A stretch of DNA of 64,000 nucleotides, taken from positions 14,200-78,199 of the forward strand of contig CAZUPS010000009.1 of NCBI GenBank assembly GCA_964621915.1, given 5' to 3'. The notes under the pieces are model-generated. The model was not told the origin of the DNA. It did no database searches and saw only the letters and a program-made list of their open reading frames with translations. The stretch's first letter is position 1. Every line of letters starts with the position of its first letter. The DNA is from an uncultured Desulfocapsa sp. GTDB lineage: Bacteria > Desulfobacterota > Desulfobulbia > Desulfobulbales > Desulfocapsaceae. Positions 1 to 64,000 of this stretch are shown in pieces. The position numbers were made by a program, and so were the translations under genes.

Positions 1-657
1 TTAGAAACGGTAGGCAATACCCATTCCAAAAAGCCAAGGATCAATATCTACATCCGTTGTCACCACAGTCCCAAGAGCGTGCACAGAAACATCCGTATTC
101 AGCCAGAGTTTTTTTACATCAAAATTCAAGGCCCAGTTCTCATCAAGCCCGATATCAAACCCAGCCTGAAGCGCATAACCAAATGCATTATCATAATCAA
201 TATCATTGGCATCGCCTGCATCTGCACTGAAAAATACAGTATAATTAATACCTGCACCTACGTAAGGACGAAATTTACCATCGGGAAGGAAATGATACTG
301 AGCTGTCAACGTTGGTGGCAAAAGATACACATGCCCAAGATCAAGATCTCCCACGGAAGTCTTCACTGCACTTACATCATTTTTAGCCACTGCAAGAGTG
401 AGCTCCGCTGCAAAATTCTGAGTTATAAAGTAGGTAATATCAAGATCAACAGTTACGCTATCATCAACTTCAGCCTTTCCCCCAATTACCGTAATATCAG
501 AACTACTGTCATCGGGCACAACTCCCAACAAACGCGCCCTCACCAACCAGGGACTCTTTCCTCCTTCAGCCATAGCTGTCAGTGGTAAAATAGTGCCCAT
601 AAAACAAACAGAAACAAACAAAATGAATAGGACCTTTATGCTACTAAAAATATTCAT
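1..657 (-). CDS. ompW: OmpW-family outer-membrane beta-barrel protein
   Basis: 218-aa ORF that is complete at the window edge (stop at 1-3). It has a signal peptide ending LTAMA, beta-strand periodicity, an RPYVGAGINYT core and a C-terminal aromatic end GMGIAYRF, all typical of the OmpW/AlkL family. Confidence 0.85.
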   Translation of the reverse strand: MNIFSSIKVLFILFVSVCFMGTILPLTAMAEGGKSPWLVRARLLGVVPDDSSSDITVIGGKAEVDDSVTVDLDITYFITQNFAAELTLAVAKNDVSAVKTSVGDLDLGHVYLLPPTLTAQYHFLPDGKFRPYVGAGINYTVFFSADAGDANDIDYDNAFGYALQAGFDIGLDENWALNFDVKKLWLNTDVSVHALGTVVTTDVDIDPWLFGMGIAYRF

Positions 658-953
658 TACGACTTCCCCCTGTAAAAATATTGCAAAGCACCTGGCTCAC
701 AGTACCTTTTCCCCAAAATGCCTCGGTGAAATGTGGCAACACGGATCGCCACACAAACAGCTCCATCCATGAAGCTATAAAGTATGCTAAGCTATACACA
801 CAATCTTTACAAGTAGGTGATTTTACTAGGCTTGTAGGGTGGAGCCTTACAGGCAGGGCCTAACTATTTGATAATTTGTCATTTGCACATACTGATAAAT
901 AATACAATTGGAAATGATAACTAAACCTGATAAGTCAAATTTTGGTATAATCT

Positions 954-994
954 CACAAAAAAAGAAAAGGAACTGTCCAATGCTGAACAGTTCC
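954..994 (-). terminator. Rho-independent terminator after the 1030-2250 gene
   Basis: Read on the minus strand, an 8-bp stem GGAACTGT / ACAGTTCC (969-994) with a 10-nt loop is followed by TTTTCTTTTTTTG (plus-strand A-run 954-968). It lies 35 nt past the stop codon. Confidence 0.6.
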
Positions 995-1029
995 TTCGTA
1001 TGAGTTATGCGGAAAAATCAGGCGGTGGA

Positions 1030-2250
1030 TTATTCCTGGGTAAGAGCTGTCTTAGAAAAAACGTTTACAGGGGATTGGATACTTCTATACTGTTTGACCA
1101 GCATGGTTCCAAGGATAAAGACATCCAGAGCCATAAAGACAAGGACAAGGACAAGAACCACCGGGTAGTTAAATCCATGTTTATAGACAAAAGTGGCCAG
1201 AACTGAATACGCAACCATGGGGCAGATCAGTCCCCATTGTGATTCATCGAAGTATTCCATATTGAAGAGGTATTTTTTGAAATAATCACGCATAAGAAAA
1301 AGTCCCAGAATGAGATACCAGGTCATCAGTGCAAAACCGCTACTTCCAAGAAAGGTGAACAGTGCATCGGGTAGGTGGTAGTCAAATTTATGTTGAAAAT
1401 AATATCCGTAGCGAAGTATTGAAATGGTCAACAGAGTAAGAATAGGGACAACTATGAAGAAAGAGGGCAGGAATTCAATTTTAGACGGCATACCACTGGC
1501 ATAATGTGATTTAAAGAGACTAAAGAGCTTCACACAAAGCAGGAAAATGGCCATGGTAAAAGTTGTCAAAGAAAGGAAGAACACCGCATCAGCTAAACCA
1601 CCATGTGCCAGATACGCAATCCCTGCACCGGTAACACTTGTCATAGCAAGGGAAAAGGGAATCAAGAGCCAGCCAAAATGCATGGTGTTGACATCAAAGC
1701 CCTTAGTCAGCGCTGTTGCCTGCAGGCGTACGGCTGTTGCCAGGGTCCATACCCATAGCATTGCATAGACTGCCGATGCATAGGGTATAAGGAGGTCAAG
1801 ATTGATCCGCATCCAGTCCACAAAAACATATCCAAGGACCAGAAAGACATTAAAGGCCATGGCGTAAGCAAGAGGAGGAGCGATGAGGACAGAGTTTCTC
1901 GTAGTATCGTTATACAGTGCCTTATATTTTTCCGGGTGTTTTTGACGCCATTTAAAATAGAGAACGGTACATCCCAAGAGTGCGATAATGTGGAGTACGC
2001 CAAAAAACACCATATGAGTTTTTAAGTAGGCAGTAAGGTAAGAATACAATGGCCCCATTTGAGCCGTGTATTCATTGATGTTGCCATTGTAGAGCATCCC
2101 CTTGAAAGGAGGGTTTCTAGGGAGTGTATTATTAAGAAAGGCGTACCCGGCCACACTGGTACCACCAAAGCCCAGGGCCATGATAAACCAGAGCATGGTG
2201 AAACGATCAACAAGGTTTGAGGAAATTGTTTTTGTGGGTGTATTTGTCAT
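1030..2250 (-). CDS. Integral membrane protein with about 10 TM helices, possibly a TDT/TehA/SLAC1-like transporter
   Basis: 406-aa ORF that is almost entirely hydrophobic helices with no soluble domain. The resemblance to TDT-type anion transporters is loose. It lies 54 bp downstream of the ccdA-like gene on the same strand. Confidence 0.55.
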   Translation of the reverse strand: MTNTPTKTISSNLVDRFTMLWFIMALGFGGTSVAGYAFLNNTLPRNPPFKGMLYNGNINEYTAQMGPLYSYLTAYLKTHMVFFGVLHIIALLGCTVLYFKWRQKHPEKYKALYNDTTRNSVLIAPPLAYAMAFNVFLVLGYVFVDWMRINLDLLIPYASAVYAMLWVWTLATAVRLQATALTKGFDVNTMHFGWLLIPFSLAMTSVTGAGIAYLAHGGLADAVFFLSLTTFTMAIFLLCVKLFSLFKSHYASGMPSKIEFLPSFFIVVPILTLLTISILRYGYYFQHKFDYHLPDALFTFLGSSGFALMTWYLILGLFLMRDYFKKYLFNMEYFDESQWGLICPMVAYSVLATFVYKHGFNYPVVLVLVLVFMALDVFILGTMLVKQYRSIQSPVNVFSKTALTQE

Positions 2251-2304
2251 AATGGATCAAGAGTTCTATGTGGTTGGTTTAGAGAATCTTTCTTAACAAG
2301 GTTC

Positions 2305-2967
2305 TCAAAAGGAGCTTCCAATGGCCAGCATACCTGCTGTGAGGATATAGTAGCCAAAAACAATGAGTAGCAGTCCGCTTACCAGTCGTATTGCCATGGG
2401 GTGCGCGTTGACAGCACGGATCTTGTGGCGAATGGATTGTGAAGCATATCCCACAAGCAACATGGGAATAGAAAAGCCTAAGGAATAAAAGGCCAGCAGA
2501 ATCAAACCAGAGGTGAGTTGTCCCTGGGTAGCCACAAGTGCCAGGACTCCTGAAAGCATGGGGCCTACGCAGGGAATCCAGATGATTCCAAGTGTCATCC
2601 CGAGGAGCAGGCCTGACCATTTCCCCTTACTCTGAAATTGCTGGGCTTTATAAAAAAAGGTTAATTTTTTAAAGATATTGATTCCAAACAGCATGGAGAA
2701 ACCAAAGAGAATAATCACCACACCAACCACTTTTTCAATGGTAGGCATAACCCCTGCGACAGCGCCGGCAAAGAGGGAGGTGAGTACCCCCATTGCAATA
2801 AAGCTGAAACTCAAGCCTGCTACGATGAGTAAGGGCCTGTATTTATGATCATCTTCTGTACCTGTTATGATGATGGGAACCATTGGTAAGACACAGGGAG
2901 ATGCGATGGAAGCAACGCCTGCTAAAGTCACCATAAGAAGTGTTGTTATACTGAGTTCTAAAGGCAT
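2305..2967 (-). CDS. ccdA: CcdA/DsbD-family transmembrane thiol-disulfide electron transporter
   Basis: 220-aa, 6-TM ORF with the two conserved Cys-Pro motifs of the DsbD_2/CcdA family (SPCVLPMVP in helix 1, IPCVGPML in helix 4). Confidence 0.85.
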   Translation of the reverse strand: MPLELSITTLLMVTLAGVASIASPCVLPMVPIIITGTEDDHKYRPLLIVAGLSFSFIAMGVLTSLFAGAVAGVMPTIEKVVGVVIILFGFSMLFGINIFKKLTFFYKAQQFQSKGKWSGLLLGMTLGIIWIPCVGPMLSGVLALVATQGQLTSGLILLAFYSLGFSIPMLLVGYASQSIRHKIRAVNAHPMAIRLVSGLLLIVFGYYILTAGMLAIGSSF

Positions 2968-2980
2968 AATATATTTATTG

Positions 2981-3412
2981 TTATGATTTAGGAATTAATT
3001 GAATCAGCTGACGGATATCACTGGCCTGTTTTACACCTGGAGTCATTCGTTTGATTTCTTTGCCATCGGCATCCGCAAGAAGCAATGTGGGCAGCGCTCG
3101 AATACCATACTGGTGGAAAATATCTCTATCGCCAGGGACAGTGGTCTGAACGTATTGTACGTCTACTTTTCCACGAAGTTCATTGGCCATATCGTTTAGA
3201 ATAGAAACCTGCAGTACACATGGGCCTCCATTTGGGTCCAAAAAGAAAATCATTTTATGAGCTGCCAGTTGTCGAGTAGCTGTTGGAGCTGTCTCCGAAG
3301 CACTGCTTTGCGTTTCTGTAGTGACAGGAGTAGATGATTGAGTTGGTTGCTCGTCACTTGAACAGGCGGAGAGTAAAAAGAGTAAGGCGGAAAAAATAAT
3401 ATACTTTTGCAT
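2981..3412 (-). CDS. Thioredoxin-fold lipoprotein with a non-canonical active site
   Basis: 143-aa ORF with a lipobox (LLSAC then SSDE), a Ser/Thr/Gln-rich linker and a thioredoxin-like core (IFFLDPNGGPCVLQ ... IRALPTLLL). The CxxC position reads G-G-P-C. It lies 13 bp upstream of ccdA. Confidence 0.7.
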   Translation of the reverse strand: MQKYIIFSALLFLLSACSSDEQPTQSSTPVTTETQSSASETAPTATRQLAAHKMIFFLDPNGGPCVLQVSILNDMANELRGKVDVQYVQTTVPGDRDIFHQYGIRALPTLLLADADGKEIKRMTPGVKQASDIRQLIQLIPKS

Positions 3413-3824
3413 AGTTGTCCTGGATGTTTTTTGTTAGTGCGCTAAAATAGGGCATTTATGTGCTAAATACAGACGACAATATAAGATGTAGTTCAGGTGT
3501 GTCAAGAACATAACTAAATTCTTAAATAGAATTGGTCACTTCTGGCCGTTTATGTTGGCTTTGTTTTTTTATAAAATACACAAGGAGGGATGTAGAGCAC
3601 TCCAAATGGTCCAACAAAACGACAGGGTACAAGAAATATACGACAAATACAAATAAGTTGGAGTTTGGAGATTCAACCCAAATTATATGTGAACTTTTAG
3701 ACCTGATCTGCCACCTAGCTGGAAATTCCAAACTCCAGTTATATTATAAAATGTATCCCAGAAATGGCTCACTTCATTTGAATCGTGGTCGTCGATCATC
3801 CTACAAACAACGAACAGCACAGCA

Positions 3825-5090
3825 TCAATTCAATTGCTCTTTTTTGTATGTTTCCGGAAGAGTTAGTGTAACGACAAAGCTGACGAATGATACCAGAGAG
3901 AGATACCATGCAATAGAGAGATCGCTATGGCTTGTGTGTATCAGCCATGTAGCTACCATTGGTGCAGTTCCTCCAAAAAATGCAAAACAGAGATTAAAAG
4001 AGACACTGACGCCGCTCATTCGAACCTCTTTGTCAAAAAGTTCAACCATCACCACACCGATAACGCCCATAAAGGTGCCAATCATAAAGGACAGAGAACA
4101 CTGACCAATAAACATGTGATAGGGCATATCACTCAGCATCAGTTTATAGAGGGGATAAGAAAGAACTGTTAATCCAGCCGTTGCAGCGATGAGTGGTGGT
4201 TTGCGGCCAATCCTGTTGGAGAGGCTACAGGAGAGCAACATTGCAGCGATGGTCACGAGGAGTGAGAGCGAGTTTATTTCCAGAGAATAGCTTTTTGTGG
4301 TATGGAGGAACTTTTGCATCCACAGAGGGTTGTAGATAAAAATCATATAGAACCCCACAGCAAACGGTAAGTTGAGGAAAAACACCTGTACAAATGGTTT
4401 AAGATGCTTTTGCACAACCTCTACAATTGGTGTTTGTATCTTTTTGGTATCAGAGTGAGGAACGTAGGATTCAGGTAAATACTTTCTGATGAGAACGCCC
4501 ACAAATGCAATCACTACTCCCATAAAAAATGGTATTCTCCAGGCCCATTGTACAATGGTCTCATGCTGAAAAATAGAAAAAATTGTTACCCCGAACAGAC
4601 TTCCAAGTAAGACTCCCAAGACAGTTCCAACAAATGGAACCACTGCTGAAAAAGCCCGATTTTCCTTGGTTGAAAGTTCTGTCATATAGACGATTGACCC
4701 CGTATGCTCTCCACCAACCGAGATTCCCTGTAACATTCGCATAAGAATTAAAAGGATCGGTGCAAAAACACCGATGGTCGCGAATGTAGGCGTTATGGCA
4801 ATTATTAATGATGGGGCAGCCATTAAAAACATTGAAGTGGTCAACACATTTTTCCGGCTCACCTTGTCACCAAGATAACCAAAAATGAGTGCTCCCAGGG
4901 GACGCATGAGAAAGCCAATGGCAAACGTAGCAAAGGTGGCAATCAGAGAAATAAAATGATTTTCAGATGGAAAAAAATTGGCGGCAATTATCAATGCAAA
5001 GAAACCATAGACTGTGAAATCAAACCATTCCATTACTTCACCAACCAGGCCCGCGAAATATAATTTCTTTTTGGATTGTGTGTTTTGCAT
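3825..5090 (-). CDS. MFS transporter, metabolite:H+ symporter (MHS, ProP/KgtP-like) branch
   Basis: 421-aa, 12-TM ORF. The N-terminal EWFDFTVYGFFA and the loop motif GALIFGYLGDKVSRK are characteristic of the MHS family. Confidence 0.85.
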   Translation of the reverse strand: MQNTQSKKKLYFAGLVGEVMEWFDFTVYGFFALIIAANFFPSENHFISLIATFATFAIGFLMRPLGALIFGYLGDKVSRKNVLTTSMFLMAAPSLIIAITPTFATIGVFAPILLILMRMLQGISVGGEHTGSIVYMTELSTKENRAFSAVVPFVGTVLGVLLGSLFGVTIFSIFQHETIVQWAWRIPFFMGVVIAFVGVLIRKYLPESYVPHSDTKKIQTPIVEVVQKHLKPFVQVFFLNLPFAVGFYMIFIYNPLWMQKFLHTTKSYSLEINSLSLLVTIAAMLLSCSLSNRIGRKPPLIAATAGLTVLSYPLYKLMLSDMPYHMFIGQCSLSFMIGTFMGVIGVVMVELFDKEVRMSGVSVSFNLCFAFFGGTAPMVATWLIHTSHSDLSIAWYLSLVSFVSFVVTLTLPETYKKEQLN

Positions 5091-5184
5091 AGTCTTATCT
5101 AGTTCCTGTTATGTTAAGGGGGTGTGATTACGCCATGGACTGAGAGGCATAAGACGACACAATAAAAGCAATTCTGCGTTCCGG

Positions 5185-6420
5185 CTATGTGTCTCCAGGC
5201 TGGATAGGCCCATGCCACATATACTCGATTTGGGGGTGAATTTGTAACAGTCCGGCTTCCTGTCCACACTCCAGCAGAAGAAGCAGGGCGAAAATCATAC
5301 AGAGAAGCAAAGCAATTGTTTGCTGCCACTTTTGTTTCTTTTTTCGTGCCTGGTAAAACAAGATAATGGCAGGAAGCAATCCAAAGAGCAATGCAACTGC
5401 CAGGCCACCGACAAGGTTGAGCACCTTCAAAAAGAGTTGAGGGTAAACAAGAGTAATCAGCAACGGTGGAATAAATGTCAATCCGGCAGCCAGCCATCTT
5501 CTGTTATCTTTGTTTTGTACGTTACCCAAAAGGTCGGCCAAAAAATTCCGTAATCCCTCCCCCACTGCGACATACGAAGTAAAAAGGGCAGCCAGAGAAA
5601 AGAACAGGCTGAAGAATTGAATGTCTCCGGTGGGTATACTCTGGGCAAGAGGGATCGTGGCGGGCTGGTTCTGGTGAAAGGCGTTTAGCAGTGAACCTTC
5701 ACCATCAAGGGGGAGTACACCAACCACAACAAGAATCCAAAGCCCGTTGACCAGAAGAGAAAGCAGCGTACCAAAAATAAGTGCTCGTCGTATTTGCACA
5801 CGATCATTATGCAGACTTGTGCAGACGGAAGGAATGATACTCTGATAGGCAAAAGAGCAGAGAATAATTGGGAGAGCCGAGGGCAGAAATTTCCAGTCCT
5901 GGTAAACAAGATTTTTGTTTTCTATATGTTTTCCTACCAGTAGCAGCATGACCACAAAGGAACCAAGCAGCAGGATCATAAAACCCATATTGGCACGATG
6001 AATAAACCCCAGCCCAACCAGAACACTCCCGGTACTAATCAGAAAAAAGAGGAGTAACAACAGCCACTCTAACTTTGGTAAATGCAGAAGGGAAGCAAGA
6101 ACCGCCCCGCTTCCGCTGAGGTAGGCTACCAGTACCCCATAAAACAACAGCAGGAAGCCTGGTGTTACCAGCCAGCGACTCCATCTGCCTAACCCTTGTT
6201 CAAAGACGGTGAAGAGCCCCGCAGACGGTTGATCCATGTCCACAAAGAACTCGGCCAGAATAAGCCCACTGCCGAGCATAAGGGCCCAGATAAAAACGAG
6301 TCCCGACAGGGCTGGTATAAGTCCTGCCAGTCCGGTCTGGATTGGGAGTGCCAGCAGACCCGCCCCCAGACTTGCGCCTGATACCCAGAGGGATACCGAC
6401 CACACTGAATCGGATTTCAT
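5185..6420 (-). CDS. HAAAP-family amino-acid permease (TyrP/Mtr/TnaB-like)
   Basis: 411-aa, about 11-TM ORF with the N-terminal GASLGAGLLALP motif of the Trp_Tyr_perm family. Its ATG overlaps the stop of the upstream aminotransferase (ATGA). Confidence 0.8.
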   Translation of the reverse strand: MKSDSVWSVSLWVSGASLGAGLLALPIQTGLAGLIPALSGLVFIWALMLGSGLILAEFFVDMDQPSAGLFTVFEQGLGRWSRWLVTPGFLLLFYGVLVAYLSGSGAVLASLLHLPKLEWLLLLLFFLISTGSVLVGLGFIHRANMGFMILLLGSFVVMLLLVGKHIENKNLVYQDWKFLPSALPIILCSFAYQSIIPSVCTSLHNDRVQIRRALIFGTLLSLLVNGLWILVVVGVLPLDGEGSLLNAFHQNQPATIPLAQSIPTGDIQFFSLFFSLAALFTSYVAVGEGLRNFLADLLGNVQNKDNRRWLAAGLTFIPPLLITLVYPQLFLKVLNLVGGLAVALLFGLLPAIILFYQARKKKQKWQQTIALLLCMIFALLLLLECGQEAGLLQIHPQIEYMWHGPIQPGDT

Positions 6421-7670
6421 ATGTTACCGTGTTTTTCCATAAATCTTGAGAAACGGCAAAGGGCATCTTCCAGTACATCCTCGGTTGGCAGTATGGCAAG
6501 ACGCAGGGAGGTGCTGTCCGGGAGAGTCTCTTTATCAAAGAATGCACTCATCTGGCTTGTGCATATTTTTTCTTCTGCAAGAAGGGCAATGCCAAGTTCC
6601 CGGTCATTGGTGAATTCTGTTGCCATTTCTACGACCATATAAAATGCACCTTCTGGTTTTACCACACGAATACCCGGAATTTGGACAAGCCCGTTCAGCA
6701 TCAGATCTCTTCTTTTTTTCAACTTTGCTCTATTTTCTCTAAAATAGTTCTCCACTCCTGGGTCAAGAAGTGCTTCCAGGTATCCCTCCTGAAATATCGA
6801 ATTCATGCAAAGGGGAAGAATGCATTCATTGTAAAGGACTTCTCTCAGAGCATCTCTTTCCACACCTCCAAGAATGGCATATCCAACACGTAATCCTGGT
6901 ACATTAAAAGATTTCGAAGATCCGTTAAATATGATCCATGTAATCTCTTTGTTGTGCAGCAATTTTTTCACATCCACCGGTTTTTCGTCAAAATAGTGTT
7001 CACTATAGATTGCATCAAAAACCAAACACAGTGGTGGGGTAGCCTGCAGGCGGCGTTTCTGATTTATCTGCTCTGCAAGATCAATAATAGCCACCATAGT
7101 CTCTTCACTGTACACAGCTCCGGTGGGATTATTAGGAGAATTGATGAGAATCATGGATGTTGAATCATCAATCTTTGATTCAATGGAAGCAATATCAGGC
7201 TGCCAGGTATGCGGGTCGCAGCGATATAACCTGCTTTCAATGCTGTTTTTTTTATTGAGGTCAAGATAGGGAGGAAATACCGGTGCAGGAAAAAGAATAT
7301 TTGTTCCTTTCACGGCCGTAACATTCATGATTTTATCCATGATGTCAGAGACACCATTACCGACAAAGACATAGGACGGATCAACACCTTCAAGTTCAGC
7401 AATTTTTTCCAAAAGAGGTGGATAGCCCTGCGGATTTCCATATGCATAAGACTGGGGTTTTTCCAGCGCTTTTACAATCCCTTCCTTAAATGACGGGATT
7501 GGCGGAAAATCAAATTGGGCTGGATCTCCCAGTTGAAGAGGTAAAAATGGTGTACCCTCTTTTTTCATCTTCATTGACAGAAGGAATATTTCTCCTAAAA
7601 GACCTAATGTCTTACACGTCTTGATCTCATTTCGTGCGATACTTTTAGTGATCATTTGCCTACATTGCAA
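6417..7670 (-). CDS. Class I/II PLP-dependent aminotransferase
   Basis: 417-aa ORF with NSPNNPTGAVY, FDAIYSE and the PLP-lysine context NGSSKSFNVPGLRVGY. The real start may be an internal Met (for example 7655). Confidence 0.85.
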   Translation of the reverse strand: MQCRQMITKSIARNEIKTCKTLGLLGEIFLLSMKMKKEGTPFLPLQLGDPAQFDFPPIPSFKEGIVKALEKPQSYAYGNPQGYPPLLEKIAELEGVDPSYVFVGNGVSDIMDKIMNVTAVKGTNILFPAPVFPPYLDLNKKNSIESRLYRCDPHTWQPDIASIESKIDDSTSMILINSPNNPTGAVYSEETMVAIIDLAEQINQKRRLQATPPLCLVFDAIYSEHYFDEKPVDVKKLLHNKEITWIIFNGSSKSFNVPGLRVGYAILGGVERDALREVLYNECILPLCMNSIFQEGYLEALLDPGVENYFRENRAKLKKRRDLMLNGLVQIPGIRVVKPEGAFYMVVEMATEFTNDRELGIALLAEEKICTSQMSAFFDKETLPDSTSLRLAILPTEDVLEDALCRFSRFMEKHGNI

Positions 7671-7937
7671 ATCTCGAAGGATTTGTCTTTAGAGTTATTA
7701 AAGGATACGTTGCAAAGTACTATTCTATAAAAAACATATCACTTTGAAAAATAATTTAATACTCTTTTGAAGGGACCAAAGGGATGTTGTTTGCTTCATG
7801 CCGAGATGATACAATCAACCTTGCTGTGCCTTCAGATTATCAGTGATATCATGAAGGTTTTTCCTACTGGATACTTTTCCTGACTCAAAGAGCTTCCGAG
7901 CCTCTTTTTATTAACCAACCATGAGATAGCGCTGATT

Positions 7938-8882
7938 ATGTTTATCAAAACAGTAAGTTCCGTCATTGTTCTTGTCGCAATTATTCTGATTGCGGTCTTT
8001 TTAAAACATCTGAAGCTCATCAAAGGGGAACATGCACCAGTTTTTTCCAAACTGGTCACCACTGTTACCTTGCCGGCCCTTATTTTTCATTCCCTTGCCC
8101 ATGCGACCCTGTATTGGGAATATGCCATTCTCGCTCTTGTCATGCTGGCTGCTGAAGTTCTTTCTCTGATACTGGCCTGGTGCATCGGCAAAAGATTACG
8201 ATTGGCGCCCCCCCAACTTGGCTCTTTCATCCTTGTTTCGGGGTTTGGCAGTTCCGCCCTGTTAGGCTATGCCCTGATCGGTCAGGTCTTTCCCGGTAAC
8301 ATTGCAGCCATGACCGAAGCCGTGTTGATCACGGAAGTCGGGGTGGGACCAGCTCTGTTTACCATTGGAACCATGATCGCCATGTACTATGGCAGTTCAG
8401 AAGTCGACGGCAAGGGACGTATAATGGCCGCTCTGGCATTTTTCAAATCACCCATCTGTGCGGCTGTTGCCGTAGGTATTGTGTGGTCTGTCCTTGGGTT
8501 ACCAGTCAAGGGTGTTATTCTCAGCCCACTTTTCCAATCACTCCATATCCTGGCCTCAGCAAATACCCTGATGGTTGCCCTGACAGTGGGGGTTGTCCTT
8601 CAGTTTACTGAAATGCGGGCCGTACTGGTCATGGCATTTTTTGCCTGTATTATTAAGCTTCTCTTAAAACCAGTATTGGTCTGGCTTCCAACTCTTACCA
8701 TGGGGCTTCAAGACTGGCAGGTGCAGATTCTGGTCCTTGAGGCAGCCATGCCCTCGGCACTACTCACGGTCGTCCTTGCCAACACCTATGGTTGTGACGC
8801 CAAACTGGCATCTAAACTGGTGTTTGCAACAACCGTAGTCAGTATCGCGACCATTGTAGTAATGACCAACGTGTTGACATAA
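7938..8882 (+). CDS. AEC-family (auxin efflux carrier-like) membrane transporter
   Basis: 314-aa, about 10-TM ORF. The N-terminal region FLKHLKLIKGEHAPVFSKLVTTVTLPALIF and the two-lobed hydrophobic layout match the Mem_trans/AEC family. Confidence 0.8.
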   Translation: MFIKTVSSVIVLVAIILIAVFLKHLKLIKGEHAPVFSKLVTTVTLPALIFHSLAHATLYWEYAILALVMLAAEVLSLILAWCIGKRLRLAPPQLGSFILVSGFGSSALLGYALIGQVFPGNIAAMTEAVLITEVGVGPALFTIGTMIAMYYGSSEVDGKGRIMAALAFFKSPICAAVAVGIVWSVLGLPVKGVILSPLFQSLHILASANTLMVALTVGVVLQFTEMRAVLVMAFFACIIKLLLKPVLVWLPTLTMGLQDWQVQILVLEAAMPSALLTVVLANTYGCDAKLASKLVFATTVVSIATIVVMTNVLT

Positions 8883-9107
8883 TAAACTACCCCGACCGCA
8901 AGTAGGTGAAGTGTCAGAAATGTTTTATACCGCAAGGGACAGACTGTTAATAGGATTAGGCGTAGTTCTATTGGTGTTTGTAACTTTTATCGATGGAAGG
9001 GCCACAACAATAGATTTCGAAAATTTCAATACGGGAGACATTGTCTCTGGTGCTGGAGTTTTTGCAGACCTTGAAATGTCAAGGGATGGAACTACCATAT
9101 CACGTCA

Positions 9108-12100
9108 TCATAGCTTATCCAGTAGCCTGCGCACAGTTTGTGCCAGCATTCTGTTCTGCAGTGGTTTACTGAGAAAGGCGCCAACACCCTGCTCAAGGGC
9201 CTGCTCTTCCCCGATATATTCACTATGACCGGTACAGAGAATCACAGGCAGCTGCGGCCGCATGGCCAGAACCTCTGCGGCCAGCTCCATCCCGGTCATG
9301 CCGGGCATGGTCATATCCGTAATCAGAAGATCAATCTCATCCGGATGCTCCTGAAAATAATGCAGGGCTTTACTGCTCTGCGTTTTCCCGATCACGGTAT
9401 AGCCCAGTGTTCGCAGGATTTTGCCCATAAGTTCCACCAAAATGACCTCGTCATCCACAAAGAGAATCCGTTCATTGCCCCGCGGCAAAGCATCCGGTAC
9501 AGTGAGGGGCTGTACTGTTTCCTCCTCCTCAATAAGCGGCAGGTACACATGAAAGCTGCTGCCCTTGCCCATAGAACTAGTTATGGTGACTTCTCCCCCG
9601 TGACTCTTGACAATGCCGTGGACCACGGACAGCCCTAGTCCAGTCCCCTGTCCTTTCTCCTTTGTGGTAAAAAAGGGATCGAATATTTTTTCCCGGATAG
9701 TCGGGTGCATCCCCGGTCCGCTATCGGACACTTCAAGATCCAGCCATTGCCCCCGCTCTATTGCAGGGTGGAGACAGATAGGCCCCTCTTCTGGTGGAAT
9801 TTTGAGTGCCTGGAGGACCACCCGCAGTTGTCCACCTTCTTCCCCCATGGCCTGTTTGGCATTGGTGCATAGGTTTATCAGCACTTGATGGATGAGGGTC
9901 GGATCGGCAAGCACCGTGCCACAGTCATCGTCGATCTCCTGCAGCAGTTCAATGGTGGCGGGCAGGGAGGAACGAAGCAATTTCAAGGCTTCCTGGATCA
10001 CCAATTGCGGTTTGAGCGGCCGCAACCGTTCTTCCTCCTGACGGCTGAAGGTCAGAATTTGTTTCACCAAGTCTCCGGCCCTATTTGCTGCAGCAATAAT
10101 CTGCCCGACATCCTGTTTCACCGGATCCTCTTCCCGTATCTGGAAGTTGACCATCTCCGCATACCCCAGGATTGCCGTCAAGATGTTGTTGAAATCATGG
10201 GCTATCCCTCCGGCCAAAGTGCCTATGGCCTCCATCTTCATGGCCTGGTTGAGCTGTTTTTGCAGATCCACTTCCCGGGTCGTGTCCCGTTTGACGGCCA
10301 CATAATTGGTGACAACACCTTCCCGGTTGCGGATAGGAGAAATACTTGCATCCTCCTCGAAAAGGATGCCCTTTTTACTGCGATTGACCAGATGGCCACG
10401 CCAGCTGCCTTTTTGTTTCAGGTTTTCCCACATGTTTTGGTAGAATACAGGATCGGACTGACCACCCTGGAGGAGACTTGGGTTCTGCCCTCGAACGTCA
10501 TCCAGACTGTAGCCAGTCACCTGTTCAAAGGCGGGATTCACATATTCAATCAAGGCATCGGCATCGGTTACCACGATGGACTCCGTAACCTGATCTATAA
10601 TGGCCATCAGGCGCAGGCGCTCCTCTTCCTCTTCGATACGTCTGGTCACGTCCCGGGCCACATGGACAATTTGGGTCAATTTTCCCTTTTCATTAAACAC
10701 CGGGGTAGCACTTACCTGGTAGCGACTCTCCAGCCCCTGATAGTCCACTGTCGCACTGTGAGGGCGTCCATCCTGTGCCGTCATGGAAACCGGACAGCCG
10801 ACACAGGGGGTTTTACTCTGAAACAGGCTCTCATGGCAGAAATGGCCAGTGATTGGAACAGCGAGGGTATCGCCCCGAAGTTCCCGTCCCGCCTTATTGG
10901 CCCGGATAATCCTCATATCCAGGTCCTGTATGGTGATAATGTCTGGAATGGCGTCAAAGGTCTGTTCCCATTCTCTTGCCGCCTGACTTAATTGCACCTC
11001 AACACCCTTCTGTTTTGTGATATCCCTGCCGCTCACCACTAGGGCCTTGCGGCTGCAATCCCTATGGAAAAGAGGAATCTTGTAGACATCAAAGACGCCT
11101 TCACTTCCATCCTGCCGGGGGATATTCTCGTCCACCCGACACGGAACAGCGGCCTTCCAGGCAGCTTCATCCGTATCCATGCAGCCAAGAAGGGCCTCTT
11201 TATAACGGGGACTGAAAGAGGCCAGCTCCGCATCCGTCCTGCCCAGATAGACAACATCTTCCAGCCCAAAGAGTGAAAGGTGAAAATCATTGGCCAGGAG
11301 ATACCTCCCCTGCCCATCCTTGACACAGATAATATCAGGGGTGGCATCAGTGATAATGTGCAACAGTTCCCGACTCTCCTCCAGATTTTTTTCCTGCTGG
11401 AGACGTTCACTGATATCTCTTGCAACAGAGATAAAGAGGTGAGGTTCCTCATCCGAGATACATTCAAGACTGACCTCCACCGGAAACCGATGCCCATCCC
11501 GGTGGCGATGGGTGGACTGAAGGAGAGTAGGAGCATCTACATGGAGAATCTGCCCAAGAGACGCGGCCACAGGAACGTCACTAAAACTTGGATTCACATC
11601 CCCCACTTCCATGGAGAGCAGCTGTTCACGACTGTAGCCAAGACTGGTGCAGGCCTGATGGTTAACATCAATAAAGCGGCCCTGTTGGTCATGGACAAAA
11701 AAGGCATCCACGGCGTGATCGACAAAGCGATGGAAGCGCAGTTCCTGTTTTTTTTGGATCTCCTCTGCCTCTAATCGTCCACTGATATCTTCACCGGTAT
11801 AGACAATGCCGGTGATTTGACCGCTCTCATTTTTGAGAACGCTCTGCTGCCAGCGGATCATGTGCGTCCTTCCTGCCCGGCTGACAATACGGAACTTCCC
11901 GGCGGTATCCTGTATCTTGTCACCGGCCATGGTCCGCAAATAAATATCCTGGTGTTCCTGTCGATCCCGGGGGTGGAGAAAGCTTGCAAAAAAATCGGTA
12001 CCGATAAGGGCAGCGCTGTCCTCCCCGAGAAGCTGTGCTCCCCGGATATTCACCAGGCTGATTTCCCCCAGGGGATCAAGTCCAAGGATGATTACTCCTA

Positions 12101-12152
12101 GGCTATCGATAAAATCCTGCGATGAAACTTGCCCTATACTACCGATATTCAT
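9108..12152 (-). CDS. Soluble multi-PAS hybrid sensor histidine kinase (PAS x about 5, HisKA, HATPase_c, REC)
   Basis: 1014-aa ORF with repeated PAS modules. It has the H-box GGIAHDFNNILTAILGYAE, the ATPase G-boxes DSGPGM and GTGLGLSVV, and a C-terminal receiver (ILFVDDE ... DLLITDMTMPGMTG ... ILCTGH). Confidence 0.9.
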   Translation of the reverse strand: MNIGSIGQVSSQDFIDSLGVIILGLDPLGEISLVNIRGAQLLGEDSAALIGTDFFASFLHPRDRQEHQDIYLRTMAGDKIQDTAGKFRIVSRAGRTHMIRWQQSVLKNESGQITGIVYTGEDISGRLEAEEIQKKQELRFHRFVDHAVDAFFVHDQQGRFIDVNHQACTSLGYSREQLLSMEVGDVNPSFSDVPVAASLGQILHVDAPTLLQSTHRHRDGHRFPVEVSLECISDEEPHLFISVARDISERLQQEKNLEESRELLHIITDATPDIICVKDGQGRYLLANDFHLSLFGLEDVVYLGRTDAELASFSPRYKEALLGCMDTDEAAWKAAVPCRVDENIPRQDGSEGVFDVYKIPLFHRDCSRKALVVSGRDITKQKGVEVQLSQAAREWEQTFDAIPDIITIQDLDMRIIRANKAGRELRGDTLAVPITGHFCHESLFQSKTPCVGCPVSMTAQDGRPHSATVDYQGLESRYQVSATPVFNEKGKLTQIVHVARDVTRRIEEEEERLRLMAIIDQVTESIVVTDADALIEYVNPAFEQVTGYSLDDVRGQNPSLLQGGQSDPVFYQNMWENLKQKGSWRGHLVNRSKKGILFEEDASISPIRNREGVVTNYVAVKRDTTREVDLQKQLNQAMKMEAIGTLAGGIAHDFNNILTAILGYAEMVNFQIREEDPVKQDVGQIIAAANRAGDLVKQILTFSRQEEERLRPLKPQLVIQEALKLLRSSLPATIELLQEIDDDCGTVLADPTLIHQVLINLCTNAKQAMGEEGGQLRVVLQALKIPPEEGPICLHPAIERGQWLDLEVSDSGPGMHPTIREKIFDPFFTTKEKGQGTGLGLSVVHGIVKSHGGEVTITSSMGKGSSFHVYLPLIEEEETVQPLTVPDALPRGNERILFVDDEVILVELMGKILRTLGYTVIGKTQSSKALHYFQEHPDEIDLLITDMTMPGMTGMELAAEVLAMRPQLPVILCTGHSEYIGEEQALEQGVGAFLSKPLQNRMLAQTVRRLLDKL

Positions 12153-12222
12153 ACATTCCCTCTTCCCTGCCAGCTTCTCTAGTTGCTCTTTTTATACTAG
12201 CGTCACGTCAACGATGGATTTT

Positions 12223-13794
12223 TCAGGCGGAAAAACAATACTGATTCCGCCCTGCCTCCTTGGCCCTGTACATGGCAGCATCGGCAGTGTTTATCAGAAT
12301 TGTCTGCTCTACACCATCCTCCGGAAAGACTGCTATGCCGATACTTGCTCCAATTACTGCCTCCTGCCCAGTAAGGACAAAGGGTTCAGCAAGTCTGTCT
12401 ATAATAAGCTGCGCCACCCTGATAATATCTTTACGCTCTGCCATAGTATTAAGAATAACGATGAACTCATCGCCACCCAGGCGGGCCACAGTGTCAGACT
12501 CCCGCACCAGTTCCTGAATCCTCTCTGCAACCTCCTTCAGGAGCTGATCACCGGCAGTATGCCCCAGGCTGTCGTTAACGATTTTGAATTTATCCAGATC
12601 GATGAAAAGCAGGGCAAAACATGTATCGAGGCGTTTGCTGTGCAGCAGGGTGCGTACTAAACGATCCTGAAAAAGCTGCCGATTAGGGAGACCAGTCAGG
12701 GAATCGATGGTGGCCTGATGTCTGAGGATTTCCGCAGCCTCCCGCTCCTTGATTCTGGCATGAGAGAGGCGCCAGCTAAACAGTATCAGAAAAAGAAAAA
12801 CAAGAGCGGCGATCTGGGCCAGAGAAAGAAGTACAGATCTATTGCCTGCATCGATAACATCCCTTGTTACATGGGAGACAACTTTCCACTGATAAATATC
12901 TTCCAGGGCCACATGCTCTTCTCCGGTATGTCCGGCTTCATAGTGTTGCGGTACCTGGAAGAGGTGGATGGTCGCGAAGGTAAATATGCCCTCATCGTTT
13001 GTAAACTGACCCTGCTCTGCAGCCATGATTCGTTCCCAGTCCAGCGGGTGTATATTGCTGAGGTTATGTTTATGGTCCAGCATAAATCCCCACTCCCGGG
13101 CAGGGTCAGGGTGTTTTAGCCAATAGCCTTCTGCATTAACAATAGATGCATGGTCTCCAATATTTGCCACTGCGCTGGAAAAGTTCCCCAATAGACGCTC
13201 TGCCAGATAGTTGAGCAACAGAACCCCTATCTTTTCCCCCCGACGGTTGAACACGGGAGTGCCGAAGCGAATCATCGGTTTATAGGGTTCCTCGATCTGA
13301 CCCTGTTCCATATTAAGATCAAGGGGAGAGACATAGACCTTTCCCGAAGCAGTGTTGATTGATTCCCGGAAGTAGTAGCGCTCCCCCTTGTTCTGCAGTG
13401 AAGAAACCGGAACCAGGGTTGCTTCTCCATGCTGATAATTTACCCGCACAATCTCCAGTCCTTCGGTGTTTAAAAAACGGACCTGGTCATAGACACCCTT
13501 CATCTGAGAAAAGAGCTGCAAATCGTTCTGAAGATGGATGAAGGATTCACGGGAAAACAGCTGCCGGTCATGATCAAAGGCCTTGTGTTTTGCCAGGATA
13601 AGCAGGTCAGACATAACCACCCGAAACTCCTGGTTGATGGCACGCTGCCCCATGCGAACATTGAGATGTTCATTTTCGAGACGAATCCTGTTCGCCTTGT
13701 CCGTTTCCGAAAAGTAGAAGTAAGCGAAAAAAATAAAGAAGACTATGGCCCAGGGAAGGAATGTTGGGAGAAAGTATTTGGTAAATTTAGTCAT
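12223..13794 (-). CDS. Membrane diguanylate cyclase (periplasmic sensor domain plus GGDEF)
   Basis: The start is set at MTKFTKY (ATG at 13794, AAGGGG just upstream); the ORF itself extends to 13881. Layout is TM, a periplasmic domain of about 300 aa, TM, then GGDEF with the RLGGDEFIVIL active site and an RxxD-type context. Confidence 0.88.
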   Translation of the reverse strand: MTKFTKYFLPTFLPWAIVFFIFFAYFYFSETDKANRIRLENEHLNVRMGQRAINQEFRVVMSDLLILAKHKAFDHDRQLFSRESFIHLQNDLQLFSQMKGVYDQVRFLNTEGLEIVRVNYQHGEATLVPVSSLQNKGERYYFRESINTASGKVYVSPLDLNMEQGQIEEPYKPMIRFGTPVFNRRGEKIGVLLLNYLAERLLGNFSSAVANIGDHASIVNAEGYWLKHPDPAREWGFMLDHKHNLSNIHPLDWERIMAAEQGQFTNDEGIFTFATIHLFQVPQHYEAGHTGEEHVALEDIYQWKVVSHVTRDVIDAGNRSVLLSLAQIAALVFLFLILFSWRLSHARIKEREAAEILRHQATIDSLTGLPNRQLFQDRLVRTLLHSKRLDTCFALLFIDLDKFKIVNDSLGHTAGDQLLKEVAERIQELVRESDTVARLGGDEFIVILNTMAERKDIIRVAQLIIDRLAEPFVLTGQEAVIGASIGIAVFPEDGVEQTILINTADAAMYRAKEAGRNQYCFSA

Positions 13795-14283
13795 GGCCCC
13801 TTGAAGGAATTTGTTTTTCACTGGGCCGAGCAGAGGCAAGGAGCAGGGAAAAAGTAACATGCATACGATCACACGATTCAAATATGATTTTACACAAAGT
13901 TTTGGATGAGTAAAACATTTAATGAAAGATTATTCATTTTAACCATACCCTGTGAAGCCAGAACAGGAGGCACGGGCCGTGGTATCAGCCACTATGACTT
14001 TAAACCCGTTAAAGGAATGGGGGGGGCTGGATGGTGCTGCGCAGGAAGTTTTAGCAAAAACCAAGAAACGGGCGACAAGGAATTTATGTTTTTTTAGTCA
14101 CACGAATGAGTATAGGACTCTAATTCAGTTGCTCCCCTTTTAGTTAGTCCGGCTGAACATGCTCAACCCAACAATTCTTTCTTCCCATCCTTAAAAACAA
14201 CTTTGACTTCAAGGTGTCCGCCTAATGCTTCCACATATCCCAGAATACTTGACTTCTCGGCACCTGTTCATCTACAATATATC

Positions 14284-16941
14284 ATGTGCAATACTATTTA
14301 TCAAAACACTTCCAAAGGATTACAGAAACGGAGTATTTTGTTTAAATATTTTTTTATCCTCTTTATTTCTTCTCTCATAATCGTTGGATCTGTTTCACTC
14401 TCCTTTTATTTTACAGCTCAACATTCTCGCCAAAAAGTCATAGAGAATCAAGAGATATCCAACCTTTTCCAGCAAGAAAAAATTATTCGCAACGATATAA
14501 AATCCATTATTGCTGATCTAATGTTTCTGGTGAATCACCATCACCTTCACTCCAATATTGAAGGAGAGACTGATGACAGTTTTGAGACCGTAGCTGAAGA
14601 GTTCCTTATCTTCGCTCGGCAGAAAAAAATCTATGACCAGGTGCGCTTTATTGACAAGACAGGTATGGAACAAATCCGTATCAACTACAACGATGGTAAA
14701 CCCACCATTGTACCTGTTGAAAAGCTCCAGGCTAAAGGTGAACGATATTATTTCAAAGATACGTTTAGATTACAAGAAAATGAAGTCTTTATTTCGCCTT
14801 TTGATCTCAACATTGAACAAGGAGCCATAGAAAAACCTGAAAAACCAATGATTCGCTTTGGAGCTCCGGTGTTTAACCGTAAGGGGGAAAAATTCGGAAT
14901 TATCGTTCTTAACTATATGGGTACTGAAATCCTTGATGATATAAAAGAGTCAAGGAGTCAACCCCTCGGTCACTACAGTTTATTGAATCAAGCTGGATAC
15001 TGGTTGCTTGCTCCAGACCAAGAGAAGGAATGGGGATTTATGTATCCTCATAGAGCCGATGTATCTTTCGCGAATCGCTTTCCTGTGACCTGGGAACATA
15101 TCACCCAAAACGACTCTGGATTATTTTATGAAAATGGCGATATGTACATTTTTGATACCATATTCCCTCTACAAGAGGGGTTGAAATCCAGTACTGGATC
15201 AATAGACGCCTATCAACAAAGTGCAAAAAACCTATCAGCTCATGAATATTACTGGAAGATAATTTCTCACATTCCTGAAAGTGAGCTGAGTCAACTTCTT
15301 CACCCTAATCTGTCTCGTTACCTGTTTGCTAATGGGCTTCTCCTTTTACTTATTGGAGTAAGTTGTTGGCTGATAGTAAAACTTAGAATAAAGCAATTAC
15401 AGGCAGAACAAAATGTCAATAAAAGTGAGCTGAAATTCCGTACTATAGCTGACTTTTCCTATGATCTGGATGCCTGGCTCAAGCCTGATGGTAGTTATGC
15501 CTATATATCCCCTTCATGCGAACGGATTACGGGATATCCTCCAAAGAATTTTCTCGATGATCCCAATTTTTTTCTTGAAATAACCCACCCAGACGACAGA
15601 GAACTTCTTGCCGACCACCGCAAAAAACACCTTGATCGCTCTTTTGAAAAGGCTGAGGTTTATTTTCGTATTATTATGAAGTCCGGGGAAATTCGCTGGA
15701 TCTGGCATCAGTGCCAAGGGGTTTATTCGGAGGATAATAGGTGGCTTGGGCGACGAACAACGAATCGGGATGTCACCGACAAACACCTAGTAGAGGCAGC
15801 ATTACAAAGGGAAAGAGAGATGTTTCTAAGTGGCCCTGTTGCTACATTTACCTGGCGGAATCAAGAAAACTGGCCCGTTGAACAGATTTCTGCCAATGTT
15901 GTTGATATCCTGGGCTATAAGGCAGAAGAGTTTCTTAATGGCTCTGTACTGTATGCCGAGTGTATCCATCCTGATGACTTTGAGAGGGTTACTAAAGAAG
16001 TCACGACCCACTCAGAGAGTGATGATAATTCTTTTACCCACAGCCCCTATCGCCTTATTTCAAGGAGTGGCGATACAGTCTGGGTCCTTGATACAACCTC
16101 CATAGTCAGAGATAGCATCGGGGGAATCACTCATTATCTTGGCTATCTTGTCGACATCAGCGAGCAAAAAAGACAGGAACAGCTTTTACTTGAAAGTTCC
16201 AAGCAAAAAGGGGAACTTAAACGATTTGAAAGTCTTAAAACAATGGCCGGAGCAATTGCTCACCGTTTCAACAATTCTATGATGGCAGTGCAGGGCAATC
16301 TAGACCTTATGACCATGACATTGCCCGATGATTCCGATGAACACCAGATGGCTTCAAGTGCCGCACAGGCAGCCAGAGGGGCATCTCAAATAGGCTCCAT
16401 GATGCTTAGTTATGTTGGCCAGAAGTCCCTGCAACTCAAGACATTATCCCTTTCTGATATTGTCAGGGAAAGCACAACTGCACTAAAGAATCAATTCCAG
16501 CCTTCGATTTCTCTAAAACTTACTCCACCAGAAACGCCACTTTATTGCGCCGTTGATCCTCAGCAGATTAAAGATGTTATAGAAAGTATACTCACCAATG
16601 CGATCGAGTCTTTGAATGACAATACAGGAGTAATTAAAATTACATTTGGTTCTGATTCTTTTGCAGCTGAATCTTTTCCAGTCTTTTTTCAAAACGACAT
16701 GCTTCAGGATGGGTTGTATGTCTTCTGCCAGATTAAAGATACTGGACATGGTATCAGTCCTGAAAATCTTCTACGCATTTTTGAGCCTTTCTATACTACC
16801 AAATTTGTAGGCAGAGGCCTCGGTCTTGCATTGACCGTAGGAGTTATGCAGTCTCACCATGGCGCTATAACTGTTGAGAGTATTCCAGAGGAGGGTACAA
16901 CTGTCAGAATAATGCTACCAGCTATACCTTCGACTCATTAA
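14284..16941 (+). CDS. Membrane sensor histidine kinase (periplasmic sensor, 2 PAS, HisKA-like, HATPase_c)
   Basis: The ORF is open from a TTG at 14203, and the first ATG is at 14284. Layout is TM, a periplasmic domain paralogous to that of the divergent GGDEF gene, TM, two PAS domains, the H-box GAIAHRFNNSM, and ATPase motifs DTGHGI and GRGLGLALT. Confidence 0.85.
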   Translation: MCNTIYQNTSKGLQKRSILFKYFFILFISSLIIVGSVSLSFYFTAQHSRQKVIENQEISNLFQQEKIIRNDIKSIIADLMFLVNHHHLHSNIEGETDDSFETVAEEFLIFARQKKIYDQVRFIDKTGMEQIRINYNDGKPTIVPVEKLQAKGERYYFKDTFRLQENEVFISPFDLNIEQGAIEKPEKPMIRFGAPVFNRKGEKFGIIVLNYMGTEILDDIKESRSQPLGHYSLLNQAGYWLLAPDQEKEWGFMYPHRADVSFANRFPVTWEHITQNDSGLFYENGDMYIFDTIFPLQEGLKSSTGSIDAYQQSAKNLSAHEYYWKIISHIPESELSQLLHPNLSRYLFANGLLLLLIGVSCWLIVKLRIKQLQAEQNVNKSELKFRTIADFSYDLDAWLKPDGSYAYISPSCERITGYPPKNFLDDPNFFLEITHPDDRELLADHRKKHLDRSFEKAEVYFRIIMKSGEIRWIWHQCQGVYSEDNRWLGRRTTNRDVTDKHLVEAALQREREMFLSGPVATFTWRNQENWPVEQISANVVDILGYKAEEFLNGSVLYAECIHPDDFERVTKEVTTHSESDDNSFTHSPYRLISRSGDTVWVLDTTSIVRDSIGGITHYLGYLVDISEQKRQEQLLLESSKQKGELKRFESLKTMAGAIAHRFNNSMMAVQGNLDLMTMTLPDDSDEHQMASSAAQAARGASQIGSMMLSYVGQKSLQLKTLSLSDIVRESTTALKNQFQPSISLKLTPPETPLYCAVDPQQIKDVIESILTNAIESLNDNTGVIKITFGSDSFAAESFPVFFQNDMLQDGLYVFCQIKDTGHGISPENLLRIFEPFYTTKFVGRGLGLALTVGVMQSHHGAITVESIPEEGTTVRIMLPAIPSTH

Positions 16942-17099
16942 AACCCCCCACCTACCCTCCCCCTCCCCGTACAAGTGACTCCAGACACTCCTGCAGCCTA
17001 AATCGTCAAAAGAAGGCATGATAAACTCATATTGATTATGCTACTATGAGTATGCTACTGTGATCCATATCAATCAACCATTTCAACACAGGCCCTCCT

Positions 17100-18536
17100 A
17101 TGACACCAACACTTTACTGGCACGATTATGAAACATGGGGCGCAGATCCCAGAAGAGACCGGCCAGCCCAGTTTGCAGGAATTCGTACCGATACCGAATT
17201 AAATATTATCGGGAAGCCTATGAATTACTACTGTAAACCGGCGCTCGATATGCTCCCTCAGCCAGAGGCCTGCCTTATTACAGGGATTACTCCTCAGACA
17301 GCCATGGATGAAGGACTCTGCGAAGCCGAATTCATGGCTGAAATCCATCGAGAATTCATACAGCCCGGCACCTGTGGTGTTGGCTATAATAGTATTCGTT
17401 TTGACGATGAATTTACGCGTTACGGCTTCTATCGGAATTTTTTCGACCCCTATGCAAGAGAGTGGCGTAGCGGCAACTCGCGCTGGGATATTATCGATAT
17501 GATGCGCCTGACCCATGCACTTCGTCCTGAAGGAATTAAATGGCCTGTCAAAGATGATGGAAGCACGAGTTTTAAGCTTGAAGATTTAACGGCGGCAAAC
17601 GGGATCAGCCATGAAGGTGCCCACGATGCTGTTTCTGATGTATATGCCACCATTGATATGGCACGACTGGTCCGCACCCAGCACCCAAAACTCTATAGCT
17701 ACCTTTTTGATATGCGTGACAAACGCAAAGTTGGCAGCAATTTAAACTTACAGGAACAGCTGGTTATTCTTCATGTATCATCCATGTATCCCTCAAAACA
17801 GGGTTGTATCTCACCTGTAATCCCATTGGCTGCACATCCAACAAATAAAAATGGGATCATCGTTTATGATTTACGACACGATCCCGAGCCACTCCTCAGC
17901 CTTTCCTCGGAAGAAATCAAAAACAGGTTATTTATTAAAAGCAAAGATTTACCGGAAGGCGTGGAACGTATCCCACTGAAAACAATCCACCTGAACAAAT
18001 GTCCAGTGGTAGTTCCGATGAGCACTCTCACTCCTGAAGCAGCAGAACGCTGGGATATCAATCTGAAAAAAACTAAAGAACATGCTGCACAGCTCAGAGG
18101 ACTAGTGGACCTCACCATAAAGCTGCATCAGGTATATGAGGATCAGCAGTTTACTCCCATAACAGATCCCGATCAAAACCTTTATGGCGGTGGTTTTTTC
18201 TCCGATAAAGACAGGTCAATGATGGATGATATCCACGATATGTCGGTGAAGGATCTGGCAAAGACCCGTATGCATTTTGATGATCCGCGCCTTTTGGAAA
18301 TGTTGTTTCGTTTCCGCGCCAGAAACTGGCCCGAGTCCCTGTCACAGGAAGAACGTATACGCTGGAATACGTTTCGGCAAGATCGTCTCACCAATCCGGA
18401 AGCTGATAGCGGTATCACTCTTTCAGAGTACCGGAAACAACTGGTAACGATGGTTATGCAACCCGATGTAACTGAGCGAGACCGAACAATTCTTTCCGCA
18501 CTTGCAGATTGGCCTGCGGTGCTTGGAATTTCCTAA
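17100..18536 (+). CDS. sbcB: Exodeoxyribonuclease I
   Basis: 478-aa ORF. It appears collinear with E. coli SbcB along its length (WHDYETWGADPRRDRPAQFAGIRTD, GYNSIRFDDEFTR, HDAVSDVYAT, IHLNKCPVV). Confidence 0.92.
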   Translation: MTPTLYWHDYETWGADPRRDRPAQFAGIRTDTELNIIGKPMNYYCKPALDMLPQPEACLITGITPQTAMDEGLCEAEFMAEIHREFIQPGTCGVGYNSIRFDDEFTRYGFYRNFFDPYAREWRSGNSRWDIIDMMRLTHALRPEGIKWPVKDDGSTSFKLEDLTAANGISHEGAHDAVSDVYATIDMARLVRTQHPKLYSYLFDMRDKRKVGSNLNLQEQLVILHVSSMYPSKQGCISPVIPLAAHPTNKNGIIVYDLRHDPEPLLSLSSEEIKNRLFIKSKDLPEGVERIPLKTIHLNKCPVVVPMSTLTPEAAERWDINLKKTKEHAAQLRGLVDLTIKLHQVYEDQQFTPITDPDQNLYGGGFFSDKDRSMMDDIHDMSVKDLAKTRMHFDDPRLLEMLFRFRARNWPESLSQEERIRWNTFRQDRLTNPEADSGITLSEYRKQLVTMVMQPDVTERDRTILSALADWPAVLGIS

Positions 18537-18566
18537 TCTCAGGACAGTACACCTTCCGCCAGCAAA

Positions 18567-18608
18567 TAAAAAAAAGGCAGGATCATTTAGGTGATCCTGC
18601 CTTTTTTT
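18567..18608. terminator. Bidirectional rho-independent terminator between convergent sbcB and the cytochrome gene
   Basis: A 10-bp perfect stem GGCAGGATCA / TGATCCTGCC (18576-18585 and 18592-18601) is flanked by an A-run (18567-18575) and a T-run (18602-18608). Confidence 0.8.
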
Positions 18609-18637
18609 ATTCCGAATCCTTTAACCAATACCAACCA

Positions 18638-18970
18638 TCAATGATGGCAGGTTTTACATGATTTTCCCTTTGGTACCTTCATCTCCACATGACATGGCCA
18701 GCAAAATTTTTTATGAAAATCATTTTTGCTGGTGGTCAGTTTCACTATATCAACAACAAGAGGTCCGCCGCCATTTGTCGCTTGATGACACTTACTACAT
18801 TCAAGCTTCTCCTGATGTTTATGGTGGGGAAAAATAACTGCCTTCTTTTTTCCTTCCACTTTATAGGCTGCCTTTAGGTCAACTGTCTCAGGCCCCTTAT
18901 CAGCTACAGCCAAAGACGAGGCAATAACGAAAGAAAAGATGACAAAAACGGCTACAGAAAAGGGTCTCAT
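18638..18970 (-). CDS. Periplasmic triheme cytochrome c (c7 / PpcA-like)
   Basis: The start is set at MRPFSV (ATG at 18970 with AAGGAG upstream); the ORF extends to 19036. It has a signal peptide and three CXXCH motifs (CSKCH, CWPCH, CKTCH) plus His ligands (PHHKH) in a mature protein of about 87 aa. Confidence 0.85.
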   Translation of the reverse strand: MRPFSVAVFVIFSFVIASSLAVADKGPETVDLKAAYKVEGKKKAVIFPHHKHQEKLECSKCHQATNGGGPLVVDIVKLTTSKNDFHKKFCWPCHVEMKVPKGKSCKTCHH

Positions 18971-19276
18971 GGTATAACTCCTTAATGGAAATTGATTATC
19001 TATCAATAGTACTGGACTTAGCTTCAAGGCGGCCATCGTACTGTATTAATACAAAAAGAACATTAATTATTGCAATGAAGTTTTGTAAAGTAACACTATG
19101 TGATCAACCAGGCTGCCGGAAGTTCCAACAATAAGCTTCGACGACCAGAAACTTGAGATAGAAGTACTCAGGGAAGAATTGCATAAGGCGGGTTTTCAGA
19201 CCGACGGCTTGTAAGGATACGTTAAAAAAATGTGCCACCCAACAAATAGAGCACTGAAAGACAGAAAAACAATTCG

Positions 19277-20323
19277 TTACAAGTCGCCGAGCAGTGTATA
19301 GATCAACTGCCTGCCTTTGCCCTTCATCTCGACATGTTGCCCATTCGTAAAGAGAAATGTATCTTTCAAAAACTCGTAACTTGCACTTGAGACATTGATC
19401 TCCATGGGCTGAGCCGATTTCTCCATTCGAGCGGAAATATTTACGGTGTCACCAAAGATATCATATAAATATTTTTCAGTTCCGACAACGCCACCAACCA
19501 CCGGGCCGCTGTTTATGCCAATACGAATACGCCAGAGAAGTTCAGATTTCAGGTTGCGATCATTTAAAAACTCTATCATGGCAAGCGCCACCCGGCTAAC
19601 ATTGACAGCATGATCAGGATTTGGAGTGGGAACACCGCTGACAAAAAGATACGCATCTCCAATGGTTTTCATCCGTTCACAGTTATGTGCCTGGGTAATT
19701 TCATCAAAAGCTGTAAAAATATCATTTAACTCATGAATAATCACCTCAGGGGCTAGCTTGGATGAGGCGGATGTGAAATCCACAATATCGGCAAAACAAA
19801 CCGTCGCTTCAGGAAAGAGTTGTGGAGCACAACTCCCGGTGGCCAGTAACTCCTGTACAATGGGCTCTGGGAGGACATGACACAGTAAACGTTCTGACTT
19901 TTGCTTTTCTGCAACCAGCTGCTGGTTCTTCTCCTCAAGTTTATACTGGAGTTGATGAATTCGGAGATGAGTACGAGCCCTCAGCAAGACTTCCGAAGGC
20001 TGAAAAGGTTTTGTAATATAATCAATTCCCCCTGCCTCAAAACCTTCGATTTTGTCTTTTGGAGAATCAAGAGTGCTAATAAAGATAACTGGAATATCCT
20101 TAGTACGACTATCATTTTTCAGTTGCCTACAGACAGCATAGCCATCAATCCCAGGTAACAGAATGTCGAGCAAAATCAAATCCGGTAACGCTTCCTGGAC
20201 TTTTTCAAGAGCAATCTCACCAGAATAAGCTGCCACAACAGTGTAATCCTGCTTTGTAAGAAGCCGGACTAAAAGTTTCTGAAAAACAGGAGAATCCTCT
20301 ACGACCAATATAGTTTGCGACAT
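19277..20323 (-). CDS. Response regulator with class III adenylate/guanylate cyclase output
   Basis: 348-aa ORF with an N-terminal REC domain (ILVVEDS ... DLILLDILLPGIDG ... KP), a coiled linker, and a CHD cyclase domain (FADIVDFT, KTIGDAYLFVSG, DIFGDTVNISARME). Confidence 0.88.
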   Translation of the reverse strand: MSQTILVVEDSPVFQKLLVRLLTKQDYTVVAAYSGEIALEKVQEALPDLILLDILLPGIDGYAVCRQLKNDSRTKDIPVIFISTLDSPKDKIEGFEAGGIDYITKPFQPSEVLLRARTHLRIHQLQYKLEEKNQQLVAEKQKSERLLCHVLPEPIVQELLATGSCAPQLFPEATVCFADIVDFTSASSKLAPEVIIHELNDIFTAFDEITQAHNCERMKTIGDAYLFVSGVPTPNPDHAVNVSRVALAMIEFLNDRNLKSELLWRIRIGINSGPVVGGVVGTEKYLYDIFGDTVNISARMEKSAQPMEINVSSASYEFLKDTFLFTNGQHVEMKGKGRQLIYTLLGDL

Positions 20324-20684
20324 AAAGCTACTTTTTTAATAATTAGTATTAACGTAAAAGCCATCCCATCACGACATGTCATCGGACATAAAAACATATT
20401 ACCGTTAGCATTAACCCTATCAAGGAAATACAATAAATACTACCATTAGCAGAGTAGCCGTTTATCCTTTTACCATGACCACTGAAACCAGAGAAAAAAG
20501 TACTGCAGCAAAAATGAGCAAAGCACCCGAGATTATTTAGACCTTGCTAAAAACACAAATGATGATATGCCATTATTCATCCTTAAAAAAAATGACCTTG
20601 GCGCAAAAGTAAAATTAATGCTTTAATAGAAAAGCAATATGAGTTTGTCAGGAATTGTTACTTAATCAGGAAATATCTAAACCA

Positions 20685-22379
20685 ATGAAACTGCTCCTGC
20701 TTCAAATCCTCTTTTTTGTTAAAAACGAAAAAGCTAAGAAGAACGTGTTTCTTCTGGCCCGTTTTCTTTTTTTCCTCGTTTTTATAATCTGTCTCTACAG
20801 TGTTGCCTTCCACCTTATCATGGTTCACGAAGGTAAAAATTTCAGCTGGATTACAGGATTTTACTGGACCCTTACAGTCATGTCCACCCTCGGGTTTGGT
20901 GATATCACCTTTTCAACCGACCTTGGATTGGTCTTTACCCTACTTGTCCTGATATCAGGGGTAATTCTCCTCCTGATCATGTTGCCATTTACCTTTATTC
21001 AATTTTTCTGGGCTCCCTGGCTCGAAGCTCAAAATGAGACACGAATCCCCCGTTCTCTTCCAAAAGAAACAAAAGATCATGTTATCATACCCACCTATGA
21101 TGCCCTAACCAGAAACCTTGTGGAAAAACTTAAAAAACACCTTTATGACTACTACTTTGTCTGCAGCGACCAGCAGACAGCCCATGAGATACAGGACAAT
21201 GGCTACAATGTTATCTTTGGTGAAATTGACGACCCTGAAACCTACAAAAAAATAAACGCCGATGAGGCAGCTCTGCTCGTAACCACTGCAGATGACCTGC
21301 TGAATACCAATATCTCATTTACGGTGAGAGAAATCAGCGCCAGAGTTCCCATAGCCTGCAGCGCCGACAAAAAGCATTCTCTTGATATCCTTAACTTTTC
21401 CGAAAATACTCATGTTTTTCAATTTATGAGTATGCTTGGGATCAATATGGCAGAAAAGACAATACCTGTTACCACTACCCATATTATCGGTCGTTTTGAG
21501 GGGTTACGTGTTGGAGAAATCCCTGTTCGTGACACGGCACTCGTTGGTAAAACTCTTGCTGAATCAAGGCTCAGAAACACTCTTGGAATAACAGTAATCG
21601 GCATACTGGAAAAAGGAAAAATCCTTCAGCCTGAACCGCAGACAGAACTCTCTATAACAAATATCCTTATACTTGCCGGAAAACGGCAGGAGCTGGAATA
21701 TGCGGGGGAGCATCTCGTCCAACCGCCTTCGCTACCGCTCCCTGAACCAACCGTCCTTATCCTTGGCGGTGGCAGAGTCGGCGAAGCAGCTGCCCGATAT
21801 TTACAAAAAAACAACATCCCCTATATGATCATTGAAAAACGTCAAAATGTCGGCACAGATCACACTCATCATATTCATGGAGACGCGGCTGATATCAAAA
21901 CTCTGAAGGAAGCCGGGATCGACAAGGCAACCTCTGTCATAATCACCACCCACAATGATGCCATGAATATCTATCTTGCTTTTTACTGCCGTCAACTGCG
22001 ACCAGACATCCAGATTATCAGCAGAGCAAAAGAAGAACGAACGGTATCCAAACTCCATAGAGCAGGTGCTGACCTGGTTGATTCGTCAGCATCCATGGGG
22101 GCCACAGCGATTATGAACATTCTGCATCCCTCCGACACTTCAATTTTCTCAGATGCACTGAATGTGTTCTTAGTACCCACCCCCGAAGCCTTTATCGGGA
22201 AGACATTAACTGAACTGCAAATGCGGGAAAAAACAAACTGCAGTCTTCTGGCAATGAAAAATGAAGGTGAATTTCTTACAAATCCAGACCCTACCACAAT
22301 TTTTAACGACAGCCATGAACTGATTCTTGCGGGGTCAGTGGAAGCAGAGGAACAATTTCGACAGGAATACCTGGAATAA
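20685..22379 (+). CDS. 2-TM potassium channel with two RCK/TrkA modules
   Basis: The ATG is at 20685, and the ORF is open from a TTG at 20655. It has two TM helices flanking a pore helix and the selectivity filter TVMSTLGFGD. The cytoplasmic part has a degenerate first RCK domain and a second with the Rossmann motif ILGGGRVGEAAA, plus TrkA_C-like segments. Confidence 0.85.
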   Translation: MKLLLLQILFFVKNEKAKKNVFLLARFLFFLVFIICLYSVAFHLIMVHEGKNFSWITGFYWTLTVMSTLGFGDITFSTDLGLVFTLLVLISGVILLLIMLPFTFIQFFWAPWLEAQNETRIPRSLPKETKDHVIIPTYDALTRNLVEKLKKHLYDYYFVCSDQQTAHEIQDNGYNVIFGEIDDPETYKKINADEAALLVTTADDLLNTNISFTVREISARVPIACSADKKHSLDILNFSENTHVFQFMSMLGINMAEKTIPVTTTHIIGRFEGLRVGEIPVRDTALVGKTLAESRLRNTLGITVIGILEKGKILQPEPQTELSITNILILAGKRQELEYAGEHLVQPPSLPLPEPTVLILGGGRVGEAAARYLQKNNIPYMIIEKRQNVGTDHTHHIHGDAADIKTLKEAGIDKATSVIITTHNDAMNIYLAFYCRQLRPDIQIISRAKEERTVSKLHRAGADLVDSSASMGATAIMNILHPSDTSIFSDALNVFLVPTPEAFIGKTLTELQMREKTNCSLLAMKNEGEFLTNPDPTTIFNDSHELILAGSVEAEEQFRQEYLE

Positions 22380-22414
22380 TGCTGCAGCTGAGGTAATCGG
22401 CTGAAAAAAAATCA

Positions 22415-23359
22415 ATGACAACAGACGAAGAAGAAAAAAAAGAATTAACACTTCATAGTATAAAGAAGAAGCTCGCACTTTATTTCCCTGAAGATGCCTA
22501 TTCGTTTACAAAACAAGCGATTGAGGATGGAATAAGCGCTGGAGAGTTTATGGCCAACCCACTCGACATTCTCCCCTATATTCAAACTGCGTTTTTTGAT
22601 AACAAAATTCTTGAAGTAGAACTCGATGGCATGACCAGAATCTATTTCAGCAAGGTTCACGATGATATACCAGATCCTGAAGAAGTGGAAAATGAAGATG
22701 GTGAAATGGAACTGCAGCAGCCGGAATATTCAACCGGTGACTATTTAAAATTAATGAATCATCTTATTTGTCTGCCACTCGAGCCTGGGATGGGTAATCT
22801 CCATATACGCAATTCTCAAAGAGTAATGATTCGTTTCTTTACCTCCACCAGTGCCATTGAACTTGGAACATTCTTTCAGGATTTAGCACTGGTCCAGGAT
22901 CTTCCCGTTCTCCGCCTCTCCTTCCCTGTTATCGGAAGACAGGTCCGGGGAGCGAGAAGCTTTCGAGCCAAAGTTCCTGCAACAATGAATTTCACATTGC
23001 TTATAAAAGGGAAGAGAAGAGTCCGTTCGGACATCAAGACAACCCCCCTTGATATCAGCAGCGAGGGGATGTCATTTGAGGTTCAGAAAGAAGAACAAGG
23101 CTTATTTAAAGAAGATGAGCTGTGTAATATCCGTTTTTTCCTCGATGGCGACATGCATGTAAAGGTGGATGGAACCGTTCGCCATATTTCCAAGGTTCGA
23201 AATAAAAAAGGAATCCAGTATTGCTGTGGAGTACAATTTGATCTTAGCACCCGGTCACTCGCAGCTTCCATAGAAGCGATAGTGGCAGCGGTACAGCGTG
23301 CTCATTTAAAAGAACTCTCAGACAAATCAGAAGAAAGCGGTATAACTCTGATTCGCTAG
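22415..23359 (+). CDS. PilZ-like domain protein (YcgR-like two-domain layout)
   Basis: 314-aa ORF lying 35 bp after the K+ channel gene. The C-terminal half has the PilZ D-x-S-x-x-G motif (DISSEG) preceded by an Arg-rich stretch (RQVRGARSFR) that lacks a strict RxxxR spacing. Confidence 0.65.
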   Translation: MTTDEEEKKELTLHSIKKKLALYFPEDAYSFTKQAIEDGISAGEFMANPLDILPYIQTAFFDNKILEVELDGMTRIYFSKVHDDIPDPEEVENEDGEMELQQPEYSTGDYLKLMNHLICLPLEPGMGNLHIRNSQRVMIRFFTSTSAIELGTFFQDLALVQDLPVLRLSFPVIGRQVRGARSFRAKVPATMNFTLLIKGKRRVRSDIKTTPLDISSEGMSFEVQKEEQGLFKEDELCNIRFFLDGDMHVKVDGTVRHISKVRNKKGIQYCCGVQFDLSTRSLAASIEAIVAAVQRAHLKELSDKSEESGITLIR

Positions 23360-23371
23360 GAGCTTGTCCAC

Positions 23372-24007
23372 CTAGGGAGCCAACCGCTCCACATCCCATC
23401 CGCCATCGGTGCGCACATAGAGAAAACGGTCATGGAGACGATTTTCCCGGCCCTGCCAGAATTCAATGGATGATGGAACAACCCGGTAGCCTCCCCAAAA
23501 TGACGGTAGAGGAACTTCACCCCGGGAGAATTTGTTTTTCATCTCAGCAAACTTCTGCATAAGAAGCTTGCGGGATGAAATAACACTACTCTGATTGGAA
23601 ACCCAGGCCGCAATCTGTGAATCACGTGGCCTGCTTATAAAGTATCTGGTTGATTCAGCAGCTGTTATAGGAGCCGCTGTGCCACTAATACTTATCTGTC
23701 GCTCCAGTTCAAGCCAGACAAAATGAAGATTCACCCTTGGGTTTCTTTCAATTTCCTGTGCCTTACGACTCTCTTTATTGGTAAAAAAAACAAATCCGTC
23801 TTCATCATAATATTTTAATAAAACGGTACGTTGACTCGGCTGCCCCTCACTACTTACCGTCGACAGGATCATCGCATTAGGATCGGGAATATCTGTATCT
23901 TTTGCTTGATTAAACCAGAGATCAAACTGCTCTACGGGTCCTGCAAGTAAGTCACTCTGTTCCAGGCCACCCTTTAAATATTCATGACGAAAGTTACTGA
24001 TATCCAC
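23372..24007 (-). CDS. pdxH: Pyridoxamine 5-prime-phosphate oxidase
   Basis: 211-aa ORF that appears collinear with E. coli PdxH (RTVLLKYYDEDGFVFFTN, RPRDSQIAAWVSNQSS, PLPSFWGGYRV, IEFWQGRENRLHDRFLY). Confidence 0.92.
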   Translation of the reverse strand: MDISNFRHEYLKGGLEQSDLLAGPVEQFDLWFNQAKDTDIPDPNAMILSTVSSEGQPSQRTVLLKYYDEDGFVFFTNKESRKAQEIERNPRVNLHFVWLELERQISISGTAAPITAAESTRYFISRPRDSQIAAWVSNQSSVISSRKLLMQKFAEMKNKFSRGEVPLPSFWGGYRVVPSSIEFWQGRENRLHDRFLYVRTDGGWDVERLAP

Positions 24008-24012
24008 GTTCT

Positions 24013-24546
24013 TTATCCCTTATTACCGTATCGTTCAAAGCTCACCCGATCTCTTAAAAGTGAAGCATCGGGGTGCCCAACACTCTCCTGCTCAGGATAT
24101 CCGATGGCAATAATTGCCTGAACCACCATCCCATCCTGTAGCCCCAGAGTCTCTGTCACATAGTTTTCTGCACTTCTTTGTGCATCATGATCACGGAGAC
24201 GGATCTGTACCCAGCAGCTGCCAAGTCCCAGGTCCGTAGCCTCAAGATGCAGCAGCATGGATGCGATGGAACAATCTTCAATCCAGACATCACACTTCTC
24301 GGGATCGGCACAAACAGCTATGGCTAAAGGGGCATTTTTGATAAACGTTGCTCCATGCGGCTTTGCCATAGACAGGGCCTCAAGAGTTTTTGTGTCTTGT
24401 ACCACTACAAATTCCCAGGGATACAAACTTCTTGATGACGGAGCACGCAACATGGCCTCGATCAGCAGATCAATTTTTTCCTGCTCAACACTCCTGTCTT
24501 GAAACCGACGTACAGACCTTCGCTCTCTCAATAATTCAATAAACAT
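24013..24546 (-). CDS. Nitroreductase-family flavoprotein
   Basis: 177-aa ORF with the N-terminal RRSVRRFQDRSV and APSSRSLYPWEFVVV motifs typical of the NADH/FMN nitroreductase fold. Confidence 0.82.
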   Translation of the reverse strand: MFIELLRERRSVRRFQDRSVEQEKIDLLIEAMLRAPSSRSLYPWEFVVVQDTKTLEALSMAKPHGATFIKNAPLAIAVCADPEKCDVWIEDCSIASMLLHLEATDLGLGSCWVQIRLRDHDAQRSAENYVTETLGLQDGMVVQAIIAIGYPEQESVGHPDASLLRDRVSFERYGNKG

Positions 24547-24553
24547 AGATCCC

Positions 24554-25252
24554 TCAATTAGAATTATTTAACAACTTGTCAATGGCGCGCCACTCTGGAA
24601 GCAACCGATCCATATGAGCATAAAATTTCGCGTTATGGTCGCGCTCAAGTAAATGCACCAACTCATGAACTACAATCAACTCAAGACATTCACCAGGCTT
24701 CTTGGCAAGTTCCAGATTGAACCAGAGGCGACGGGCAATAATATTACACGTCCCCCAACGAGTTTTCATCTTCTTTATTCGAAATTCTTTTATCCGTTGC
24801 CCAACTATTGGCTCCCAGATTGCAAGTAGTGCAGGAATACGATTCTTTAGTTCTTTTCGGTACCAATTATCAATCTGACGCAATCGTATCTCAGCTGTAG
24901 CCCCTGAACGAACATGGAGGGTAATTCCAGCAAGAGGATTAAAATTAACATTATGACGAGGACTATCATCAACAACTGTCAAAGAATATTTCTTTCCAAA
25001 AAACGAGTGGCTTTCACCGCTAACCGCTTGATGGACCAACAACGGAGGACGGGACAAAAAGTGCTCACGCTGCGCCTGAATCCAGGCCAGACGATTCACA
25101 ACTGCCTGACGCACACGTTTTCCAGAAGTCCAGCGAGGCACGGAGATTCGCACTCGGCCATCGGGAGCATATACTGTTAAGTTGAAATTTTTAACGGATT
25201 TCCGCCAAACCTCAACCGGGATATCACCAATCACAATATGCTCTTTTTTCAA
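24554..25252 (-). CDS. YgjP-like M48-family metallohydrolase (DUF45)
   Basis: 232-aa ORF with a C-terminal HELVHLLERDHNAKF zinc motif and WGTCN upstream, as in the YgjP/DUF45 family. Confidence 0.82.
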   Translation of the reverse strand: MKKEHIVIGDIPVEVWRKSVKNFNLTVYAPDGRVRISVPRWTSGKRVRQAVVNRLAWIQAQREHFLSRPPLLVHQAVSGESHSFFGKKYSLTVVDDSPRHNVNFNPLAGITLHVRSGATAEIRLRQIDNWYRKELKNRIPALLAIWEPIVGQRIKEFRIKKMKTRWGTCNIIARRLWFNLELAKKPGECLELIVVHELVHLLERDHNAKFYAHMDRLLPEWRAIDKLLNNSN

Positions 25253-25663
25253 CGTTTTTTTCCGTCTTTATGAATTTCTTACTTTCTAACTGAAAATTCC
25301 CAAACTCGGATATTACCTTAGCATATTTTGTTCTTTGCGCAAGATACGGAAAATGACTCCGATGCTGCACAATGCCTCAATTGCTGCATCGTCACACTTT
25401 CTATCTATTAAGAGGTTCCGTTTCTTTTACCTACCCCCCTTAGCCTCACATCTAAAATGTTTTTTAAGTATAATTACTACATATCAAAGTTTGTGTTTTA
25501 AGTTACAGAAGATCAGGTGTAAAGTGCCAAAACCAGTAAGGATTTAAAAATTCTAAACCATTTCAACATTTCAGAGCCTATTCCCCAAAGAGATGTGGAG
25601 CTTGGTTACCACATTTGACACAACGTTTAATAATTTCATAGAACTATGAGATAACAAAATAGT

Positions 25664-26599
25664 ATGATTAAACTTATTTCACTCGGAATTTTATCCGGCG
25701 CCTTCTTTAGTTCCACTTTCATACTTAATGAAGCTATGAGCCTAGAGGGTGGTCATTGGGTCTGGTCCGCCTCTCTGCGATATGCTTTCATGTTGTTATT
25801 TCTAGTGATTATTGTCTTGTTTAGCGGTGGCCGAAAACAACTTTGGGATGTGGCTGAATTATTTTATTCTCATTGGCAATTTTGGATTCTTGCCGGAAGT
25901 ATTGGATTCGGAGGGTTTTATTCTCTTCTCTGCTTCAGTGCGGACTTTTCACCAGGTTGGGTAATTGCTGCTACCTGGCAATTTACGGTCGTTGCCAGTC
26001 TTTTCATACTTATACTATTCGGTCGTAAATTTCCAAAACGCGTCTGGCTGTTTTCATCGCTCATTTTTCTAGGCGTGATTCTGGTGAATTTATCTCATAT
26101 TGAAGACTTTGACCCGAAGGTTTTCCTGCTAGGTGGAATCCCAGTGCTGATCGCAGCGTTCTGCTATCCATTTGGCAATCAACTTGTTTGGGAGGCAAAA
26201 AATGCAACGAATAAAAAGATTCCCCATATTACCTCACCTCTGCTGAACAATGTTTTTAATAAAGTCCTGTTGCTGACAGTAGGTTCCATCCCTCTGTGGA
26301 TTGTTCTTGTCTTGATTACCCATCCACCAGCACCGAGCATATCTCAAACCATAAATACCTCATTGGTCGCTTTACTGTCGGGCATCTTTGCCACCAGCAT
26401 ATTTCTTTTTGCACGCAATTTAGCATCAAACTCAAATGAACTGGCTGGTGTCGATGCCACTCAAGCGAGTGAAGTGATATTTGCCCTGCTTGGAGGTATC
26501 ATATTCCTTGATGGTAAGACTCCAAATAATACTTCAATCATAGGACTGGCATTGATACTGGTTGGATTAGTTTTTTTTATCACGTTTCAGAAAGGATAA
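25664..26599 (+). CDS. DMT-superfamily-like 10-TM membrane transporter
   Basis: 311-aa ORF with about 10 hydrophobic helices in a two-repeat layout. It resembles the multidrug-efflux-type DMT family. No soluble domain was seen. Confidence 0.6.
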   Translation: MIKLISLGILSGAFFSSTFILNEAMSLEGGHWVWSASLRYAFMLLFLVIIVLFSGGRKQLWDVAELFYSHWQFWILAGSIGFGGFYSLLCFSADFSPGWVIAATWQFTVVASLFILILFGRKFPKRVWLFSSLIFLGVILVNLSHIEDFDPKVFLLGGIPVLIAAFCYPFGNQLVWEAKNATNKKIPHITSPLLNNVFNKVLLLTVGSIPLWIVLVLITHPPAPSISQTINTSLVALLSGIFATSIFLFARNLASNSNELAGVDATQASEVIFALLGGIIFLDGKTPNNTSIIGLALILVGLVFFITFQKG

Positions 26600-26691
26600 G
26601 GCACCTTTCTTCTTAAATTCTCAATCCTGCCACTGCCTCCCTACACGCAAACAATCTTGTATATATTCCCCCTTTCCGTTATAACAAAAGC

Positions 26692-27567
26692 ATGGAGAGA
26701 AACGTACAATACCCTCAAGACTCAAAGACACCTGCAGTATCTGTACGGGGAATAAAAAAAACACACTCCCCTGCCTGCATGCTTCTCTTATTCCTGTTTC
26801 TTTCCCTCTCCCCATCGCTCTTTGTCTCTTCCGCACTGGCTATGGAAAAAGTTGCATTTTTTTATTTTAATCCCGATTCCGTCCAGTCCAACTTCTCTCT
26901 GCTCACAAAAGAGATCGATACCTTCCTCACCAAACAGGGTTACCAGGTCCAGTTTCAGGCCTTCTCCCATCAATCCGACTTTGATCTCCTGCTCTCTTCA
27001 CATCCACCGAGTTTTGTGCTTGTGCCTGCCTGGTACTATGAACAGTACGGCCAGACCATGGGGCTTACCCCTCTGTTGATCCCCCTTAACCAGAGTAAAC
27101 CGAGCTACACCAAGGTGCTGCTCAAACGTTCCGGTGAAGATGGCAATACTACTCTCTCGGGCAAGACTCTGGCTGTTACTTCCATGGGGCCGGATACCGA
27201 AAAACAGTTGGCATTTTTTTTCAACAATGGGCGACACTTTGATTTTGCTGGCAGCCATCTTATCATCACCCCCAAAGATGCCGATGCTCTCTATGCCCTG
27301 GCTCTGGGACAGGTTGATATGGCAGTGGTTGGGAAGAATACCATGGATGTGGTGAGGGCTGTCAACAGCAGAATAGTGGATGTGGTGGCAGAGGTGGCTC
27401 CGTCCCACCCGGTTCCCATGCCCATTCTCTGTGTGCTGGATGGGGAAATGAGCCGGGAAGAAATCTCACAGCTTAAACAGATCTTCTTTTCCACCGGCCA
27501 CGGACATCCCCTGCCGGAATTTATGAAAATGTTGCAGTTTAACGGGTGGCAGAATGCGATGCTCTAA
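26692..27567 (+). CDS. PhnD-like (type 2) periplasmic substrate-binding protein
   Basis: 291-aa ORF. An alternative start at 26779 gives a clean signal peptide MLLLFLFLSLSPSLFVSSALA. The mature part resembles PhnD/phosphonate-type binding proteins (LAVTSMGPDTEKQ, PKDADALYALALGQVDMAVV). It overlaps the next gene by 14 bp. Confidence 0.65.
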   Translation: MERNVQYPQDSKTPAVSVRGIKKTHSPACMLLLFLFLSLSPSLFVSSALAMEKVAFFYFNPDSVQSNFSLLTKEIDTFLTKQGYQVQFQAFSHQSDFDLLLSSHPPSFVLVPAWYYEQYGQTMGLTPLLIPLNQSKPSYTKVLLKRSGEDGNTTLSGKTLAVTSMGPDTEKQLAFFFNNGRHFDFAGSHLIITPKDADALYALALGQVDMAVVGKNTMDVVRAVNSRIVDVVAEVAPSHPVPMPILCVLDGEMSREEISQLKQIFFSTGHGHPLPEFMKMLQFNGWQNAML

Positions 27568-28486
27568 GATAACTAATATCTTACTGCTTCTCTGCCTGCT
27601 GCTGCCCTCAGCTGCATGGGCGGAAGGCTGGGTAGCTATCCTGCTCAGTGACACCGAAGCGATCTATCATAAACCGATACAGAGCTTCCGGGCAGCCATG
27701 CCTCTGGAGACCCGCGAGTTTAACCTCCATGATAATATCCGCCGCGCCCCGCAGCTGAAAAAGGAGATTTTTACAGATCCTCCGAGTCTGATTTTTGCGC
27801 TTGGCGCTAAGGCCGCCTTTGCCGCTAAGCTCTGGACAAAAAACCACCAAGATATCCCTGTGCTTTTTGCCATGGTCCTCAATTACCAGAAATATCATCT
27901 GCTCGACGGGCAATCCAATATCACCGGTATCAGCTCAGAGGTCAATCCTGGTAACCAGTTTCTGAACCTGACCCTCTTTGCCCCTAAGATCCGTCGTATT
28001 GGGGTAATATACAGTAAAGAGTATTCCAGTGAACTGGTGGCAGAAGCCAAAAAAGCAACCGAGATGCTCGGTCTTGAACTTATTGAAATCCCTATCACAG
28101 CCAAAGAGTCATTTCGGCAAAGCTACAAAGAGCTCTCTGCTAACGTGGATGGCATCTGGGTGCTCAACGATGCGCTAACCTATACCCTTGATAATATGGA
28201 CTGGCTTCAGGAGCGCTGTATCCAGGATCAATTGGTCTGCATCGGTCAAAGCGGTAATCTGGCCCAGGTTGGTATATTGCTCTCCGTTCGGCCCGATAGT
28301 GCCGGCATCGGCGTACAGGCTGCCTCGATGAGTAAAAACATCCTTGACCACAAACAGTCCCCAGCCAGCATCGGGGTTATGGACCCCCTGGGTACCGATA
28401 TCAGCCTCAACCGCCGCACTGCCAGACGTATTGGCCTCAGCCTGAACCCACAGGCCCTGAATATGGCCACCACCATCATCGAATAA
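27554..28486 (+). CDS. ABC_sub_bind-family periplasmic binding protein
   Basis: 310-aa ORF with a signal peptide (LLPSAAWA). The mature N-terminus, WVAILLSDTEAIYHKPIQSFRAAM, and the overall layout match the PF04392-type binding proteins often found next to signalling genes. Confidence 0.75.
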   Translation: MRCSKITNILLLLCLLLPSAAWAEGWVAILLSDTEAIYHKPIQSFRAAMPLETREFNLHDNIRRAPQLKKEIFTDPPSLIFALGAKAAFAAKLWTKNHQDIPVLFAMVLNYQKYHLLDGQSNITGISSEVNPGNQFLNLTLFAPKIRRIGVIYSKEYSSELVAEAKKATEMLGLELIEIPITAKESFRQSYKELSANVDGIWVLNDALTYTLDNMDWLQERCIQDQLVCIGQSGNLAQVGILLSVRPDSAGIGVQAASMSKNILDHKQSPASIGVMDPLGTDISLNRRTARRIGLSLNPQALNMATTIIE

Positions 28487-28583
28487 GTTTTTTCCTTGCC
28501 TTTCCTCCTCCCAAGACCATACAATGACTCTATGGTTACCCTGTGGCACCTCCAATCCAACCATTGCATCAAGAGAGGAAAAA

Positions 28584-30776
28584 ATGAAGAAGACATTCTA
28601 TCCACTTCTAGCAGTGCTTATGGTCTGTTCACCAGCCCTTGCTATGGCAACAGAGCAGAAGCCACTCAATCTGGAAGAACAGGATGCCAAAGCCATGGCA
28701 GAGATGTTCCCAGAGGATGCGCCCTCGGAGGGTAGTGTATACCGGGCTGACCGGCTGCTGATCTCCGCCACCGGCTCTGAGAAACCCGTGCGTTTAGCAC
28801 CATCGGTGGCCTCAGTTGTCACCATGGAAGAGATCGAGCAGATGGGTGCCAGAACTCTCAATGAAGTGCTGGAGACCGTCCCCGGCCTCCATGTTTATCC
28901 CTCCAATAAGAACGTAATGGATAACAACTATTCCATCCGGGGTATCCACACCAGTATCAATCCCCAGACCCTCTTTCTTGTGAATGGTATCCCCGCCAAC
29001 ATGACCGTTACCGGGGCTCGCCCTCCTCTCTTTCAAATGCCGGTTTCTATGATATCCCGAGTGGAGGTGGTACGAGGTCCGGGATCGGCTGTCCACGGTG
29101 CTGATGCCTTTTCCGGGGTGATCAATGTTATCACCAAGGATGGTAAGGAGATCGACGGCCTCCACGGCGGGGCACGTTATGGCTCCTTTGACAGTGTGGA
29201 TGGCTGGACCCAGTACGGTAGCAATCTTAAGGGGTGGGACGTGGCCCTGAGTCTTGACTATATGAGCTCCCAGGGGGATAAAGACAGGGGCATTGGCAAC
29301 GATCTTCAGGGCGTACTCGATAGGGCCCTGGGCACCAATGCCTCCCTGGCTCCTGGTGCTCTGGATACCAGCTATGATATGATCGATGCTCAACTAGCCT
29401 TAAGAAAAAATGAGTGGAATATGCGGCTCTGGGGCTGGAAGAAGAACAACGCAGGGGTTGCAGATGGAGTAACCCAAACCCTGAGCGATGACAGCAGGAT
29501 TGACAATAGTCTCTTTCGTATAGAGACCGGATACGACAACAACTCACCTGGAAAAGACTGGGGGATAAGCTCCCGACTCAGCTATCAATATACCCATTAC
29601 GAAGCCAGAGCACAGCTCTTCCCGGACGGAGCAGTACTGCCCATTGGCGCAGATGGCAATATTGATTTCACCAATCCCACTGGTGCAACCTTTTTTCCCG
29701 ATGGTGTCATCGGTATCCCTGTGAGCATCGAAAACAGGGTTGATTTTGAGACTGCCCTTAACTACGAAGGCTTCGCTCAACAGAAATGGCGGCTGGCAGC
29801 AGGCCTCAATTATACCCATTTCAGTCCCGAAGAGACGAAGAATTTTGGCCCTAGCATACTGGACACCACTCCCACCCCTACGATCAGCACCGGAGTTCTC
29901 ACTGAGATAACCGATTACTCGTTGATGTTTTCTGACCAACAGGAGCGTACCGATCTCTTTCTCTCAGCCCAAGACGAATGGGCCTTTGCCAGAGGCTGGG
30001 AACTTACCGCCGGAGTGCGCTATGACTACTACTCCAACTTTGGTTCCACCATCAATCCCCGCGCCGCCCTGGTCTGGGAGACCAGTCCGCAACTCACCTC
30101 CAAACTATTATACGGACGGGCCTTCCGGGCACCCTCTTTTAACGAACTCTACGTCCAAAACAACCCATCCAATAACGGCAATCCGGACCTTGATCCCGAA
30201 ACCATCGACACCTACGAGCTGGCCTTTATCTGGGAACCGGCCAATAGCCTGACCATGGGAACAAATTTCTTCTATTATGATATTAAAGACCTTATCGAGC
30301 TGGTCCAGGATCCGGGACAAACCACCCTCACCTCACAGAACGCCAAAGATCAGGATGGCTACGGCTTTGAGCTGGAAGCAGCCTGGCAGGCCCTGGACAC
30401 TCTGCAATTCAAGGGCAATATGGCCTTCCAGCATTCAGAAGATACGGCGACAGGTGAACGGGTAGCCGATGCCCCAGGCCTGCAACTGTACCTTACTGGC
30501 AACTGGCAGTTTCGCCCCAACCACTCCCTGGATATCCAATACTTCTGGATTGGTGACAGGGAACGGGGGACGGGTGATACCCGTGAAGACATTAACGACT
30601 ACTCTCTGGTCAATCTGACCCTGCACCGCACCAATATCGCCGAAAACTGGGACGTGACCCTTGCTGCCCGCAACATCTTTGATAAAAATATCCGGGAACC
30701 AAGCCAAGCGGTGATCACTGATGACTACCCCATGGAAGGGCGTTCCTTCTGGGCGGAAGTAAGTTTTCATTATTAG
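28584..30776 (+). CDS. TonB-dependent outer-membrane receptor
   Basis: The ATG is at 28584 (GAGAGG upstream), and the ORF is open from 28524. It has a signal peptide, a plug domain (PSVASVVTMEEIEQMGARTLNEVLETVPGL, VEVVRGPGSAVHGADAFSGVINVITK), a long barrel and a terminal aromatic residue (VSFHY). Confidence 0.9.
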   Translation: MKKTFYPLLAVLMVCSPALAMATEQKPLNLEEQDAKAMAEMFPEDAPSEGSVYRADRLLISATGSEKPVRLAPSVASVVTMEEIEQMGARTLNEVLETVPGLHVYPSNKNVMDNNYSIRGIHTSINPQTLFLVNGIPANMTVTGARPPLFQMPVSMISRVEVVRGPGSAVHGADAFSGVINVITKDGKEIDGLHGGARYGSFDSVDGWTQYGSNLKGWDVALSLDYMSSQGDKDRGIGNDLQGVLDRALGTNASLAPGALDTSYDMIDAQLALRKNEWNMRLWGWKKNNAGVADGVTQTLSDDSRIDNSLFRIETGYDNNSPGKDWGISSRLSYQYTHYEARAQLFPDGAVLPIGADGNIDFTNPTGATFFPDGVIGIPVSIENRVDFETALNYEGFAQQKWRLAAGLNYTHFSPEETKNFGPSILDTTPTPTISTGVLTEITDYSLMFSDQQERTDLFLSAQDEWAFARGWELTAGVRYDYYSNFGSTINPRAALVWETSPQLTSKLLYGRAFRAPSFNELYVQNNPSNNGNPDLDPETIDTYELAFIWEPANSLTMGTNFFYYDIKDLIELVQDPGQTTLTSQNAKDQDGYGFELEAAWQALDTLQFKGNMAFQHSEDTATGERVADAPGLQLYLTGNWQFRPNHSLDIQYFWIGDRERGTGDTREDINDYSLVNLTLHRTNIAENWDVTLAARNIFDKNIREPSQAVITDDYPMEGRSFWAEVSFHY

Positions 30777-30809
30777 ATCAGAACCTCTAGTCTTTAACCT
30801 TCAGTTTTA

Positions 30810-32609
30810 ATGACAACAGACACCACCACAACAACCGTCAGCCTCAGTCAACCCGGTCCTCGTTACCTTATTCCCATCAAGGGCTACTTTGCCCTGATGA
30901 ATATTGTGGTGCTCTGTCTCCTCTTTCCAACCATCAGCTATTTCTTTTATAGCCAGACCACCTCGTTCAGGGATGCTCAGCTTGAACGGGCAGTAAATGA
31001 GCAAACCAAGGCCATGGAACAGCGGGCAACCCTGTTACTCCGGTCACTCTCCCGCACCGGCACCCAGGCCATTTCAAACTATAACTACACGTTCCTCAGC
31101 ACCCTGATCCGTAGAACAGTAAACAGTGATGATGAACTCCTAGCCTGTGAATTTGTCAGCACAGAGGAAAAGAAAGCCGCAGCCGGTATCAGCCTCCCCG
31201 GAATGGTCATGAAGAATGTCTTTACAGCAGACAAGCAGGAAGATGCAATTGACCAACCCCAGACTCACGGGCTAGGCAGTGAACAGCTACCAGTGTTGTT
31301 TTTCGAATATTCCTCACCTTCCTCCAGCTTTTCACCCCTCTTGCTGGTCAAGGTGCCAGTGAATATGGGTGGCAAAATATGGGGTTTTGTCTATTCCGCT
31401 TTTTCGCTTGAACAACGAAACCACCTCATCGAACAGTACCGGCAGGAATGGGGGCTCCAGATCCAACAATACCGACTCTTTCTCTCTGCAGTAACAGCAC
31501 TTTTTTTTATCCTGGGTGTCACCTCGGCCATTCTCTTTACCCGGCCCCTGGTGCGTAGCATTGAAGGCTTACGGGACGGAGTTGACCGAGTGGCTGGAGG
31601 GGACCTATCCCATAGTATCGGATTTGATCGTTTGGCCTGTCGTGAATTTGCAAGCCTTGGCCAGTCATTTAACACCATGACTGACAGTCTGCGCCTGTCA
31701 CGCAAACAACTTGACGAATACGCCCATACCCTTGAAACAAAAGTAGAAGAACGAACCCGGGACCTCCAGGAAGCACAAGCCGAACTCCTCAACCAGGCCC
31801 ATGAAGCAGGTATGGCTGAAATGGCAGTGGGTGTACTCCATAATATTGGCAACGCCATTACGCCGGCCAAGGTGGAAGCACAGGTTTTGGCAAAACAACT
31901 GCAAGAGAGCCGACTACGTACCGGCCTTGCCCAGGCCCTGAAACCACTGCCGGAGCTCATCAAAGAAGCTGCATTAAAAGATGAGGAGAAAGAACGCCTC
32001 CACAAAATAATCGACCTGCTTCCCGCCAGTGTGAGTCAGGAATATGACCAGACCATTGCCGGACTGACCAATATCAGCGACAAACACCACTATATTGAAA
32101 ACATTATCTCCCTGCAGATGCATTATGCCAGGCTCCAGGGTAACCCGGATCTTATTGAAAGCAACCAGATCATACGTGACAGCCTCAAGATAATGGATAA
32201 ACAACTGCATCTGGTACAAATCACAACCGATCTCCAGTCGATGGCCAAAGTACGTCTGGAGGAGAGCAAACTACTGCAGATCCTTGTCAATCTCATCAAG
32301 AACAGTTCTGAAGCCATGACTGATAACGAAAATGACAGTCGTAAACTGCGGATCAGCAGTGCCGACCACAATGAAGAGGTGGTGATCACTGTGAGTGACA
32401 ATGGCTGCGGCTTTGGCAAAGAGATACAAGAAAATATGTTTCGTTTTGGCTACAGCTCCAAATCACGGGGTAGCGGCTTTGGTCTTCACTCCTGTGCCAA
32501 CTACCTTATCGCTAATAACGGATCAATCAGTGCATCCAGCGATGGTGTCGGAAAAGGCGCTGCCTTTTTCGTCCACCTACCCGTTGCAAAAGCAGACGAT
32601 GGAGAATAG
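30810..32609 (+). CDS. Membrane HAMP-domain sensor histidine kinase
   Basis: 599-aa ORF. Layout is TM, a periplasmic segment of about 180 aa, TM, HAMP (RPLVRSIEGLRDGVDRVAGGDLSH), a coiled coil, the H-box GVLHNIGNAITP, and the ATPase motifs DNGCGF and GSGFGLH. Confidence 0.85.
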   Translation: MTTDTTTTTVSLSQPGPRYLIPIKGYFALMNIVVLCLLFPTISYFFYSQTTSFRDAQLERAVNEQTKAMEQRATLLLRSLSRTGTQAISNYNYTFLSTLIRRTVNSDDELLACEFVSTEEKKAAAGISLPGMVMKNVFTADKQEDAIDQPQTHGLGSEQLPVLFFEYSSPSSSFSPLLLVKVPVNMGGKIWGFVYSAFSLEQRNHLIEQYRQEWGLQIQQYRLFLSAVTALFFILGVTSAILFTRPLVRSIEGLRDGVDRVAGGDLSHSIGFDRLACREFASLGQSFNTMTDSLRLSRKQLDEYAHTLETKVEERTRDLQEAQAELLNQAHEAGMAEMAVGVLHNIGNAITPAKVEAQVLAKQLQESRLRTGLAQALKPLPELIKEAALKDEEKERLHKIIDLLPASVSQEYDQTIAGLTNISDKHHYIENIISLQMHYARLQGNPDLIESNQIIRDSLKIMDKQLHLVQITTDLQSMAKVRLEESKLLQILVNLIKNSSEAMTDNENDSRKLRISSADHNEEVVITVSDNGCGFGKEIQENMFRFGYSSKSRGSGFGLHSCANYLIANNGSISASSDGVGKGAAFFVHLPVAKADDGE

Positions 32610-32614
32610 AAAGG

Positions 32615-34312
32615 ATGATCGAAATAAATAAACGCATTCTAGTCATTGATGATGATCATGAAATCTGGAAGGCGTATAAAATGGTCCTTGAACCGGAAAT
32701 CGCACAGCTTGGCTCCGTTAAAGAACAGATGGATCTGCTCCTTGGCAATGGAGAGGAAAAGACTCAGCACGCAGCATCCTATGAGGTGAGTTACGCCGAC
32801 CAGGGCAGAGACGGATTTGTACAGATTGAAAATTCTCTCACCGAGCAGACCCCTTTTGCCGTGGCCTTTATTGATGTACGTATGCCACCGGGCTGGGACG
32901 GTATGAAGACTGCCAGTCGTATTCGTCAGTTGGATAAAGATATTGAAATCGTCATCGTCACTGCCTACTCAGATCGTTCCTGCGAAGAAATTATCCAGCA
33001 GGTCGGATCTCCCGACAAACTGCTCTTTCTCCGTAAACCCTTTGACACCGAAGAACTCAAACAGCTTGCCCTGTCACTCACCGAGAAATGGAACATCGCC
33101 CGGCGGGAAGAGATCCAACGCCTGGAACTGCAGGAGATAATCATTTCCTTGAAAGAATTGCAGCAAGAACAGCAGGCCCTGCAGAAAAAGCTGACGCAAG
33201 CCCAGAAGATGGAGGCCATTGGCCTGATGGCCGGTGGAGTAGCCCATGATCTTAACAATATTCTCTCCGGAATTGTCAGTTATCCTGAATTGATGCTCCT
33301 TAAATTACCGATGGACAGCGAGCTCCGTAAATATGTGCAACCTGTACGAGATGCCGGCCTCCGAGCCTCGGCCGTGGTGGCCGACATGCTTACTGTGGCC
33401 AGGGGAGTGGCCATTGTACGAGAACCATCAGATCTCAACCAGCTGGTTGTCGAATATCTGGAATCACCAGAAGGTCAGGAGCTGCAACGGCTCCATCCGG
33501 ATCTTGAGTTCTCCAGTGCCCTGACCGAGCACAAGGCTGTTATTTCCTGTTCCCAAGTACATATTAAAAAGTGTTTAATGAACCTCATGACCAACGCGGC
33601 TGAGGCCATTGATGGACCGGGAAAAGTAACAATCAGCACCGATATGGTTCCCATTGGGAAAAGGTCCACAGACAGTGGTTCAGTAGCTCTACAAGTTGCC
33701 GATACCGGCCCCGGTATTGCTGTGGAAGATCTGGAGCGAATATTTGAGCCCTTTTATTCAAAGAAAGAACTTGGCCGCAGCGGTACCGGACTTGGACTTG
33801 CCGTGGTCTGGAACTGTATCCAAAACCACGAAGGCAAGGTTGATGTGGAAAGCAGCGCCGAGGGAACAGTCTTCACCCTGCAATTCCCGATAAGTGAGCG
33901 GACTCCAGTCAAGCCCCAAAAACAGACATCCATCGATGACCTGCAGGGCAGTGCCACAGTTCTGGTGGTGGATGATGAAGAGCAGCAACGTGATATTGCC
34001 CTGAACCTGCTCCAGCAACTGGGATACACGGTGCAGACCGTTAGCAGCGGTGAAGAGGCCGTTGAGTATTTAAGAGATAATGCTGTTGATCTGGTACTGC
34101 TTGATATGATCATGGCTCCCGGAATAGATGGTCGCCAGACCTATGAGGAAATTATTACATTCCAGCCGCATCAGAAGGCCCTGGTGGTCAGCGGCTTTTC
34201 AGAAAGTAACGATGTGCAGCAAACCATCGCCCTGGGCGCCGGAGGATTTATCCGCAAACCTTATACCATGGAACAACTTGGAAAAGAAATACAGGAAATA
34301 TTACAAGAATAA
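32615..34312 (+). CDS. Soluble hybrid kinase REC-HisKA-HATPase_c-REC
   Basis: 565-aa ORF. It has an N-terminal receiver with a long insert (ILVIDDD ... FIDVRMPPGWDG ... VTAYSD), the H-box GGVAHDLNNILSGI, ATPase motifs DTGPGI and GTGLGLAVV, and a C-terminal receiver (VLVVDDE ... LVLLDMIMAPGIDG). Confidence 0.9.
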   Translation: MIEINKRILVIDDDHEIWKAYKMVLEPEIAQLGSVKEQMDLLLGNGEEKTQHAASYEVSYADQGRDGFVQIENSLTEQTPFAVAFIDVRMPPGWDGMKTASRIRQLDKDIEIVIVTAYSDRSCEEIIQQVGSPDKLLFLRKPFDTEELKQLALSLTEKWNIARREEIQRLELQEIIISLKELQQEQQALQKKLTQAQKMEAIGLMAGGVAHDLNNILSGIVSYPELMLLKLPMDSELRKYVQPVRDAGLRASAVVADMLTVARGVAIVREPSDLNQLVVEYLESPEGQELQRLHPDLEFSSALTEHKAVISCSQVHIKKCLMNLMTNAAEAIDGPGKVTISTDMVPIGKRSTDSGSVALQVADTGPGIAVEDLERIFEPFYSKKELGRSGTGLGLAVVWNCIQNHEGKVDVESSAEGTVFTLQFPISERTPVKPQKQTSIDDLQGSATVLVVDDEEQQRDIALNLLQQLGYTVQTVSSGEEAVEYLRDNAVDLVLLDMIMAPGIDGRQTYEEIITFQPHQKALVVSGFSESNDVQQTIALGAGGFIRKPYTMEQLGKEIQEILQE

Positions 34313-34463
34313 AGTAAAGGGTGTTGGAAAGTGTCCCTTATGCTATTTTTAAGTATTTTCAGTTTTTCCTATAAATATTTTCAGATTCTGCCGATAAATC
34401 ATTATCTAACAGAATCAGAACTACTTCAACCTTACGGATATCGAAGAGATATACGGAGCTCGA

Positions 34464-34787
34464 ATGACACTATCAGCCATCTCAAATGCTGTATTGGCCA
34501 AAACTCACATCTCTCAGCAAAAAACTGATACCGAGACAAAGCAAAGTGAGAAGGACAGCTCCAACCCCTCTTCAGAGAACACCTTTTCCAGAAACAAATT
34601 TGACGATAACGTAACACTCAGTCAATCCCAAAAGGCAAATGCCTCTTCAAAGGTGGTTGACGAAAAAGCAGCAGAGAAGCTCCTGCATCAAACCAAGAAT
34701 TCGATTCTTGCCCATAGTAAACCAGCCGTGTCTGCCCAGGCCACCATCACTCAACAGATCGCACAGGAATATTTAGCCGAGAATTAA
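34464..34787 (+). CDS. Small polar, probably disordered protein of unknown function (weak FlgM-like look)
   Basis: 107-aa ORF with GGAG 7 nt upstream of the ATG. Its Ser/Gln/Lys/Thr-rich composition and a DDNVTLSQSQ segment recall FlgM anti-sigma factors, but the similarity is weak and there is no flagellar context. Confidence 0.45.
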   Translation: MTLSAISNAVLAKTHISQQKTDTETKQSEKDSSNPSSENTFSRNKFDDNVTLSQSQKANASSKVVDEKAAEKLLHQTKNSILAHSKPAVSAQATITQQIAQEYLAEN

Positions 34788-35204
34788 GGCAAGCCCCTAA
34801 AGGGCGCTGCCTATCACACTGTCTTTTTTTCAAATAGTTGAGCAGCAATCCGCTATTTGGATTTTGAGAGCTCTTGAAAGATCTCCAGCTACAGCTCACT
34901 GTAATTCAGTTAATTTTACTATTACTTAGTTACGCTTCCAGCCTTAATCATTGTTCGATACTCCATACACTTTGTATTTGACTTGAAGAGTGTGCTATTG
35001 ATATCATACTCCAATGTAAAGGAAACATAGAGTCAGTGCCATACCACGATGTAATCTGTGTCTCGTCAACGCTAAAATGACGAACTATTGCGCAGGTCCG
35101 GAAAAGGACAGGTACGATGCGCAGAATATCGCTGAAGTTGGAAAACTCGCCGATCAATTACAACGCATGGTTGGTTCATTCAAAATTTGATGGGGCACTA
35201 ACAG

Positions 35205-36425
35205 ATGAAACTTGAACCGAGAAGATACATCGTCATCGTGGTCTTACTATGGATTGTGAGTATCTTTGCATCCCTTTCCTGGAACCTGTTTCAAATAAAA
35301 GAATCTGCCGAGATAGAGCATCTAAAGACAGCAAAAGCCTTTGTTCAACAAGTTTTAATTACCAGAGCATGGAATGCGTCTCACGCTGGTATCTACCTCC
35401 GTATATCAGACACACTTCAACCAAATCCATTTTTACAGGTTTCTAATAGAGATATCGAGGCTACCAATGGTTTGCAACTTACACTCGTCAACCCGGCATT
35501 TATGACTCGAATGATTTCAGAGATTGCCAATAAACAGGGAGATGTGAAATTCCACATGACGAGTTTAAAACCGATTAACCCCCAGAACAAACCATCCGCA
35601 TGGGAAAGAGTCGGCTTACTAGCTTTTGAAAACAATCAAACGCAGGCTTATTACAACACTGGTAAGGAAAATGGAGCTAAATCTTTCAGCTACATGGCTC
35701 CGTTAGTCACTAACAAATCCTGTCTTCAATGCCACGCAAAACAAGGTTACAAAGAAGGAGAAATTCGAGGTGGGGTCAGTGTCAGTTTTCCGATTACACA
35801 AAAGAAGAATGGAGCTCTGATTGCCAGTCATTTTTTTATGCTTTGTACAGGAGTATTAGTTCTGGCTGGTTTTGGAAATCGAATTGTTAATCTGACTGAA
35901 GCACTGAAAAAACAGTCTAATATTGATGGGCTTACACAAATAGCAAACCGAAGATTCTTTGACGAAACACTTCATCGGGAATGGTTGCGTAGTAGACGAT
36001 TAAGATCACCATTGTCTCTGATTATGTGCGACATAGATTACTTCAAATTATACAATGATACCTACGGCCATCAGTCTGGGGATAGGTGTTTGAAAAAGGT
36101 AGCTCAAGCTTTGCAAGATGCAGCAAAACGTCCGGAAGATTTAGTTGCAAGATATGGAGGAGAGGAGTTTGTAATAATTTTACCTGAGACACCTTCTGAA
36201 GGTGCAACAGTGGTGGCAGAACAAGTACGAGAAGCTGTGGAGTCTTTAAAAATAAAACATAGCTCCAGTGGCATCGCTGAATACGTGACAATCAGCCTTG
36301 GAATTGCAACCCGAACACTCACTCAAGTCTCAGCAGAAAATGAACTTATAGAAAGTGCAGATAAAGCACTATACACCTCCAAAGAGATTGGGAGAAACAT
36401 TTTTACGCATGCTGATGATATATAA
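35205..36425 (+). CDS. Diguanylate cyclase with a periplasmic heme-c DUF3365 (Tll0287-like) sensor
   Basis: 406-aa ORF. Layout is TM, a DUF3365 pattern (RAWNASHAGIYL, LVNPAFMTRM, one CLQCH heme site followed by GYKEGEIRGGVSVSFP), TM, then GGDEF with RYGGEEFVIIL. Confidence 0.85.
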   Translation: MKLEPRRYIVIVVLLWIVSIFASLSWNLFQIKESAEIEHLKTAKAFVQQVLITRAWNASHAGIYLRISDTLQPNPFLQVSNRDIEATNGLQLTLVNPAFMTRMISEIANKQGDVKFHMTSLKPINPQNKPSAWERVGLLAFENNQTQAYYNTGKENGAKSFSYMAPLVTNKSCLQCHAKQGYKEGEIRGGVSVSFPITQKKNGALIASHFFMLCTGVLVLAGFGNRIVNLTEALKKQSNIDGLTQIANRRFFDETLHREWLRSRRLRSPLSLIMCDIDYFKLYNDTYGHQSGDRCLKKVAQALQDAAKRPEDLVARYGGEEFVIILPETPSEGATVVAEQVREAVESLKIKHSSSGIAEYVTISLGIATRTLTQVSAENELIESADKALYTSKEIGRNIFTHADDI

Positions 36426-36566
36426 TGTTTTGAGTTGCTAGTGCAACATCCAAGATCAAATTGATCTCAGGTTGCCGTGTCTACTATATATACGTAATAA
36501 AATAACGATCGAGCCTATGGGACAATCAGCTGGCAATATTTTCAAAGCGGGTTAAAACAACAAAAG

Positions 36567-36836
36567 CTAGCAGCAAGGACCTTCAATCCCCAGCAACTCA
36601 TTGATAATTCCACGTACACAGCCTTCCCCCGCTTCCACAGTAATTGCTCCACTTGGACAGTTACGCATGCAGGCGCCGCACTCCATACACAAATTTCGAC
36701 GGACTATTACCGCTTTTTTAGCCTCTATCCGAAAAACTCCATGGGGACAGACGATACTACACATTGTGCAACCGATACATTTTTCCTGGTCATACTCAAG
36801 TGTCACCACATCTTCTAAATAACGAAATTCTGCCAT
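36567..36836 (-). CDS. hgcB: HgcB, the 2x[4Fe-4S] ferredoxin partner of HgcA
   Basis: 89-aa ORF with the clusters CIGCTMCSIVCP and CMECGACMRNCP (the HgcB-type C(M/I)ECGA motif), an extra Cys in GEGCVRG and a C-terminal Cys pair (GPCC). It lies 6 bp downstream of hgcA. Confidence 0.85.
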   Translation of the reverse strand: MAEFRYLEDVVTLEYDQEKCIGCTMCSIVCPHGVFRIEAKKAVIVRRNLCMECGACMRNCPSGAITVEAGEGCVRGIINELLGIEGPCC

Positions 36837-36842
36837 ATCTAT

Positions 36843-45127: not shown

Positions 45128-45408
45128 CAGACGGTTCCCCCAAACGAGTAGATAAAGTATGTGCCTTTAATATTATATACTTAGGAGAACTTTAACAAAA
45201 CAAAGGGGCCACAGCAATGAGTCAAACCGTTCCAATCCACGATTTTTCGATCCTTAACGATAGGGAACCGCTTTTTGAGATCTTTACCTATAGTCCGCTC
45301 ACGGCCATAACTCCAATCCTGGCTGCAAACTTCCCCCTCACCGCCACAAGTTTTATAAACTGATTTATCTCACTAGCGGAAAAGCGAACCTATAACTGTT
45401 TTCAGGTG
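45128..45408 (+). repeat. Copy B of the AraC-relic direct repeat
   Basis: It carries the same element as 42411-42697. The ATG frame reads MSQTVPIHDFSILNDREPLFEIFTYSPL. The PHRHKFYKLIYLTSGKANL-stop segment is in a different frame, so this copy is also frameshifted. Confidence 0.75.
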
Positions 45409-45448
45409 GGTCCCCTTAAAAAAGGCCCCTGACTGTTTGTTGACAGTA

Positions 45449-45778
45449 TCACTTAGTTTTCTGCAGATAAGAGAGAATATCCGCAACATTTTGATCCGGC
45501 AGCTGTTTTTTTGAGAAGGAAGGCATACTTACTGAGTTTGATTTTCTTATCTTGCTCAAAAACTCACGGTAACTCAACTCTGTCTGCTGGATTCCAGGAG
45601 CTCTACCCCCTGATCCGCCGTTACCATGACAGGTCCCGCAATGCTGCATGCCAAACCATCGCTTCCCATCCGAGTGATTTCCTTCAGGCGTGGAACCACA
45701 GGACACCAAGGACAAAACCAACGCCACAACGGCAACTTGCCCCACCTTAACCATAAGTATTCCGATACTATTCTTCAT
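45449..45778 (-). CDS. Monoheme class I c-type cytochrome, lipoprotein
   Basis: The start is set at MKNSIG (ATG at 45778); the ORF extends to 45850. It has a lipobox LVSCGS, one CGTCH heme site and a distal Met candidate in SVSMPSF. Confidence 0.78.
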   Translation of the reverse strand: MKNSIGILMVKVGQVAVVALVLSLVSCGSTPEGNHSDGKRWFGMQHCGTCHGNGGSGGRAPGIQQTELSYREFLSKIRKSNSVSMPSFSKKQLPDQNVADILSYLQKTK

Positions 45779-45960
45779 ACTAACCACCTGTAAAGAGGAT
45801 GAATAAAACATCAACAGCATATGGTAATAGTTATTACCGTTCCTTGACATTCAGCTCTACACTTCATACACGTTTTCTACAAGGTAGTAACCACATTGTT
45901 ACTTATCTGTTGTTTGAGTACAGCAGAATGGATACAGAACTTCTCTATGTGAGGTGTATA

Positions 45961-46308
45961 ATGATACAACAGGCTAATCAAACAGTACCCGCTCCAGTTT
46001 GTAAGCGTCCTGATCCGGAGTTGTCCGGGATTACACTCGTGGAGTTACACTCGGAAATCCCAGTAAAAGATTACCTTCAGGCAATGGAACTTGCAAAAGA
46101 GGAAGCCGCCCGGCATCTGGAAGATTTTATGCTGATGTCATGGTATGACAAGGATCGTGACTTCGAGTCCCCGCAACATGCGACTGAAAGTGACGAAGAA
46201 TGTGCAGTGCCAGGGTATGTTGACTATGGCATCAGTCATGGGGCCACTCTCAAGATAGATTTTGAGCATGGCAGATTTGTTTTCTTTTTCACGCCGGTGG
46301 AGTGGTGA
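45961..46308 (+). CDS. Small cytoplasmic protein of unknown function
   Basis: The ATG is at 45961 with GAGGTG upstream, and the ORF is open from 45799. It is a 115-aa acidic protein ending GRFVFFFTPVEW. I do not recognise a family with confidence. Confidence 0.55.
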   Translation: MIQQANQTVPAPVCKRPDPELSGITLVELHSEIPVKDYLQAMELAKEEAARHLEDFMLMSWYDKDRDFESPQHATESDEECAVPGYVDYGISHGATLKIDFEHGRFVFFFTPVEW

Positions 46309-46316
46309 TATGAGGA

Positions 46317-46350
46317 ACCGCCGAATCTTTTTATGATCCGGTGGTTATTT
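46317..46350 (+). terminator. Possible weak terminator hairpin
   Basis: An 11-bp stem ACCGCCGAATC / GATCCGGTGGT (one G-T wobble and one mismatch) with a 7-nt loop is followed by only TATTT. It lies 9 nt after the stop of the 45961-46308 gene. Confidence 0.3.
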
Positions 46351-46516
46351 GGATCAGGGGCAGCAGGGTAGTTGGGTGCCCTCTTACCGCAACGAACAAA
46401 TTGGCATTTTGTGAAATCCTTGTTTAGGTTTTATGGTAATTGTATTATTATTGTGCTGTTTCGTTTCCCCAAGTCACTATGACTTGCAAATATAATTTCT
46501 ACCTAAGGAGATTGAA

Positions 46517-47020
46517 GTGATGAAATTTATTATGTTACTAACTGCATTGTTTTTGACTGTTGCCACAAATGCCTTCTGCATGGAGCCTATGGACACAACT
46601 GACCGCAATGATCCTTTTGTACAGTTGCTGGAAGCGCAATATCTAAAATACTATGAGGCAGGAAATAATGGCGACTTAGACGCCTGGCTCAAAACAAGGA
46701 CTGCAAAGGTTGCAAACCAAATAAAAAACACCCCAGGTGTTAATTCTGACATGTTAAAGAAGTTTTCAAAAGCCAATGCTGACCTTAGAGAGTTTGATTT
46801 TGTAAGTGTTGAGGTTGCTGGAGATGTGGCTCGGATTCTTCATAAGAAGGTCACTGGAGATACCCTTATTGTTGAAGGAGGCATGTTTTATAACGAAGAT
46901 GGTGAATGGAAAATGGGGGATGGCTCTCAGCTCACCTATAGTGGTGACATGGCAGGAAATATTGACGAGGCCATCAAGGAAATGCTCGCTAAGCCTAAAC
47001 TTCAGCTTCCCAAAAGTTGA
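46517..47020 (+). CDS. Secreted protein of unknown function
   Basis: 167-aa ORF with AAGGAG upstream and a signal peptide (LLTALFLTVATNAFC). The mature domain is about 145 aa with a mixed alpha/beta look, possibly NTF2-like. Confidence 0.6.
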   Translation: MMKFIMLLTALFLTVATNAFCMEPMDTTDRNDPFVQLLEAQYLKYYEAGNNGDLDAWLKTRTAKVANQIKNTPGVNSDMLKKFSKANADLREFDFVSVEVAGDVARILHKKVTGDTLIVEGGMFYNEDGEWKMGDGSQLTYSGDMAGNIDEAIKEMLAKPKLQLPKS

Positions 47021-47045
47021 TGGGTTATCTAGTACATCATAAATT

Positions 47046-47366
47046 TTAAAGTTTCGGATAAAGGCGTTTTAGCTTAATGCGAGCATTATCCAAACGATAT
47101 TGCCCCCTTAAGCTAGCGCCATTCAGGTCAGAGTGCCCCCCATTCTTTTGCTTGTCAGCTCCACCGAAATCCCCATAAAGAGTATCACTTCTATTTCCCC
47201 CTGAGATGGTATCATCACCACGACCTTCGTAGATTATATTCCTGCCGCCGTCACTGATAGCAACATCATCCTGTCTTGTCTTTGCAGTGAAAAGGAGAGT
47301 GGGCAGCATCAAAAACGAAATCCAGTCCGGGACGATTGCGGTTACCGGATAAGAAATGTGGCACAA
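47046..47366 (-). pseudogene. Short ORF with degenerate RTX-type (GGxGxD) calcium-binding repeats, probably a gene remnant
   Basis: 106-aa ORF containing SDGGRNIIYEGRGDDTISGGNRSDTLYGDFGGAD. It has no recognisable N-terminal domain or secretion signal. Confidence 0.3.
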
Positions 47367-47478
47367 TGTGGTATTCGTGTTTACCTTATTTTCATTGGTG
47401 ACTCTTCACGAACATTATTTACTGAGAAAACCAATCTCTTACCAGCAATAACTACTAAATAAAGACGCGGAGGGCACC

Positions 47479-47835
47479 ATGACCAGAGAACAATCTATAA
47501 AAACTATTTTAATACTACCACTTCTTTTTTGTTTTTTCCTTGCTGCCCCTCTCTCTGCCTCTAGTGCGGATGAGACGACTGCTGTAAGTAGTGACCAGAA
47601 TATTTTGACTGCTCAAGGGAAGGTAAGGAGTTTTGACCCTGAAAAACAACTTTTGCTTTTAAAGACCGACAAAGGAGAAAAGCTCACTATTTCGACTAAC
47701 CAGAAGACTGCCCTTGTTGGATACTCTTCTCTGCAGGAAATCGAAAAGAAACACGGTTTGAAAATCTGGTATGCAGTGGAGGCGGGAAAGAACGTTGCCA
47801 CAAAGATTGAGAAAAAACTTGATACGGACTGTTAG
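47479..47835 (+). CDS. Small secreted protein of unknown function
   Basis: 118-aa ORF with GGAGGG upstream and a signal peptide (FLAAPLSASSA). The mature part is about 85 aa, beta-rich, and ends in a C-terminal Cys (DTDC). Confidence 0.6.
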   Translation: MTREQSIKTILILPLLFCFFLAAPLSASSADETTAVSSDQNILTAQGKVRSFDPEKQLLLLKTDKGEKLTISTNQKTALVGYSSLQEIEKKHGLKIWYAVEAGKNVATKIEKKLDTDC

Positions 47836-47936
47836 CAGAATGAGTCCACCGTAATATCTTATAAACAGAAGCCCGGTTCTTTTTGGGGTGTTATCTGATC
47901 CCGGGAACTGGCCAATGAGTCTACAGGAGATGTACC

Positions 47937-48434
47937 ATGTTTACACGTATACTTATAACATTATTGCTTCCCGCGTTTTTATTTTGCTCGTTTACTGTTG
48001 CCCACAGTAAGGAATACACGCAGAGTCAATCGTTGACAGGACTGCCCACCGTAAAGATCTATTTTGACGTGAATATGGGGATCCCTGAAAAATTAGTCCT
48101 CCGTCTCTCTCTAATAGATAAAACGATTTCTCAGTTGAAAGATGACGGTGTGCAGCCCGAGGTTGTTATCGCCTTCCGCGGGAAAGCCAGTAAATTTGTT
48201 ACTAATGGAAAAGGGTACGTGGAAAAGGAAGATCTGGCTGTAAAAGATCAAGTTCACAAATGGCTTGAATCCTTTACCAACCAGGGAATCCACATGGAAC
48301 AATGCCTTATTGCTGCCAATCTTCTGGGAATCGCCCCGGAGGATGTCCGTAGTGAGCTCACGGTAACGAAGAATGGGTTCATTTCTATGGCTGCTTATCA
48401 ACAAAGAGGATTTAGCATGGTCCCCATGGATTAA
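47937..48434 (+). CDS. DsrE/DsrF-like (COG1416-type) protein with a signal peptide
   Basis: 165-aa ORF with a signal peptide (LLLPAFLFCSFTVAHS). The core VKIYFDVNMG ... VVIAFRGKA ... EQCLIAANLLGI ... QQRGFSMVPMD matches the DsrE-like pattern with its conserved Cys. Confidence 0.65.
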   Translation: MFTRILITLLLPAFLFCSFTVAHSKEYTQSQSLTGLPTVKIYFDVNMGIPEKLVLRLSLIDKTISQLKDDGVQPEVVIAFRGKASKFVTNGKGYVEKEDLAVKDQVHKWLESFTNQGIHMEQCLIAANLLGIAPEDVRSELTVTKNGFISMAAYQQRGFSMVPMD

Positions 48435-48685
48435 TGGGAATCTGGATAATATCCAATGGATAGATTGCTATTTGAACAGCAGAAGTTAATGAGAATAGCA
48501 AAAGAAGATATACCTATCAGGATTGAAGTACCTACCGAGATGATTTTATTCAGCCCGCAACATGAACATGGGCTGGTTATTGACCATATTCTTAAAAAAG
48601 TTCAAGGTTAACTGCCTTGGGAGCGTGAGCTTTCCTGGCTGCATTCCGGGGAATCTCACCCACCTGAGGAACTAAAGGGGAAGGC

Positions 48686-49318
48686 CTAACCTGTTGCCAG
48701 CCAGACCCCGACTCCCATCATCAAGGTTCCTGCTACCCTGTTCATTGTCTGCAAGGTGTTTTTTTCCTGAAGCAGTTTGCGCAGTGTCCGTCCCCCTGCT
48801 GCATAGCCAATGAGGCAGCAGAATTCAATACTGAGAATAATGATAAGAAGCGTCGCGATTTGCGGGGAAAGGGCGTATGCCGGATTGATAAATGGTGGTA
48901 AAAGAGAAATCATAAAGGCCCAGCCCTTAGGGTTGGCAATGGCCGTTATAAAGCCCTGAACAAATAACGCCCTTCTACTGAGATTGATCTGTTTATTGTC
49001 CCCTGCACAGAGAGCCATCTTTCCTTTTGACTGCCACATCTGAATGCCAAGGTAGCCAAGATACAGTCCTCCGCCATATTTCAAAACAAGAAAAACAGCA
49101 GGGAAATTCAGCATAATTGCTGCAACCCCAGCCACTGCTGCCACAGAGACAAGACCGACTCCCAGCAGTTCGCCCCACATCATCCAGAAGGTGCGACGGA
49201 GCCCAATGGACATTCCCAGAGTCATTGACAAGGTCATGCACATTCCAGGTGTTGCCGAGACAAAAAAGAATGTCGGAACAAAGACGGTGAGGATAGATAG
49301 ATCGATTGTGTTAGTCAT
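48686..49318 (-). CDS. LysE/RhtB-family amino-acid exporter
   Basis: The start is set at MTNTIDLS (ATG at 49318); the ORF extends to 49387. It has 6 TM helices and the N-terminal family motif FFFVSATPGM. Confidence 0.82.
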   Translation of the reverse strand: MTNTIDLSILTVFVPTFFFVSATPGMCMTLSMTLGMSIGLRRTFWMMWGELLGVGLVSVAAVAGVAAIMLNFPAVFLVLKYGGGLYLGYLGIQMWQSKGKMALCAGDNKQINLSRRALFVQGFITAIANPKGWAFMISLLPPFINPAYALSPQIATLLIIILSIEFCCLIGYAAGGRTLRKLLQEKNTLQTMNRVAGTLMMGVGVWLATG

Positions 49319-49350
49319 TGGTAGAGAGATAGACAAAAGAAAGGAACTAG

Positions 49351-49371
49351 AGGGGAACCGATCGTTCCCCT
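49351..49371 (-). promoter_or_regulatory. Intergenic hairpin, a possible terminator or attenuator between the HAD hydrolase and lysE-like genes
   Basis: An 8-bp perfect stem AGGGGAAC / GTTCCCCT with the 5-nt loop CGATC. On the minus strand it is followed by a T-rich stretch, CTAGTTCCTTTCTTTTGT. It lies 29 nt after the hydrolase stop and 33 nt before the exporter start. Confidence 0.4.
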
Positions 49372-49399
49372 GATAGCTTTCTACCATACTTCGTTCACG

Positions 49400-50386
49400 T
49401 TATGGATAAATAACTTTCCACTCTTTTTTCATATCAACGACAGTCCAACCATTATTTTTTGCTTCGATCAATCCCTTGTCAAGACGACCAACGTGTGAAT
49501 CACGGTCATAGGCGAATTCACGTTCTCCGTCGGTATGATGGACAATACCGGCAAAACGTTTGCCTTCGCCTGCCAAAGTCGACCATTGCAGCATTTGCAA
49601 ATCACCATCGGAATTACCAAAGGCGAAAATTGGGCGGCGCCCTATATGCTGATTGATTCCAACAGGTTTTCCTTCCTTATCATCATTAAAGTTAAGCTTC
49701 GGTTCACGCACCAAGACAGGTTTACCATCTCGCATTTCAAACCTGGTGACAATGGAGCTGCCCACTACCTGCTCAGGTGGAATTCCGTAGATCTTTTCTG
49801 TCCATGGACGCATAAACTCTATTCCACCACCGGAGACAATAAAGGTCTTAAAATCGTTGGCCCTCAAAAAATCCAGTAGCTCAAGCATGGGTTTATAGAC
49901 AAGTTCAGTGAACGGTTTATTCAAGGTGGGATGTTCTGCGGTTTGCATCCATTTGTTGACCATATCTGTAAATTCATCAGTTGTCATACCGGCATGGGTA
50001 GTCATAATCAGTTCGACCACCTCTTTTTCACCCGAGGCAGCAAGGGTCTCCATATCTCCCTCAAGCACTGCCTGGAAAGGCTGCTGACTCTTCCATTCAG
50101 GATGATCTGCAGCCATTTCTTTTACCCTGTCCATGGTAAAGTACAGAAAGAAATAAATAGGTTTCTCTGCCCAGAGAGTACCATCGTTATCAAAGACAGC
50201 GATACGTTCGGACGGCTGAACATAATCTGCACTTGATTTGTCGGTTACTGCTTTAACAAATGCGGTTATGGCATTCTTACTCGGCCCTTCATTCCAGGAC
50301 TGTAACGGGTCCGTTTGAGACCAACAGGGAGTGGAGAATATAAGTGTAAAGAACAAAATTACGTTGAAGATGCTTATGCGTTTCAT
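49400..50386 (-). CDS. Secreted HAD-superfamily hydrolase (phosphatase-like)
   Basis: 328-aa ORF with a signal peptide, HAD motif I FDNDGTLW, a cap region, and motifs II-IV (IVSGG, and GNSDGD near the C-terminus). Confidence 0.8.
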   Translation of the reverse strand: MKRISIFNVILFFTLIFSTPCWSQTDPLQSWNEGPSKNAITAFVKAVTDKSSADYVQPSERIAVFDNDGTLWAEKPIYFFLYFTMDRVKEMAADHPEWKSQQPFQAVLEGDMETLAASGEKEVVELIMTTHAGMTTDEFTDMVNKWMQTAEHPTLNKPFTELVYKPMLELLDFLRANDFKTFIVSGGGIEFMRPWTEKIYGIPPEQVVGSSIVTRFEMRDGKPVLVREPKLNFNDDKEGKPVGINQHIGRRPIFAFGNSDGDLQMLQWSTLAGEGKRFAGIVHHTDGEREFAYDRDSHVGRLDKGLIEAKNNGWTVVDMKKEWKVIYP

Positions 50387-50435
50387 GGTTTTCCTTTTTT
50401 GTTAACGTTGTATGGACACTCGACAAAAAATGATA

Positions 50436-51197
50436 TTAAAATTTATAAATTAAACCCAGTAACGGTCCATAGGTAACGGTGTCATATGAAAAATAGCCAG
50501 GCGTACCTTTTGTTCCGGTTTCATAATCAACCCAAGTCGCCTTGTACTCAATATCCAGTAACCAGGAATCAGTCATGGCATACTTAAAACCAGCAGAAAC
50601 GCTGGCTGTAAAATCTGCCTCCAGACCAAAACCACCCATATCACCACGGAGAGTAAAATTCCATTTTTCACTTACCGGGGTTATCCAGCGACCACCCACA
50701 AACAAATCCACCCAGTCCTCTCTGATATTCCCCGTCACAGAACCGGGTAAAAGAGCCGGATCAACAGTTACCTTAAAATCATTATCCCACCAGCGAATAC
50801 CACCGAGATAATCGAAGGTACCATTCCCGAGCGCTACTCGATAAAACAGGTCTGCCTGTAACACTCCCTGCCGTACTTTAAGATCAGTCACTCCGCCCTG
50901 TGGACCGGAGATATCATCACGTAAATCCATAAAGCTGTAATCCAGTGCGGCCCCCCAACCAGTTTCGTGGTACGCCTCAAAGTGCACCATACCAGCCATG
51001 TTCAACACTGACAGAATGTCACCGAAATCCACATCCACTTCGGCACCGGTAGCACGACCAATACCTGAATCTCCCTCAATGGTTGTTGCCAGCAGATATA
51101 ATTCAACTTCATATTCCCAGCCTTCTGCCTGTGCGAAGACCGGTAGTAATAGACTCACACTCATTACGCTTAGTAACAGTATCTTCTTCATATTCAT
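50436..51197 (-). CDS. Outer-membrane beta-barrel protein
   Basis: 253-aa ORF with a signal peptide (LLPVFAQA), alternating amphipathic strands and the terminal LIYKF. It lies 28 bp downstream of batD on the same strand. Confidence 0.7.
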   Translation of the reverse strand: MNMKKILLLSVMSVSLLLPVFAQAEGWEYEVELYLLATTIEGDSGIGRATGAEVDVDFGDILSVLNMAGMVHFEAYHETGWGAALDYSFMDLRDDISGPQGGVTDLKVRQGVLQADLFYRVALGNGTFDYLGGIRWWDNDFKVTVDPALLPGSVTGNIREDWVDLFVGGRWITPVSEKWNFTLRGDMGGFGLEADFTASVSAGFKYAMTDSWLLDIEYKATWVDYETGTKGTPGYFSYDTVTYGPLLGLIYKF

Positions 51198-51225
51198 CCT
51201 TTTCCTCTCAATATTCCTTCTTTCA

Positions 51226-52560
51226 TCACGGGTTCAAGGCAGGCAAAACATATTGCACAGCATGAGATTTTTGGTGCTTTAGTTTCTTTCTGGCCCGCTG
51301 CACTCTGATATAAAGCCTGTCTCCAGACCATGTTTTGTCCTGTCCGCCGGCATACAGTGTTGTCTCAAGATTCTCCACCTGTGTGCTCAATTCGGAATCA
51401 GCTGCCAGTTTGACAAACGCTGAAATCCTGCCGGAGTTCCCGGTAAAATTACTATAATCAAGCCAGTGCAAGAGAGCCAGCATGGTGGCTTTGGCATCTC
51501 CTGACGCTGAGACCTGTTGAAACTCTTTAAAAAGGTCATTTTCCATATCCAACACCAATGGCCTTTGTTTTTGTATTCTGCGAATCTGCAGGACAACAAC
51601 CGCAGCAACAAGAACAGCGAAAAGAAGTATAAGCAGTGGCCACTTCCAGGAAGAACGCAGGTTTTCTTCGAAAACGTTACTCCCCACCGGACTCTCTTTC
51701 TGCAGAAGAGGATTTGCAGCAACTTCCAATTCCACTCCTTTCAATACAATATTCTGCAGGGATTCACTCTTTGGGTTCCACCACTGTACTTGTGTTTCAG
51801 CAATAGTGAAAAGCCCCTTCTGCTCACAGACATAACTTATCGTTTCAATGCGTTTTCCTGTAAAAGCTCCTCGCTGCATTTTATCTGCAACCTGGGCCGG
51901 TTTAGTATATACGCCCAGACCTTCAATCCTCCCAGCATTAAAAGGCGGAAAGGCCATCCCCGGCAAGTCATCGGCGGTCATGGTTATTATTCTGGTAAAA
52001 GCATCGCCCACTTTGGCTTTTTCGGGCACTGGTTCCCATCGATCATCAATGTGAAGATTGGTGGTGGTAATTACAACTCTTTTGGGGTCAGCACCTGGGA
52101 TTTCTGCAACGGTAAACTGCAATTCATGGGTGCTGAAACTCTTTTCAACCAACTTGTTTTCTGCCCCGCGATAACCAAACTCCACGGAAAATGGGGGCAC
52201 TGTCATGCTCCCTGCATACTGAGGAAACAAGGTGATTTCATGTTGTTTGAAGATATAAGAAACACCATCAATTTTTTCGGTTCCCAGCAGTGGACGATCT
52301 TCACTTTCCATGATGAGCATCCCCGAAACCTTGGGAAGTTCAAAACGGGTTGATCCGGAAAATGATGTAGTAGTGTAGAGTTTCACATAGAGTGTTTGCC
52401 GCTGTCCCGGCCAGGTTTTTTCATTCTTCTTCAACTCTGTCTTTATAAAGGCAGGATCTGTGTTTGCAAAAGCAAAGTCAGTGAATGTTAAAGACAAAAG
52501 GCTGAGTACCATGAAAAGACATGAACACTGATGGAGAATTGGAGATCGCGTAGTTGTCAT
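51226..52560 (-). CDS. batD: BatD-like protein
   Basis: The start is set at MTTTRSP (ATG at 52560, an ATGA overlap with the batC stop); the ORF extends to 52653. It has a signal peptide, a long beta-rich extracytoplasmic region and a single C-proximal TM (LLILLFAVLVAAVVVL). The call rests on its position after batC. Confidence 0.65.
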   Translation of the reverse strand: MTTTRSPILHQCSCLFMVLSLLSLTFTDFAFANTDPAFIKTELKKNEKTWPGQRQTLYVKLYTTTSFSGSTRFELPKVSGMLIMESEDRPLLGTEKIDGVSYIFKQHEITLFPQYAGSMTVPPFSVEFGYRGAENKLVEKSFSTHELQFTVAEIPGADPKRVVITTTNLHIDDRWEPVPEKAKVGDAFTRIITMTADDLPGMAFPPFNAGRIEGLGVYTKPAQVADKMQRGAFTGKRIETISYVCEQKGLFTIAETQVQWWNPKSESLQNIVLKGVELEVAANPLLQKESPVGSNVFEENLRSSWKWPLLILLFAVLVAAVVVLQIRRIQKQRPLVLDMENDLFKEFQQVSASGDAKATMLALLHWLDYSNFTGNSGRISAFVKLAADSELSTQVENLETTLYAGGQDKTWSGDRLYIRVQRARKKLKHQKSHAVQYVLPALNP

Positions 52561-53213
52561 TTGTCTTCTCCTGTCTCGTCGCTTATCACATACTGATAGG
52601 AGAACTTGGCTCGCAGAAAATCTGCCGGTTCGGTCTGTACCCGACGCAACCAAATGGCACGCATTTCCTGATCTGTTGCCTGCCCTCCACCTTGAACAGT
52701 TTCTTTCTGGTCTCCTGTTTTATTTGCTGCTCGCTTATCAAAGACAATCTCATCGGGTGGAAGCTTTCCTTCTGTACCTCCAGCATCATCATCTGGTGGT
52801 GCCATTTTTTCTTTTCTAACACGTGCCAGGGCAAGGTTCTCTTCTGCTTCAAGCCAGTCGGATTTTTGATTGAGTACCTGTTCATATCCTGCAATGGCAG
52901 CATCATATTTCCCTGACATAAGCTCGGAATTCGAACGATTATACAAAGCCTCCACCGAAGCATCTCTGCCAAAGGTGGCAGCGGCAGCCTTAAAATCACC
53001 ATCCCGATACAAAGCAGTTCCACGTTGCATTGGGTCTTCAAAGATTTTGGCTGCGGCCTTAAAATCCTGTTTTGCCATCAACCGTCTTCCCTGTTGATCC
53101 GGGCTAAGAAAAAGATCAGCCAGCGACCAGTTGACAGTGGAAAACGCAAAGGTAAATGACATAAGAATCAGCGCCCCTATTGCCAGCCGTGTATATTTAT
53201 ACAGATTATTCAT
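52557..53213 (-). CDS. batC: BatC-like TPR-repeat protein
   Basis: 218-aa ORF with an N-terminal TM, TPR-like units (FKAAAKIFEDP, GDFKAAAATF, GKYDAAIAGYEQVL) and an acidic tail. Confidence 0.75.
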   Translation of the reverse strand: MNNLYKYTRLAIGALILMSFTFAFSTVNWSLADLFLSPDQQGRRLMAKQDFKAAAKIFEDPMQRGTALYRDGDFKAAAATFGRDASVEALYNRSNSELMSGKYDAAIAGYEQVLNQKSDWLEAEENLALARVRKEKMAPPDDDAGGTEGKLPPDEIVFDKRAANKTGDQKETVQGGGQATDQEMRAIWLRRVQTEPADFLRAKFSYQYVISDETGEDK

Positions 53214-54174
53214 AAACGACTATCCACCCGCGCCTGAAGAAAAAGAGTGCCAATACAAGGAGCAGGGGTAACAACCAATACCCGGCATCCTTCCAGCGTT
53301 CACCCTGATTCTGTTTTGCTGCGGAGAGGCTGGTTTCGATGCGCTGGCTCAGTTTTTGGACATCTCGGTCATCGGGAGAGACTATGGTCAGACTGGCATC
53401 TAATGTGTCAGCAGCTTTTTTCATATCATTCATATTCAGAGCCGGGCCTGGTGGACTTCCCGAGGGAACAGTAACACCCTTGTCAGCAGCAATTGCATAT
53501 ATCTGAACTGGAATATTTGATTGTTGGTTAAATTTCTGCATCGCTCCAAGCTGATCCCCTGCGATTTGATCAGTAATCAGTAAAATGGATCCTGGAATTT
53601 CCGCTTTCATCAGTATTGAGGCAGCAAGTTCAAGGGCTTCTGCTGCAGCGTCACCAACTTCTGGCATAATTTCAGGAGTCAAAGCCTGACTGAACATATC
53701 GATGATATTGGGATCCAGCGTGAGCGGCATGGTTAAGTGGGCACTGCCGCTATATGCAATAAGTGCAGTTTTACTACCAGGCCGAAGCTTGAGAAGATCA
53801 TGAATCTTCTGGGTTGCTCTTTCCAGGCGTGAAGGCTGAATATCCTGAGCCAGCATGCTTGGAGTAACCTTCAGAGCAATGACAAGACCTGCTGTATCTT
53901 CTGTAAAAGGAGACGGTTCTTTCTGCCAGGATGGCCCGGCAAGGGCAATGATGGCGATGAACCAAAACAGTGCCAGTAAATAAATTGGTCGTACTTTATT
54001 CTGTTTTGTTCCGCCAACCACTAGATGCTCTAGTAAATGATCGGCAATAAGGGATTGCATTGCTGATTTGGAATTTTGAGTTTTCCATGCGTACCACAGC
54101 AAAAGAGATGCTGGAATGAGGATTGTCAGCAGCCAGGGACGGAGGAAATGGAAGTTTGTCAGGAGGTTGAGCAT
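53206..54174 (-). CDS. batB: BatB-like VWA-domain membrane protein
   Basis: 322-aa ORF with AGGAGGG upstream. It has two N-terminal TM helices, a VWA fold and a C-terminal TM. The MIDAS position reads KVTPS instead of DxSxS. Confidence 0.8.
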   Translation of the reverse strand: MLNLLTNFHFLRPWLLTILIPASLLLWYAWKTQNSKSAMQSLIADHLLEHLVVGGTKQNKVRPIYLLALFWFIAIIALAGPSWQKEPSPFTEDTAGLVIALKVTPSMLAQDIQPSRLERATQKIHDLLKLRPGSKTALIAYSGSAHLTMPLTLDPNIIDMFSQALTPEIMPEVGDAAAEALELAASILMKAEIPGSILLITDQIAGDQLGAMQKFNQQSNIPVQIYAIAADKGVTVPSGSPPGPALNMNDMKKAADTLDASLTIVSPDDRDVQKLSQRIETSLSAAKQNQGERWKDAGYWLLPLLLVLALFFFRRGWIVVYE

Positions 54175-54220
54175 ATTCCCTCCTGATTAAAGAGAATGGT
54201 TAAAGGATTAACGTTCAACT

Positions 54221-54247
54221 TCCAACGCTCAACGTTCAACATTGAAC
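54221..54247. repeat. Left arm of the inverted repeat flanking the four-helix-bundle gene
   Basis: It reads TCCAACGCTCAACGT followed directly by TCAACATTGAAC. Both blocks recur in inverted orientation at 54713-54727 and 54670-54681. The surrounding sequence is rich in AACGTTCAAC units. Confidence 0.7.
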
Positions 54248-54289
54248 GAAAAAGTGAGCTGCTAATGCAGGATGTTGAATGATTGTTTT

Positions 54290-54655
54290 TCATTTTATTT
54301 TCTTTTCCGCAGTACGAATACTTGCTACAAAAATTTTGATGAGTTCTTCTGTTTCTTGTAGCAATGGTTCCATTCGGTCAGATGGATTAATCAATGGAAC
54401 ACGATGCACAAGCTTTATCCATCGCTTGCTTTCTCGAAGTTCTTTGAGACAAATACTCATTTTATGAATAAAATCCTTTGATGATTCAGCAGCCTGAGCT
54501 TCACCATGATTTGCATAGGGAGAAGTACCGGATCGTAAAAGTTGTCCTCCAATATGTCCCCCTGTCTTTGTATGTGGCAACTGCTCAACCAACTTGATAA
54601 TTCTCACCGAGTACTCAAGCAGTCGTTCTTCCAAATCAAAATTCTGACTCCCCAT
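54290..54655 (-). CDS. Four-helix-bundle protein (23S rRNA intervening-sequence protein / Avd-like family)
   Basis: 121-aa ORF with family hallmarks: FDLEERLLEYSVRIIKLVEQLP, GGQLLRSGTSPYANHGEAQAAES, DFIHKMSICLKELRESKRWI. Confidence 0.85.
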   Translation of the reverse strand: MGSQNFDLEERLLEYSVRIIKLVEQLPHTKTGGHIGGQLLRSGTSPYANHGEAQAAESSKDFIHKMSICLKELRESKRWIKLVHRVPLINPSDRMEPLLQETEELIKIFVASIRTAEKKIK

Positions 54656-54669
54656 AGATCTCTCTTTTA

Positions 54670-54727
54670 GTTCAATGTTGAATGTCGGAGTCTCACACGT
54701 TCGCTTACCTGGACGTTGAACGTTGGA
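54670..54727. repeat. Right arm of the inverted repeat flanking the four-helix-bundle gene
   Basis: GTTCAATGTTGA (54670-54681) is the reverse complement of TCAACATTGAAC. ACGTTGAACGTTGGA (54713-54727) is the reverse complement of TCCAACGTTCAACGT. A 31-nt spacer separates the two blocks, and the outer block lies inside the last codons of batA. Confidence 0.7.
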
Positions 54728-55697
54728 CGTTCATCTTTTTTTCCGCCCGAAACGCATGCATCAACAAACTCAAAGCAATAGCAAGCCCCAGTGGCCAGTG
54801 ATACATATCGATCCGGGGTCTGTAACTCGTTGTTTCAATATCATGAGTGCTTAAGGAATCAATTTTTTCATATATTTTTTCAAGTTCTGCGCGATCTTCA
54901 GCTCTAAAAAAATAACCTCCCGTGGTGCTGGCTACACTTTTCAGCGTTTTTTCATCCAGCTTTTCTTCACCCACGGCTTCGGGGTCACCCACTGCAACAC
55001 TGTAGATTACAATATCATTGTCGCTGGCAATCTGTGCCGCCTTCACTGGTTCCACTTTGGAGCTTGTATCATTGCCGTCGGTGAGAACAATAAGGAGTTT
55101 GTCTTTGACCGTACTCTCCTTGAACATATTGATAGCAAGCCCTATGGTATCGCCAAATGCAGTTTTGGGGCCGGCCATTCCGACCTGTGCCTCTGCCAGC
55201 AACTCACGACAAAGTTCCAGGTCATCGGTAAAGGGTGCCTGGATAAAAGGCGCTGTACCAAAAAAGATCAGCCCCACCCTGTCACCTTTTCGTCGCTCCA
55301 GAAAACTATCCAGCACTTCTTTGACAGCAGCCAGACGACTGATCTTTTTTCCTTCTTTTGAAGTGAAATCCTCGGTTGCCATGGAACCGGACAGATCTAC
55401 TCCCAACAAAAGATCACGCGTTGGAATTTCTTTGACTATCGGCAATTCAATCCACTGCGGCCTGGCAAGAGCGGCCACCAGCAAAACCCAACAGAAAGCA
55501 GTTATGATTTGCCGCATCAATGGCTGTATACGAACAATGGATCCACTACCCGGAACCTGGCAGGAAAGTTTCACCAGTTCGTCAAAAAAAGGTGTTCGAA
55601 CTGCCTGTCTTTCATTTTGGTATGGCCTGAAAAACCTACGCAAGACAAAGGGGAGAGGCAGGAGGAGAAAAACCCATATGTAGCTGAAGGAAAACAT
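54705..55697 (-). CDS. batA: BatA-like VWA-domain membrane protein
   Basis: 330-aa ORF with N-terminal TM helices, a VWA domain with the MIDAS motif VDLSGSM and the LTDGNDT motif, and a C-terminal TM. Confidence 0.85.
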   Translation of the reverse strand: MFSFSYIWVFLLLPLPFVLRRFFRPYQNERQAVRTPFFDELVKLSCQVPGSGSIVRIQPLMRQIITAFCWVLLVAALARPQWIELPIVKEIPTRDLLLGVDLSGSMATEDFTSKEGKKISRLAAVKEVLDSFLERRKGDRVGLIFFGTAPFIQAPFTDDLELCRELLAEAQVGMAGPKTAFGDTIGLAINMFKESTVKDKLLIVLTDGNDTSSKVEPVKAAQIASDNDIVIYSVAVGDPEAVGEEKLDEKTLKSVASTTGGYFFRAEDRAELEKIYEKIDSLSTHDIETTSYRPRIDMYHWPLGLAIALSLLMHAFRAEKKMNVQRSTSR

Positions 55698-55702
55698 TAG
55701 TG

Positions 55703-56125
55703 TTAGTTGTTTTTCCTCATAAAAATCACTTTATAGGTTCTGTCCATGGTAGCTTGATAGTAAAAGCCGGCCAAGGCATCTTTCTCTGCATAGTAGTAAA
55801 GGGTATAGGTTGAGCCTTCGTAATTGGTATCCTGCAATTGAATAAAGAGTTTCATCAAACCCTTTTCGGTTGAAATTGCAGACTGTTTCACATGGATGGG
55901 TTTGGGGTTGAAATATCCCACCACTGCCTTTCCATCTGTTTGAATATCACTCACCTTAACAAGATAATTGCCGTCTGTTCGTAGCCACTCACCGCCAAGT
56001 ACGGTGTAATCCTGTTGTACAACAGGTGTTGCTGTTTTTTCAGCTGCAAAGAGTGACTGAGAAGTGCTTAACAGGCCTCCTGCCAGTAATAGAGACATAC
56101 AGATGATTTTTAGATAATTTTTCAT
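55703..56125 (-). CDS. Secreted protein of unknown function inside the moxR-bat operon
   Basis: 140-aa ORF with a signal peptide (LLSTSQSLFA) and a beta-rich mature domain. Its start overlaps the upstream gene stop by 4 bp. Confidence 0.6.
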   Translation of the reverse strand: MKNYLKIICMSLLLAGGLLSTSQSLFAAEKTATPVVQQDYTVLGGEWLRTDGNYLVKVSDIQTDGKAVVGYFNPKPIHVKQSAISTEKGLMKLFIQLQDTNYEGSTYTLYYYAEKDALAGFYYQATMDRTYKVIFMRKNN

Positions 56126-56640
56126 ATTCTATCCATGGGAAGGGGGTGATGTTTATGAATCCAATAAGATACTGCCTTTTGCAATCCCGCTACCTGCTCG
56201 TTGCTAAACGTTGCCAACTGAGAAGGCGGTTGAAAGGAGCAATCCTGTAACAGTCGTCCATTTTCTTTCGTAAAGAGATGGGTGGATCCGGTTTTATCAA
56301 GAAAACCAAGCCAGTCATCGCCAGTTAAAGAAGCGACCTCACTCCTTCCGTAGGCTGCTATGGCCGTACGTTTAACAAGCTCTGGTAACTGAGGCAGTAC
56401 ATGTTGATATCTGTCACTCTCTACCAGTTGTTTTTGTATTGCAGCCAGTTCAATCAGTGCCTCACGTCGATATCTGTTTCGCTTCCACAGCAGATATTTT
56501 TGTACAAAAAACCAGCTGCCAAGCAGGAAGATACTAAAAGCTACCGCATACCAACCGGGAGCCGGTGGCAACCAGGCCACAGGTTGGGGAAAGATAATAT
56601 CATGGAGGTTTTGCAGACTGGTGGGATCGGACGTATTCAT
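56122..56640 (-). CDS. DUF4381-domain membrane protein
   Basis: 172-aa ORF with LHDIIFPQPVAWLPPAPGWY followed by one TM and WKRNRYRREAL, the pattern of DUF4381 proteins found in MoxR/Bat operons. Confidence 0.78.
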   Translation of the reverse strand: MNTSDPTSLQNLHDIIFPQPVAWLPPAPGWYAVAFSIFLLGSWFFVQKYLLWKRNRYRREALIELAAIQKQLVESDRYQHVLPQLPELVKRTAIAAYGRSEVASLTGDDWLGFLDKTGSTHLFTKENGRLLQDCSFQPPSQLATFSNEQVAGLQKAVSYWIHKHHPLPMDRI

Positions 56641-57614
56641 CTGGAGCCTCTTACTGCCACTTTCGCTACACTCTGTTGCTTCCCTGGTCTATATCCCAGA
56701 GTTTTTCTCACCTGTAATGCAACGGACTCAGTGGTATGAATGGGCAGAATAGGAACGCCGAATTTATTCAGTGCATCATTGAGAGTTTTTAAGCGACCTT
56801 TCAGGAATTCAGGGAAACGCTTTTTCAATCGGCTTTCTCTGGAATCCAGTAAAACCTGTCTGCTGCCATCACTGATCACAAGACTGCTATTTGGCGGAAG
56901 CTCTTTAGCCAGAGGGTCGTAAATGGGAAGGAGCATAACGTCATTATGCCGAACCAGCTGTTTGACATGGTGCAGACTCTTCTCACTAAGGCCGGAGAAA
57001 TCACTAATAACACAGATCAGGTAGTCGTGACCTGCCAGGTGCACTGCTTTTTCCAGTGCCTGATCAAGGTTTTCCTTGTTGGCACGAATCTCTTTATCTA
57101 CGGATAAATCATTATTCTGTTCAACAATCCGCTGCAGGATCTGCATAACGGTCTTTTTGCTGCACCGCGGTTTTATTTCCCGTATTTCATGGTCGTTAAA
57201 AACAATGGCTCCGACCTTATCTCCTGCACCCACAACCCTCCAGGCAGCAAGGGCAGCAGCCTCGGCGGCTGTTACCGATTTCATATTTACCTGAGAGCCG
57301 AAAAACATGGAGATACGCTGGTCAACAACTAACAGCACCGGTCGTTCCCGCTCTTCAGTATATACGCGAACATATGGTTGCCTAGCACGTTTAGTTGCCT
57401 TCCAGTCCATGGTACGGATATCATCGCCGGGTTGATACTGACGCAGCTCTTCAAAATCCAGTCCCCTTCCACGTAACCTGGAAGCATGACGCCCCGAAAG
57501 CAGGCTATGCACCGGCTGTCTGGGCAGAAAGCTGAATCCCGTGGCCTGGTGCTGCAGGCGGATGAGATCCTGAAGGGAGATGTAAACTCCGGGGGCGGGT
57601 TTATCCTTAGACAT
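56637..57614 (-). CDS. DUF58-domain protein (VWA-like partner of MoxR)
   Basis: 325-aa ORF with the DUF58 signature GRGLDFEELRQYQPGDDIRTMDWKATKR. Confidence 0.87.
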   Translation of the reverse strand: MSKDKPAPGVYISLQDLIRLQHQATGFSFLPRQPVHSLLSGRHASRLRGRGLDFEELRQYQPGDDIRTMDWKATKRARQPYVRVYTEERERPVLLVVDQRISMFFGSQVNMKSVTAAEAAALAAWRVVGAGDKVGAIVFNDHEIREIKPRCSKKTVMQILQRIVEQNNDLSVDKEIRANKENLDQALEKAVHLAGHDYLICVISDFSGLSEKSLHHVKQLVRHNDVMLLPIYDPLAKELPPNSSLVISDGSRQVLLDSRESRLKKRFPEFLKGRLKTLNDALNKFGVPILPIHTTESVALQVRKTLGYRPGKQQSVAKVAVRGSR

Positions 57615-57619
57615 TCTGC

Positions 57620-58585
57620 TTATGCCACTGCTACTAATTTAATAATTGCATCAATCACCCGATCCACACTCATTCCCTCGGCGTTAGCCTCATAACTGAG
57701 AATCAATCTGTGACGCAGACACTCATGAACAACACTACGCACATCATCGGGGGTGACATGATCTCTGCCCTTAAGCCAGGCGTGAGCCCGTGAACATTTA
57801 TCCAGTGCAAGACTGCCACGTGGACTTGCTCCGACCTCAATCCATGTGGCGAGCTTCTCATCATATTTTTCCGGATAGCGGGTCGCACTAATCAGGCTAA
57901 CAATATAACGTTCGATACTTTCCGAAGAGTGTATTTTGACAATTTCCTTGCGGGCAGCAAAGACCACATCCTGAGAAATACTCTCCTGTTCTTCCTGCTT
58001 TTCTCCCGAGAGTTCTCCTCGCACCAAGCGGATGATTTCAAGTTCCTCTTCATCCGTTGAATAATCCACCCGCACATGCATAAGAAATCTATCCATCTGT
58101 GCTTCCGGCAGAGGGTAGGTTCCCTCCTGTTCAATTGGGTTCTGAGTGGCAAGAACCATAAACAACGGTTCCATTTTATGAGTTTTACCAGCAACCGTTA
58201 CCTGACGTTCTTCCATGGCCTCAAGCAGCGCTGCCTGAACTTTCGCCGGAGCACGGTTGATTTCATCGGCAAGAATAAGATTGCTGAAGATGGGACCTGG
58301 TTGAAATTCCAACATATCCTTGCCGCCGGAACTGTGATACATCTCTGTTCCGGTAATATCTGAAGGAAGAAGATCCGGGGTAAACTGTATACGAGACAAG
58401 CCCGTCGCCAGATTTTTGGCCATGCTCTTTACTGCCCGGGTTTTGGCAAGGCCGGGAAGTCCTTCAAGGAGCAGATTGCCATTGGCAAGAAGCCCAAGTA
58501 CCAGACTGTCAATTACCGGCTTTTGCCCAATAATTGAGCGCCCCATGCGGGATTGAAGTTCCTGAATTGAATGAAGTACTGTCAC
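57620..58585 (-). CDS. moxR: MoxR-family AAA+ ATPase
   Basis: It has Walker A LLEGLPGLAKT, Walker B ILADEINRAPAKVQAALLEAMEERQVTV, and a lid domain. The start is uncertain: I chose the GTG at 58585 (AGGA upstream), while the ORF is open to the ATG at 58663. Confidence 0.88.
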   Translation of the reverse strand: MTVLHSIQELQSRMGRSIIGQKPVIDSLVLGLLANGNLLLEGLPGLAKTRAVKSMAKNLATGLSRIQFTPDLLPSDITGTEMYHSSGGKDMLEFQPGPIFSNLILADEINRAPAKVQAALLEAMEERQVTVAGKTHKMEPLFMVLATQNPIEQEGTYPLPEAQMDRFLMHVRVDYSTDEEELEIIRLVRGELSGEKQEEQESISQDVVFAARKEIVKIHSSESIERYIVSLISATRYPEKYDEKLATWIEVGASPRGSLALDKCSRAHAWLKGRDHVTPDDVRSVVHECLRHRLILSYEANAEGMSVDRVIDAIIKLVAVA

Positions 58586-58693
58586 TGTTTTTTCCTGGTT
58601 AAAAAATAAAATGCCACACCCGGTTATAGCAGTTGCTCGGGTATGGCAGTTTGTTGAACACATTTCAGGGAAAAAGACTCCCCTTTATTCTAA

Positions 58694-60247
58694 TTAATGC
58701 GCTCCCGGATCAGATACCTTCTCCATCACCTTTTTCAGATTGAAGCTTGCAGCTTTCTGACGTGGTGGAAACTCTTGAAAGGTTGCCATAAATTCTCCGA
58801 CATACTTCTGAGCTGGCAGCAGCAGATACACTCGATCAAGCACCCAGTCATAATAGGTATTGGAGGTGAGTTGAGCACGTTCATAGGGATCACGACGCAA
58901 ATTAAATATCAGAGGAATCCGCAGCTCGGTGAAAGGATTCGCCCACAGCAACAGGGTGCCAGTGGCGCGTTGCTCCATAAAGACCAGCTTCCAGTCATCA
59001 TAGCGTAATGCAGTTAAATCACCGTCATCTGAGAAATAGAAAATCTCGTGGCGAGGTCCTTTTTCCTCCTGCCCGGTGAGATAGGGAAGAAAGTTGTAAC
59101 CGTCGAGGTGCACTTTATAGCTTCTGTCAATTGCAGAAACGCCACCTGCCTTGAGTTTTGCCTTAATGTCCGGTTCACCAGCTGCAGCAAGGAAAGTGGG
59201 CAACCAGTCCATATGATGCATGATCTCATTGGACCAGGAACCAGCTTTAATTTTTCCGGGCCAGCGGACCATAGCGGGTACACGCCATCCGCCTTCCCAG
59301 TTGGTGTTCTTTTCACTGCGGAAGGGAGTCATAGCTGCATCAGGCCAGCTGTTCATATGGGGACCGTTATCTGTGGAATAAAAAACAATGGTGTTATCGG
59401 CAATACCGAGATCATCAAGTGCTTTCAGGAATCTCCCAATGTGCATATCATGTTCTACCATACCGTCGGAATACTCATCCTGGCCTGAAATACCACGCAG
59501 CTCTTCTTTTACATGGGTGCGAAAATGCATGCGGGTTCCACTCCACCAACAGAAGAAGGGTTTTCCTGCCTTGACTTGGCGCTCAATAAAATCGATGGCC
59601 GCGTCAGCGGTCTCATCATCCACTGTTTCCATGCGTTTTTTTGTAAGTGGTCCAGTGTCTTCAATCTTCCCATCAGCAAAGGATTTTATCACACCACGCG
59701 GACCAAACTTTTTGCGGAACTCAGGATCCTTGGGGTAATCCTCATTTTCCGGCTCCTCTTCAGCGTTAAGGTGGTAGAGATTACCGAAAAACTCATCAAA
59801 ACCGTGATTGGTAGGAAGCATTTCATCCTTATCGCCCAGATGGTTTTTACCAAACTGACCGGTGGCATACCCTTGTGCCTTGAGCAGACCTGCAATGGTG
59901 GGATCTTCCACCTGCATCCCCTCTTCGGCTCCGGGGAATCCTACCTTGGAAAGACCTGTTCGGAAAACAGACTGCCCCATAATAAACGTCGAGCGACCGG
60001 CGGTACAGGACTGTTCAGCATAATAATCGGTGAATGTCATACCTTCATCCGAAACACGATCAATATTCGGGGTTTTGTAGCCCATCACTCCGTTGGTGTA
60101 GGCACTGATATTGGACTGACCAATATCGTCACCCCAGATAACCAGGATGTTTGGTTTTTCGCCTGTAGCTGCGTATAAAGATCCTGCAGTGAATGTAATC
60201 ACTGCGGATACCGCCAGCCCGGCGAAAATTTTTTGCGTCAACTTCAT
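58694..60247 (-). CDS. Secreted arylsulfatase (formylglycine-dependent sulfatase family)
   Basis: 517-aa ORF with a signal peptide, PNILVIWGDDIG, the active-site motif SCTAGRSTFIMGQ (C-x-A-x-R variant) and GKNHLGD. Confidence 0.88.
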   Translation of the reverse strand: MKLTQKIFAGLAVSAVITFTAGSLYAATGEKPNILVIWGDDIGQSNISAYTNGVMGYKTPNIDRVSDEGMTFTDYYAEQSCTAGRSTFIMGQSVFRTGLSKVGFPGAEEGMQVEDPTIAGLLKAQGYATGQFGKNHLGDKDEMLPTNHGFDEFFGNLYHLNAEEEPENEDYPKDPEFRKKFGPRGVIKSFADGKIEDTGPLTKKRMETVDDETADAAIDFIERQVKAGKPFFCWWSGTRMHFRTHVKEELRGISGQDEYSDGMVEHDMHIGRFLKALDDLGIADNTIVFYSTDNGPHMNSWPDAAMTPFRSEKNTNWEGGWRVPAMVRWPGKIKAGSWSNEIMHHMDWLPTFLAAAGEPDIKAKLKAGGVSAIDRSYKVHLDGYNFLPYLTGQEEKGPRHEIFYFSDDGDLTALRYDDWKLVFMEQRATGTLLLWANPFTELRIPLIFNLRRDPYERAQLTSNTYYDWVLDRVYLLLPAQKYVGEFMATFQEFPPRQKAASFNLKKVMEKVSDPGAH

Positions 60248-60359
60248 TGAAACCTCCAGTTTTAATTTACAAGTGAGAATTACTCCTATTTCTGTATCAT
60301 ATTCACTTTCCCCAAATTTGTCTAATGCATTTATTTCATGGTTATGATACCTTTTTGTT

Positions 60360-61286
60360 ATGGATATTACATTTCGCCACCTTCAGCAGATCCAAACCCT
60401 TGCCAAACGTGGAAACTTTGCCAAAGCTGCCCTGGATCTCAATATTTCACAGCCTGCCTTGAGTCGCGCCCTTGCATCCCTTGAACAACAACTCGGGATG
60501 AAGCTCTTTGATCGATCAAAACGAGAGGTTGTAGCCACGGTATTCGGTGAGCATCTCCTGCAGAGGGGAAAACCGGTTTTGCAGGAAATGCAGTTACTGG
60601 AACGGGATCTACATCTACTGCAAGGCATGGAATCCGGTGAGTTGGTCATTGGCAGTGGTCCTTTTCCAGCCGAAATATTCCTTGGCAGGGCAGTGGCCCG
60701 CTTCAGTAAATCGCACCCAAAAGTAAATGTCCGAATTATCCTTGATCGAACACCAAACCTTCTCTCCAGGCTGCACAAACGTGAGCTTGATATTTTTGTG
60801 GCCGATACCAGAATAATCAATGACACATCGGATCTGGATATTACCCCTTTACCTCAACAGCAGGCTTATTTCTGTTGTCGTCACAACCATCCTTTGACCC
60901 AACAAAAGCAACTGGAAATGAAGGATATTTTTTCTTACCCGTTGGCAGTAATGTGGTTTCCTAAAGTTATATTGAACACATTGGCCAGACTAGCTGGCTT
61001 GCAGGTCAATGACATGGAAGATTTACCCTGTGCTGTTCTTCAGTGTGATTACCTGAAAGTACTCTTTGATATTATCGGAGACAGTGATGCCACCGGTTTA
61101 ATCACCCGCTCTCTTCTAAACGATACGTTACAACAACAGATTGCCCTGATACCGATCACCATACCTGAACTTACTACTCATTATGGCATGGTCACTCTTT
61201 CCCGATATTCCCAACCTCCAGTGGTCCAGATATTTCATGATTATATGGTTGAAGCAGAGAAAGAATGCAGTAGGGAAATTGAGTGA
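60360..61286 (+). CDS. LysR-family transcriptional regulator
   Basis: 308-aa ORF with an N-terminal wHTH (FAKAALDLNISQPALSRALASLEQQLGMKLFDR) and a LysR substrate-binding fold. It is divergent from the sulfatase gene. Confidence 0.9.
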   Translation: MDITFRHLQQIQTLAKRGNFAKAALDLNISQPALSRALASLEQQLGMKLFDRSKREVVATVFGEHLLQRGKPVLQEMQLLERDLHLLQGMESGELVIGSGPFPAEIFLGRAVARFSKSHPKVNVRIILDRTPNLLSRLHKRELDIFVADTRIINDTSDLDITPLPQQQAYFCCRHNHPLTQQKQLEMKDIFSYPLAVMWFPKVILNTLARLAGLQVNDMEDLPCAVLQCDYLKVLFDIIGDSDATGLITRSLLNDTLQQQIALIPITIPELTTHYGMVTLSRYSQPPVVQIFHDYMVEAEKECSREIE

Positions 61287-61792
61287 AGCTGGTTGTAGAA
61301 AAAAACTGGAATGGAGAAATGGCAGAGAAATTTGAAAAAGCGTTGGTATCTTTTTCTATGCATGCCCGAGAGCTGAAGGTTCAGATAGATGCTCCCTTCC
61401 ATAATGATCCGGCCCCACCGGCCGCCATCGGAGAACTTGAAGAACTCTGGAACTATGAGGTAGTCGAGTTATTTCTGCTTGGAACAGCAGGACATTATCT
61501 GGAGATCGAACTTGGTCCCCACGGCCATTACCTTATCTATCATCTCAGTGGAATTCGGGAAGTATTCAGGAGTCTGTCTCCGAGCCACTGCAAAACCCAT
61601 ATTTCAGAATCTCGATGGCAGGCGACGCTCACCCTGAGTCTGGATCAAACCATCCTTCCCTTCAGCCATGTAAATGCCTATGCGATACATGGACAGGGAG
61701 AAGAACGACACTATCTTTCTGCCTTTCCGGTCCCTGGAGAAAAACCTGATTTTCATCAACCCAAACATTTTGGATCTATAGATACTTTGTGA
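61283..61792 (+). CDS. Protein of unknown function (possible CBM9/DOMON-like beta-sandwich)
   Basis: 169-aa ORF with a GTG start overlapping the LysR stop (GTGA). The segment LWNYEVVELFLLGTAGHYLEIELGPHG resembles the CBM9-like pattern. The family assignment is weak. Confidence 0.5.
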   Translation: MKLVVEKNWNGEMAEKFEKALVSFSMHARELKVQIDAPFHNDPAPPAAIGELEELWNYEVVELFLLGTAGHYLEIELGPHGHYLIYHLSGIREVFRSLSPSHCKTHISESRWQATLTLSLDQTILPFSHVNAYAIHGQGEERHYLSAFPVPGEKPDFHQPKHFGSIDTL

Positions 61793-61807
61793 ATATGGAT
61801 TTTAGGA

Positions 61808-62392
61808 CTAAAATCGTATAAAAAAACCGGCAGTGAAGGCACTGCCTCCCCACGCGAACTGCATTCCAACATGTTTGTACCTGATATCGCTGTATACTTG
61901 TAAGAGGGGAAATATGCCGGAATCACCAATCTGCATTTTTTCATACCCATACATAAGACCTAGCCGATACCCAAATTCCGCTGACAATACTCCCCAGGTG
62001 GTTCGATAAAAATCCCGCTGTACCCCTGCTCCCCAAGCCTGATCATCCCGGGAATTTGCAAAGGTACCCAGAAAATAACCTTTATACACAAGGCCTAGAA
62101 GATTGTGGGTTGTTTCATATTCGTCATCATCATCGACAAAATGATATGACCACATACCAAGATACAAGCTAGTCCCGGCTGGTTCTCCCCACACCGCAGC
62201 CCAGGGCCCTTCTTCCACATCGGTTGTATCTTCTGAGGAGGCAGAGGTGTTTTCGACAACTGGATTGACTGGTATTTCTTCGGAAAACGCGTTCCCTAGG
62301 GGGGATACAACCAACGACATTAACACAGTGAGGGATACCAACAGAGGCAAGGGCACACAAAAACTTTTGCTTTGAAAGTTGTAATTCAACAT
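61808..62392 (-). CDS. Small outer-membrane beta-barrel protein, PagP-like
   Basis: 194-aa ORF with a signal peptide and the terminal aromatic end FFIRF. The spacing of WSYHF ... NLLGLVYKG and PLLQVYSDIRY recalls PagP-type lipid A acyltransferase barrels, but the similarity is modest. Confidence 0.45.
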   Translation of the reverse strand: MLNYNFQSKSFCVPLPLLVSLTVLMSLVVSPLGNAFSEEIPVNPVVENTSASSEDTTDVEEGPWAAVWGEPAGTSLYLGMWSYHFVDDDDEYETTHNLLGLVYKGYFLGTFANSRDDQAWGAGVQRDFYRTTWGVLSAEFGYRLGLMYGYEKMQIGDSGIFPLLQVYSDIRYKHVGMQFAWGGSAFTAGFFIRF

Positions 62393-62655
62393 ATTCTTAT
62401 TCGTTTGTAAAAGGATCAGTCGGTGTCGGAAAGTTTACTATTATCAGCAGTGCACACTGAATGGAACGACAGATTAATTGGTATTTTTTCAGACACTTAC
62501 CCTGCATGTTTTCTCCAGTGAGATTGCATTTCTCATTTTCCCACATTCTGTGTCAAAATACAAGTTTTATGATATATTCCCCATACTCACGGACAGCTAA
62601 TGTCTATCTTTACCAGATAAATACGTTCAGAATATCATCGATGATTCTGCAGATA

Positions 62656-63873
62656 CTAGCCTAAATACTCAAGGCAAAGGAAGCTTATATCATCGATAGC
62701 AACACCATTGGGAGTGAAGGTTTCCAAGCCCCGATCAATAGCTGAAGAATAGTGGGAAAGAGGAGTGTCTTTCTGTTGTTTTACCAGGAGTTCTATTCTT
62801 TCCACGCCAAACATCTCTCCCTCCATATTTTCAAGTTCAACAATGCCATCGGTGTAAAAAAAGAGCCGATCTCCTCGGGCAAGCTGTCCAGTTTCTTCTT
62901 CCCGCTTTGGCGCAAATTCACCCAATCCTATTATCGGGCCACCGGCCTCCAGAGGAACGACATCTCCATTTTTTTTCCGCAGAAGAATCGGGGGATGCCC
63001 TGCACTGCTATAAGAGTATGAGCCATTGCGCAGATCAAGGGCCATATATGAGATGGTAAAGTAACGATCAAAACGTTCAATGGGGAAAAGCCTGTCAAGT
63101 CCATCGAGCACCTCCAGCGGTCTTTTTATCATGGAGCACTTTTCCTCTTCGAAAATAGAACAGACGACATTTCCACTCTGCGACATCGCCTGTGAAACCA
63201 GTGTTGCAATCATGGCAGCAGGCACTCCATGGCCACAAACATCGACTATATATATCCCGACAGAATGATCATCCAGAGCAAACACATTGAAGACATCTCC
63301 CCCTATACGTTCACAGGGACGAAAGATATATTCTGTGTGGAGGCGATCCGTGAACGGAATAAGCTCCGGCAGTAATGCCCGTTGGATTGCTGCTGCCGCC
63401 ATTAAATCCTGATCAATAACATTCTGCCTGTCTTGCAGCTCTTTATTGCTTTTCAATAAAGAGGCCGTTAAATTTTTAAGACCAAGCTGTGAACGTATTC
63501 TGGCGAGGACCTCCCCCCTATGAAAAGGTTTGGTTATATAATCCACAGCCCCCAAATCAAAACACTGAATTTTGGTTTCGGAGACATCAAGAGAAGAAAC
63601 CATGATAATAGGTACATTGCTGGTTTGTGGATCCTGCTGCAAGGATTTACAAACCGTGAAACCATCCATTTCCGGCATGATTATATCAAGAAGGATAAGA
63701 TCAAAGGAAGAGTCTCCGACCAGCGCCAGAGCTTCTTTACCGCCACTTGCAGTAACAACCTTATAGCCAGCTTTCTGTACAATTGATGCCAGAAGCTTTC
63801 TATTAACCGGGTTGTCGTCAACAACCAAAATCCTGTTTTCTGAAGAATCTATTGCTGCTGTCGCATCACTCAT
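62656..63873 (-). CDS. Response regulator with a PP2C/SpoIIE-type serine phosphatase output (RsbU-like)
   Basis: 405-aa ORF with REC (ILVVDDNPVNRK ... LILLDIIMPEMDG ... KP) followed by PP2C motifs (IGGDVFNVF, DVCGHGVPAAM, FFYTDGIVE). Confidence 0.88.
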   Translation of the reverse strand: MSDATAAIDSSENRILVVDDNPVNRKLLASIVQKAGYKVVTASGGKEALALVGDSSFDLILLDIIMPEMDGFTVCKSLQQDPQTSNVPIIMVSSLDVSETKIQCFDLGAVDYITKPFHRGEVLARIRSQLGLKNLTASLLKSNKELQDRQNVIDQDLMAAAAIQRALLPELIPFTDRLHTEYIFRPCERIGGDVFNVFALDDHSVGIYIVDVCGHGVPAAMIATLVSQAMSQSGNVVCSIFEEEKCSMIKRPLEVLDGLDRLFPIERFDRYFTISYMALDLRNGSYSYSSAGHPPILLRKKNGDVVPLEAGGPIIGLGEFAPKREEETGQLARGDRLFFYTDGIVELENMEGEMFGVERIELLVKQQKDTPLSHYSSAIDRGLETFTPNGVAIDDISFLCLEYLG

Positions 63874-64000
63874 TGAACTAAACCCGTTAACATTGAAAAA
63901 TCCCTTTCCGGCAACCCAAGGCCCATACCTTTACCAAAACGATAGCGAAGAGCTACAGCCATCTGCCACTGAGTAAAATCTGCGACATTATTAATTGAAG
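63870..64000 (-). CDS. 3-prime end of an unidentified gene running off the window
   Basis: The minus-strand frame is open from the window edge and reads ...NNVADFTQWQMAVALRYRFGKGMGLGLPERDFSMLTGLVQ-stop. Its TGA overlaps the ATG of the phosphatase gene (ATGA). It is absent from the ORF track because it is partial and short. Confidence 0.4.
   Translation of the reverse strand, partial: SINNVADFTQWQMAVALRYRFGKGMGLGLPERDFSMLTGLVQ

Follow-up and report, generated by a model that had tools for sequence, protein, structure and literature searches.

A TonB-dependent receptor, two periplasmic binding proteins and two kinases in a candidate uptake-and-sensing module of the Desulfobulbales

Described systems of periplasmic sensing and TonB-gated signalling

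The arsenite- and arsenate-sensing systems AioX-AioS-AioR and ArrX-ArrS-ArrR each pair an orphan substrate-binding protein (SBP) of the PhnD family, which has no ABC transporter genes beside it, with an adjacent membrane kinase of the single-Cache-like type; AioX is listed as a PF12974 protein and AioS with an sCache-like sensor (PMC8050422). Each of them has a single SBP and a single kinase, with a DNA-binding response regulator encoded next to them, and contains no TonB-dependent outer-membrane receptor (TBDR). TBDRs are in turn connected to signalling in several ways. In Pseudomonas aeruginosa the receptors PfeA and PirA are encoded beside two-component systems (PfeS/PfeR and PirS/PirR), and the kinase PfeS can sense ferri-enterobactin in the periplasm only once PfeA or PirA has carried it across the outer membrane; the ligand does not reach the cytoplasm (PMC8001512). 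PfeS/PfeR has no SBP co-sensor and consists of a classical kinase and an OmpR-type regulator, with pfeA and pfeE as its output. In Bacteroides, SusC-type TBDRs supply periplasmic HTCS sensors, of which the BT1754 sensor has a periplasmic-binding-protein fold (PMC3243724); the SBP fold is fused to the kinase, an AraC HTH lies in the same polypeptide, and the loci, which deal with glycan ligands, also contain SusD and glycoside hydrolases. FecA-FecR-FecI uses its TBDR for signalling about an external ligand and requires an STN extension together with an anti-sigma/ECF sigma pair. Finally, LvrA-LvrB of Leptospira couples an upstream kinase to a second kinase led by a receiver (REC), and includes neither a TBDR nor SBPs.

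Here we describe an operon from a sulfur bacterium of the order Desulfobulbales, found in a window of 64,000 nucleotides (the whole stretch of DNA that was analyzed). Like the AioX/ArrX systems it contains an orphan PhnD-family SBP and a single-Cache-like kinase; unlike them, it encodes two SBPs, a TBDR and a hybrid kinase as its second kinase, and lacks a regulator. The first-pass annotation regarded a TBDR placed in front of such a relay as an uncharacterized architecture, which is too strong a claim given the PfeA-PfeS (PMC8001512) and SusC-HTCS (PMC3243724) precedents. TBDR-gated periplasmic sensing is already known, and it is the combination with SBP capture and a two-kinase relay, as proposed below, that is a new variant. 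Such a system would provide a third route of TBDR signalling, besides transducers of the FecA type and direct sensing of the PfeS type. The gene system is conserved in sulfate reducers, sulfur disproportionators and cable bacteria and has apparently not been studied; no function has been assigned to the TBDRs of these bacteria (PMC11247825).

Anatomy of the operon

All five ORFs are present at the positions given by the first-pass annotation (Table 1), and its account of their domains and spacing holds: SBP1 and SBP2 overlap by 14 bp, and the remaining genes are separated by gaps of 97 bp (before the TBDR, taking its start at 28584), 33 bp (TBDR to HK1) and 5 bp (HK1 to HK2). L087 and L088, independent assemblies of one and the same sequence, both have HK1 directly behind the TBDR, which indicates that the arrangement is not an assembly artefact.

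Table 1. Genes of the operon (positions 26692-34312 of the window)
Product	Coordinates	Strand	Domains or features
SBP1, PhnD-family periplasmic binding protein	26692..27567 (probable true start 26779)	+	PF12974
SBP2, periplasmic PF04392 (ABC_sub_bind) binding protein	27554..28486	+	PF04392, signal peptide
TBDR, TonB-dependent outer-membrane receptor	28524/28584-30776	+	PF07715 + PF00593
HK1, two-TM HAMP sensor kinase	30810..32609	+	HAMP + HATPase_c
HK2, soluble hybrid kinase	32615..34312	+	REC-HisKA-HATPase_c-REC (domain order)

SBP1 matches the Phosphonate-bd model PF12974 with 29.9 bits (cut-off 27). Its true start is probably M30, which yields the signal peptide MLLLFLFLSLSPSLFVSSALA, and an identical 262-aa protein has been called from this methionine (P0121). 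A Foldseek search with the AF2 model of SBP1 (pLDDT 89.6) recovers ArrX (6x8w) and AioX (6esk) as the top matches (TM 0.72), followed by PtxB, BstB (7t1m) and PhnD; the signalling SBPs outscore the transport SBPs only narrowly, and at the sequence level SBP1 is only 16-17% identical to AioX/ArrX. As in the AioX/ArrX-type systems, SBP1 is a secreted PhnD-family protein without a cognate ABC permease or ATPase. SBP2 matches PF04392 with an E-value of 9.5e-22, and its sequence matches in the PDB are 3lkv, 6hni and 3lft. BstB is reportedly a PhnD-like protein that handles sterols in periplasmic shuttling, and its place among the top matches of SBP1 raises the alternative that the two SBPs carry an acylated, hydrophobic metabolite across the periplasm between a TBDR-like barrel and the inner membrane, outward or in both directions; some of the related clusters encode KAS III and acyltransferase-like proteins, which would fit with acylated products. 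However, ArrX, AioX and PtxB match SBP1 at least as well as BstB, TBDRs are known as importers, and no BstA-like RND partner is conserved in the related loci, making this alternative highly improbable.

The TBDR is of the type combining a plug with a 22-strand barrel and ends in an aromatic residue. The domain search recovered only the plug and barrel domains and no N-terminal STN signalling extension; furthermore, there is no anti-sigma factor or ECF sigma factor among the annotated neighbours, setting the operon apart from FecA-FecR-FecI. The start at 28584 yields the signal peptide MKKTFYPLLAVLMVCSPALAMA, which is separated by about 45 acidic residues from the motif LLISATG, by its sequence a likely TonB box. 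Its PDB sequence matches, obtained via the plug, are CirA, BtuB and FepA, while none of the NCBIfam models reaches its cut-off (the SusC/RagA model scores 61 bits against 368). No domains of a SusD-like lipoprotein or of an HTCS with AraC output were found. The linkage of the TBDR gene to that of a membrane sensor kinase, as in PfeA-PfeS/PfeR, is seen both in the 33-bp gap and in at least 20 of the 27 fully flanked related loci described below.

HK1 has hydrophobic segments at about residues 26-46 and 222-243, which enclose a periplasmic loop of about 175 aa. Its H-box, GVLHNIGNAITP, is atypical and of the HNIGN type; 17 orthologues show no variation in the histidine (His344), the N box or the G1/G2 boxes. 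Eleven of 17 orthologues match sCache_3_2 (PF17203), and HK1 of the window itself gives no match; in its AF2 model the TM helices enclose a long helix and, after it, a sheet of five strands, which is the Cache/PDC layout. As modelled, the periplasmic domain is of the single-Cache-like type, as in the adjacent kinase of AioX/ArrX-type systems. The earlier suggestion that the SBPs act as co-sensors of the kinases is supported in part, by the proximity of the SBP1 model to ArrX/AioX and by the resemblance of HK1 to AioS. HK2 matches the NCBIfam LvrB model with an E-value of 9e-31, below its cut-off, and, being a REC-HisKA-HATPase protein encoded directly after a sensor kinase, shares the LvrA/LvrB layout; it differs from LvrB in an additional C-terminal REC. 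With the HK1 model as query, the LvrB structure (8vc9) is recovered solely as one of the matches to the generic kinase core. The N-terminal REC of HK2 would be the phospho-acceptor of HK1.

As previously noted, the operon itself lacks ABC permease and ATPase genes as well as any DNA-binding or other output regulator. No adjacent cognate DNA-binding response regulator for HK1, of the kind accompanying AioX/AioS and ArrX/ArrS, was found among the next genes, and no classical DNA-binding regulator that could induce the TBDR gene occurs in the operon or is conserved nearby in related loci. HK2 is followed by a 107-aa ORF without a family and a REC-less GGDEF protein, neither of which is conserved in relatives. 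The regions upstream of SBP1 and the TBDR show no enrichment for a Fur box or a sigma-54 promoter.

Conservation of the linkage and loss of enzyme genes

Orthologues of HK1 are confined to the Desulfobulbales/Desulfobulbia. We compared 60 loci in all, with a core set of 27 Desulfobulbales loci that have at least 8 kb on each side of HK1. HK2 accompanies HK1 in 26 of the 27 (directly downstream in 25, upstream in L035), SBP2 in 23, SBP1 in 22 and the TBDR, at 40% identity or more, in 20, with more divergent TBDRs in L085, L035 and L050. The two SBPs form a tight pair: of the 35 related loci with an SBP1 gene, 34 have SBP2 directly 3' of it and one, L035, has it in divergent orientation. At least 10 gene orders, inversions included, are seen among the related loci; across the 60 the SBP pair lies immediately 5' of HK1 in 15 and of the TBDR in 13, suggesting that the adjacency is functional rather than inherited, and in 3 more it is divergent from HK1 but abuts it. 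The linkage of the five genes is not due to chance, and their co-occurrence in other genomes, envisaged by the first-pass annotation, extends to many of these in shuffled order.

PF12974 and PF04392 are primarily families of ABC-transporter components, and the SBPs could accordingly be ordinary transport parts that feed an unlinked ABC or other inner-membrane importer, the kinases sensing something else or sensing directly via the Cache domain. A candidate partner is a Liv-type ABC importer (38843-42248), encoded on the opposite strand 4.5 kb downstream of the operon; it qualifies the lack of ABC genes noted above, and has two BPD_transp_2 permeases and two ATPases without a binding-protein gene of its own. 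BPD_transp_2 is the permease family that partners PF04392 proteins in TrpXYZ-type systems. Furthermore, the cable bacterium Ca. Electrothrix aarhusensis encodes its SBP pair beside the TBDR and enzyme genes and HK1-HK2 elsewhere, showing that the SBPs are not linked exclusively to the kinases. Nevertheless, the SBP genes do not share an operon with a permease and an ATPase, as in PhnCDE or TrpXYZ, and a comparison with about 55 related loci revealed no homologue of the Liv-type permeases and, for the ATPases, only distant ABC ATPase matches in four. More generally, the related neighbourhoods share no conserved ABC ATPase or permease, as anticipated earlier, and ABC-ATPase motifs occur in two related loci only, at a distance. 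Together with the direct abutment of the SBP pair and HK1 and the structural proximity of SBP1, albeit by a narrow margin, to signalling SBPs, these observations make a purely transport-related role quite unlikely.

In most relatives, including the two closest (HK1 79-82% identical), two citryl-CoA-lyase-like (CCL-like) proteins and an acetolactate-synthase-like TPP enzyme are encoded directly behind the TBDR; the TPP enzyme is found in 19 and the CCL-like pair in 17 of the 27 fully flanked loci, and whenever present the enzymes are immediately 3' of the TBDR. They have no signal peptides and are cytoplasmic. Variable additions include an O-methyltransferase, an SDR, a sulfotransferase with an APS kinase, and KAS III, along with weak, sub-threshold matches to condensation/PapA-like acyltransferases in some clusters. 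The set resembles a small-molecule pathway. The proposal of the first-pass annotation that a ligand is imported only in order to be sensed thus fails for the system as a whole, given these cytoplasmic enzymes behind the TBDR, and may hold for this particular genome: the CCL-like and TPP enzyme genes are absent from the operon of the window, though they may lie elsewhere in the genome, of which 64 kb were examined. In a neighbour-joining tree of HK1 without support values, loci of the enzyme-free form (abTKH) fall into three separate clades, that of the window and two others, each beside enzyme-bearing relatives. The TBDR is always of full length in these loci, and all five genes are intact in the window and the two other clades. 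The five-gene form of the window is a derived and recurrent loss variant.

These enzymes also admit a nutritional interpretation, in which an exogenous compound imported by the TBDR is catabolized by the CCL-like and TPP enzymes, the SBP/kinase relay merely acts as inducer, and the copy in the window is a decaying remnant. The invariable position of the enzymes behind the TBDR is consistent with this, and decay does happen in this lineage, since the close relative L086 (HK1 82% identical) retains only fragments of SBP2 and of the TBDR plug. PfeS/PfeR-PfeA offers a precedent for a relay that induces its receptor (PMC8001512), and the arrangement would also be like that of Xanthomonas and Bacteroides TBDR loci. 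Against this, no inner-membrane importer is conserved despite the cytoplasmic location of the enzymes, and the five remaining genes are intact and full-length in three clades. The accessory genes are likewise biosynthetic rather than catabolic in type: small-molecule O-methyltransferases, PAPS-dependent sulfotransferases with APS kinase, KAS III and condensation-like acyltransferases are typically biosynthetic. We consider the nutritional interpretation unlikely. Since no exporter is conserved in the related loci either, a gap exists in the biosynthetic as well as the catabolic reading.

A proposed sensing mechanism and related relays in other phyla

In light of the above, we propose with moderate confidence that the five genes constitute the uptake-and-sensing module of an uncharacterized system found widely among the Desulfobulbales, in which a metabolite imported by the TBDR is relayed via AioX/ArrX-like SBPs and the single-Cache kinase HK1 to a two-kinase cascade. 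The TBDR would use TonB energy to move a specific small molecule across the outer membrane, whereupon SBP1, SBP2 or both, possibly as a pair, would capture it in the periplasm. The loaded SBP would dock onto the Cache domain of HK1, which would autophosphorylate at His344 and pass the phosphate to the N-terminal receiver of HK2; the latter would then govern its own kinase and C-terminal receiver, with the output encoded elsewhere. As in the Bacteroides SusC-HTCS loci, TBDR import would thus precede detection by an inner-membrane kinase in the periplasm. The CCL-like pair and the TPP enzyme of the relatives probably make the molecule (less likely, consume it), with lineage-specific tailoring, and it could resemble a secreted metabolite that is re-imported and sensed, following a siderophore- or autoinducer-like logic. 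The copy in the window would represent the receptor and sensors only, its enzyme genes having been lost.

A tentative and rather doubtful extension of this proposal is that Desulfobulbales, including cable bacteria, use the CCL-like pair and the TPP carboligase to make variably tailored small metabolites, release them, and re-import them solely as far as the periplasm via the dedicated TBDR, after which two SBPs would report them to the two-kinase relay. This would amount to a TonB-gated public-good or autoinducer circuit, in which the organism of the window and at least two other lineages are non-producers that eavesdrop on or pirate the product of their neighbours. The repeated loss of the enzymes with retention of receptor and sensors offers a testable handle on metabolite sharing and cheating in anoxic sediments.

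The receiver subtype heading HK2 is also seen behind HK1-like kinases in other contexts. It forms a stand-alone REC protein in L023, L024 and L043, and in a gammaproteobacterial locus (L080) it leads an HK2-like hybrid kinase that adjoins a separate REC-HD-GYP protein. In an uncharacterized locus of the Planctomycetota (L067), a kinase with an HNIGN-type H-box is preceded, as here, by a TBDR and then a small periplasmic protein, and is followed by the same receiver subtype in a REC-GGDEF-CBS protein. This locus differs in having a YfiR/HmsC-like DUF4154 protein in place of the SBPs, CHASE8 in place of the Cache domain, and a c-di-GMP cyclase as output; no link between DUF4154 and TBDRs was found in the literature searched. 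This suggests a pairing that recurs across phyla, in which a TBDR and a small periplasmic protein accompany an HNIGN-type kinase and a special receiver.

The five-gene operon and its sensing components

ORF positions and Pfam matches confirm that the operon consists of five plus-strand genes, placed as in the first-pass annotation (see the table), and the same arrangement occurs in identical form in two independent assemblies (loci L087 and L088). The genes code for a PhnD-family binding protein (SBP1), a PF04392 binding protein (SBP2), a TonB-dependent receptor (TBDR), a two-TM HAMP sensor kinase (HK1) and a soluble hybrid kinase (HK2).

Genes of the TBDR-kinase operon and their Pfam matches
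Gene	Position	Strand	Domains and support
SBP1 ORF	26692-27567	+	PF12974 (Phosphonate-bd), 29.9 bits vs cut-off 27
SBP2 ORF	27554-28486	+	PF04392 (ABC_sub_bind), E 1e-21
TBDR ORF	28524-30776	+	Plug + TonB_dep_Rec_b-barrel
HK1 ORF	30810-32609	+	HAMP + HATPase_c
HK2 ORF	32615-34312	+	REC, HisKA, HATPase_c, REC

Translations of SBP1 and SBP2 carry signal peptides, and the likely start of SBP1 is at 26779, since an identical database protein begins at M30 of its ORF. The TBDR displays a canonical signal peptide when started at 28584, in which case the 97-bp gap previously reported before it also holds; it contains a TonB-box-like LLISATG and is devoid of an STN extension. HK1 has two hydrophobic segments on either side of a loop of ~175 residues. 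Its H-box, GVLHNIGNAITP, is atypical, which accounts for the missing HisKA match, and His344 along with the N, G1 and G2 boxes is invariant across 17 orthologues. Consensus searches for terminators and promoters over 25-37 kb came out near the shuffled expectation, and no terminator stood out downstream of HK2.

The AlphaFold2 model of SBP1, confident at pLDDT 89.6 with 34 homologues as input, has ArrX and AioX as its best Foldseek matches (TM ~0.72), with PtxB, BstB and PhnD close behind; a search of the PDB with the SBP1 sequence alone gave no match. ArrX and AioX are PhnD-family kinase co-sensors, and BstB is a sterol carrier. The model places SBP1 within the PhnD family but, with so small a margin over PtxB, BstB and PhnD, does no more than hint at a role in signalling. 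We regard periplasmic trafficking of a lipid-like product as a very improbable role for the system. The nearest solved relatives of SBP2 by sequence are 3lkv, 6hni and 3lft. In two related loci further PF04392-like genes adjoin those for PAS-HisKA-HATPase-REC kinases or GGDEF proteins (L001, 13513-17154; L085, 21488-21806), and PF04392-like proteins may commonly partner signalling proteins in Desulfobulbales.

The sCache_3_2 profile matches 11 of the 17 HK1 orthologues, the window protein not being one of them, and between the TM helices of the HK1 model lie one long and one short helix and a five-stranded sheet. A Foldseek search with the full-length model recovered nothing beyond generic kinase cores and was uninformative on the sensor domain. 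As modelled, the periplasmic domain is of the single-Cache class, to which AioS is assigned in a review of binding proteins; co-sensing by binding proteins and kinases is established for AioX-AioS and others (PMC8050422).

HK2 resembles LvrB-type hybrids. The subtype of its N-terminal receiver leads the gene after HK1-like kinases in several contexts: it stands alone in three loci (L023, L024 and L043), heads a REC-GGDEF-CBS protein after an HK1-like kinase in Planctomycetota, and in the gammaproteobacterial locus L080 begins a REC-led hybrid kinase next to a separate REC-HD-GYP protein. Such recurrence speaks for phosphotransfer from HK1 to the N-terminal receiver of HK2 without proving it. 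In related loci the system has no conserved output regulator, and the downstream 107-aa ORF and Tll0287-GGDEF gene are not found beside it in other genomes. Across all loci, neither Fur boxes nor sigma-54 -24/-12 promoters exceeded background in the regions upstream of SBP1, the TBDR, HK1 and two of the enzyme genes described below, the citryl-CoA-lyase-like CCLa and the TPP gene, and k-mer enrichment recovered no convincing operator shared by SBP1 and the TBDR. The window is itself rich in signalling genes (9108-23359 and 62656-63873), which code for a four-PAS hybrid kinase, a sensor-GGDEF protein, a further sensor kinase, a REC-adenylate/guanylate cyclase, a TrkA-gated K+ channel, a PilZ protein and a REC-PP2C phosphatase; those with a receiver are each a possible downstream partner of HK2.

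Conservation of linkage across variable gene orders

Full-length HK1 homologues were recovered only from Desulfobulbaceae, Desulfurivibrionaceae, Desulfocapsa, Ca. Electrothrix and unclassified Thermodesulfobacteriota. We retrieved 80 genomic loci, in which ORFs were assigned by BLASTP comparison with the proteins of the window and two relatives. In 27 loci, including the window, at least 8 kb was available on either side of HK1; HK2 is present in 26 of these, SBP2 in 23, SBP1 in 22 and a TBDR at 40% identity or more in 20, with more divergent TBDRs in at least three others. The expectation that the binding proteins, receptor and kinases co-occur in other genomes is thus borne out.

The gene order varies widely. 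With SBP1 as a, SBP2 as b, TBDR as T, the citryl-CoA-lyase-like (CCL-like) genes as c and d, an SDR as s, the TPP enzyme as P, HK1 as K, HK2 as H and a prime for the opposite strand, it includes abTcdPKH, abKHTcdP, abP'd'c'T'KH, TcdsPb'a'KH, KHab, a'bHKscdP and others. Three sub-units stay together, namely SBP1-SBP2, HK1-HK2, and the TBDR followed by enzyme genes. SBP1 and SBP2 are adjacent wherever both are found, mostly overlapping and with SBP1 first except in L035, where the two genes are divergently oriented; the pair lies immediately 5' of HK1 in 15 of 60 loci and immediately 5' of the TBDR in 13 of 60. The operon linkage is conserved well beyond chance, and its retention through so much rearrangement argues for a shared function of these genes.

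Ca. Electrothrix aarhusensis carries the SBP pair in a single row with the TBDR and enzymes, and has HK1-HK2 on another contig. The row in cable bacteria (L089, L031, L039 and L041) comprises the SBP pair, TBDR, CCL-like pair, an O-methyltransferase, an SDR, a condensation-like gene and the TPP enzyme, and none of it occurs within 10 kb of HK1-HK2. Outside Desulfobulbales the system is seen in L080, from a gammaproteobacterial MAG, with genes for a TBDR, an SDR, a CCL-like pair, a secreted 239-aa protein of no family, an SBP2-like PF04392 protein, the REC-hybrid kinase, REC-HD-GYP and an HK1-like kinase. The exonuclease I gene (sbcB) is found 8 kb upstream of the window operon (17100-18536) and between the TPP enzyme and HK1 in L085 (8103-9539), which points to rearrangement in the vicinity of the system. 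GC3 is 0.52-0.59 in all five operon genes, where the window averages 0.45 (sd 0.07) and the flanking genes (25664-26599 and 35205-36425) have 0.39 and 0.34; upstream of the system is an EamA-type transporter gene in the window as against rlmL in the closest relatives. The five-gene block may have moved or been transferred as a unit.

An enzyme cluster behind the receptor and its loss

The most interesting result is the link of this system to a variable enzyme cluster that is lost in the window copy. In most relatives the TBDR precedes further genes, including the CCL-like pair and the TPP enzyme. The former are two paralogues of ~280 aa whose best matches, which all fall short of family cut-offs, are to citryl-CoA lyase models and to the CCL structure 6hxp (E 2e-20); the latter (~570 aa) belongs to the acetolactate-synthase group, its closest solved relative being deposited as BbmA (8x3x, E 1e-135). 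Among or behind these core enzymes are lineage-specific genes for an SDR, a small-molecule O-methyltransferase, a sulfotransferase with APS kinase, KAS III, and a protein with weak, sub-threshold matches to condensation/PapA-like acyltransferases. No signal peptides were detected on the CCL-like, TPP or tailoring enzymes. Biosynthetic clusters typically combine a constant core with variable tailoring enzymes, and from general knowledge of these families we read the set as having the look of such a cluster.

In both of the closest HK1 relatives (79-82% identity), the TBDR and HK1 are separated by the CCL-like pair and TPP enzyme. The corresponding spacer in the window is 33 bp; tblastn with the relatives' CCL-like, TPP and SDR proteins found no match within the 64 kb, and comparison with the closest enzyme-bearing relative revealed no recognisable deletion scar at the junction. 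The enzyme-free order abTKH (or TKH) also occurs in L018 and L060/L045, which a neighbour-joining tree of HK1 puts into two other clades, beside enzyme-bearing loci; the enzymes have therefore been lost on at least three occasions, and a full-length TBDR remains in each case. Outright decay occurs too, as in a third close relative, L086 (3296-5311; HK1 82% identical), where SBP2 is truncated (204 aa) and the TBDR is reduced to its plug part (232 aa) directly before HK1, so that the import half has apparently decayed and the kinases have been kept. A substrate-induced catabolic locus of which the window copy is a remnant is an explanation that we consider unlikely.

Transporters, the proposed circuit and known systems

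As the first-pass annotation had stated, the operon contains no ABC genes. An ABC-ATPase motif search of related loci yielded only two distant candidates, clustering of all their unlabelled neighbours revealed no recurrent transporter of any kind, and no inner-membrane transporter or exporter is conserved in them. The main local argument for the binding proteins serving an unlinked importer is a Liv-type ABC importer lacking its own binding-protein gene (38843-42248, opposite strand to the operon). No related locus has homologues of its permeases, and distant ABC ATPases in four loci are all that its ATPases match; not being conserved, this system was set aside as the partner and is treated as a chance neighbour, and an unlinked importer seems to us a still weaker prospect than the catabolic remnant. 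The minus-strand operon itself (36567-42248) is of unusual make-up, in that after two BPD_transp_2 permeases and two ATPases come a rhodanese-rubrerythrin fusion, a CdhD-like protein and a ferredoxin.

In the model with the best support, we propose that the TBDR would import a specific small molecule in a TonB-dependent manner, that the SBP pair would capture it, and that the loaded binding protein would dock on the Cache domain of HK1, which would pass phosphate to HK2 and thence to an output. Across most genomes the same circuit probably takes in the TBDR-enzyme genes, with the enzymes probably making the ligand, and the window copy would be a receptor-and-sensor-only derivative. We hold this whole model with about even confidence. 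The sensing interpretation offered earlier is partly supported: the linkage and the lack of conserved ABC genes favour it, but import solely for sensing does not describe the system as a whole, given the enzyme cluster of most relatives.

The operon is not a FecA-type transducer, because it has neither an STN domain nor a sigma/anti-sigma pair, and it lacks the adjacent regulator expected of both the Aio and the Pfe families. The claim of an undescribed architecture was too broad: sensing in the periplasm of a ligand admitted by a TBDR is established for PfeA-PfeS/PfeR (PMC8001512) and for Bacteroides SusC-HTCS, one sensor of which has a binding-protein fold (PMC3243724), and binding-protein co-sensing is known from AioX-AioS. 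We therefore narrow it to a variant of TBDR-gated, binding-protein-assisted periplasmic sensing, the new part being the gene combination. The literature searched contained no account of a TBDR combined with a Cache kinase, a second kinase led by REC and two free binding proteins from different families, and searches on PF04392/PF12974 and Electrothrix TBDRs found no description of this Desulfobulbales system; a survey of nickel homeostasis in cable bacteria lists several TBDRs of unknown function (PMC11247825).

A TBDR gene also lies upstream of an HK1-like kinase in four planctomycetotal loci (L067, L068, L073 and L081). The literature searched made no mention of a DUF4154 protein with a TBDR, an architecture seen in L067, the only one of the four with Pfam annotation. 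Its row, a TBDR, a YfiR/HmsC-like DUF4154 protein, a CHASE8-HAMP kinase and REC-GGDEF-CBS, represents a parallel combination of TBDR, periplasmic protein and kinase, and the CHASE8-HAMP kinase has the same HNIGN H-box as HK1.
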